DNA of 64,000 nucleotides from Balanoglossus misakiensis (taxonomy: Eukaryota > Animalia > Hemichordata): the NCBI GenBank assembly GCA_040954595.2, contig CM082590.2:1984001-2048000 (forward strand), written 5' to 3'. Under the pieces are notes generated by a model. The model was not told the DNA's origin. It saw only the letters and a list, made by a program, of their open reading frames with translations, and did not search any database. A program made the position numbers and the translations under genes. Shown here piece after piece: positions 1 through 64,000 of this stretch. Within the stretch, counting starts at the first letter, position 1, and every line of letters begins with the position of its first letter.

Positions 1-519
1 AGTCCTGATTGTGTTCACACGAGTTTTATTGCTGCCAGGACATAACCCAAATATTTTTATAATTTTGGCAATGACCCTTGATCTTCTTGGATATGTCTCT
101 TGTTAAAAAGCACAACCGTCATGATTTTGTTCACATGAGTTTTATTGCTGCCAGGACATAACCCAAATATTTTGATAATTTTGGCAATGACCCTTGATCT
201 ACTTGGATATGTCTCTTGTTAAAAAGCACAACAGTCAGGATTTTGTTCACATGAGTTTTATTGCTTCCAGGACATAACCAAAATATTTTGATAATTTTGG
301 CAATGACTCTTGATGTACTTTGATATGTATCTTGTTAAAAAGCACAACAGTCTTGATTTTGTTAACATGTGTTTTATCGCTGCCAGGACATAACCAATAT
401 ATTTTTATAATTTTGGCAATGACTCTTGATCTACTTGGATATGTCTCTTGTTAAAAAGCACAACAGTCTTGAATTTGTTCGCATGAGTTTTATCGCTGCC
501 AGGACATAACCCAAATATA

Positions 520-613
520 TTTAAGCAATAAAACACCCCAAGCCATGGTATACCACGAGATTTTGACCAGTTCACGACATATACGCACGAGCGATAGCGA
601 GTGCGTATATGCG
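520..613. mobile_element. ~90-bp truncated palindromic non-autonomous element (possibly Crypton/Eulor-like) inserted in satellite A
   Basis: Non-satellite, CpG-rich segment starting ttaagcaataaaacacccc, with hairpin atatacgcac-gagcgatagcga-gtgcgtatat; satellite 'cataacccaaatat' is present on both sides (505 and 614). Confidence 0.55.
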
Positions 614-2198
614 CATAACCCAAATATTTTGATAATTTTGGCAATGACCCTTGATCTACTTGGATATGTCTATTGTTAAAAAGCACAACAGTCATGATTT
701 TGTTCATATGAGTTTTATTGCTGCCAGGACATAACCCAAATATTTTGATAATTTTGGCAATGACCCTTGATCTACTTGGATATGTCTCTTGTTAAAAAGC
801 ACAACAGTCAGGATTTTGTTCACATGAGTTTTATTGCTTCCAGGACATAACCAAAATATTTTGATAATTTTGGCAATGACTCTTGATCTACATTGATATG
901 TCTCTTGTTAAAAAGCACAACAGTCAGGATTTTGTTCACATGAGTACTATTGCTGGCAGGACATAACCAAAATATTTTGATAATTTTGGCAATGACCCTT
1001 GATCTACTTGGATATGTCTCTTGTTAAAAAGCACAACAGTCATTAGTGTTCACAAGAGTTTTATCGCTGCCAGGACATAACCCAAATATTTTTATAATTT
1101 TGGCAATGACCCTTGATCTTCTTGGATATGTCTCTTGTTAAAAAGCACATCAGTCATGATTTTGTTCACATGAGTACTACTGCTGCCGGGACATAACCCG
1201 AATATTTTGATAATTTTGGCAATGACCCTTGATCTACTTGGATATGTCTATTGTTAAAAAGCACAACAGTCATGATTTTGTTCATATGAGTTTTATTGCT
1301 GCCAGGACATAACCCAAATATTTTGATAATTTTGGCAATGACCCTTGATCTACTTGGATATGTCTCTTGTTAAAAAGCACAACAGTCAGGATTTTGTTCA
1401 CATGAGTTTTATTGCTTCCAGGACATAACCAAAATATTTTGATAATTTTGGCAATGACTCTTGATCTACATTGATATGTCTCTTGTTAAAAAGCACAACA
1501 GTCAGGATTTTGTTCACATGAGTACTATTGCTGGCAGGACATAACCAAAATATTTTGATAATTTTGGCAACGACCCTTGATCTACTTGGATATGTCTCTT
1601 GTTAAAAAGCACAACAGTCATTAGTGTTCACAAGAGTTTTATCGCTGCCAGGACATAACCCAAATATTTTTATAATTTTGGCAATGACCCATGATCTTCT
1701 TGGATATGTCTCTTGTTAAAAAGCACAACAGTCATGATTGTGTTCACATAAATTCTATTGCTGTCAGGACATAACCCAAATATTTTGATAATTTTGGCAA
1801 TGACTCTTGATCTACTTGGACATGTCTCTTGTTAAAAAGCACAACAGTCTTGATTTTGTTCACATGAGTTTTATCGATGCCAGGACATAACCCAAATATT
1901 TTGATAATTATGGCAATGACCCTTGATCTACTTGGATATGTCTCTTGTTAAAAAGCACAACAGTCATGATTGTGTTCACACGAGTTTTATTGCTGCCAGG
2001 ACATAACCCAAATTTTTTGATAATTTTGGCAATGACCCTTGATCTACTTGGATATGTCTTTTGTTAAAATGCACAACATACATGATTTTGTTCACATGAA
2101 TTCTATTGCTGTCAGGACATAACCCAAATATTTTGATAATTTTGGCAATGACCCTTGATCTACTTGGATATGTCTCTTGTTAAATGCACAACAGACAT

Positions 2199-4533
2199 AA
2201 TAATAATAATAATGGTTTATTCTCATAATCAAATCAAACAAACATAATGCAAGTGAAAATAACTGAAAATAAATAACTCTTTTGTTTACAATGAGAAAAG
2301 GACTGAAAAATAGTTGCCATAGGCACTAATCAAGTTCAGTCCCAAGTCAAGTGATGAGGTTTTACAGTTTGTAAAAAATGGCGACTATTCCGACAGAAAT
2401 TTCAAAAGGTTATAATACCAGGCACAAGGCATAAGGAAAGAAAAAGAAAATACATTAAGAGACAACAAAACTACATCTCCAATAAATAATTTTTAAGCTC
2501 TATTTTGAAACGATTTCTGGAAGTGATTTGTTTGAGATCCTCAGGAATAACTGTTCCATACCTCAGGAACAACAAATTTGATAGAAGTTTGGCCCAAATT
2601 GCTTAGGAATTTAGGGGGGGTGAAGAATATTTTTTTCTTTGGACCGAGTACTGTAGGTATGATCAATTTGCGAAAAATATGTTTTGAAATTCATGGGAAG
2701 TTTATCATGTAGAACATCGTAAACAAAGATGGCAACCTGAAGCTTATATTGTTTGTAAACATCTAGAACTCTAAGTTTCTTAAATAAAGGGGAAGTATGG
2801 GCGTAATACTGCTCCCCGATATGATGCGCACAATTCTTTTTTGAATGACAAAAATATCTGATAAATATGACTTGTAAGTAGATCCCCAAACCTCTAAACC
2901 AAAAGAGATGTGAGGTAAAACAAAAGCATTGTACAACATTAAAAGTAATGTTTGAGAAACCATACACCTCAGTTTATAAAAAATTCCAGTTAGTTTACAA
3001 ATTTATTTTTCAATTCCATGATATGTTCTTTCCAATGCAACTGGTTGTCCATTTTGATTCCAACAAATGATGTACAATCTACTTCTTTTAATACAGTATC
3101 TTTTAAATAAAGTAAACCTTCAATTTCACAAGACCTTCGTTTGCTACCTATGATCATATAGACTGTTTTAGCAGCATTTATAGTTAGTTTGTAACAGTCA
3201 CACCAATTTGTCACCTTCTGGAATTCTAAATTAACTTTGTTAATAGAAAACGTATTTAAATTCTTGTGAATGGAGTGAAACAGGTTAGAGTCATCTGCAT
3301 ACAGTCTAAAATTAAAAAAAATCAGTACAACTTGGTAAGTCATTGATGTATATTAAAAATAATGTGGGGCCAAGTATTGAGCCATGCGGCACACCACACT
3401 TAATCTCATGTTTCTGTGATTCATTGTTGTCAATTGTGACATACTGGCTTCTTGAGTTCAAATAGCTTTTAAACCATAACAAAGGCAACCCCCTAACACC
3501 ATAGTATACCAATTTAGAAAACAAAATGGCATGGTTAACCGTATCAAAATCTTTAGAAAAATCTATGAATAAGCCAAGAGATGAGTTACCATTATCAATG
3601 TCATCAAGCAAACATTGAGTGAGACTTAGTAAGGAAATTTTACAACTGTGTTTCTTCCTAAATCCATATTGGTGTTCATACAAAATGTTAAAATTATCTA
3701 GAAAATTTACAATACGTGAATTTACAACTTTTTCTAAAATTTTACTCAGTACTGGCAATATGGAAATTGGTCTGTAATTACCAATATCATTAACATTTCC
3801 CTTTTTGTATAAAGGCAGTACACGTGCAACCTTCATGGGGTTAGGAAATTGACCAGTGGTGAAAGAAAGGTTAAAAATATAACAAAGTGGAATGCAGATG
3901 TATGTATTAGCTGCTATTACAAGTCGACACGGAATATTGTCCCAACCGGTTGCCTTGCGAATGTCCAGGCTAAAAATTAAATTCTCAATTTCCTTTAAAG
4001 TTACTGGCTGAAGAAAAAAGGAACTACAAGTACTGTTTTGCAAAAAAGTATTAAAAGTAACATTGCTTTGAGGAGAAATTTGATTGGCTAGATTTTCACC
4101 TATGTTAACAAAGTAAGTGTTGAGATCTTCTACAATGTCATTGATTTCTGAATGAACCTCTTTAGTACCCATACAATCCACTTCCAAATGGTCTGGAAGT
4201 ATCATTTTTCTATGTTTAGCTTTGCCAATTAAACCATTAATAACTTCCCAAGTTTATTTTAATTTTCCATTATTTTCGGAGAATAAATGTGTATAGTACT
4301 GTTTTTTAGCCTTTCTCAAAACGCCTGTCAGGATATTCCTATATCTCTTATAATAGCTTAAAGCTGTTTCATTAAAAGAGAATTTTTGCAAATTTCCAAA
4401 AAGAATATGTTTTTTCCTAATTGACTTTTTAATTGCACTTGTGATCCAGGGTTTGTCCTGTTTTTTTCTCATGCTGATTTGTTTACGTACTAAAGGAGCT
4501 TGTTTGTTGCAAACAGTAAGAAAAGTACTAATA
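2199..4533 (-). mobile_element. 5'-truncated non-LTR retrotransposon (L2/CR1 group, Crack/Daphne-like), copy 1
   Basis: RT motifs NYRPISILPVLSKILEK, QYGFR, DFSKxFDTV, GVPxGSILGPTLF, YADD; post-RT HTSPLFKKL; 3' end AATAAA followed by a (TTA)n tail at 2199-2221; no endonuclease domain present. Confidence 0.93.
2471..4533 (-). pseudogene. Fragmented ORF2 (reverse transcriptase) of LINE copy 1
   Basis: ORF pieces 4254-4547, 3312-4205, 2990-3343, 2763-2963 and 2611-2967 join via frameshifts/stops; the C-terminus ...ELKNYLLEM* ends near 2471. Confidence 0.9.
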
Positions 4534-6156
4534 ATGATTTTGTTCACATGAATTATATTGCTGTCAGGACATAACCCAAATATTTTGATAATTTTGGCAA
4601 TGACCCTTGATCTACTTGGATATGTCTCTTGTTAAAAGCACAACAGTCATGATTTTGTTCACATGAGTTTTATTGCTTCCAGGACATAACCCAAATAGTT
4701 TGATAATTTTGGCAATGACCCTTGATCTACTTGGATATGTCGCTAGTTAAAAAGCACAACAGTCATGATTTTGTTGACATGAGTTTTATTGCTGCCAGGA
4801 CATAACCCAAATAATTTGATAATTTTGGCAATGACTCTTGATCTACTTGGATATGTCTCTTGTTAAAAAGCACATCAGTCATGATTTTGTTCACATGAGT
4901 ACTACTGCTGCCGGGACATAACCCAAATATTTTGATAATTTTGGCAATGACTCTTGATCTACTTGGATATGTCTCTTGTTAACAATCACAACAGTCTTGA
5001 TTTTGTTCACATGAGTTTTATCGCTACCAGGACATAACCCAAATATTTTCATCATTTTGGCAATGACCCTTAATCTACTTGGATATGTCTCTTGTTAGAA
5101 TGCACAACAGTCATGATTTTGTTCACATGAGTTTAATTGCTGCCAGGACATTACCCAAATATTTTGATAACTTTGGCAATCACCCTTGATCTACTTGGAT
5201 ATGTCTCTTGTTAAAAGGCACAACAGTCATGATTTGTTCACATGAGTTTTATTGCTGCCAGGCCATAACTCAAATATTTTGAAATTTTTGGCACTGACTC
5301 TTGATCTACTTGGATATGTCTCTTGTTAAAAAGCACAACAGTCATGATTTTGTTCACATGAGTACTATTGCTGCCAGGACATAACCCAAATATTTTGATA
5401 ATTTTGGCAATGACCCTTGATCTACTTGGATATGTCTCTGTTTAATAAGCACATCAGTCATGATTTTGTTAACATGAGTTTTATTGCTGCCAGGACATAA
5501 CCCAAATATTTTTATAATTTTGGCCATGGCCCTTGATCTTCTTGGATATGTGTCTTGATAAAAAGCACAACAGTCATGATTGTGTTCAAATGAGTTTTAT
5601 TGCTGCCAGGACATAACCCAAATATTTTGATAATTTTGGCAATGACTCTTGATCTACTTGGATATATCTCTTGTTAAAAAGCACAACAGTCATGATTGTG
5701 TTCACACGAGTTTTATTGCTGCCAGGACATAACCCAAATTTTTTGATAATTTTGGCAATGACTCTTGATCTACTTGGACATGTCTCTTGTTAAAAAGCAC
5801 AACAGTCTTGATTTTGTTCACATGAGTTTTATCGATGCCAGGACATAACCCAAATATTTTGATAATTATGGCAATGACCCTTGATCTACTTGGATATGTC
5901 TCTTGTTAAAAAGCACAACAGTCATGATTGTGTTCACACGAGTTTTATTGCTGCCAGGACATAACCCAAATTTTTTGATAATTTTGGCAATGACCCTTGA
6001 TCTACTTGGATATGTCTTTTGTTAAAATGCACAACATACATGATTTTGTTCACATGAATTCTATTGCTGTCAGGACATAACCCAAATATTTTGATAATTT
6101 TGGCAATGACCCTTGATCTACTTGGATATGTCTCTTGTTAAATGCACAACAGACAT

Positions 6157-8491
6157 AATAATAATAATAATGGTTTATTCTCATAATCAAATCAAACAAA
6201 CATAATGCAAGTGAAAATAACTGAAAATAAATAACTCTTTTGTTTACAATGAGAAAAGGACTGAAAAATAGTTGCCATAGGCACTAATCAAGTTCAGTCC
6301 CAAGTCAAGTGATGAGGTTTTACAGTTTGTAAAAAATGGCGACTATTCCGACAGAAATTTCAAAAGGTTATAATACCAGGCACAAGGCATAAGGAAAGAA
6401 AAAGAAAATACATTAAGAGACAACAAAACTACATCTCCAATAAATAATTTTTAAGCTCTATTTTGAAACGATTTCTGGAAGTGATTTGTTTGAGATCCTC
6501 AGGAATAACTGTTCCATACCTCAGGAACAACAAATTTGATAGAAGTTTGGCCCAAATTGCTTCGGAATTTAGGGGGGGTGAAGAATATTTTTTTCTTTGG
6601 ACCGAGTACTGTAGGTATGATCAATTTGCGAAAAATATGTTTTGAAATTCATGGGAAGTTTATCATGTAGAACATCGTAAACAAAGATGGCAACCTGAAG
6701 CTTATATTGTTTGTAAACATCTAGAACTCTAAGTTTCTTAAATAAAGGGGAAGTATGGGCGTAATACTGCTCCCCGATATGATGCGCACAATTCTTTTTT
6801 GAATGACAAAAATATCTGATAAATATGACTTGTAAGTAGATCCCCAAACCTCTAAACCAAAAGAGATGTGAGGTAAAACAAAAGCATTGTACAACATTAA
6901 AAGTACTGTTTGAGAAACCATACACCTCAGTTTATAAAAAATTCCAGTTAGTTTACAAATTTATTTTTCAATTCCATGATATGTTCTTTCCAATGCAACT
7001 GGTTGTCCATTTTGATTCCAACAAATGATGTACAATCTACTTCTTTTAATACAGTATCTTTTAAATAAAGTAAACCTTCAATTTCACAAGACCTTCGTTT
7101 GCTACCTATTATCATATAGACTGTTTTAGCAGCATTTATAGTTAGTTTGTAACAGTCACACCAATTTGTCACCTTCTGGAATTCTAAATTAACTTCGTTA
7201 ATAGAAAACGTATTTAAATTCTTGTGAATGGAGTGAAACAGGTTAGAGTCATCTGCATACAGTCTAAAATTTAAAAAAATCAGTACAACTTGGTAAGTCA
7301 TTGATGTATATTAAAAATAATGTGGGGCCAAGTATTGAGCCATGCGGCACACCACACTTAATCTCATGTTTCTGTGATTCATTGTTGTCAATTGTGACAT
7401 ACTGGCTTCTTGAGTTCAAATAGCTTTTAAACCATAACAAAGGCAACCCCCTAACACCATAGTATACCAATTTAGAAAACAAAATGGCATGGTTAACCGT
7501 ATCAAAATCTTTAGAAAAATCTATGAATAAGCCAAGAGATGAGTTACCATTATCAATGTCATCAAGCAAACATTGAGTGAGACTTAGTAAGGAAATTTTA
7601 CAACTGTGTTTCTTCCTAAATCCATATTGGTGTTCATACAAAATGTTAAAATTATCTAGAAAATTTACAATACGTGAATTTACAACTTTTTCTAAAATTT
7701 TACTCAGTACTGGCAATATGGAAATTGGTCTGTAATTACCAATATCATTAACATTTCCCTTTTTGTATAAAGGCAGTACACGTGCAACCTTCATGGGGTT
7801 AGGAAATTGACCAGTGGTGAAAGAAAGGTTAAAAATATAACAAAGTGGAATGCAGATGTATGTATTAGCTGCTATTACAAGTCGACACGGAATATTGTCC
7901 CAACCGGTTGCCTTGCGAATGTCCAGGCTAAAAATTAAATTCTCAATTTCCTTTAAAGTTACTGGCTGAAGAAAAAAGGAACTACAAGTACTGTTTTGCA
8001 AAAAAGTATTAAAAGTAACATTGCTTTGAGGAGAAATTTGATTGGCTAGATTTTCACCTATGTTAACAAAGTAAGTGTTGAGATCTTCTACAATGTCATT
8101 GATTTCTGAATGAACCTCTTTAGTACCCATACAATCCACTTCCAAATGGTCTGGAAGTATCATTTTTCTATGTTTAGCTTTGCCAATTAAACCATTAATA
8201 ACTTCCCAAGTTTATTTTAATTTTCCATTATTTTCGGAGAATAAATGTGTATAGTACTGTTTTTTAGCCTTTCTCAAAACGCCTGTCAGGATATTCCTAT
8301 ATCTCTTATAATAGCTTAAAGCTGTTTCATTAAAAGAGAATTTTTGCAAATTTCCAAAAAGAATATGTTTTTTCCTAATTGACTTTTTAATTGCACTTGT
8401 GATCCAGGGTTTGTCCTGTTTTTTTCTCATGCTGATTTGTTTACGTACTAAAGGAGCTTGTTTGTTGCAAACAGTAAGAAAAGTACTAATA
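6157..8491 (-). mobile_element. LINE copy 2 (RT pseudogene), offset +3958 from copy 1
   Basis: Near-identical to copy 1 including both satellite junctions; ORFs 6569-6925, 6948-7301, 7264-8163, 8212-8505. Confidence 0.93.
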
Positions 8492-10114
8492 ATGATTTTG
8501 TTCACATGAATTATATTGCTGTCAGGACATAACCCAAATATTTTGATAATTTTGGCAATGACCCTTGATCTACTTGGATATGTCTCTTGTTAAAAGCACA
8601 ACAGTCATGATTTTGTTCACATGAGTTTTATTGCTTCCAGGACATAACCCAAATAGTTTGATAATTTTGGCAATGACCCTTGATCTACTTGGATATGTCG
8701 CTAGTTAAAAAGCACAACAGTCATGATTTTGTTGACATGAGTTTTATTGCTGCCAGGACATAACCCAAATAATTTGATAATTTTGGCAATGACTCTTGAT
8801 CTACTTGGATATGTCTCTTGTTAAAAAGCACATCAGTCATGATTTTGTTCACATGAGTACTACTGCTGCCGGGACATAACCCAAATATTTTGATAATTTT
8901 GGCAATGACTCTTGATCTACTTGGATATGTCTCTTGTTAACAATCACAACAGTCTTGATTTTGTTCACATGAGTTTTATCGCTACCAGGACATAACCCAA
9001 ATATTTTCATCATTTTGGCAATGACCCTTAATCTACTTGGATATGTCTCTTGTTAGAATGCACAACAGTCATGATTTTGTTCACATGAGTTTAATTGCTG
9101 CCAGGACATTACCCAAATATTTTGATAACTTTGGCAATCACCCTTGATCTACTTGGATATGTCTCTTGTTAAAAGGCACAACAGTCATGATTTGTTCACA
9201 TGAGTTTTATTGCTGCCAGGCCATAACTCAAATATTTTGAAATTTTTGGCACTGACTCTTGATCTACTTGGATATGTCTCTTGTTAAAAAGCACAACAGT
9301 CATGATTTTGTTCACATGAGTACTATTGCTGCCAGGACATAACCCAAATATTTTGATAATTTTGGCAATGACCCTTGATCTACTTGGATATGTCTCTGTT
9401 TAATAAGCACATCAGTCATGATTTTGTTAACATGAGTTTTATTGCTGCCAGGACATAACCCAAATATTTTTATAATTTTGGCCATGGCCCTTGATCTTCT
9501 TGGATATGTGTCTTGATAAAAAGCACAACAGTCATGATTGTGTTCAAATGAGTTTTATTGCTGCCAGGACTTAACCCAAATATTTTGATAATTTTGGCAA
9601 TGACTCTTGATCTACTTGGATATATCTCTTGTTAAAAAGCACAACAGTCATGATTGTGTTCACACGAGTTTTATTGCTGCCAGGACATAACCCAAATTTT
9701 TTGATAATTTTGGCAATGACTCTTGATCTACTTGGACATGTCTCTTGTTAAAAAGCACAACAGTCTTGATTTTGTTCACATGAGTTTTATCGATGCCAGG
9801 ACATAACCCAAATATTTTGATAATTATGGCAATGACCCTTGATCTACTTGGATATGTCTCTTGTTAAAAAGCACAACAGTCATGATTGTGTTCACACGAG
9901 TTTTATTGCTGCCAGGACATAACCCAAATTTTTTGATAATTTTGGCAATGACCCTTGATCTACTTGGATATGTCTTTTGTTAAAATGCACAACATACATG
10001 ATTTTGTTCACATGAATTCTATTGCTGTCAGGACATAACCCAAATATTTTGATAATTTTGGCAATGACCCTTGATCTACTTGGATATGTCTCTTGTTAAA
10101 TGCACAACAGACAT

Positions 10115-12450
10115 AATAATAATAATAATGGTTTATTCTCATAATCAAATCAAACAAACATAATGCAAGTGAAAATAACTGAAAATAAATAACTCTTTTG
10201 TTTACAATGAGAAAAGGACTGAAAAATAGTTGCCATAGGCACTAATCAAGTTCAGTCCCAAGTCAAGTGATGAGGTTTTACAGTTTGTAAAAAATGGCGA
10301 CTATTCCGACAGAAATTTCAAAAGGTTATAATACCAGGCACAAGGCATAAGGAAAGAAAAAGAAAATACATTAAGAGACAACAAAACTACATCTCCAATA
10401 AATAATTTTTAAGCTCTATTTTGAAACGATTTCTGGAAGTGATTTGTTTGAGATCCTCAGGAATAACTGTTCCATACCTCAGGAACAACAAATTTGATAG
10501 AAGTTTGGCCCAAATTGCTTCGGAATTTAGGGGGGGTGAAGAATATTTTTTTCTTTGGACCGAGTACTGTAGGTATGATCAATTTGCGAAAAATATGTTT
10601 TGAAATTCATGGGAAGTTTATCATGTAGAACATCGTAAACAAAGATGGCAACCTGAAGCTTATATTGTTTGTAAACATCTAGAACTCTAAGTTTCTTAAA
10701 TAAAGGGGAAGTATGGGCGTAATACTGCTCCCCGATATGATGCGCACAATTCTTTTTTGAATGACAAAAATATCTGATAAATATGACTTGTAAGTAGATC
10801 CCCAAACCTCTAAACCAAAAGAGATGTGAGGTAAAACAAAAGCATTGTACAACATTAAAAGTACTGTTTGAGAAACCATACACCTCAGTTTATAAAAAAT
10901 TCCAGTTAGTTTACAAATTTATTTTTCAATTCCATGATATGTTCTTTCCAATGCAACTGGTTGTCCATTTTGATTCCAACAAATGATGTACAATCTACTT
11001 CTTTTAATACAGTATCTTTTAAATAAAGTAAACCTTCAATTTCACAAGACCTTCGTTTGCTACCTATTATCATATAGACTGTTTTAGCAGCATTTATAGT
11101 TAGTTTGTAACAGTCACACCAATTTGTCACCTTCTGGAATTCTAAATTAACTTCGTTAATAGAAAACGTATTTAAATTCTTGTGAATGGAGTGAAACAGG
11201 TTAGAGTCATCTGCATACAGTCTAAAATTTAAAAAAATCAGTACAACTTGGTAAGTCATTGATGTATATTAAAAATAATGTGGGGCCAAGTATTGAGCCA
11301 TGCGGCATACCACACTTAATCTCATGTTTCTGTGATTCATTGTTGTCAATTGTGACATACTGGCTTCTTGAGTTCAAATAGCTTTTAAGCCATAACAAAG
11401 GCAACCCCCTAACACCATAGTATACCAATTTAGAAAACAAAATGGCATGGTTAACCGTATCAAAATCTTTAGAAAAATCTATGAATAAGCCAAGAGATGA
11501 GTTACCATTATCAATGTCATCAAGCAAACATTGAGTGAGACTTAGTAAGGAAATTTTACAACTGTGTTTCTTCCTAAATCCATATTGGTGTTCATACAAA
11601 ATGTTAAAATTATCTAGAAAATTTACAATACGTGAATTTACAACTTTTTCTAAAATTTTACTCAGTACTGGCAATATGGAAATTGGTCTGTAATTACCAA
11701 TATCATTAACATTTCCCTTTTTGTATAAAGGCAGTACACGTGCAACCTTCATGGGGTTAGGAAATTGACCAGTGGTGAAAGAAAGGTTAAAAATATAACA
11801 AAGTGGAATGCAGATGTATGTATTAGCTGCTATTACAAGTCGACACGGAATATTGTCCCAACCGGTTGCCTTGCGAATGTCCAGGCTAAAAATTAAATTC
11901 TCAATTTCCTTTAAAGTTACTGGCTGAAGAAAAAAGGAACTACAAGTACTGTTTTGCAAAAAAAGTATTAAAAGTAACATTGCTTTGAGGAGAAATTTGA
12001 TTGGCTAGATTTTCACCTATGTTAACAAAGTAAGTGTTGAGATCTTCTACAATGTCATTGATGTCTGAATGAACCTCTTTAGTACCCATACAATCCACTT
12101 CCAAATGGTCTGGAAGTATCATTTTTCTATGTTTAGCTTTGCCAATTAAACCATTAATAGATTCCCAAGTTTATTTTAATTTTCCATTATTTTCGGAGAA
12201 TAAATGTGTATAGTACTGTTTTTTAGCCTTTCTCAAAACGCCTGTCAGGATATTCCTATATCTCTTATAATAGCTTAAAGCTGTTTCATTAAAAGAGAAT
12301 TTTTGCAAATTTCCAAAAAGATTATGTTTTTTCCTAATTGACTTTTTAATTGCACTTGTGATCCAGGGTTTGTCCTGTTTTTTTCTCATGCTGATTTGTT
12401 TACGTACTAAAGGAGCTTGTTTGTTGCAAACAGTAAGAAAAGTACTAATA
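10115..12450 (-). mobile_element. LINE copy 3 (RT pseudogene) with an extra 1-bp frameshift
   Basis: Near-identical to copy 2 (+3958); an extra A in the run near 11958-11964 splits the RT ORF into 11940-12122 and 11222-11980. Confidence 0.93.
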
Positions 12451-15400
12451 ATGATTTTGTTCACATGAATTATATTGCTGTCAGGACATAACCCAAATAT
12501 TTTGATAATTTTGGCAATGACCCTTGATCTACTTGGATATGTCTCTTGTTAAAAGCACAACAGTCATGATTTTGTTCACATGAGTTTTATTGCTTCCAGG
12601 ACATAACCCAAATAGTTTGATAATTTTGGCAATGACCCTTGATCTACTTGGATATGTCGCTAGTTAAAAAGCACAACAGTCATGATTTTGTTGACATGAG
12701 TTTTATTGCTGCCAGGACATAACCCAAATAATTTGATAATTTTGGCAATGACTCTTGATCTACTTGGATATGTCTCTTGTTAAAAAGCACATCAGTCATG
12801 ATTTTGTTCACATGAGTACTACTGCTGCCGGGACATAACCCAAATATTTTGATAATTTTGGCAATGACTCTTGATCTACTTGGATATGTCTCTTGTTAAC
12901 AATCACAACAGTCTTGATTTTGTTCACATGAGTTTTATCGCTGCCAGGACATAACCCAAATATTTTGATAACTTTGGCAATGACCCTTAATCTACTTGGA
13001 TATGTCTCTTGTCAAAAAGCACAACAGTCTTGATTTTGTTCACATGAGTTTTATTGCTGCCATGACATAACCCAAATATTTTGATAATTTTGGCAATGAC
13101 CCTTGATCTACTTGGATATGTCTCTTGTTAAAAAGCACATCAGTCATGATTTTGTTTACATGAGTTTTATTGCTGCCAGGACATAACCCAAATATTTTTA
13201 TAATTTTGGCCATGGCCCTTGATCTTCTTGGATATGTGTCTTGATAAAAAGCACAACAGTCATGATTGTGTTCAAATGAGTTTTATTGCTGCCAGGACTT
13301 AACCCAAATATTTTGATAATTTTGGCAATGACTCTTGATCTACTTGGATATATCTCTTGTTAAAAAGCACAACAGTCATGATTGTGTTCACATGAATTCT
13401 ATTGCTGTCAGGACATAACCCAAATATTTTGATAATTATGGCAATGACTCTTGATCTACTTGGACATGTCTCTTGTTAAAAAGCACAACAGTCTTGATTT
13501 TGTTCACATGAGTTTTATCGATGCCAGGACATAACCCAAATATTTTGATAATTATGGCAATGACCCTTGATCTACTTGGATATGTCTCTTGTTAAAAAGC
13601 ACAACAGTCATGATTGTGTTCACACGAGTTTTATTGCTGCCAGGACATAACCCAAATTTTTTGATAATTTTGGTAATGACCCTTGATCTACTTGGATATG
13701 TCTCTTGTTAAAAAGCACAACAGTCATGCTTGTGTTCACACGAGTTTTATTGCTGCCAGGACATAACCCAAATATTTTAATAGTTATGGCAATGACTCTT
13801 GATCTACTTGGATATGTCTCTTGATAAAAAGCACAACAATCATGATTGTTTTCATATGACTACTATTGCTGCCAGGACATAACTCAAATATTTTGATAAT
13901 TTTGGCAATGACCCTTGATCTTCTTGGATATGTCTCTTGTTAAAAAGCACAACAGTCATGCTTGTGTTCACACGAGTTTTATTGCTGCCAGGACATAACC
14001 CAAATATTTTGATAATTTTGGCAATGACCCTTGATCTACTTGGATATGTCTCTTGTTAAAAAGCACATCAGTCATGATTTTGTTAACATGAGTTTTATTG
14101 CTGCCAGGACATAACTCAAATATTTTGATAATTTTGGCAATGACCCTTGATCTACTTCGATATGTCTCTTGATAAAAAGCACAACAGTCATGATTGTGTT
14201 CACACGAGTTTTATTGCTGCCAGGACATAACCCAAATATTTTGATAATTATGGCAATGATCCTTGAACTACTTGGATATGTCTCTTGATAAAAAGCCCAA
14301 CAGTCATTATTTTGTTCACATGAGTTTCATTGCTGCCAGGACATAACCCAAATATTTTGATAATTATGGCAATGACCCTTGAACTACTTTGATATGTCTC
14401 TTGATAAAAAGCCCAACAGTCATTATTTTGTTCACATGAGTTTTATTGCTCCCATGACATAACCCAAATATTTTGATAATTTTGGCAATGACCCTTGAAC
14501 TACTTGGATATGTCTCTTTTTAAAAAGCACAACAGTCATGATTTTGTTTGCGTGACTACTATTGCTGCCAGGACATAACTCAAATATTTTGATAATATTG
14601 GCAATGACCCTTGATCTACTTGTATATGTCTCTTGTTAAAAAGCAAATCAGTCATGATTTTGTTAACATGAGTTTTATTGCTGCCAGGACATATACGAAA
14701 TATTTTGATAATTATGGCAATGACCCTTGATCTACTTGGATATGTCTCTTGTTAAAAAGCACAACAGTCATGATTGTGTTCACACGAGTTTTATTGCTGC
14801 CAGGACATAACCCAAATTTTTTGATAATTTTGGTAATGACCCTTGATCTACTTGGATATGTCTCTTGTTAAAAAGCACAACAGTCATGCTTGTGTTCACA
14901 CGAGTTTTATTGCTGCCAGGACATAACCCAAATATTTTGATAGTTATGGCAATGACTCTTGATCTACTTGGATATGTCTCTTGATAAAAAGCACAACAAT
15001 CATGATTGTTTTCATATGACTACTATTGCTGCCAGGACATAACTCAAAAATTTTGATAATTTTGGCAATGACCCTTGATCTTCTTGGATATGTCTCTTGT
15101 TAAAAAGCACAACAGTCATGCTTGTGTTCACATGAGTTTTATTGCTGCCAGGACATAACCCAAATATTTTGATAATTTTGGCAATGACCCTTGATCTACT
15201 TGGATATGTCTCTTGTTAAAAAGCACATCAGTCATGATTTTGTTAACATGAGTTTTATTGCTGCCAGGACATATACCAAATATTTTGATAATTTTGGCAA
15301 TGACCCTTGATCTACTTCGATATGTCTCTTGATAAAAAGCACAACAGTCATGATTGTGTTCACACGAGTTTTATTGCTGCCAGGACATAACCCAAATATT

Positions 15401-18400
15401 TTGATAATTATGGCAATGATCCTTGAACTACTTGGATATGTCTCTTGATAAAAAGCCCAACAGTCATTATTTTGTTCACATGAGTTTCATTGCTGCCAGG
15501 ACATAACCCAAATATTTTGATAATTATGGCAATGACCCTTGAACTACTTTGATATGTCTCTTGATAAAAAGCCCAACAGTCATTATTTTGTTCACATGAG
15601 TTTTATTGCTCCCATGACATAACCCAAATATTTTGATAATTTTGGCAATGACCCTTGAACTACTTGGATATGTCTCTTTTTAAAAAGCACAACAGTCATG
15701 ATTTTGTTTGCGTGACTACTATTGCTGCCAGGACATAACTCAAATATTTTGATAATATTGGCAATGACCCTTGATCTACTTGTATATGTCTCTTGTTAAA
15801 AAGCAAATCAGTCATGATTTTGTTAACATGAGTTTTATTGCTGCCAGGACATATACGAAATATTTTGATAATTATGGCAATGACCCTTGATCTACTTGGA
15901 TATGTCTCTTGTTAAAAAGCACAACAGTCATGATTGTGTTCACACGAGTTTTATTGCTGCCAGGACATAACCCAAATTTTTTGATAATTTTGGTAATGAC
16001 CCTTGATCTACTTGGATATGTCTCTTGTTAAAAAGCACAACAGTCATGCTTGTGTTCACACGAGTTTTATTGCTGCCAGGACATAACCCAAATATTTTGA
16101 TAGTTATGGCAATGACTCTTGATCTACTTGGATATGTCTCTTGATAAAAAGCACAACAATCATGATTGTTTTCATATGACTACTATTGCTGCCAGGACAT
16201 AACTCAAAAATTTTGATAATTTTGGCAATGACCCTTGATCTTCTTGGATATGTCTCTTGTTAAAAAGCACAACAGTCATGCTTGTGTTCACATGAGTTTT
16301 ATTGCTGCCAGGACATAACCCAAATATTTTGATAATTTTGGCAATGACCCTTGATCTACTTGGATATGTCTCTTGTTAAAAAGCACATCAGTCATGATTT
16401 TGTTAACATGAGTTTTATTGCTGCCAGGACATATACCAAATATTTTGATAATTTTGGCAATGACCCTTGATCTACTTCGATATGTCTCTTGATAAAAAGC
16501 ACAACAGTCACGATTGTGTTCACACGAGTTTTATTGCTGCCAGGACATAACCCAAATATTTTGATAATTATGGCAATGATCCTTGAACTACTTGGATATG
16601 TCTCTTGATAAAAAGCCCAACAGTCATTATTTTGTTCACATGAGTTTTATTGCTGCCAGGACATAACCCAAATATTTTGATAATTATGGCAATGACCCTT
16701 GAACTACTTTGATATGTCTCTTGATAAAAAGCCCAACAGTCATTATTTTGTTCACATGAGTTTTATTGCTCCCATGACATAACCCAAATATTTTGATAAT
16801 TTTGGCAATGACCCTTGAACTACTTGGATATGTCTCTTTTTAAAAAGCACAACAGTCATGATTTTGTTTGCGTGACTACTATTGCTGCCAGGACATAACT
16901 CAAATATTTTGATAATATTGGCAATGACCCTTGATCTACTTGTATATGTCTCTTGTTAAAAAGCAAATCAGTCATGATTTTGTTAACATGAGTTTTATTG
17001 CTGCCAGGACATATACCAAATATTTTGATAATTTTGACTGACCCTTGATCTACTTGGATATGTCTCTTGATAAAAAGCACAACAGTCATGATTGTGTTCA
17101 CATGAGTTTTATTGCTGCCAGGACATAACCCAAATATTTTGATAATTATGGCAATGATCCTTGAACTACTTGGATATGTCTCTTGATAAAAAGCCCAACA
17201 GTCATTATTTTGTTCACATGAGTTTTATTGCTGCCAGGACATAACCCAAACATTTTGATAATTATGGCAATGACCCTTGAACTACTTTGATATGTCTCTT
17301 GATAAAAAGCCCAACAGTCATTATTTTGTTCACATGAGTTTTATTGCTCCCATGACATAACCCAAATATTTTGATAATTTTGGCAATGACCCTTGAACTA
17401 CTTGGATATGTCTCTTTTTAAAAAGCACAACAGTCATGATTTTGTTTGCGTGACTACTATTGCTGCCAGGACATAACTCAAATATTTTGATAATCCTGGC
17501 AATGACCCTTGATCTACTTGTATATGTCTCTTGTTAAAAAGCAAATCAGTCATGATTTTGTTAACATGAGTTTTATTGCTGCCAGGACATATACCAAATA
17601 TTTTGATAATTTTGACTGACTCTTGATCTACTTGGATATGTCTCTTGATAAAAAGCACAACAGTCATGATTGTGTTCACATGAGTTTTATTGCTGCCAGG
17701 ACATAACCCAAATATTTTGATAATTATGGCAATGATCCTTGAACTACTTGGATATGTCTCTTGATAAAAAGCCCAACAGTCATTATTTTGTTCACATGAG
17801 TTTAATTGCTGCCAGGACATAACCCAAATATTTTGATAATTTTGGCAATGACCCTTGAACTACTTGGATATGTCTCTTGATAAAAAGCCCAACAGTCATT
17901 ATTTTGTTCACATGAGTTTTATTGCTGCCAGGACATAACCCCAATATTTTGATATTTATGGCAATGACCCTTGAACTACTTTGATATGTCTCTTGGTAAA
18001 AAGCCCAACAGTCATTATTTTGTTCACATGAGTTTTATTGCTCCCATGACATAACCCAAATATTTTGATAATCTTGGCAATGACCCTTGAACTACTTGGA
18101 TATGTCTCTTTTTAAAAAGCACAACAGTCATTATTTTGTTCACATGAGTTTTATTGCTGCCAGGACATAACCCAAATATTTTGATAATTTTGGCCATGAC
18201 CCTTGATCTACTTGGATATGTCTCTTGTTAAAAAGCACAACAGTCATGATTTTGTTAACATGAGTTTTATTGCTGCCAGGACATATACCAAATATTTTGA
18301 TAATTTTGGCAATGACTCTTGATCTACTTGGCTATGTCTCTTGTTAAAAAGCACAACAGTCATTATTTTGTTCACACGAGTTTTATTGCTGCCAGGACAT

Positions 18401-21400
18401 AACCCAAATATTTTGATAATTTTGGCAGTGACCCGTGATCTACTTGGATATGTCTCTTGATAAAAAGCACAACAGTCATGATTGTGTTCACACGAGTTTT
18501 ATTGCTGTCAGGACATAACCCAAATATTTTTATAATTTTGGCCATGACCCTTGATCTACTTGGATATGTCTCTTGTTAAAAAGCACAACAGTCATGATTT
18601 TGTTTACGTGACTACTATTGCTGCCAGGACTTAACCCAAATATTTTGATAATTTTGTCAATGACCCTTGATCTACTTGGATATGTCTCTTGTTAAAAAGC
18701 AAATCAGTCATGATTTTGTTAACATGAGATTTATTGCTGCCAGGACATATACAAATATTTTGATAATTTTGGCAATGACTCTTGATCTACTTGGATATGT
18801 CTCTTGTTAAAAAGCACAACAGTCATTATTTTGTTCACATGAGTTTTATTGCTGCCAGGACATATACCAAATATTTTGATAATTTTGGCAATGACCCTTG
18901 AACTACTTGGATATGTCTCTTGTTAAAAAGCACAACAGTCATTATTTTGTTCACATGAGTTTTATTGCTGCCAGGACATAACCCAAATATTTTGATAATT
19001 TTGGCAGTGACCCTTGATCTACTTGGATATGTCTCTTGTTAAAAAGCACAACAGTCATGATTGTGTTCAGACGAATTTTATTGCTGCCAGGACATAGCCC
19101 AAATATTTTTATAATTTTGGCCATGACCCTTGATCTACTTGGATATGTCTCTTGTTAAAAAGCACAACAGTCATGATTTTGTTTACGTGACTACTATTGC
19201 TGCCAGGACATAACCCAAATATTTTGATAATTTTGGCAATGACCCTTGATCTACTTGGATATGTCTCTTGCTAAAAAGCACAACAGTCATGATTGTGTTC
19301 ACACGAGTTTTATTGCTGCCAGGACATAACCCAAATATTTTTATAATTTTGGCCATGACCCTTGATCTACTTGGATATGTCTCTTGTTAAGAAGCACAAC
19401 AGTCATGATTTTGTTTACGTGACTACTATTGCTGCCAGGACTTAACCCAAATATTTTGATAATTTTGGCAATGACCCTTGATCTACTTGGATATGTCTCT
19501 TGATAAAAAGCACAACAGTCATGATTGTGTTCACACGAGTTTTATTGCTGTCAGGACATAACCCAAATATTTTTATAATTTTGGCCATGACCCTTGATCT
19601 ACTTGGATATGTCTCTTGTTAAAAAGCACAACAGTCATGATTTTGTTTACGTGACTACTATTGCTGCCAGGACTTAACCCAAATATTTTGATAATTTTGG
19701 CAATGACCCATGATCTACTTGGATATGTCTCTTGATAAAAAGCACAACAGTCATGATTGTGTTCACATGAGTTTTATTGCTGCCAGGACATAACCCAAAT
19801 ATTTTGATAATTTTGGCAATGACCCTTGATCTACTTGGATATGTCTTTTGTTATAAAGCACATCAGTCATGATTTTGTTGACATGAGTTTTATTGCTGCC
19901 AGGACATATACCAAATATTTTGATAATTTTGGCAATGACTCTTGATCTACTTGGATATGTCTCTTGTTAAAAAGCACAACAGTCATTATTTTGTTCACAT
20001 GAGTTTTATTGCTGCCATGACATAACCCAAATATTTTGATAATTTTGGCAATGACCCTTGAACTACTTGGATATGTCTCTTGTTAAAAAGCACAACAGTC
20101 ATTATTTTGTTCACATGAGTTTTATTGCTGCCAGGACATAACACAAATATTTTGATAATTTTGGCAATGACACTTGATCTACTTGGATATGTCTCTTGTT
20201 AAAAAGCACCACAGTCATTATTGTGTTCACATGAGTTTTATTGCTGCCAGGACATAACCAAAATATTTTGATAATTTTGGCAATGACCCTTGATCTACTT
20301 CGATATGTCTCTTGTTAAAAAGCACAACAGTCATGATTGTGTTCAGACAAATTTTATTGCTGCCAGGACATAGCCCAAATATTTTGATAATTTTGGCAAT
20401 GACCCTTGAACTACTTGGATATGTCTCTTGTTAAAAAGCACAACAGTCATTATTTTGTTCACATGAGTTTTATTGCTGCCAGGACATAACACAAATATTT
20501 TGATAATTTTGGCAATGACACTTGATCTACTTGGATATGTCTCTTGTTAAAAAGCACCACAGTCATTATTGTGTTCACATGAGTTTTATTGCTGCCAGGA
20601 CATAACCCAAATATTTTGATAATTTTGGCAGTGACCCTTGATCTACTTGGATATGTCTCTTGTTAAAAAGCACAACAGTCATGATTGTGTTCAGACGAAT
20701 TTTATTGCTGCCAGGACATAGCCCAAATATTTTTATAATTTTGGCCATGACCCTTGATCTACTTGGATATGTCTCTTGTTAAAAAGCACAACAGTCATGA
20801 TTTTGTTTACGTGACTACTATTGCTGCCAGGACATAACCCAAATATTTTGATAATTTTGGCAATGACCCTTGATCTACTTGGATATGTCTCTTGCTAAAA
20901 AGCACAACAGTCATGATTGTGTTCACACGAGTTTTATTGCTGCCAGGACATAACCCAAATATTTTTATAATTTTGGCCATGACCCTTGATCTACTTGGAT
21001 ATGTCTCTTGTTAAGAAGCACAACAGTCATGATTTTGTTTACGTGACTACTATTGCTGCCAGGACTTAACCCAAATATTTTGATAATTTTGGCAATGACC
21101 CTTGATCTACTTGGATATGTCTCTTGATAAAAAGCACAACAGTCATGATTGTGTTCACACGAGTTTTATTGCTGTCAGGACATAACCCAAATATTTTTAT
21201 AATTTTGGCCATGACCCTTGATCTACTTGGATATGTCTCTTGTTAAAAAGCACAACAGTCATGATTTTGTTTACGTGACTACTATTGCTGCCAGGACTTA
21301 ACCCAAATATTTTGATAATTTTGGCAATGACCCATGATCTACTTGGATATGTCTCTTGATAAAAAGCACAACAGTCATGATTGTGTTCACATGAGTTTTA

Positions 21401-22734
21401 TTGCTGCCAGGACATAACCCAAATATTTTGATAATTTTGGCAATGACCCTTGATCTACTTGGATATGTCTTTTGTTATAAAGCACATCAGTCATGATTTT
21501 GTTGACATGAGTTTTATTGCTGCCAGGACATATACCAAATATTTTGATAATTTTGGCAATGACTCTTGATCTACTTGGATATGTCTCTTGTTAAAAAGCA
21601 CAACAGTCATTATTTTGTTCACATGAGTTTTATTGCTGCCATGACATAACCCAAATATTTTGATAATTTTGGCAATGACCCTTGAACTACTTGGATATGT
21701 CTCTTGTTAAAAAGCACAACAGTCATTATTTTGTTCACATGAGTTTTATTGCTGCCAGGACATAACACAAATATTTTGATAATTTTGGCAATGACACTTG
21801 ATCTACTTGGATATGTCTCTTGTTAAAAAGCACCACAGTCATTATTGTGTTCACATGAGTTTTATTGCTGCCAGGACATAACCAAAATGTTTTGATAATT
21901 TTGTCAATGACCCTTGATCTACTTCGATATGTCTCTTGTTAAAAAGCACAACAGTCATGATTGTGTTCAAATGAGTTTTATTGCTGCCAGGACTTAACCC
22001 AAATATTTTGATAATTTTGGCAATGACTCTTGATCTACTTGGATATGTCTCTTGTTAAAAAGCACAACAGTCATTATTTTGTTCACATGAGTTTTATTGC
22101 TGCCATGACATAACCCAAATATTTTGATAATTTTGGCAATGACCCTTGAACTACTTGGATATGTCTCTTGTTAAAAAGCACAACAGTCATTATTTTGTTC
22201 ACATGAGTTTTATTGCTGCCAGGACATAACACAAATATTTTGATAATTTTGGCAATGACACTTGATCTACTTGGATATGTCTCTTAATAAAAAGCACCAC
22301 AGTCATTATTGTGTTCACATGAGTTTTATTGCTGCCAGGACATAACCAAAATATTTTGATAATTTTGGCAATGACCCTTGATCTACTTCGATATGTCTCT
22401 TGTTAAAAAGCACAACAGTCATGATTGTGTTCAAATGAGTTTTATTGCTGCCAGGACTTAACCCAAATATTTTGATAATTTTGGCAATGACTCTTGATCT
22501 ACTTGGATATGTCTCTTGTTAAAAAGCACAACAGTCATGATTGTGTTCACATGAGTTTTATTGCTGCCAGGACATATACCAAATATGTTGATAATTTTGG
22601 CAATGACCCTTGAACTACTTGGATATGTCTCTTGTTAAAAAGCACAACAGTCATTATTTTGTTCACATGAGTTTTATTGCTGCCAGGACATAACCCAAAT
22701 ATTTTGATAATTTTGGCAATGACCCTTGATCTAC

Positions 22735-24970
22735 TTGGATAAGTCTCTTGTTAAAAAGCACAACAGTCATGATTTTGTACACATTAGTTTTATTGCTGCC
22801 AGGACATAACCCAAATATGTTTATAATTTTGGCAATGACCCTTGATCTACATTTCCAAAACTTGGTATGCACAGCTTTTAAATTTAGAGGACCGGAAAAC
22901 CTAATGAAGTACATGTATTAACCTGAACACAATAATTATGTATATAAGCTATTTAAAGTTAACCAATAAAGCGTTGAAGTCTGCTTTTTGCTGGACACTG
23001 ATCAGTTTGATATCAAATTTTGTTGGCACAATTTTGCATGACCTCTGGCGTACTTTACCATTTCTTGGCATCCACAATAGATACAGCCTTTGCTTTCTGT
23101 TGGAACCATGCTAACCACTTTGGCCACTCCAATGCTGCTTATAGTTGGGTCTTCTTCATGGCGGCCATGTTGGATTTTCTGATAATCTCTAAAAGTTGAC
23201 ATTTTTTTCTAAACTGCAGGGTCAATCAAGTTTTAATTTACTGACCGTTCCAATTTTTTTTTCAATTATATTAATAGTGGTTATGTGAATTTGGATTCAT
23301 TATGGATTTTTTTCAAAAATCTCATGAAAAATTTCCAAAATCTTTTTTAATCAAGCTTTCAAGTGAATTGTGATTGGTTAAACCTTATTGAAGCCAAATT
23401 GGATTGTCTGAAGTCCGATTAAAAACTAAAATTTCCTATTTCAAGGCTACTGAATGATAGCACACCAATCCTTTTTATGGATACGAGTCACCATAAGATC
23501 AGAATATGTTAAAAAATTTTGTCAACTTTCACATGTCCTTTCATCCATTTTTTTCAACACTTAATTATACAATTTTTTTGCAACTTTCATTCATCTTTTG
23601 ATCCAGATCTTTCAGAACTTAATTCTACGTTGGTATGCCTCTTGTTAAAAAGCACAACAGTCGTGATTTTGATCACATGAGTACTATTGCTGGCAGGACA
23701 TAACCCAAATATTTTGATAATTTTGGCAATGACCCTTGATCTACATTTCCAAAACTTGGTATGCACAGCAGATACAGCTGTTAAATTTAGAGGACCGGAA
23801 CACCTAATGAAGTACATGTATTAAAGGCACGTAAGCTGTAACTTTTGGGATAATTTTCATAATTTTTGTTTCACACTGCACTACCATTAGTCCATGCAGA
23901 TGAAGGCAGTGAACTATACACAAGCATTATAAACCCTAAATATGAGTGCATATGCAAGTTTTAACCAGATAAATAATAAAGCTTTGCCGCAAGCGATTAT
24001 GGCCGCTACCGTGGGAAAATGAAAGAAACAATGAAAATGTCGCATTTCCGGTTGTGAAACTTCATAAACAAAACATGATCTCATCCACTGGAGCTCATGG
24101 AAGTAAATGTACACCACTGAGACATCAGATTTTCATTTTCATTGCAATATTGCACTTTTTTAAAAATTTCAGGAATTTTCGTTTTTCTTTAATCTTTGGC
24201 CATTTTGTCATAAATAAGTGTTGAGCTTGATATATTATCATATAGCATTTAATAGATATAATTAAAAGCATATATGAGATTATTTAAAACATTGATTTTT
24301 TATCCAGTTGCAGCTTACGTGCCTTTAACCTTAACACAATAATTATGTATATAAGCTATTTAAAGTTAACTAATAAAGCGTAGAAGTCTGCTTTTTGTTG
24401 GACACTGATCAGTTTGGTATCAAATTTTGTTGGCACATTTTGCATCACCTCTAGCTTACTTTACCATTTCTAGGCATCCACAACAGATACAGCCTTTGCT
24501 TTCTGTTGGAACCATGCTAACTGCTTTGGTCCTTCCAATGCTACTTTTAGTTTTAATTGTCTTCTTCATGGTGGCCATATTGGATTTTCTAATAAGCTTT
24601 AAAAGTTGAAATTTTCATAATCTACAGGGCCAATCAAGTTCTAATTTACTGTGCGATTGAAAGTTTGACAAAAATATCATTAGTGGTCATGTGACTTTTG
24701 GCGCCTTATGGATTTTTTAAAAATCTCATTAAAAAACTTCAAAAATCTTTTTCTAATCTAGTTTTCAAGTGAATTGTGATTGGTTAAACCTTATTGGAGC
24801 CAAATTGGATTTTCTGAACAACGATTTAAAACTAAGATTTCTTATTTCTGGCCTACTCATTAATTATTCGTGGATATGCCTCTTGTTGAAAAGCACAATG
24901 GTGATGATTTTTTTCACACGAATAGTACTGCTGCCAGGACATAACCCAAATATTTTGATAACATTGGCAT
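22735..24970. repeat. Diverged ~0.9-kb tandem unit (one satellite-A monomer plus ~780 bp of non-satellite DNA), two copies plus a third monomer
   Basis: 'gatctacatttccaaaacttggtatgcacagc' at ~22844 and ~23738; shared downstream sequence (ttggacactgatcagttt, gtgaattgtgattggttaaaccttattg); isolated monomers at ~23631-23745 and ~24871-24970. Confidence 0.85.
23825..24324. mobile_element. 500-bp MITE with TTAA target duplication (Kolobok-like, AGG...CCT termini)
   Basis: TIRs aggcacgtaagctgtaact / agttgcagcttacgtgcct (18/19 match); TTAA at 23821-23824 and 24325-24328; the paralogous copy has the empty site catgtaTTAAcc at 22918-22921. Confidence 0.92.
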
Positions 24971-25720
24971 TGAACTTTGTCCTAAGTTTGGCACCTGTAT
25001 TCTTTTCTGAATATCTTATGGCGCCTAGACTAATAGCACTAGAGGTTTGGTTTTTGATGTATATGGACAAGTATGGGACTTAGCTTTTTTGTTACATTTG
25101 GAATCCACTGGACCAATGTTGAGCTCATTAAATATGTGAATATCTAATGCTGAGCTTACCTATATTGTTACAGGTTGAATTTTGTATGAACATGCTCTAC
25201 TATTGGACTTAATCTGAATTTCTTGACCAATGATAACCTTATAAATATGTGCTTACGTAATTGTAGACAAGACAATGAAGCTTTGAGTCTGGGTTTTCTT
25301 GAACGTTCACCAGTATGCGATCACATTTTTTCTGACATTTTTGTTAGCTTTGGTTACCTTTAACCTATTTTCCCTGCTGATAACACCTTCAAATTTTGAG
25401 GGCTGGAACACCTAATTACCAGGTTAACCAATAGAGCCAGAAGTCTTGTTTTTCATTTTACGCTGATTATTTTGGAAGAAAAAAATTGTTGACAATTTTG
25501 GGTGAGCTCTTGGTGACCTTTGATCAGCTTTCCTATTTACATAGCAGATACAGCATTGGCACTCTCTGGTATCCATAGGAACTGCTTTGACCTAGCCAAT
25601 GTTGGTTTCACCTTAATTGCACCGCAGTATGTTGGTTTGGGCGGGCTTGCCACATTAATCCTATCATTATCATTGATTTTATTGATTTCATGTTTTTAAT
25701 TCTTTCATTCTTTTTTTTTT

Positions 25721-26350
25721 CTGTAGGTCCCACCGGTACTCTTCTTCTTCTCTCTCTCTCTTTCTTTTTTTCTTTTTTCCTCTTCTTTCTTTTCTCTTTT
25801 TTTTTCTTTTTTCCCTGTAGGCCCCAATGGTAACACCATAATCAACCTACTAACGTAAAATTTGATGGATGGAGAGGCAGAGTGTCAACCATAGTCAACC
25901 TACTAATATAAACTTTGATGGATGGATGGAGCGGAGCGTCAACCATAGTCAACCTACTAATATAAACTTTGATGGATGGATGGAGGCGGAGCGTCAACCA
26001 TAGTCAACCTACTAATATAAACTTTGATGGATGGATGGATGGAGGGGAGCGTCAACCATGGTCAACCTACTAAAATATAAACTTTGATAGATGGATGGTG
26101 CCGCGGAGCGTCAACTTAAATGATGGAGAAGTGGAAGGATGGAGAAGTGGAGTTTTTTTCTCTGTTTTTTCCTCTTTTTTTCTGTAGGGCTCACTGGTAA
26201 CACCATAATCAACCTACTAACGTAAAATTTGATGGATGGATGAAGCGGCGTGTCAACCATAGTCAACCTACTAATATAAACTTTGATGGATGGATGGGAC
26301 GGAGCGTCAACCTAAAGGATGGAGAAGTGGAAGAATGGAGAAGTGGAGTT
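25721..26350. repeat. Compound minisatellite: ~50-55-bp units with (GGAT)n plus pyrimidine tracts, nested duplication
   Basis: Unit gtcaaccatagtcaacctactaatataaactttgatggatgga...ggagc repeated about 7 times; block header ctgtagg...ggtaacaccataatcaacc at ~25815 and ~26182; T/C tract 25738-25814. Confidence 0.88.
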
Positions 26351-26400
26351 TCAACATAATATCCTATTGACCGAAATTATTAGTTAGAGTAATATAGACA

Positions 26401-26960
26401 TAACAGCAATGGCTTTGTGCAGGGTATGATAATAGGTTCTGAAATGTGTATGGTATAATAACGGTGAACAAATTTGAATTTGGTTTAATAAAAGGGTTAA
26501 AAATGTGATGATGGTTTTATGGTAAAATTGGAGTGTACACAGGTTATAAAGGGGTAACAGTGGTTGCTTGTATGAAGGGAATGATAATAGGGTAACAAAT
26601 GTGACTAGTATAAAAAATGTATAATAACGGGTTCATAATATGATGATGGCTTGTGTACACAGGTTATAATGGGTATATGAATGAGAAGGGTATAATAATG
26701 GTAATAGGGTAACAAATGTGACTGGTATAAAAAGGTATAATAACGGGTTCATAATATGATGATGGCTTGTGTACACAGGTTATAATGGGTATATGAATGA
26801 GAGGGGTATAATAATGGTAATAACTGTGTCAGGTTTAATAAGGGTAACAATTGTGCAAGGGTATAATAACGATTAATAATTGTGGTGATGGCTTATGGTG
26901 ATATTAAGTATAAAAGGGTGTTTGATATTGATGGTGATGATAAAGGTATAATAATGATAA
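26401..26960. repeat. Degenerate strand-asymmetric (G/T/A-rich) low-complexity repeat with a 117-bp tandem duplication
   Basis: 'taatagggtaacaaatgtgact' at 26585 and 26702; recurring ggtataataa / gtacacaggttataa motifs; diverged paralog at ~37672-37940. Confidence 0.7.
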
Positions 26961-27939
26961 ATCGTTAAATAAGTGTCCACGGTCTAATAATCATGTTGGT
27001 TCATTCATTGGTTAATGTGAATATTTTATGAATAACATGCTATTATTTCTCAGATAGATAATACTCGTCAGCATCGTTATTCGGTGGAATTTCTAGCAAC
27101 GGTACCCGTGATTGTATTCGCGCATCGACACATTGTACGCGACAGACATGCAGAAAATGTTAGCACAATGTTAGGTTAGCTTAACCTCCCCACCCCATCC
27201 AAATTCCAAATTTAGCTTAGATCATGGGGTGAGAGGAGGAGAGGACAGTTTTTTTCCCTCTTTTGTAATTGGTATGAGGTTTTTTAACTGCCCTTTAGGC
27301 GCGTAAATTAAATATGTTATCATACATGTAGCGTTATCTTGCTTTATTTTAAAACAATTGTGAATGCGCTCTGCAAGATTATGTACACGATAGTGTGTTA
27401 TATAATGCTAAGGTAAAAGTAAACTTAACCCACTAACCCATCACAATATTGTGTGCATAATTAGCAGATGCTATTTTGACTGGCCCATTGTTCAACCAAA
27501 TGACACCTTGTTTCAAAAAGAGCTGAAACTATATTGGTTAATTTCTTTCAGTTTAACCACATGACACATTGCTTCAAACTGGCCTGCAAGATATGCTACT
27601 TGAACTCCCCCCCCCCCCCCCCCCCACCCCCAACAAAAATAAATTAGGGATTAATCACTCGCTATATTATGAACATTCACATGAAAATTATGCAACCAAA
27701 TTAAAGGTATGCTGGAGGCGTCTTCTGATGTCAGGTGGTTCAAATCCACCGATACCTAAGCTGGAAACATAACTTTTCATTGGTGTTCATATATGGCGAA
27801 TAAAACACGCATATTCGTATTATCATTTTTCAGAAATGAACGAATTGAATAAGATTCTTTTCGATATGTCACTATAAACTTTAATCCCATTTCACCCACT
27901 TTACTCAAAATGTAATGTTTAAATAGCAAAGAAGTAATC

Positions 27940-30900
27940 ACTAAACTTTGACACCGGGGTTTAAAATGCATACAGGGATACTAAAAGTTGACTGAAAATC
28001 CCTGGGTTAATACGTGGCCAAAAGCACTGTAATTTGACATTTATAATGCTACCGTGACACTAAATCTGATTCTTTGCATCAGGGTAAATTGTGAAGCAAG
28101 CTTGATGATGCATCATGATAGATGATGTTTCAAGCCCTTCACATTGACATTGGAATATAACGCATATGGGGATTGAAAGTTAATTGTAATTCCCCAGGTT
28201 AATACTTGGCCAAAAGCACTGTAATTTAAAATTGCTAATGCAATGGTGACATTGAATGTGATTCTTTGCATTAGGGGAAATGGCGTAGCAAGCCTAATGG
28301 TGCATCAGAGTAGATGGTGATGCAAGCTCTGCACTTTGACATAGGTATTTAATGCACATGCATGGGTATTTAATGTTGACTGTAAATCATCAGGTTAATA
28401 CGTGGCCATAAGCACTGTAATTTGACATTGCTAATGCAACGATGATATTGAATCTGATTCTTTGCATCAGGGTTAATGGCATTGCAGGCTTGATGATGCA
28501 TCCCGGTAGATAGTGAGGCAAACACTTCACTTTGACATGGGTATTTAATGCATGCGCATTGATATCTAAAGTTGACTCTAAATCCAAGGTTAATACATGG
28601 CCAAATGCACTGTAATTTTAAATTACTAATGCAAGGGTGACATTGAATATGGGTAAATGGTGAAGGAAACGTGATGATGCATCAGGATAGATGGTGTTTC
28701 AAGCCCTTCACATTGACTTTTGAATATAATGCATATGGGGATTTAAAGTTGATTATAAATCCCTAGGTTAATACATGGCCAAAAGCACTTTTATTTGACA
28801 TTGCTAATGCAACAGTGACATTGAATCTGATTCTATGCATCAGGGTAAATGGCAAAGCAAGCTTAATGATGCATCAGGACAGATGGTGTTTCAAGCCCTT
28901 CACATTCACATTGGAATATATCGAATATGGGGATTTAAAGTTGACTGTAAATCCTCAGGTTAATACGTGGCCATAAGCACTGTAATTTGACAGTGCTAAT
29001 GCAATGGTGACATTGAATCTGATCATATGCATCAGGGTAAATGGCGATGCAGGCTTGATGATGCATCACGGTAGATAGTGATGCAAACAGTTCACTTTGA
29101 CATGGGTTTAAATGGATATGGGGATTTCAAGTTGATTACAAATCCCTGGGTTAATACGCGTCCAAAAGCAATGTAATTTGACATTGCTAATGAAATGGTG
29201 ACATTGAATGTAATTCTTTGCATTAGGGGAAATGGCTAAGCAAGCTTAAAGATGCATCGGAGTATATGGTGATGCAAGCTATGCACTTTGACATACAAAT
29301 TTAATGCATATGCATGGGTATTTAATGTTGACTGTAAATCCCCAGGTTAATACGTGGCCAAAAGCACTGTAATTTGACATTGCTAATGCTACTGTGACAC
29401 TAAATCTGATTCTTTGCATTAGGGTATATTGTGAAGCAAGCTTGATGATTCATCAGGATAGATGGTGTTTCAAGCCCTTCACATTGACATTGGAATATAA
29501 CGCATATGGGGATTTAAAGTTGATTATAAATACCCAGGTTAATACATGGCCAAAAGCACTGTAATTTAAAATTGCTAATGCAATGGTGACATTGAATGTG
29601 ATTCTTTGCATTAGGGGAAATGGCGTAGCAAGCCTAATAGTGCATCAGAGTAGATGGTGATGCAAGCTCTGCACTTTGACATAGGTATTTAATGCATATG
29701 CATGTGTATTTAATGTTGACTATAAATCCTCAGGTGAATACATGGCCATAAGCACTATAATTTGACATTGCTAATGAAATGGTGACACTGAATCTGATTC
29801 TTTGCATCAGGGCAGATTGTGAAACATGCTTGATGATGCATTAGGGTCAATAGTGATGGAAACACTGCACTATGACATGGGTATTTAATGCATACGCATT
29901 GATATTTACAGTTGACTGTTAATCCCTAGGTTAATACACGGCCAAAAGCACTGTAATTTAAAATTACTAATGCAAGGGTGACATTGAATATGGGTAAATG
30001 GTGAAGCAAACGTGATGATGCATCAGGATAGATGGTGTTTCAAGCCCTTCACATTGACTTTTGAATAAAATGCATATGGGGATTTAAAGTTGATTGTAAA
30101 TCCCTAGGTTAATACATGGCCAAAAGCAATTTTATTTGACATTGCTAATTGAACGATGGCATTGAATCAGATTCTTTGCATCAGGGTAAATGGCGATGCA
30201 AGCTTGATGATGCATCACGGTAGATAGTGATGCAAACACTTCACTTTGATATGGGTATTAAATGCATATGGGGATTTCAAGTTGATTACAAATCCCTGGG
30301 TTAATACATGGCCAAAAGCACTGTAATATGACATTGCCAATGCTACTGTGATACTAAATTTGATTCTTTGCATCAGGGTTAATGGTGAAACAAACTTGAT
30401 GATGCATCAGGATAGATGGTCTTTCAAGCCCTTCACATTGACATTGGAATATAACGCATATGGGGATTTAAAGTTGATTGTAAATACCCAGGTTAATACA
30501 TGGCCAAAAGCACTGTAATTTAAAATTGCTAATGCAATGGTGACATTGAATGTGATTTTTTGCATTAGGGGAAATGGCGTAGCAAGCCTAATGGTGCATC
30601 AGAGTAGATGGTGATGCAAGCTCTGCACTTTGACATAGGTATTTAATGCACATGCATGGGTATTTAATGTTGACTGTAAATCATCAGGTTAATACGTGGC
30701 CATAAGCACTATAATTTGACATTGCTAATGCAACGATGACATTGAATCTGATTCTTTGCATCAGGGTAAATGGCGATGCCTGCTTGATGATGCATCCCGG
30801 TAGTTAGTGATGCAAACACTTAACTTTGACATGGGTATTAAATGCATATGGGGATTAAAAGTTGACTGAAAATCCCTGGGTTAATACAAGTCCTAAAGCA

Positions 30901-33900
30901 CTGAAATTTGACACAGCTAATACAATGGTGACATTGAATGTGATTCCTTGCATTAGGGGAAATGGCGTAGCAAGCCTAATGATGCATCAGTGTAGATGGT
31001 GATCCAAGCTCTGCGCTTTGACATACGTATTTAATGCATATGCATGGGTATTTAATGTTGACTGTAAATCCCTAGGTTAATACATGGCCATAAGTACTGT
31101 AATTTGACATTGCTGATGCTACTGTGATACTAAATCTGATTCTTTGCATCAGGGAAAATGGTGAAGCAGGCTTGATGATGCATCAGGATAGATGGTGTTT
31201 CAAGCCCTTCACATTGACATTGGAATGTAATTCATATGGGGATTTCAAGTTGATTATAAATCCCTAGGTTAATACATGGCCAAAAGCAATTTTATTTGAC
31301 ATTGCTAATTGAACGATGGCATTGAATCAGATTCTTTGCATCAGGGTAAATGGCGATGCAAGCTTGATGATGCATCACGGTAGATAGTGATGCAAACACT
31401 TCACTTTGTCATGGGTATTAAATACATATGGGGATTTCAAGTTGATTACAAATCCCTGGGTTAATACATGGCCAAAAGCACTGTAATTTGACATTGCTAA
31501 TACAATGGTGACATATAATGCATATGGGGATTTCAAGTTGATTATAAATCCCTAGGTTAATACATGGCCAAAAGCACTTTTATTTGACATTGCTAATGCA
31601 ACAGTGACATTGAATCTAATTCTATACATCAGGGTAAATGGCGAAGCAAGCTTAATGATGCATCAGGACAGATGGTGTTTCAAGCCCTTCACATTCACAT
31701 TGGAATATATATCGAATATGGGGATTTAAAGTTGACTGTAAATCCTCAGGTTAATACGTGGCCATAAGCACTGTAATTTGACAGTGCTAATGCAATGGTG
31801 ACATTGAATCTGATCCTATGCATCAGGGTAAATGGCGATGTAGGCTTGATGATGCATCACGGTAGATAGTGATGCAAACAGTTCACTTTGACATGGGTTT
31901 AAATGGATATGGGGATTTCAAGTTGATTACAAATCCCTGGGTTAATACGCGTCCAAAAGCAATGTAATTTGACATTGCTAATGAAATGGTGACATTGAAT
32001 GTAATTCTTTGCATTAGGGGAAATGGCTAAGCAAGCTTAAAGATGCATCGGAGTATATGGTGATGCAAGCTATGCACTTTGACATACGTATTTAATGCAT
32101 ATGCATGGGTATTTAATGTTGACTGTAAATCCCCAGGTTAATACGTGGCCAAAAGCACTGTAATTTGACATTGCTAATGCTACTGTGACACTAAATCTGA
32201 TTCTTTGCATTAGGGTATATTGTGAAGCAAGCTTGATGATGCATCAGGATAGATGGTGTTTCAAGCCCTTCACATTGACATTGGAATATAACGCATATGG
32301 GGATTTAAAGTTGATTGTAAATACCCAGGTTAATACATGGCCAAAAGCACTGTAATTTGACATTTATAATGCTACCGTGACACTAAATCTGATTCTTTGC
32401 ATCAGGGTAAATTGTGAAACAAACTTGATGATGCATCAGGATAGATGGTGTTTCAAACCCTTCACATTGACATTGGAATATAACGCATATGGGGATTTAA
32501 AGTTGATTGTAAATACCCAGGTTAATACATGGCCAAAAGCACTGTAATTTAAAATTGCTAATGCAATGGTGACATTGAATGTGATTCTTTTTATTAGGGG
32601 AAATGGTGTAGCAAGCCTAATAGTGCATCAGAGTAGATGGTGATGCAAGCTCTGCACTTTGACATAGGTATTTAATGCATATGCATGTGTATTTAATGTT
32701 GACTATAAATCCTCAGGTGAATACATGGCCATAAGCACTATAATTTGACATTGCTAATGAAATGGTGACATAGAATGTGATTCTTTGCATTAGGGAAAAT
32801 GGCGTAGCAAGCCTAATGATGCATCAGTGTAGATGGTGATCCAAGCTCTGCGCTTTGACATACGTATTTAATGCATATGCATGGGTATTTAATGTTGACT
32901 GTAAATCCCTAGGTTAATACATGGCCATAAGTACTGTAATTTGACATTGCTGATGCTACTGTGATACTAAATCTGATTCTTTGCATCAGGGAAAATGGTG
33001 AAGCAGGCTTGATGATGCATCAGGATAGATGGTGTTTCAAGCCCTTCACATTGACATTGGAATGTAATTCATATGGGGATTTCAAGTTGATTATAAATCC
33101 CTAGGTTAATACATGGCCAAAAGCAATTTTATTTGACATTGCTAATTGAACGATGGCATTGAATCAGATTCTTTGCATCAGGGTAAATGGCGATGCAAGC
33201 TTGATGATGCATCACGGTAGATAGTGATGCAAACACTTAACTTTGACATGAGTATTTAATGCATATGCATGGGTATTTAATGTTGACTGTAAATCCCCAT
33301 GTTAATACGTGGCCAAAAGCACTGTAATTTGACATTGCTAATGCTACCGTGACACTAAATCTGATTCTTTGCATTAGGGTATATTGTGAAACAAACTTGA
33401 TGATGCATCAGGATAGATGGTGTTTCAAGCCCTTCACATTGACATTGGAATATAACGCATATGGGGATTTAAAGTTGATTGTAAATACCCAGGTTAATAC
33501 ATGGCCAAAAGCACTGTAATTTAAAATTGCTAATGCAATGGTGACATTGAATGTGATTCTTTTTATTAGGGGAAATGGTGTAGCAAGCCTAATAGTGCAT
33601 CAGAGTAGATGGTGATGCAAGCTCTGCACTTTGACATAGGTATTTAATGCATATGCATGTGTATTTAATGTTGACTATAAATCCTCAGGTGAATACATGG
33701 CCATAAGCACTATAATTTGACATTGCTAATGAAATGGTGACATTGAATGTGATTCTTTGCATTAGGGAAAATGGCGTAGCAAGCCTAATGATGCATCAGT
33801 GTAGACGGTGATCCAAGCTCTGCGCTTTGACATACGTATTTAATGCATATGCATGGGTATTTAATGTTGACTGTAAATCCCTAGGTTAATACATGGCCAT

Positions 33901-36900
33901 AAGTACTGTAATTTGACATTGCTGATGCTACTGTGATACTAAATCTGATTCTTTGCATCAGGGAAAATGGTGAAGCAGGCTTGATGATGCATCAGGATAG
34001 ATGGTGTTTCAAGCCGTTCAATTTAACATTGCAATATTATGCATAAGGGGATTTAAAGTTGATTGTAAACCCCAAAGTTAATACATAGCCAAAAGCACTG
34101 TAATATGACATTGCTAATGCTACTGTGATACTAAATTTGATTCTTTGCATCAGGGTTAATGGTGAAACAAACTTGATGATGCATCAGGGTAGATGGTCTT
34201 TCAAGCCCTTCACATTGACATGGGAATATAATGCATATGGGGATTTAAAGTTGATTGTAAATCGCCAGGTTAATACATGGCCAAAAGCACTGTAATTTAA
34301 AATTGCTAATGCAATGGTGACATTGAATGTGATTCTTTGCATTAGGGGAAATGGCGTAGCAAGCCTAATGGTGCATCAGAGTAGATGGTGATGCAAGCTC
34401 TGCACTTTGACATAGGTATTTAATGCATATGCATGGGTATTTAATGTTGACTATAAATCCTCAGGTTAATACGTGGCCATAAGCACTATAATTTGACATT
34501 GCTAATGCAACGATGACATTAAATCTGATTCTTTGCATCAGGGTAAATGGCGATGCCTGCTTGATGATGCATCCCGGTAGATAGTGATGCAAACACTTAA
34601 CTTTGACATGGGTATTAAATGCATATGGGGATTAAAAGTTGACTGAAAATCCCTGGGTTAATACAAGTCCTAAAGCACTGAAATTTGACACAGCTAATAC
34701 AATGGTGACATTGAATGTGATTCTTTGCATTAGGGAAAATGGTGTAGCAAGCCTAATGATGCATCAGTGTAGATGGTGATCCAAGCTCTGCGCTTTGACA
34801 TACGTATTTAATGCATATGCATGGGTATTTAATGTTGGCTGTAAATCACTAGGTTAATACATGGCCATAAGTACTGTAATTTGACATTGCTGATGCTACT
34901 GTGATACTAAATCTGATTCTTTGCATCAGGGAAAATGGTGAAGCAGGCTTGATGATGCATCAGGATAGATGGTGTTTCAAGCCCTTCACATTGACATTGG
35001 AATGTAATTCATATGGGGATTTCAAGTTGATTATAAATCCCTTGGTTAATATGTGGCCGAAAGCACTTTTATTTGCCATTGCTAATGCTATGGTGACACT
35101 AAATCTGATTCTTTGCATCAGGGAAAATGGTGAAGCAAGCTTGATGATACATCCGTATAGTTGGTGTTTAAAGCCATTCAATTTAACATTGCAATATAAT
35201 GCATAAGGGGATTTAAAGTTGATTGTAAACCCCCAAGTTAATACATAGCCAAAAGCACTGTAATTTGACATTGCTAATGCTACTGTGATACTAAATTTGA
35301 TTCTTTGCATCAGGGTTAATGGTGAAACAAACTTGATGATGCATCAGGGTAGATGGTCTTTCAAGCCCTGAACATTGACATGGGAATATAATGCATATGG
35401 GGATTTAAAGTTGATTGTAAATCGCCAGGTTAATACATTGACAAAAGCACTGTAATTTGACATGGCTAATGCTACTGTGATACTAAATCTGATTTTTGCA
35501 TCACGGTTAATGGCGAAACAAACTTGATGATGCATCAGGAGAAATGGTGATGGAGACACTGCACTTTGACATGCGTATTTAATGCATATGCACTGATGTT
35601 TAAAGTTGACTGTAAATCGCCAGGGTAATACGTGGCCAAAAGCACAGTAATTTGACATTGCGAATGTAACAGTGACATTTAATCTGATTCTTTGCATTAG
35701 GGCTAATGGCGAAGCACGCTTGATGATGCATTACTGTAGATAGTGATGCAAACACTTCGCTTTGACATGGATAAAAAGCATATGGGGATTTCAAGTTGAT
35801 TATAAATCCTGAGGTTAATACATGGCCAAAAGCACTGTAATTTGACATTGCTAATGCAATGGTGACATTGAATCTGATTCTTTGCATCAGTGTAAATGGC
35901 GAAGTATGCTTGATGATGCATCATGGTAGATTGTGATGCAAACACTTCGCTTAGAAATAGGAATAAAATACATATGGGGATTTCAAGTTGATTACAAATC
36001 CCTGGGTTAATACATGGCCAAAAGCACTGTAATTTGACATTGCTAATACAACGGTGACATTTAATCTGATTCTTTGCATCAGGGCAAATTATGAAGCAAG
36101 CTTAATGATGCATCGGAGTATATGGTGATGCAAGCTATGCACTTTGACATACAAATTTAATGCATATGCATAGGTATTTAATGTTGACTGTAAATCCCAA
36201 GGTTAATACGTGGCCAAAAGCACTGTAATTTGACATTGCTAATGCTACTGTGATACTAAATTTGATTATTTGCATCAGGGTTAATGGTGAAACAAACTTG
36301 ATGATGCATCAGGGTAGATGGTCTTTCAAGCCCTTCACATTGACATTGGAATATAACGCATATGGGGATTTAAAGTTGATTGTAAATCCCCAGGTTAATA
36401 CATGGCCAAAAGCACTGTAATTTAAAATTGCTAATGCAATGGTGACATTGAATGTGATTCTTTGCATTAGGGGAAATGGCGTAGCAAGCCTAATAGTGCA
36501 TCAGAGTAGATGGTGATGCAAGGTCTGCACTTTGACATAGGTATTTAATGCATATGCATGTGTATTTAATGTTGACTATAAATCCTCAGGTGAATACATG
36601 GCCATAAGCACTATAATTTGACATTGCTAATGAAATGGTGATACTGAATCTGATTCTTTGCATCAGGGCAGATTGTGAAACATGCTTGATGATGCATTAG
36701 GGTCAATAGTGATTGAAACACTGCACTATGACATGGGTATTTAATGCATACACATTGGTATTTACAGTTGACTGTGAATCCCGAGGTTAATACATGGCCA
36801 AAAGCACTGTAATTTAAAATTACTAATGCAAGGGTGACATTGAATATGGGTAAATGGTGAAGCAAACGTGATGATGCATCAGGATAGATGGTGTTTCAAG

Positions 36901-37588
36901 CCCTTCACATTGACTTTTGAATAAAATGCATATGGGGATTTAAAGTTGATTGTAAATCTCTAGGTTAATACATGGCCAAAAGCAATTTTATTTGACATTG
37001 CTTATTGAACGATGGCATTGAATCAGATTCTTTGCATCAGGGTAAATGGCGATGCAAGCTTGATGATGCATCACGGTAGATAGTGATGCAAACACTTCAC
37101 TTTGACATGGGTATTAAATGCATATGGGGATTTCAAGTTGATTACAAATCCCTGGGTTAATACATGGCCAAAAGCACTGTAATTTGACATTGCTAATGCT
37201 ACCGTGACACTAAAGCTGATTCTTTGCATTAGGGTAAATTGTGAAGCAAGCGTGATGATGCATCAGGATAGATGGTGTTTCAAGCCCTTCACATTGACAT
37301 TGGAATATAATGCATATGGGGATTTAAAGTTGATTGTAAATACCCAGGTTAATACATGGCCAAAAGCACTGTAATTTAAAATTGCTAATGCAATGGTGAC
37401 ATTGAATGTGATTCTTTGCATTAGGGGAAATGGCGTAGCAAGCCTAATGGTGCATCAGAGTAGATGGTGATGCAAGCTCTGCACTTTGACATAGGTATTT
37501 AATGCATATGTATGGGTATTTAATGTTGACTATAAATCATCAGGTTAATACGTGGCCATAAGTACTGTAATTTGACATTGCTAATGCT
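27940..37588. repeat. Satellite B: ~192-196-bp monomer (some 178-bp deletion variants), about 50 copies, more diverged than A
   Basis: Anchor gttaatac(a/g)tggccaaaagcactgtaatttgacattgctaatgc at 28006, 28198, 28394, 28589, 28767, 28959; internal palindromes tgatgcatca and atgcatatgcat. Confidence 0.96.
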
Positions 37589-38072
37589 TTCAATACATGT
37601 TCCCTGTGGGGTGTTGAAGGATGCAGTAACAGATTAATAATTGGTTGTGATTGCTTTTGCTAGAATTGGGTTAACAGCAATGGCTGGTCTAAAGGGTATG
37701 CTAATATGTTCATAAATGTGAATTGTATAATAAAGGGGAACACATATGAATGTTTAATAAAAAGGTTACAAATGTGATAATTGTTGGTAAAATTTAACTG
37801 TACATAGGTTATAAATGGTTAACAGCATTTGCTTGTATGAAAGGTATGATCATAGGGTAACAACTGAGAATGGTATAAAAATGTCTAATAGTAGGTTTAT
37901 AATAAGATGATTGCTTGTGTTCACAGGTTACAGTGGGTAAATGACGTAATGTCATAATGTTAAATCTAAACGACTATATGCTAGGTTAGCTTTACCTCCC
38001 CACCCCGTCAAAATTCCAAATTTAGCTTGCTGGGACATTTTAGGGTAGTACCAATTCGGAAACTTTCATGGT

Positions 38073-41000
38073 TCATTCATTGAACCAAATACTGGATTTG
38101 ACACACTGTGTCTGGGGTGGGTAAAGCATGGTGAAATGTTGGCGTTAAACTTTAACCAGACAGGTCACATGAAAGGAAGATTTTATCATTTGAGTTCGAT
38201 GACATACATGATAAGATATGTCAGTTTTTACACCTTTTTTTGCAGACGTATATGCTGATGTATTTTTTTCCATTGGACACAGTAGGCAAAGTCCTGTCTG
38301 TGTTTAAAATGATACCCTGATCACACACAGTGAGAAATGTCAGCCTTTGACTACCATGTTAAATTATCTATTTTATGCATTGTTAATCATGCACTGTGAT
38401 GTTTACTGCAGGTAAATTTTTTCCCCTGTGGAAACTTACTATGCTTTGAATACATGTTCCCTAATGGGGTGTTGAAGGATACAGTAGGATCTGTTTCTGT
38501 AGCAACTGATTTTTCTGAACTTTTGCAAAGTCGAAATTTCAGGACCCATGATTTTTTTCAAAAATGTGAAGAAATTTTGAACTTTCGCAAAGTCGAAAAT
38601 TTTTCATTTTTGGACGATTTTCATGACCTATAACCCATGATTTGTTTTCAAAACATCAAGAAATTTTGAACTTTCGCAAAGGCGAAACATTGTCATTTTG
38701 GGGTGATTTTCGTGACCCATGATTTTTTTCAAAAATGTGAAGTAATTTTGAACTTTCGCAAAGTCGAAAAATTGTAATTTTTTGATGGTTTTCATGAGCT
38801 GCAACCCATGATTTTTTTCAAGAAAACGAAGAAATTTTGAACTTTCGCAAAGTCTAATTATTGTTATTTTTGGAAGAGTTTCAAGAGCTACAACCCATGA
38901 TTTTTTTCCCAAAAAATGTGAAGAGATTTTGAACTTTCGCAAAGTCGAAATATTGTCATTTTTGGACGATTTTCATGACCCATAATTTTTTTTCAAAAAA
39001 TGAAGAAATTTTGAACCTTCGCAAAGACGAAAAATTGTAATTTTTGGATGATTTATATGAGCTATAACGCATGATTTATTTCTTCAAAAATGTAAAGAAA
39101 TTTTGAACTTTCTCAATGTGGAAAAATTGTTATTTTTGGTGATTTTCATGAGCTATAACCCATGATTTTTTTCAAAAAAGTGAAGAAATTTAGAAATTTC
39201 GCAAAGTCGAAAAATTGTAATTTTTTGATTGTTTTCATGAGCTGTAACCCATGATTTTTTTTAAGAAAACGAAGAAATTTTGAACTTTCGCAAAGTCGAA
39301 AAATTGTTATTTATGGGTGATTTTCATGACCCATGATTTTTTTCAAAAATGTGAACTAATTTTAACTTTCGCAAAGTCGAAAAATTGTAATTTTGTGATG
39401 GTTTTTATGAGCTAAACCCATGATTTTTTTCCAAAAATGTGAAGAAGTTTTGAATTTTCGCAAAGTCGAAAAATTGTAATTTTTTGATGGTTTTCATGAG
39501 CTGTAACCATGATTTTTTTCAAGAAAACGAAGAAATGTTGAACTTTCGCAAAGTCGAAAAATTGCTATTTTTGGATGATTTCCGAGAGCTAAAACCCATG
39601 ATTTTTTTCCAAAAATGTGAAGAGATGTTGAACTTTCGCAAAGTCTAAAAATAGTCATTTTTGGACGATTTTCAGGACCTATAACCCGTTATTTTCTTCA
39701 AAAAATGAACAAATTTTGAAATTTCGCAAAGTCGAAAAATTGTTATTTTTGGGTGATTTCCATGAGCTATAACGCATGATTTTTTTCTTCAAAAATGTGA
39801 AGAAATTTTGAACTTTCGCAATGTGGACAAATTGTAATTTTTGGATGATTTTCATGAGCTATAACCCATGATTTTTTTCTTTGAACTTTATCAAGGTAAC
39901 CCATGATTTTTTTCAAAAAAATGAAGAAATTTTGAACTTTTGCAAAGTCGAAAAATTGTAATTTTTTGATGGTTTTCATGAGCTGTAACCCATAATTTTT
40001 TTCAAGAAAACGAAGAAATTTTGAACGTTCGCAATGTGGAAAAATTGTCATTTTTGGATGATTTTCATGAGCTATAACACGTGATTTTTTTTCAAAAAAG
40101 TGAAGAAATTTAGAAATTTAGCAAAGTCGAAAAATTGTCATTTTTGGAAGATGTTTGAAATTTATCAAGGTAACCAATGATTTTTTTTTTAAAAATGAAG
40201 AAATTTTGAACTTTCGCAGAAGCGAAAAATTGTAATTTTTTTATGGTTTTCATGATCTGTAACCATGATTTTTTTCAAGAAAACGAAGAAATTTTGAACT
40301 TTCGCAAAGTCAAAAAATTGTTATTTTTGGATGATTTTCAAGAGCTAAAACCCTCATTCATTGTGTCCAATATTTGATTTGACACACTGTGTCAGGGGTG
40401 GGTAAAGCATGGTGAAATGTTGGCGGTAAACTTTAACCAGGCAGGTCACATGAAAGGAAGATTTTATCCTTTGAGTTCGACGACATACATGATAAGATTT
40501 GTCACTTTTGACACCTTTTTTCCCAATTTGTCTTAGACGCAGATGTATCTTTTCCATCTGGACACAGTAGGCAAAGTCCCGTCTGTGTTTAAAATGATAC
40601 CCTGGTCACACACAGTGATAAATGTCAGCCTTTGACTACTGTGTTAAATTATCTAATGTATGCATTGTTAATCACCCTCTGTGAAGTTTGGTGCAGGTTT
40701 TTCTTTTCCAGGGTTGAAACATACTATGCTTTGAATACATGTTTCCTATGGGGGTGTTGAAGGAAACAGTAGGATATGTTTCTCCAGCAATTATGACACT
40801 GTTTTCAACATGTTTGTCTGGTGGCAATATGTGATTATATGTTGGTATACATCATGGGTTGATAAATGTTGTACGTAGTGCTGGGTTTGACACCCTGGTT
40901 TGGGGCGGGTAAATTTTAGGGGGAACTTTATCCAGCCATGTAATATGTGAGGAATAGCTAATACTTTGAATTGGGGACAAACATGACAACATTGATCACT

Positions 41001-41378
41001 CTTGACAACTTTACATGAACTGTAACTAAGGAAAAATGAGAGTCTTTGCTTTAACTTTACCATCTGGACACAGTATAGGCAAAGTCCGGTCTCTGTTTAA
41101 TATGATACCCTGGTCACACACAGTGATAAATGTCAGCCTTTGACTACTGTGTTAAATTATCTAATTTATGCATTGTTAATCACCCTCTGTGAAGTTTGGT
41201 GCAGGTGTTTCTTTTCCAGGGTTGAAACATACTCTGCTTTGAATACATGTTTCCTATGGGGGTGTTGAAGGAAACAGTAGGATATGTTTCTCCAGCAATT
41301 ATGACACTGTTTTTAATATGCTTGCTGGTGGCAATATGTGTATATATTTCGCTATTGGTTGATAAACATCATGGTTCT
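38073..41378. repeat. Degenerate ~507-bp tandem repeat (3 units: ~38073-38510, ~40354-40870, ~40870-41378), interrupted by satellite C block 1
   Basis: 'ggacacagta(ta)ggcaaagtcc...gataccctg(a/g)tcacacacagtga...ttgaatacatgtt...ggggtgttgaagga' at ~38275, ~40560 and ~41066; 'tcattcattg' at 38073 and 40354. Confidence 0.82.
38511..40353. repeat. Satellite C block 1: ~82-90-bp A/T-tract monomer
   Basis: Consensus gaagaaattttgaactttcgcaaagtcgaaaaattgtcatttttggatgattttcatga(gctataa)cccatgatttttttcaaaaa; anchors at 38571, 38660, 38742, 38831. Confidence 0.95.
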
Positions 41379-41446
41379 TCACGTCATGATGAAAACTGAA
41401 AACTAAAACTATCGTTTTTGTAAACCATTGCTATGAAAAAAAACAC

Positions 41447-42655
41447 TACAGTAAAGGGCCTTGTTAGTTTATGTGATACACTTTATCATATAAATTCAAC
41501 ACTGGTAGCTAGGGCAGTGTTTGCACAGTGGAGTCTCTTAAATGCCTTCGCTCATTCACACCTCTTCAGTGATAATGCCTGGATTATATTGACATGAAGC
41601 TGTTTGTTCAGCAGTGTTTCAACTGCCAGCCGCCTGTGTTCATTTTAACACCCAAACACTGAAAATATTGTAGCAATCAATAATATAACCTACACGCGGT
41701 GTAAAAGTCATCGTGTTTGAAAGTTATGTTGATGCCTGATGTGCATTGTGACTCACGGGGCATGCAAGGGTAAAGCTTGTCCAAAGTTGACAAAGCAAAA
41801 GACCAGACTAAGTGCCTATTTTAAAATGTGCTTCTTTCCAAGGACCTTGCTGATGAGTCATGAATTGGGGAACGTTCATGAGACCCATATTTTTCACTGG
41901 ACCAGCACATGTAATGATATGACCATGAAATTGAATTGTTCCCAGGAACTACTGAGAGTTGCCTTGTTTCACCCCCAAGTTACTACGTGGGGTTTTTACA
42001 ATGTCGACAGTAGTTCCAAAAACGTTGTACTTTTATGAATAATCGATTAGGGTAGATTTATTTGCGGTGGTAAAACATTCTGGCCTGCAGTTGCCAAACA
42101 AAGACAATTACAAGTAAGGGACTGGACGTGGACTAAATAAAGCACAAAAAACGTAACACTTGACATCTTACAGTAAAGGGCCTTGCCTGTTGATGTGATA
42201 CACTTTATCATATAACTTCACAACTGGTAGCTAGGGCAGTGTTTGCACAGTGGAGTCTCTTAAATGCCTTCGCTCATTCACACCTCTTCAGTGATAATGC
42301 CTGGATTATATTGACATGAAGCTGTTTGTTCAGCAGTGTTTCAACTGCCAGCCGCCTGAGTTCATTTTAACACCCAAACACTGAAAATATTGTAGCAATC
42401 AATAATATAACCTACATGCGGTGTAAAAGTCATCGTGTTTGAAAGTTATGTTGATGCCTGATGTGCATTGTGACTCACGGGGCATGCAAGGGTAAAGCTT
42501 GTCCAAATTGACAAAGCAAAAGACCAGACTAAGTGCCTGTTTTAAAATGTGCCTCTTTCCAAGGACCTTGGTGACGAGGCATAAATTTGGGGAATTTTCA
42601 CGTGACCAATTTTTTTCACTGGACCCGCACATGTAATGATATAACCATGAAATTG
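41447..42655. repeat. ~487-bp direct repeat pair (41447-41933 and 42169-42655) with a ~235-bp spacer
   Basis: Both copies run from tacagtaaagggccttg to ccatgaaattg; long central stretches are nearly identical. Confidence 0.9.
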
Positions 42656-43683
42656 CAGTGCAACAACGGCATATGGTGCTGAAGCATCAGATGTTTGACC
42701 CAACGTACCCCGTACCAGTTTGTACAGCTGTTCGAATGCAAATTCAAAGTTTCAATTCCAATTAGAACATATGATGTCAAGAGATACTATAGTACAACCT
42801 AGCCCACAAGTTTTTTATCGAAATTGGACAGATCACAAGAGTCATGCGACCTGTTGTGCGACTTGCACAAAATCATGTCTTGATTATACAAGCTTCCAGT
42901 GAAAATGTTGGGCCAGTACTGATATCTCCTAAATTCCACCGTGTAATGGCCTCTGAAAGAAATGTGTGCAAATTGTACAGCAATTATAGTGTTCTAGAAA
43001 TGTAGCATGATGTAGCATCAGAAAGGTTTAGAACTTCAAAGTTCAGACCAGCTGTGTTACACAAACAATGCAATTGTTTTCAAACAATGCATATTGTCAA
43101 TCTTTCTCCATAGGGGCACAGGTCACACCGAGCGCTCAGAACCTAATAGTGCATAGGGGTGGACCATTTGATTTTGTGAGAGGGGGGGGGGGAGCTGGAG
43201 GATTTCGGAAAAAAAATGTTGAAAGCTTTTTTCGTGAAATAAAAAAAACTTGTTTGTGCGGGTTGAGTAAAAAAAATGCTTCCAACATGGCTTTTAACAA
43301 AAGTTGCTGCCACGGATTATGTCTTGGCTGTGAATTTCAGGCTATATCAATACACATAATAAATATATCACTACTTCCAAAACCCATTGTTTGCCATGCA
43401 AGAACTTGACCATATGGAGAAGTGCTACTTGCCATAGAGGACATACATATATACATACATCATACATACTTACATGCATAAATAAATAAATACCAGTACA
43501 TGTACATACAACAAATACCATCACACTACTCTGATTATCATTCAGTCATTTATTACAATAAAATAATACTGATATATATGTACAACATATGCACTCCTTA
43601 GTACTAATCCTTTGCTTTCCAATTTGAGAAAAAGGCAAAATATTTACAATTACTTGTCACCTAGGCCATGTCAAGCTTACATT

Positions 43684-46670
43684 TTACAAATACAGTTTAC
43701 CCGTATGAGGTATAACACACATTACTTGTTCTCTATTTATTGTGTCAAAACCTGCAACAAATTTACCATGAATTTGTTGCACTGGTATGAATGATGCAGG
43801 ACCAGACATTTCATATGCATCCTTACACCAAACCCCCACTGGTTCAACATAGTTTATGTTGCTGAAACCACCGAACCTTTGCTAATACAAACAATTCTTG
43901 TTTACCATTAATAGTCAAATACTGAGAAAAATAGTATTCAACAATGTCTGGTCTAAGCAAGCCATTATTACAATCAATTTTGCCACCAAGTGTACACCAA
44001 CGAGCTAGGATAAGAGAAGATCTCCTGTATCGAGAGTCTTCAGACCCCAAAACATCTTGAGCTAATTTAACAGCTACAGATTTCTTTATATATCCAGTTA
44101 CAGTATGGAGAACAGATTCTTCAAGAAATGTTTTGTACATCTCTCTTAGGTTGGCCATCCAGGATGAATCTAGGAGGTCCATAGAAATGGGCCCCACCAT
44201 TTGAAATAAATGCACTGTTTGTAAGGCAACAGACAAATTAAAATCAGCAAGTCCCAATCGCAATTTGCCTAACAACACAGCTGATTTGTCCTCACCACAT
44301 CTTTGTGCTTCATGTCTGTTAAGAGGGAAAAATGCATTAAAATCCTGATAGTCTTTTGGTTTTGGCATGTTATGCAGTAACTGTTCATTTAGAAATTTCC
44401 GCATTATTTGTATTTCAATTGACCTGTGATTAGCACAGTAATCAGAAAGTATGCCATTGTATCTTTCATATGGGAAGGTCCAGAAAGAATACACTGGTCC
44501 ATAATCTAGAATACAGTCAACCAGATGGGTGTGGTAATGCATATTTGGTGTCACCTTTTCTGCTCCATAAACCTTCTCAAACTGATGGCAAAATTGCATC
44601 ATGTATGAATGAACTTTAGCAATATTACTCAAAGTTATTACTGGAGAGCAAAGAAAATGGCAGGCTAACACAAAAAGACGCCACATTTCCATATCTTTCC
44701 TTGGTAAAATTCCTTTCAAAGCAAAAACCGAGAAAAGAGTGATCCAATGTTTCCACTGGTCTGCAGTGAAACCACCAAAACCTGTTGCAATTTTCAAAGG
44801 CATTCTTCCCATGTTTGATGGAACTTTGGTAATATCAATCTTTTGCTGTATAGTTTCAAGTTGACCTTTAGAAATGTTGGGTTTGTTTTTGTCCAGCCAC
44901 ACATTCTTCATAATGTGTTTACCAGTTCCCAAGAATAAATTGTGCAGTGGGTCAATAACATGAAACCTAACGCAGTCAAAATAGACCAGCTTCATTAACA
45001 ATGTGTATCGTACACCATATTTTGACACTAGTGCATCCCGATCTGCTCTTGACATTTGCCCATCAGTCTCTTCAGCTTGTTTTCGATGTTGTGCATTGTG
45101 CCTGCTATTTGATGGCTCAAAACCACCGAAGTTAATCTTGTCAGCAAAGTTTCCAACAATAAATTCTTTTTCACATTTGGAGCAACCTTTCCTAGCCTTA
45201 TGCCCAACAAAACCACACAGCTTTCTTGTTGCTGGTACATCAGATACAACATTAATCAGTGCAGCATGGAATGTACCAATAACATGTTTGCCAGATTCAA
45301 TGATTGGGCATTTTAAACCTTCATCCCATAATAATTTCATTTCTTCTACAAAAGGTTGAAGAAATGAATAAATATTCAATGAAGGCTCTCTTGGACCCGG
45401 TAACAACCCAACAAGAATTACATTTTCCTTCTTGTACCGCTCAGCACGTGGTAAGTTGAGAATGACCAAGTAAAGTGCTCCAACACTGCATGGAAGGTGT
45501 TTAAATGGGCAGAACCAATCTAAATTTAGTTGCAATGCGTAATTTTTAGGAGAACTTAAGAATGGCCTGCCATTTACATTATGAAACTCTTTCCAAATTC
45601 TTCCATCATAAATGTCAGATAGGACACCAGGGGATTGTTCTCTGTCACGGCAAAGTTCACATTTTGGAACAAAATCATGGCGTTTCACAAGATCTGACAA
45701 GGATTGTAAAACAGATTTGTAACAATAACTTTAAATGGATACAAACTTTTCTTATTTCCCTGGAGTTCTACTTCTTTCAGTAAAGGTGTCCCACATGGTT
45801 GTCGATGCTTTTTCTGCCGATGTGCGGGAAACTCTATAAATTTGCATTTGATTGGAATGTTTTGACCACCCACCCGCTTGTAGCAATCCTTAAACTTGTA
45901 AAGTGAACTGCACTTTTGACAAATGACATACTTGATGAATCTGTCTTCATTTAAGCCAATGATTTGTTTTAGTTTGTACAAACTAACAGGCAAGAGGGCA
46001 GAGAATGCAGCAACACACGGGGACATTTGTCCTAATACAAGGAACAGTGTCCTAAAAAATCCAAGTATCAACATCATACAAGTTTCAGTAACACTGTGAA
46101 AATACCATAAGACAGGTAAGACAAAGAAAGACAAAACCAATTGGCTAAAGTCAACAAACGTGGGTCAGTTGACTCTTCTACAAGTACAGGCACAAACAGA
46201 TTTGAGGAGTCCAATCCTTCTTTGAAATCCCCATTGAGTTCATTCTCATCCACAGTGTCCCAAATCTCAAAATTACAATGATCATTCAAAACGTCCTTCT
46301 CTTCTTGTCCACTAGGTTGATCAAAGTACATACGATCTTCTTCATCCAAAGTTTCTATGAAATGTTCAAAGTTCTCGTGTGGTGCTCCATTGCTTGTATT
46401 CTCTTTGAAGTGGATATTATGGCAGTCATCAAGACAGCTGCTGTGGCCAGCCTCAAGTTCAGTGTCATCAGTGTCTATCCATGTGTTATTGCTGAACAAC
46501 AATTTATCCTCTTCTCGTTCAATGTCATCAACTGTAGTCCAGGTGTTTGAAACGTCATTGAAGTATTGTTTGCGATGCCGCTTGTAAACTTTCGTTATCA
46601 CCTCATCATTACAGTGGGGACAGTATTTTCATTTAGAAGCCATTTGTTCACTAGAAGAGAAAGGAGACAT
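43684..46670 (-). pseudogene. CACTA/EnSpm-like DDE transposase (~1000 codons when repaired) with 3 frameshifts and 1 premature stop
   Basis: Motifs LNLDWFCPF, LYLVILNLPRAERYKKENVILVGLLPGPREP, SDVPATRKLCGF..GCSKC, VIDPLHNLFLG, FTADQWK, TPNMHYHTHL..YGPVYSFWTFPYERYNG; N-terminal KYCPHC after an in-frame TGA (46629-46631); shifts near 46100, 45728 (YPFKV/YCYKSV) and 43844, where it continues as PVGVWCKD...SFIPVQQI...LYL* to 43684. Confidence 0.9.
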
Positions 46671-49019
46671 CATAAGTTATTAAGTAATTTTTATCAACAG
46701 ACGACATCAAATTGGCCATCTTCATGATATCAACACGGTGCTACTTTTCCATACTTCTTTTGGTATGAGTCTTATCCGTTTGCAATTTGTCCATTCATAG
46801 TGACTGTAGTGGTATCAGATAAAGCAGAGTCAAAACGTCTTGGTTGACACCTGTCCACAATGCTTTCAACTCTTCAAAGAAGCCCTGAGATAATTCCAAT
46901 GTGAATGTGCTTCAACAGAGCAGCCACCTGTTTAGAGTGAGAAGCAGCCACCGCTTTGTCACCTCTGTGGTCACTTAAAATAAAATACACTGTGTATTAA
47001 GCCAAAGAAAACTGAATGTGAATATTTTTTGAAACTTTGTCTTTGTGCAGAGGAAACTGGCCACTAAACAGGTGCTCTTTGAAAATAAATGTTGAAGGTA
47101 GCTTCTCACAGAAATTGTAATGATGTCAACTGTGTTTCCTATGTTAGTTTTCTATAACTTCAGATATTCACATCCAAGGGAACTGTGTATGTGAAATCAC
47201 AAGTCCACTGTGTGCTCCAAACATGATGTAAACAACAAGGGTCTTTTACATGCCCATTCCCACAACACGTTGTAAATCACTGGCACTGACAGGTGGGCAT
47301 GTACAACAAAGTCAGTCCAGTCCACTTTTTTCTTTTCTTTTTGAAGTTTATCTGACAGCTTATCTTAATTTGGATATCAAGTTGTTCACATATACCTGTA
47401 TAAACCTACACATTACAGGAGAAGGCTTATTTACAAGTGTTTACCATTGGTATGTGATTGTTGACATACTCATAGTTGGCTTTGTTTGTTGGGCAGATTA
47501 TGTAAATAGTGCACTATAGTCAAGCTACCAGTACACATGTGTGCAAATGTCCACTACTTGGTTTGGAGTGGGAATTGTCAGATTTCTTGTGTGTTCGGAA
47601 AAACTGCAAATTTTGCTATTGTACAATTTTTTTATAAACCGACACAGTAGACAATGTTTGAAAATGCTCCTATGAAATAGATTTTGAATTGAAATCAAGA
47701 CGGTGACACAGACAAATACCTTGCACACATTAGAATTAAATTCTCTGTGACATTTACATGATTCACTGATACATCATTTGACAATTTATACTACCAATAT
47801 TTAACTTGTCTAACAATTTAAAAACAGCAATTCTTGTTTTCCATGATTGATAGTTTTCACATTAACTTTTGTAGATCAGTGTTCTCTCCAGAGTGTTTTA
47901 GCGTATCAGGGCCGATACCCTATAATTTGTCCCCATATGCTATCAATCAGGCAAATATGCTATCCAATATCCTATTGTAAATGGCATCGCCTATTCACAC
48001 GGTCTATTGATTCAAATTTGAAAGAAAAGATTCAGCTGTGAAACCATCTGGAATAACCTGGCAGATTTCCTGTCACACACCTGACCAACTCAGGTGTTTT
48101 ATTGTGAAATGCTAATAAGCTTGTCAAAAACAATTAACAGAAGGCTAACAATCACTCCTATGTTATTACCAGAGCAATGAATGTTTAGGTCTTAAAATAT
48201 CCTTGGCCATTTGTGTTTTAAACTGTAAATAAAATTTATGACCTGTACATATGTATGATAACTAACATTAACAATTATTTATGAATGTAAAGACCTCAAA
48301 AAGATAAAGAAACTATTCTGCAACTTACCTTAAGGTGACAGGGAGCATACAAGCAAAACAGTAGACAGCCTGGCAGAATGAACCTACATAAGAAAAATAA
48401 TTCAGTTTAGTATAATTCAGTTAAGTCAACAGGATGAAATCATTTCAGTGAGGATTGTGATAATCTCTCTGAACTGACAGTTTCTCACTTGACTGAATTG
48501 TATTAGTAGAAATTGATTTGTGTATCGAGGTGCAGGGAAACATGGCGCAGTACCAACGAGTGATCGACGCTTCCCAATGACTTCTCGGCTAAAAATGTTG
48601 ATTCGGTCAATTCAGTTCCAATAAGAACCGCACGGAAAATACCCATTTCCCAGCGAGATAGTCTATCCCGGTCCCGAAATACGGGTACTGTGTCCTTTAG
48701 TCAAAAACTATACCTTGGATTAATGGTCGATACCTCACAATAAGGGTGGCCAGATTCGCAGAAAAACGCTCCGAAGAACCCAAACAGAAACGCGATTTCA
48801 AAGGCAACGAAGATGATCGTTTAACTTTAACATTTTTAAACTTCGTTTATTCATGCTATGGCAGCAACGGGACCGACTGCCGAGTGTCATTTGATTTGAA
48901 TGATGGTGATTGTTGGACCTTATTTGATGACTCATATGACGCATGCTATAGTGTTTCCAACTTATAAACGGTTTTAAAAACTCACCTTAAAGAACACACA
49001 GCGAATTTCTTCTTTGCGC

Positions 49020-49438
49020 AGATGTCAAAATTAGATCAGCCAAAAGCACATGAAGAAAACTTCGTGCTACCGGAAGTACACCATCTGGTCATGCTTTTCT
49101 CATCCTTGGTCGCAAAATACCAGAATGCTTCGCGACATTAATATTTACATCTTATATAAAAAAAAAACAATTATAATATAGTAAATGCTTATAAAAACAA
49201 GTTTTCGTTGTTGTATATAAAGTTAAATCCCATTTGTGTTCGTTAAAATGATATATTAAACGTATTGTGAAAGAAGTTGTGGATGGTGTTGGACGAGGAT
49301 ATTACCCATAAGTCATCAGTCTGTTGCTATATAAACAGCTCTGAGACAGCGGTGGATTTAAATCCGCCGTGTTGCTGCCAACTGATTATATTGTTTTACT
49401 CCAAATACTCGTTTGTTTTCGATCCTGCTTCTAAAATC
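49020..49438. promoter_or_regulatory. Putative bidirectional promoter between the two transposon genes
   Basis: Locally CpG-richer DNA (48520-49140); ETS-like ccggaagt at 49070-49077; TATATAAA at 49328-49335, about 105 bp before the + strand ATG; minus-strand donor AG|GTGAGT at 48986/48985. Confidence 0.4.
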
Positions 49439-51647
49439 ATGTCATCGTCACAGCATACAGTCACCCCAACGATTTCTGCACAGTACGACACATCAGAATC
49501 TTTCAATTTGCTATGTCCGCGCCGAGAATTGCATATGTTCGATGACCTCAACTCCAGTCCCGATCGTGATACTGAGGGACAAGTCACAATCAGTAAGGAA
49601 GAGTTTCAGCGTTTGTTGAAAAATCAAGAAGAAATGCTGAAAAAGCAACATCTTCTGGAAGAAAAACTCGCCCTGGAGTGTAGGACAAGAAGGAAGATCA
49701 GACCGTCTCGAAAAGTGAAGGTATGTACATAATGAAACCTCGAACTACTGTGAACTGTAGTGTAGCTCTGTGTAAACACCGGGAACACACTGACCGGTAC
49801 ATGCTCGGAAGTTTGCCCTTTGCAGCCGTAGAAATACAATTTTCCGTTTCATTTTGTTGTCTCCGTAGATTTAATGATTTGAAATTGTCACTTGTGTACA
49901 ATATTCATTGTGACATGTTGTGTTTCAATAGTAGCCCCTTGGTTGACCTTAGACATTGTATACATGTACTTCATGATATAGTATCAGTAGTCAATAAAAC
50001 TTCTTCTTTTTTTTCCAGGCTGCTGTTCACACTTTATCCAAAGGTCTCGCCGAAACTGGAAAGAAGTGGGACACAACAAAAGCGTAAGTGCCCAAACATG
50101 TTTTACTTGTGACCAGAAAGATTTGCAATTTATATAGAGCGGAAAAAGGTGTACTTTAATGGTGATAAATCTATGTCCTCATTTGGAGCTCACAGTGGTA
50201 TTAACCATCTCATGTACAGCTTCTTTGGTTGAGAATTTTGTGAAGTTTTAGGAAACAAAATAGCAGGAGCAGGATTGTAGTTTGCTTGACCATTGTGACT
50301 TCCTGTGATTAATTTCTGATTCTGCATGACTACTGCTTGCTATGCCGACCTTTACTATGCAAATTTTGACAACCCCTGGGAATGTTTATGTTGAGTAAAC
50401 TTCTCTGGTGACCTTTATTATGCAAATTGTGCACCCCGGGTTGTATACTGAGTGTGTATTGTAAAGCTCGGAAGCAAATATGACTGTTTGTAAGATTCAT
50501 ATGCAAAGGCATTATTGTATTACAATGTATGTCCTTTATTCAACTTATGGAGTAATGAGTTCTTTTCTCCTTTGACAGCTTTGGACATCAGGTCAACATC
50601 CCCGTAAATAACGAAATGAAGAATGGTTTGAAGAACCAGTTGACTGAAGATGATGCAGTACTCCAAGGTTAGTTCCCTGTGTATACACACAGATGATTCA
50701 TTCACAGACAAAGATTCAATGCAATCTTTAGTTGTTCTCTTCTTTGTTGATGATCAAAACAACACATAGCTGTTCTGATTATTAAAAGAGTTCAGACAAC
50801 ACTTATAAAAGTGTATAGTCATTGCAGCACATCTTTCTTATAGTGATTCCATTCATATGTCATTATAATTTGCAATAGTAACCCGTTTTTCAAATTTTCA
50901 AATTTTTACAGTTGCCATAAAAACATACTTCATGACGAAGAGGAAAGAAAACAAGAGGGTTTCTACTGGAAAAATGTCTGCATTTAAAAAGAAGCAAGCC
51001 CGGAGGCAGAGAAAGCAGCAGGTAATTGTGTATACTAACTACAAATTGTATTTTGAAGTTACCTGGTACGAATCAGCAACACCAAGAAATACATGTACTT
51101 TATTGAACAGTAACATATGAGTGTTTTATTCTGCGAATTTATGAAAAAAGAGACACCCTTTTAAATATGTTGATAGGGTTGAAGTATAATGAAAGAACCG
51201 GTTTCATGTTGTTCCTGATGATGTTGTGTTGTAAACTGTGTTTTTCATTTTTTATTTCAGAAATTGACAAGAAGAAAAGAAAATTTAGAGAAATGTACAT
51301 CGATGTGGGGGACTGAGAAAAAACTAGTGCAAGCTCTATTGATCAACACTGACTACATTTCCAGTGAGGACACTGATTCCTGTTGGTCAAATTCAGAAGA
51401 TGAAGACGTGTGTGATGTAGCCGAGAACAGGAAAGCAAAGCAGCTGCGACTGAGGCCATTGACCTGGCGTGCGGACAGAGTCCAAACCATTTTTGATATG
51501 CTGGACAAGCGCCACAAGAAAAGACTCCAGAAGATGGATGGGGGTTTGTACATACTAGACAAGACGGTGCTCCATCTCTTCGGGATGCCCCAGATGATGC
51601 ACCAGTTTGGGCTGTTTTGTAGAGGATTAAGTTTGAATTGTCACTAA
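49439..51647 (+). CDS. Five-exon transposon accessory gene, C14orf93-like (~300-310 aa); probable late frameshift, so possibly a pseudogene
   Basis: Exons 49439-49720, 50019-50083, 50579-50667, 50912-51021 and 51261-51647 with GT-AG introns and consistent phases (0,2,1,0) read without stops: coiled coil, AAVHTLSKGL..KWDTTKAF, AIKTYFMTKRKE..RRQRKQQKLTRR, DYISSED, RPLTWRADRV..FDMLD; alternative-frame tail RQDGAPSLRDAPDDAPVWAVL* ends at 51622; AATAAA near 51759. Confidence 0.8.
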
Positions 51648-51910
51648 CTTATTATGTATATACAACTAATTTTAATCTTTTTAACTATTTAATTCCCTTT
51701 CAGTTAATTTTTACGCATGTTTTTCTTTACATTTTACACTACATTTTTTTTCCATTTGCAATAAATCTAATGAAACTGAATTATTTATCTGACTGTCTTT
51801 GCATAACTTTTGGAGTGTTGTGATTGTCTGTTTGTGTGATTAAGAGTGCCGGCTTTGTGCTTCTGTCTGTCTGATGAAAGTCTCTGAAAAGTGTACAGGT
51901 CTGTAAACTG

Positions 51911-52248
51911 CCAATTACCAAGGTGGTATTTGTGGGTACTATGGCCACCAGCACATACCTGTGACCCCCCGTATTTATGTCATGAAAGCTACTGCTGTAG
52001 AGGGTAGAAAAATGTCCACATGTCACCACCAATTACCAAGGTGGTATTTGTGGGTACTATGGCCACCAGCACATACCTGTGACCCCCCGTATTTATGTCA
52101 TGAAAGCTACTGCTGTAGAGGGTAGAAAAATGTCCACATGTCACCACCAATTACCAAGGTGGTATTTGTGGGTACTATGGCCACCTGCACACATCTGTGA
52201 CCCCCGTATTTATGTCATGAAAGCTACTGCTGTAGAGGGTAGAAAATT
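51911..52248. repeat. 118-bp tandem repeat, ~2.9 copies (subterminal to the transposon)
   Basis: ccaattaccaaggtggtatttgtgggtactatggccacc at 51911, 52029 and 52147. Confidence 0.95.
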
Positions 52249-52616
52249 CATAACTTTCCTCTACATTTGTTCAGACAGTATTTGTGAGTTGTAGAGCCAC
52301 CTTTCCCCTATAATTTACCTCTAGTATAATAGTTGGATCTGGTCTGATTTGCCTAGTATATACAGCACCTGAAGTATATGCCTATACAAATGGTAGACAA
52401 AGCAGGGATACAGTGAAGCAAATGATTATATTTTCAAGAGTTTTACACATCTATCAAAGTAAGGAATTTGCCTTATACACCATGAATGGCAAAAGTCTCT
52501 GTAAAGTTGCAAATGTGAACGAAGTTGTAGGAGGTATCACGTGGTCAAACATGGAACTTTAGCGCAATTTACCAGGTACTTTGCCTACCCATGCAAATCC
52601 AATTTTTGGTACAGTG

Positions 52617-55600
52617 TTTGAAATTTCGCAAAGTCGAAGAATTGTTATTTTTGGGTGATTTTCATGAGCTATAACGCATGATTTTTTTCTTCAAAAATGT
52701 GAAGAAATTTTGAACTTTTGCAATGTGGACAAATTGTAATTTTTGGATGATTTTCATGAGCTATAACCCATGATTTTTTCCTTTGAACTTTAACAAGGTA
52801 ACCCATGATTTTTTTCAAAAAAATGAAGAAATTTTGAACTTTTGCAAAGTCGAAAAATTGTAATTTTTTGATGCTTTTCATGAGCTGTAACCCATAATTT
52901 TTTTCAAGAAAACGAAGAAATTTTGAACTTTCGCAATGTGGAAAAATTGTCATTTTTGGATGATTTTCATGAGCTATAACACGTGATTTTCTTCAAAAAA
53001 GTGAAGAAATTTAGAAATTTTGCAAAGTCGAAAAACTGTCATTTTTGGATGATGTTCATGAGCTATAACCCATGATTTTTTTCAAAAAAGTGAAGAAAAT
53101 TTGAACTTTCGCAATGTGGAAAAATTGTCATTTTTGGATGATTTTCATGAGGTATAACCCATGATTTTTTTCTTTTGAAATTTATCAAGGTAAGTAATGA
53201 TTTTTTTTTTAAAAATGAAGAAATTTTGAAGTTTCGCAGAGACGAAAAATTGTAATTTTTTGATGGTTTTCATGAGCTGTAACCATGATTTTTTTCAAGA
53301 AAACGAAGAAATTTTGAACTTTCGCAAAGTCGAAATAATGTCATTTTTGGACTATTTTCATGACCCATATTTTTTTTTCAAAAAAGTGAAGAAATTTTGA
53401 ACATTCGCAAAGTCTAAAAATAGTCATTTTTGCACGATTTTCAGGACCTATAACCCATGATTTTCTTCACAAAAATAAAGAAGTCGACATTTTTTTATTT
53501 TTAGGTGATTTTTATGACCCATGATTTTTTTTCAAAAAATGAAGAAATTTTGAAATTTCGCAAAGTCGAAAAATTGTAATTTTTTGATGGTTTTCATGAG
53601 CTGTAACCATTGATTTTTTTCAAGAAAACGAAGAAATTTTGAACTTTCGCAAAGTCGAAAATTTTTTATTTTTGGATGATTTTCGAGAGCTAAAAGCCAT
53701 GATTTTTTTCCAAAAATGTGAAGAGATGTTGAACTTTCGCAAAGTCGAAATATTGTCATTTTGGACGATTTTCATGACCCATGATTTTTTTTTTCAAAAA
53801 AGTGAAGAAATTTTGAACTTTCGCAAAGTCTAAAAATAGTCATTTTTGGACGATTTTCAGGACCTATAACCCGTTATTTTCTTCAAAAAATGAAAGAATT
53901 TTGAAATTTCGCAAAGTCGAAGAATTGTTATTTTTGGGTGATTTTCATGAGCTATAACGCATGATTTTTTTCTTCAAAAATGTGAAGAAATTTTGAACTT
54001 TCGCAATGTGGACAAATTGTAATTTTTGGATGATTTTCATGAGCTGTAACCCATGATTTTTTTCTTTTGAACTTTATCAAGGTAACCCATGATTTTTTTT
54101 AAAAAATGACGAAATTTTGATTTTTCGCAAAGTCGAAATATTGTCATTTTCGGACGATTTTCATGACCCATAATTTTTTTTCAAAAAAGTGAAGAAATTT
54201 TGAAATTTCGCAAAGTCTAAAAATAGTCATTTTTGCACGATTTTCAGGACCTATAACCCATGATTTTCTTCACAAAAATAAAGAAGTCGACATTTTTTTT
54301 ATTTTTAGGTGATTTTTATGACCCATGATTTTTTTCAAAAAAGTGAAGAAATTTAGAAATTTCGCAAAGTCGAAAAATTGTAATTTTTTGATGGTTTTCA
54401 TGAGCTGTAACCCATGATTTTTTTTCAAGAAAACGAAGAAATTTTGAACTTTCGCAAAGTCGAAAATTTTTTATTTTTGGATGATTTTCGAGAGCTAAAA
54501 GCCATGATTTTTTTCCAAGAATGTGACGAGATGTTGAACTTTCGGAAAGTCGAAATATTGTCATTTTGGACGATTTTCATGACCCATGATTTTTTTTTTT
54601 CAAAAAAGTGAAGAAATTTTGAACTTTCGCAAAGTCTAAAAATAGTCATTTTTGGACGATTTTCAGGACCTATAACCCGTTATTTTCTTCAAAAAATGAA
54701 GGAATTTTGAAATTTCGCAAAGTCGAAGAATTGTTATTTTTGGGTGATTTTCATGAGCTATAACGCATGATTTTTTTCTTCAAAAATGTGAAGAAATTTT
54801 GAACTTTCGCAATGTTGACAAATTGTAATTTTTGGATGATGTTCATGAGCTATAACCCATGATTTTTTTTTCAAAAAATTAAAAATTTTGAAATTTCGCA
54901 AAGTCGAAAAATCGTAATTTTTGATGGTTTTCAAGAGCTGTAACCCATTATTTTTTTCACGAAAACGAAGAAATTTTGTGACTTTCACAAAGTCAAAAAA
55001 TAGTTATGTTTTGATGATTTTCAAGAGCTAAAACCCACAATTTTTTTTTCAAAAATGTGAAGAAATTTTTAACTTTCGCAAAGTCGAAATATTGTCATTG
55101 TTGGACGATTTTCATGACCCACAGTTTTTTTTCAAAAAAGTGAAGAAATTTTGAACTTTCGCAAAGTCGAAATATTAGTACTTTTGCACGATTTTCAGGA
55201 CCTATAAGCCATGATTTTCTTCAAAAAATGAAGAAATTTTGAACTTTCGCAAAGTCTAAAAATAGTCATTTTTGGACGATTTTCAGGACCTATAACCCGT
55301 TATTTTCTTCAAAAAATGAAGGAATTTTGAAATTTCGCAAAGTCGAAGAATTGTTATTTTTGGGTGATTTTCATGAGCTATAACGCATGATTTTTTTCTT
55401 CAAAAATGTGAAGAAATTTTGAACTTTCGCAATGTGGACAAATTGTAATTTTTGGATGATGTTCATGAGCTATAACCCATGATTTTTTTTCAAAAAATTA
55501 AAAATTTTGAAATTTCGCAAAGTCGAAAAATCGTAATTTTTGATGGTTTTCATGAACTGTAAGCCATTATTTTTTTCACGAAAACGAAGAAATTTTGTGA

Positions 55601-58600
55601 CTTTCACAAAGTCAAAAAATAGTTATTTTTTGATGATTTTCAAGAGCTAAAACCCACAATTTTTTTTTCAAAAATGTGAAGAAATTTTTAACTTTCGCAA
55701 AGTCGAAATATTGTCATTTTTGGACGATTTTCATGACCCATAGTTTTTTTTCAAAAAAGTGAAGTAATTTTGAACTTTCGCAAAGTCGAAATATTGTTAT
55801 TTTTGCACGATTTTCAGGACCTATAAGCCATGATTTTCTTCAAAAAATGAAGAAATTTTGATATTTCGCAAAGTCGAATTTTTTTTTATTTTTAGGTGAT
55901 TTTTATGACCCATGATTTTTTTTCAAAAACGTGAAGAAATTTAGAAATTTCGCAAAGTCGAAAAATTGTTATTTTTGGATGATTTTCGAGAGCTAAAACC
56001 CATGATTTTTTTTCCAAAAATGTGAAGAGATGTTGAACTTTCGCATGAGCTGTAACCATGATTTTTTTCAAGAAAACGAAGAAATTTTGAACTTTCGCAA
56101 AGTCGAAATATTCTCATTTTGGACGATTTTCATGACCCATGATTTTTTTTCAAAAAAGTGAAGAAATTTTGAACTTTCGCAAAGTCTAAAAATAGTCATT
56201 TTTGGACGATTTTCATGAGCTATAACCCATGATGTTTTTCTTTTGAAATTTATCAAGGTAACCCATGATTTTTTTTCAAAAATTTAAGAAATTTTGAACT
56301 TTCGCAAATTCGAAAAATTGTAATTTTTAGATGATTTTCGAGATTTATTCAAAAAAGTGAAGAAATTTAGAAATTTTGCAAAGTCGAAAAATTGTCATTT
56401 TGGATGGTTTTCATGAGCTGTAACCCATGATTTTTTTCAATAAAACGAAGAAATTTTGAACTTTCACAAAGTCAAAAAATAGTTATTTTTGGATGATTTT
56501 CAAGAGCTAAAACCCACATTTTTTTTTCAAAAATGTGAAGAAATTTTTAACTTTCGCAAAGTCGAAATATTGTCATTTTTGGACGATTTTCATGACCCAT
56601 GATTTTTTTTGCAAAAAAGCGAAGAAATTTTGAACTTTCGCAAAGTGTAAAAATAGTCATTTTTGGAAGATTTTCATGAGCTATAACCCATGATTTTTTT
56701 CAAAAAAGTGAAGAAATTTAGAAATTTCGCAAAGTCGAAAAATTGTTATTTTTGGGTGATTTTTATGACCCATGATTTTTTCAAAAAATGAAGACATTTT
56801 GAACTTTCGTAAAGACGAAAAATTTTTCATTTTTGGATGATTTTCATGAGCTATAACCGATGATTTTTTTTCAAAAAAGTGAAGAAATTTAGAAATTTTG
56901 CAAAGTCGAAAAACTGTCATTTTTGGATGATGTTCATGAGCTATAACCCATGATTTTTTAAAAAAAATGAAAAAATTTTGAAATTTCGCAAAGTCGAAAA
57001 ATCGTAATTTTTGATGGTTTTCATGAGCTGTAACCCATTATTTTTTTCACGAAAACGAAGAAATTTTGAACTTTCACAAAGTCAAAAATTAGTTATTTTT
57101 TGATGATTTTCCAGAGCTAAAACCCACAATTTTTTTTTTTTCAAAAATGTGAAGAAATTTTTAACTTTCGCAAAGTCTAAATATTGTCATTTTTGGACGA
57201 TCTTCATGACCCATAATTTTTTTTCAAAAAAGTGAAGAAATTTTGAACTTTCGCAAAGTCTAAAAATAGTCATTTTTGCACGATTTTCAGGACCTATAAC
57301 CCATGATTTTCTTCAAAAAATGAAGAAATTTTGAACTTTCGCAAAGTCGAAAAATTGTGGTTTTTTGATGGTTTTCATGAGCTGTAACCCATTATTTTTT
57401 TCAAGAAAACGAAGAAAATTTGAACATTCGCAATGTGGAAAAATTGTCATTTTTGGATGATTTTCATGAGCTATAACCCATGATTTTTTTCAAAAAAGTG
57501 AAGAAAATTTGAACTTTCGCAATGTGGAAAAATTGTCATTTTTGGATGATTTTCATGAGGTATAACCCATGATTTTTTTCTTTTGAAATTTATCAAGGTA
57601 ACCCATGATTTTTTTCAAAAAAGTGAAGCAATTTTGAACTTTCGCAAAGTCGAAATATTGTCATTTTTGGACGATTTTCATGACCCATATTTTTTTTTTC
57701 AAAATAGTGAAGAAATTTTGAACTTTCGCAAAGTCTAAAAATAGTCATTTTTGCACGATTTTCAGGACCTATAAGCCATGATTTTCTCCAAAAAATGAAG
57801 AAATTTTGAACTTTCGCAATGTGAAAAAATTATCATTTTAGGATGATTTTCATGAGCTGTAACCCATGATTTTTTTCAATAAAACGAAGAAATTTTGAAC
57901 TTTCACAAAGTCAAAAAATAGTTATTTTTGGATGATTTTCAAGAGCTAAAACCCACATTTTTTTTTTCAAAAATGTGAAGAAATTTTTAACTTTCGCAAA
58001 GTCGAAATATTGTCATTTTTGGACGATTTTCATGACCCATAATTTTTTTTCAAAAAAGTGAAGAAATTTTGAACTTTTGCAAAGTCTAAATATAGTCATT
58101 TTTGCACGATTTTCAGGACCTATAACCCATGATTTTCTTCAAAAAATGAAGAAATTTTGAACTTTTGCAAAGTCGAAAAATTGTGGTTTTTTGATGGTTT
58201 TCATGAGCTGTAACCCATTATTTTTTTCAAGAAAACGAAGAAAATTTGAAGTTTCGCAATGTAGAAAAATTGTCATTTTTGGATGATTTTCATGAGCTAT
58301 AACCCATGATTTTTTTCAAAAAAGTGAAGAAAATTTGAACTTTCGCAATGTGGAAAAATTGTCATTTTTGGATGATTTTCATGAGGTATAACCCATGATT
58401 TTTTTCTTTTGAAATTTATCAAGGTAACCAATTATTTTTTTAAAAAATTGAAGAAATTTTGAACTTTCGCAAAGTCGAAAAATTGTAATTTTTAGATGAT
58501 TTTCGAGAGCTAAAACCCATGATTTTTTTTCCAAAAATGTGAAGAGATGCTGAACTTTCGCAAAGTCGAAATATTGTCATTTTTGGATGATTTTCATGAG

Positions 58601-61600
58601 CTATAACCGATGATTTTTGTTCAAAAAAGTGAAGAAATTTAGAAATTTTGCAAAGTCGAAAAATTGTCATTTTTGATGGTTTTCATGAGCTGTAACCCAT
58701 GATTTTTTTCAATAAAACGAAGAAATTTTGAACTTTCACAAAGTCAAAAAATTGTTATTTTTGGATGATTTTCAAGAGCTAAAACCCACATTTTTTTTCA
58801 AAAATGTGAAGAAATTTTTAACTTTCGCAAAGTCGAAATATTGTCATTTTTGGACGATTTTCATGACCCATAATTTTTTTTCAAAAATGTGAAGAAATTT
58901 TTAACTTTCGCAAAGTCGAAATATTGTCATTTTTGGACGATTTTCATGACCCATAATTTTTTTTCAAAAAAGTGATGAAATTTTGAAATTTCGCAAAGTC
59001 GAATTTTTTTTATTTTTAAGTGATTTTTATGACCTATGATTTTTTTAAAAAATGAAGAGATTTTGAACTTTCGCAATGTGGAAAAATTATCATTTTAGGA
59101 TGATTTTCACGAGCTATAACCCATGATTTTTTTTCCAAAAATGTGATGAGATGTTGAACTTTCGCAAAGTCGAAATATTGTCATTTTGGACGATTTTCAT
59201 GACCCATGATTTTTTTTCAAAAAAAGTGAAGAAATTTTGAACTTTCGCAATGTGGAAAAATTGTCATTTTTGGATGATTTTCATGAGCTATAACCCATGA
59301 TTTTTTTCAAAAAAGTGAAGAAAATTTGAACTTTCGCAATGTGGAAAAATTGTCATTTTTGGATGATTTTCATGAGGTATAACCCATGATTTTTTTCTTT
59401 TGAAATTTATCAAGGTAACCCATGATTTTTTTCAAAAAAGTGAAGCAATTTTGAACTTTCGCAAAGTCGAAATATTGTCATTTTTGGACGATTTTCATGA
59501 CCCATATTTTTTTTTTCAAAATAGTGAAGAAATTTTGAACTTTCGCAAAGTCTAAAAATAGTCATTTTTGCACGATTTTCAGGACCTATAAGCCATGATT
59601 TTCTCCAAAAAATGAAGAAATTTTGAACTTTCGCAATGTGAAAAAATTATCATTTTAGGATGATTTTCATGAGCTGTAACCCATGATTTTTTTCAATAAA
59701 ACGAAGAAATTTTGAACTTTCACAAAGTCAAAAAATAGTTATTTTTGGATGATTTTCAAGAGCTAAAACCCACATTTTTTTTTTCAAAAATGTGAAGAAA
59801 TTTTTAACTTTCGCAAAGTCGAAATATTGTCATTTTTGGACGATTTTCATGACCCATAATTTTTTTTCAAAAAAGTGAAGAAATTTTGAACTTTTGCAAA
59901 GTCTAAATATAGTCATTTTTGCACGATTTTCAGGACCTATAACCCATGATTTTCTTCAAAAAATGAAGAAATTTTGAACTTTTGCAAAGTCGAAAAATTG
60001 TGGTTTTTTGATGGTTTTCATGAGCTGTAACCCATTATTTTTTTCAAGAAAACGAAGAAAATTTGAAGTTTCGCAATGTGGAAAAATTGTCATTTTTGGA
60101 TGATTTTCATGAGCTATAACCCATGATTTTTTTCAAAAAAGTGAAGAAAATTTGAACTTTCGCAATGTGGAAAAATTGTCATTTTTGGATGATTTTCATG
60201 AGGTATAACCCATGATTTTTTTCTTTTGAAATTTATCAAGGTAACCAATTATTTTTTTAAAAAATTGAAGAAATTTTGAACTTTCGCAAAGTCGAAAAAT
60301 TGTAATTTTTAGATGATTTTCGAGAGCTAAAACCCATGATTTTTTTTCCAAAAATGTGAAGAGATGCTGAACTTTCGCAAAGTCGAAATATTGTCATTTT
60401 TGGATGATTTTCATGAGCTATAACCGATGATTTTTGTTCAAAAAAGTGAAGAAATTTAGAAATTTTGCAAAGTCGAAAAATTGTCATTTTTGATGGTTTT
60501 CATGAGCTGTAACCCATGATTTTTTTCAATAAAACGAAGAAATTTTGAACTTTCACAAAGTCAAAAAATTGTTATTTTTGGATGATTTTCAAGAGCTAAA
60601 ACCCACATTTTTTTCAAAAATGTGAAGAAATTTTTAACTTTCGCAAAGTCGAAATATTGTCATTTTTGGACGATTTTCATGACCCATAATTTTTTTTCAA
60701 AAATGTGAAGAAATTTTTAACTTTCGCAAAGTCGAAATATTGTCATTTTTGGACGATTTTCATGACCCATAATTTTTTTTCAAAAAAGTGATGAAATTTT
60801 GAAATTTCGCAAAGTCGAATTTTTTTTATTTTTAAGTGATTTTCATGACCCATGATTTTTTTTCAAAAAAAGTGAAGAAATTTTGAACTTTCGCAATGTG
60901 GAAAAATTGTCATTTTTGGATGATTTTCATGAGCTATAACCCATGATTTTTTTTTAAAAAGTGAAGAAATTTAGAAATTTCGCATAGTCGAAAAATTGTC
61001 ATTTTTGGACGATGTTCATAGGTATAACCCATGATTTTTTTCTTCAAAAATGTGAAGAAATTTTGAACTTTCGCAAAGTCGAAAAATTGTTATTTTTGGA
61101 TGATTTTCGAGAGCTAAAACCCATGATTTTTTTTTCCAAAAATGTGAAGAGATGTTGAACTTTCGCAAAGTCGAAATATTGTCATTTTGGACGATTTTCA
61201 TGACCCATGATTTTTTTCAAAAAAGTGAAGCAATTTTGAACTTTCGCAAAGTCGAAATATTGTCATTTTTGGACGATTTTCATGACCCATATTTTTTTTT
61301 TCAAAATAGTGAAGAAATTTTGAACTTTCGCAAAGTCTAAAAATAGTCATTTTTGCACGATTTTCAGGACCTATAAGCCATGATTTTCTCCAAAAAATGA
61401 AGAAATTTTGAACTTTCGCAATGTGAAAAAATTATCATTTTAGGATGATTTTCATGAGCTATAACCCATGATTTTTTTTTCAAAAAAGTGAAGAAATTTA
61501 GAACTTTCGCAAAGTCGAAAAATTGTAATTTTTTGATGGTTTTCATTAGCTGTAACCCATATTTTTGTCAAGAAAACGAAGAAATTTTGAACTTTCGCAA

Positions 61601-63124
61601 TGCGGAAAAATTGTCATTTTTGGATGATTTTCATGAGCTATAACCCATGATTTTTTTCAAAAAAGTGAAGAAATTTAGAAATTTCGCAAAGTCGAAAAAT
61701 TGTCATTTTTGGACGATGTTCATAGGTATAACCCATGATTTTTTTCTTCAAAAATGTGAAGAAATTTTGAACTTTCGCAAATTCGAATTTTTTTTATTTT
61801 TGGATGATTTTCGAGAGCTAAAACCCATGATTTTTTTTCCAAAAATGTGAAGAGATGTTGATTTTTCGCAAGGTCGAAATATTGTCATTTTTTGACGATT
61901 TTCATGACCTATAATTTTTTTTCAAGAAAGTGAAGAAATTTTGAACTTTCGCAAAGTCTAAAAATAGTAATTTTTGCACGATTTTCAGGACCTATTAGCC
62001 ATGATTTTCTCCAAAAAATGAAGAAATTTTGAACTTTCGCAATGTGAAAAAATTATCATTTTAGGATGATTTTCATGAGCTATAACCCATGATTTTTTTT
62101 TCAAAAAAGTGAAGAAATTTAGAACTTTCGCAAAGTCGAAAAATTGTAATTTTTTGATGGTTTTCATTAACTGTAACCCATATTTTTTTTCAAGAAAACG
62201 AAGAAATTTTGAACTTTCGCACTGCGGAAAAATTGTCATTTTTGGATGATTTTCATGAGCTATAACCCATGGTTTTTTTTAAAAAAGTGAAGAAATTTAG
62301 AAATTTCGCAAAGTCGAAAAATTGTCATTTTTGGATGATGTTCATAGGTATAACCCATGATTTTTTTCTTCAAAAATGTGAGGAAATTTTGAACTTTCGC
62401 AAATTCGAAATATTTTGATTTTTGGATGATTTTCGAGAGCTAAAACCCATGATTTTTTTTCCAAAAATGTGAAGAGATGTTGATTTTTCGCAAAGTCGAA
62501 ATATTGTCATTTTTTTTGACGATTTTCATGACCTATAATTTTTTTTCAAGAAAGTGAAGAAATTTTGAACTTTCGCAAAGCCAAAAAATAGTCATTTTTG
62601 CACGATTTTCAGGACCTATGACCCATGATTTTCTTCACAAAAATAAAGAAGTCGACATTTTTTTATTTTTAGGTGATTTTTATGACCCATGATTTTTTTC
62701 AATAAAGTGAAGAAATTTAGAAATTTCGCAAAGTCGAAAAATTGTAATTTTTTGTTGGTTTTCATGAGCTGTAACCCATGATTTTTTTTCAAGAAAACGA
62801 AGAAATTTTGAACTTTCGCAAAGTCGAAAAATTGTTATTTTTGGATGATTTTCGAGAGCTAAAACCCATGATTTTTTTTCCAAAAATGTGAAGAGATGTT
62901 GAACTTTCGCAAAGTCGAAATATTCTCATTTTGGACGATTTTCATGAGCTATAACCCATGATTTTTTTCAAAAAAGTGAAGAAATTTAGAAATTTCGCAA
63001 AGTCGAAAAATTGTTATTTTTGGGTGATTTTTATGACCCATGATTTTTTCAAAAAATGAAAACATTTTGAACTTTCGCAAAGACGAAAAATTTTCATTTT
63101 TGGATGTTTTCATGAGCTATAACC
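52617..63124. repeat. Satellite C block 2 (~120 monomers of ~82-90 bp) with a 1817-bp higher-order duplication
   Basis: Same consensus as block 1; identical spurious ORFs at 58440 and 60257, and variant 'gtgaagcaatttt' at 57623 and 59440 (offset 1817). Confidence 0.96.
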
Positions 63125-64000
63125 AGTTCGTGTTCAGTCTAAAATAAGACATCGTTTCTGCGCATTCGCAATGCAATGCAATGCTACTGCGCAAGTGCAG
63201 AACAGGCCTGGACATGAAATTTGGTCAGGTCATAAAAGGTCAAAGGGAGTTCCTCGTACCATGTTCGTAAATTCCCATGTTCGTACACATCAAAAACTGG
63301 CCACGCTCCTCATCATTGTGTCGATTGTTTCTGTTCTCGGTCTGTCGGAATGGATCGAACATCAACTGTATTATTTCTATTTATCAGTTTGACCTCCTAA
63401 ATTTAGTTTACGTGTTGGACATTAGCAAAAACTAATGTTTTAGCAAAAATTAGCATTAGCAAAAACGTATAGATTTTAAGTAAGTACGCGGCATGCAATG
63501 GCATTGGCATGTCACTTGGCGCGTACTTGTGTTGACCGTTGAACAGACCAAGCAATCGAACCATTTCCGTATTTCGATAGCATTCTAACTCGTGTTAAAA
63601 GTCATTCGCATTATATATAACCAGATAAACGATTTCGTCAGTTTGAGACACATTTTAGCGTATAGTTCGTTGTTCCTTCGCTTTTGCTAAAGTTGGTCGT
63701 GTGTTTGTCTCACCAGCCAGATAAGAGTGTGATTGATAGCGTACCATATGAACCTAACGTCAAATAAGCTGAACTACACATACGAGGTTCATTACTGACA
63801 TGCATGTCACGATCAACAAGAGTAAGGAATTTTAAAAAGTTTTCCCCATTTTTCCCCAATGACCAGTTACCACGTGTCATACATCAATGGAAAGATTACT
63901 TTCTTGTTCGTCAGAAAATTGAAAAAAAAACGCTGATTGAATGAGTACAATTATACAAAAGAAGCACCAAGAAAACGTGGTATTACTTGTTGGTCAGGCA
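63125..64000. other. Non-satellite, relatively CpG-rich sequence of unknown nature (possibly another repeat element)
   Basis: Abrupt junction at 63124; short repeats (gcaat x3, ttagcaaaa x3); no convincing ORF. Confidence 0.3.

Follow-up and report, generated by a model that had tools for sequence, protein, structure and literature searches.

A partner gene of a decayed EnSpm/CACTA transposon in the acorn worm Balanoglossus misakiensis probably encodes a TnpA-like helper protein related to DUF4616

The window analyzed here is a stretch of 64,000 nucleotides of the Balanoglossus misakiensis assembly (contig CM082590.2). It carries a transposase gene and a five-exon gene, hereafter called the partner gene. 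The two genes are arranged head-to-head with their start codons 2.8 kb apart. All positions are listed in Table 1.

Table 1. Features of the transposon and its partner gene, in window coordinates.
Feature	Position	Strand	Basis or description
EnSpm/CACTA (Transposase_21) transposase gene, single exon, broken	43687..46643	-	PF02992, E 1.3e-22
Spacer between the divergent start codons, 2.8 kb	46644..49438		sequence; would hold the presumed promoters
Interior absent from the deletion form	44128..51725		contig joint in two runs of one sample
Partner gene, exon 1	49439..49720	+	disordered start, then a predicted coiled coil and a basic linker; identity to P0002 of 69% over 55 aa
Partner gene, exon 2	50019..50083	+	bundle helix 1; weak when taken alone (E 0.24), aligned within the spliced model
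Partner gene, exon 3	50579..50667	+	bundle helix 2 (three-helix bundle); P0002 tblastn match
Partner gene, exon 4	50912..51021	+	long basic helix; the matching L038 exon corresponds to DUF4616 positions 353-392
Partner gene, exon 5 as read here	51261..51647	+	acidic motif, W-R motif; tail frameshifted after ~51540
Conserved C-terminal tail, out of frame in the window copy	51540..51622	+	G-run after 51539 one base short relative to the sister variant
118-bp tandem repeat, 2.9 copies, probably subterminal	51911..52246		presumed to belong to the element
Candidate right terminus, ends in CAGTG (52612-52616)	52600..52616		directly abuts the 89-bp satellite

The transposase frame is interrupted by stop codons at 46629-46631 and 43844-43846 and by frameshifts near 46110 and 45740, and it aligns in four pieces to P0012 (984 aa). 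It is 65% identical to a Saccoglossus protein. Transposase_21 (PF02992) scores 80.5 bits for a cut-off of 28.6, and DUF4218 scores 27.6 bits for a cut-off of 27. The C(2)C and H(3)H motifs of the CMC clade are found in a 628-residue frame as CSKC at residue 183 and HYHTH at residue 398. According to PMC12730594, the catalytic region of EnSpm/CACTA enzymes contains C(2)C and H(3-4)H motifs.

A previous reading of the sequence alone had proposed that five exons splice in phase into an open protein of about 310 residues. The model is confirmed. All borders are GT-AG and the cumulative phases are 0, 2, 1 and 0, giving an open frame of 310 residues; none of 722 random GT-AG splice sets from the same interval reaches an open frame of at least 270 residues. 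In a tblastn search with the Ptychodera flava protein XP_070549079.1 (P0002), each of the five exons was matched, with a weak value for exon 2 (E 0.24). Identity of the spliced model to this protein is 57% over 244 residues (E 1e-90); it is 58% to XP_070549687.1 (P0011) over 280 residues (E 4e-106) and 57-58% to P0008 over about 280 residues. These independent acorn-worm gene models confirm the exon order, and we infer the four splice junctions from them together with the DNA. The motifs listed for the spliced protein, from the coiled coil and the basic helix to the C-terminal motifs, are all present in the 310-residue model.

A full HMMER search with exon 5 retrieved five proteins, including two from P. 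flava, one from Saccoglossus kowalevskii and one from Exaiptasia; a word-based search with the same exon gave no match. The gene model of the Exaiptasia protein KXJ16818.1 (P0005) looks chimeric, with an unrelated N-terminal half, shared with P0009, followed by the partner's last exon. P0009 matches solely this unrelated part and was dropped as a partner homologue.

A probable frameshift before the C-terminal motif had also been suspected. Read in the other frame, positions 51518-51616 are indeed 73% identical to residues 265-297 of P0008. Moreover, contigs from two runs of one sample contain a second variant whose G-run after 51539 is longer by one base, so that the tail is in frame. The same two runs contain the exact window version, and the two versions show 61 differences over about 480 bases. 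The 14 differences listed for exon 5 touch 12 codons, 8 synonymously and 4 not. Together with the in-frame variant, this argues that the exon-5 frame is under constraint in the family and that the window copy is damaged. The two runs may represent the window's own sample, and they therefore give no independent support for the existence of the window sequence. With two stops and two frameshifts in its transposase and a late frameshift in its partner gene, the window transposon is a decayed, nonfunctional copy.

A deletion form is also present in these contigs. Where position 44128 is joined to 51725, the partner gene is absent altogether and so is most of the transposase; both outer parts are kept, as expected of a deletion derivative. 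A loose contig end at 51725 matches the 44130-44160 region. The second variant and the deletion joint correspond to the dispersed copies and deletion derivatives by which EnSpm/CACTA elements are recognized.

In the window, the best CACTG/CACTA-type pair of terminal inverted repeats is at chance level, being equalled in 89 of 200 shuffles, and no significant terminal repeat pair or target duplication was found. TTT flanks this chance-level pair (41895/52616). Candidate termini at 41895 and 42617 were rejected as proven ends because they lie inside a 722-bp duplication with much greater read depth. A search of the window element ends gave no common repeated subterminal word beyond background. 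The duplication itself (41444-42655, period of 722 bp, 95% alike) begins with CACTACA after an A run, and its contig depth is far above that of the two genes. It is possibly another, non-autonomous element.

Three satellite families, with units of 116, 192 and 89 bp, occupy most of the window (1-22850, 27984-37587, 38544-40353 and 52617-63124), and the transposon sits between two arrays of the 89-bp satellite. A repeat of 430-510 bp is located on both sides of the left 89-bp array (38073-38505 and 40354-41355) and is duplicated at 40429-41355. Three tandem copies of a broken reverse transcriptase gene, with a period of about 3,958 bases, are found on the minus strand at 2611-4631, 6569-8589 and 10527-12548 (Pfam RVT_1, E 4e-23, two frames scanned). 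They alternate with arrays of the 116-bp satellite.

The linkage of the two genes was studied in the best 80 of 333 metagenome loci. These loci were chosen by the transposase alone, and the counts below apply to transposase-bearing loci. A partner profile made of seven database proteins, with no locus sequence, detected the partner at iE < 0.01 in seven loci belonging to five nucleotide clusters (L005, L028, L030, L035 and L037-39). In all seven, the partner is upstream of the transposase on the opposite strand; the best reversed control was 0.087. When weak matches are included, 19 of the 21 profile matches are upstream on the opposite strand, a class that represents 14% of the residues searched. 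A motif pattern from the same analysis was written after the matches were seen and is treated as secondary.

A second profile, partly circular in that it includes exons of 11 loci, was applied to the 17 of 80 loci with at least 4 kb upstream. The partner was found in 13 of them, 10 of which are seeds of the profile. Among the 63 loci with less than 4 kb upstream, four (L037, L069, L077 and L079) still carry it. The full upstream partner is missing in four of the 17 informative loci: L058 and L007 show just an exon-1-like piece before the contig end, and the others are L061 and L031. At L061:52-4652 (minus strand), a long frame resembling an LTR-retrotransposon polyprotein, a family judged by eye, is found where the partner would be. 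At L031:10764-10967 (plus strand), a partner motif cut by the contig end is downstream of the transposase on the same strand, possibly as a tandem layout or a second element. A scan of metagenome contigs with the partner alignment gave five pattern matches, none of them confirmed.

In the transposase tree, partner-bearing loci appear on many branches. One of these is a distant clade of nine loci, probably fungal as judged from the taxa of atlas clusters. All eight partner pieces examined share with the window a phase-0 intron after the basic helix, and the AG/AAA junction that opens the window's last exon is found in 7 of 12 last exons. The likely fungal exon L076:2185-2463 was misaligned and left out of the partner alignment. 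P. flava contains five partner records on scaffolds of five different lengths, three of them in one 90% cluster. It has the closest partners; the best 120 listed matches of a lossy search, which also missed P0001 and P0002, include no P. flava transposase.

Both genes lie inside the same CACTG inverted repeat (13 of 14 bases) in L037-39, where three different flank pairs are seen; 1 of 200 shuffles equals this result. In L026, both genes are surrounded by a perfect 12-bp CACTG inverted repeat. No matching target duplication is seen in L037-39 or L026, whose metagenome assemblies may mix copies. Across L037, L038 and L039, the two bases outside one assembly's left end are those outside another's right end (TT, CA), as would be 2-bp duplications if the assemblies mix copies. 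A 127-bp repeat of L076 also encloses both genes, yet its start is not CAC and it was excluded from the count.

The earlier proposal that the gene is the partner of a CACTA-like transposase is therefore supported by where the partner lies, and on which strand, in independent loci, and by the inverted repeats that surround both genes in relatives. Co-occurrence inside CACTG/CACTA termini holds for L037-39 and L026; in the window itself, the best pair of ends is at chance level. Overall, the partner gene is very probably the second gene of a decayed two-gene EnSpm/CACTA element.

Likeness of the protein to vertebrate C14orf93 had also been suggested. None of the searches retrieved a vertebrate C14orf93 sequence, and the comparison was made through DUF4616. 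DUF4616 (PF15394) is presumably the vertebrate C14orf93/RTFC family, and its model length of 524 fits the 541 residues of mouse C14orf93 (P19). DUF4616 gave no match with window exons 1, 4 and 5, each scanned singly, or with eight database homologues (P0001-P0005, P0008, P0010 and P0011). The last exons of L035, L038 and L039 score 29.2-29.9 bits for a cut-off of 27, at model positions 400-473. In these scans, 2 of 22 peptides were above the cut-off; then, among 15, L039 was above and L037 just under. The preceding exon is collinear, with positions 353-392 in order before 400-473. The match of the relatives covers just positions 353-473 of 524.

The window's family aligns with the exons of L035, L038 and L039 at E 9e-6 and 2e-5 (hmmsearch and hhalign). 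In the atlas, the top feature match of P0002 is a DUF4616 cluster (0.93) in which 29% of the members carry that label, and the structure match between the two has TM values of 0.58/0.59 over 203 residues. The window family is thus tied to DUF4616 at the superfamily level through intermediates, by profile alignments, intron position and predicted structure. These transitive links let us assign the partner protein to the DUF4616/C14orf93 family with good confidence. The suggested likeness stands through L035, L038 and L039 and not through a direct Pfam match of the window protein. Atlas rows for P0002 and exon 5 also show basidiomycete clusters labelled DUF8263 (PF26792) as further look-alikes, and DUF8263 may be distantly related to this partner family as one of its branches.

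The transposases of L035 and L037-39 group with amphioxus and teleost transposases, without strong support (90/87). This grouping fits a source of the vertebrate line in that lineage, not in the window's. By sequence comparison, the nearer DUF4616 relatives are in the L035/L037-39 lineage rather than the window copy. The idea that this family could be the source of C14orf93-like host genes is accordingly retained for the family, which is likely the source of vertebrate C14orf93, and not for the window copy. We find it reasonably probable that a broad lineage of animal and fungal EnSpm/CACTA elements had DUF4616 as its ancestral second protein, and that vertebrate C14orf93/RTFC is the domesticated copy of this protein, a predicted nuclear DNA-binding regulator.

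RTFC is a candidate gene for familial thyroid cancer. The available texts of PMC10163356, PMC3161784 and PMC5322522 report no recognizable domain for C14orf93/RTFC. In the first of these, mouse C14orf93 is reported to be secreted as well as nuclear; in the last, RTFC overexpression lowers endogenous Rtfc, for which the authors suggest transcriptional autoregulation. A nuclear site and a self-lowering transcript would fit a DNA-binding role, and the reported secretion speaks against it.

A long N-terminal helix precedes the core in the P0008 model. The model of the 219-residue core is confident and helical (pLDDT 89.7, pTM 0.73). Its third helix extends into a long basic helix, followed by an acidic loop and a small C-terminal unit. 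Residues 147-195 contain 19 K/R versus 3 D/E. No usable fold match came from an initial structure model (8 rows, pTM 0.27), and the core model had no Foldseek match at E <= 0.001. Fold search with the core model, which involved mostly the first 90 residues, placed a PNPase helical domain in the top row (Z 6.9, rmsd 4.3, 81 aligned). BEN, trihelix, MADF, Myb and homeodomain structures are found at Z 5-5.4, below this unrelated top row. Among these background-level rows are BANP BEN (Z 5.3, rmsd 3.0, 71 aligned), GT-1 (Z 5.4, rmsd 7.5, 83 aligned) and Zeste (Z 5.3, rmsd 3.4, 65 aligned). A PDB sequence search with the partner gave 0 matches, and domain and PDB searches found no enzyme domain in the partner family. 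Complex prediction with a Saccoglossus transposase and a Ptychodera partner, a non-cognate pair, gave a score of 0.03. Because the fold matches are just at background level, DNA binding is deduced from the anatomy of the protein and from the maize TnpA precedent. From model and analogy, we lean towards a DNA-binding helper of the element.

An ordinary host gene placed by chance beside an unrelated transposase would be compatible with the chance-level termini in the window and with a region that is a patchwork of satellites and repeats. The positional enrichment in independent loci (19/21), the terminal repeats that enclose both genes in relatives, the dispersed near-identical copies of P. flava and the deletion form that bridges both genes largely refute this explanation already, and we consider it extremely improbable. 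Alternatively, a host C14orf93-like gene could have been captured by the transposon lineage, as in Pack-type elements, the direction being from host to transposon. The partner keeps four introns and the transposase none, and Pack-CACTA capture is known from the available text of PMC8616336. However, distant transposase clades, the likely fungal nine-locus clade among them, have the same partner in the same orientation and share an intron position. Capture would thus predate these clades, and the partner would be the element's own gene in practice. We regard this origin as very unlikely.

The partner could also be a gene of the element that acts on chromatin or transcription alone, by anti-silencing or autoregulation, outside the cutting complex. 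For the accessory genes of Plavaka and VANDAL elements, a chromatin-modifying role is described or proposed in bioRxiv 10.1101/2025.02.11.637652. The effect of RTFC overexpression on endogenous Rtfc (PMC5322522) and the window ends without a repeated subterminal word beyond background point the same way. On the other hand, no enzyme domain was found in the partner, and a gene kept throughout the transposase tree is more easily explained as a required component than as optional cargo. In maize, TnpA has both functions, so that the helper and transcriptional readings overlap. An action on chromatin or transcription alone appears unlikely to us.

We therefore prefer, with a probability of about 0.7, to read the gene as the second gene of a decayed EnSpm/CACTA element, its product being likely a TnpA-like helper related to DUF4616. 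Such a helper would oligomerize through its predicted coiled coil, and the three-helix bundle and the long basic helix would grip the element's own DNA. Binding would occur in the nucleus, at subterminal or promoter sites. The protein may then pair the element ends for the transposase or control the shared promoter region.

For one large non-plant CACTA lineage, this assignment puts a name to a conserved second protein that had long been missing. It would also give C14orf93/RTFC a concrete origin and a testable molecular function, namely DNA binding and self-regulation; the product of the human gene would be a domesticated helper of a transposon. Transposon genes may also account for many of the 'C14orf93-like' gene models in invertebrates, fish and fungi. 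No connection between transposons and either C14orf93 or DUF4616 came up in the main texts of the literature searched; one may exist in supplements, Repbase reports or subscription journals, and Repbase entries may already annotate these second frames. Human genes domesticated from transposons are compiled in a Repbase review of 2018; its available text names Transib, P, Harbinger, Ginger1, piggyBac and Crypton as their sources and has no entry from EnSpm/CACTA (PMC5753468).

The system had been described as a poorly known two-component transposon. It is not a new kind of transposon, and what is new to the literature found is this partner family in CACTA elements. Two-protein CACTA elements have long been known. 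As in maize En/Spm, a Transposase_21 enzyme is accompanied by a second, spliced, non-catalytic protein, and CACT-type ends are present, here in relatives. In contrast, the window genes are separate and divergent, whereas maize TnpA and TnpD come from one alternatively spliced unit, and TnpA, stabilized on DNA by TnpD, acts on the element's promoter (PMC1636069, available text). The partner homologues gave no Pfam match to plant TnpA-type families. SmTRC1 and other TRC elements share with the window element an animal Transposase_21 lineage and a second protein. In the same article, from 2006, this protein, SmTRC-PrA, is put forward as the counterpart of TnpA; it is encoded in tandem through alternative splicing, and the authors found no PrA relatives in other animal or fungal elements. 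The partner described here is instead conserved across many elements.

Plavaka elements with PAG1-3 and TET-bearing fungal EnSpm elements are likewise CMC-clade elements with accessory genes (bioRxiv 10.1101/2025.02.11.637652; PMC12730594). The accessory genes described there differ from the partner by their methylase, SET, ParB or dioxygenase domains; PAG1 has no known domain. DUF4616 resembles the partner family through the collinear match of relatives over positions 353-473. It differs in that C14orf93, a conserved gene of the host, has a long additional N-terminal region, whereas the window protein has 310 residues, is transposon-borne and has no direct HMM match. We know of no domesticated transposase mate in the C14orf93 case. 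Harbinger, with HARBI1 and NAIF1, also combines a transposase with a helical partner, DNA-binding there, that gave rise to a vertebrate host gene; as described in the available text of PMC8616336, it belongs to another superfamily, both of its genes were domesticated and its partner is of the Myb/trihelix type. If the domestication reading is true, humans carry in C14orf93 a gene that came from the CACTA superfamily, much as NAIF1 came from Harbinger.
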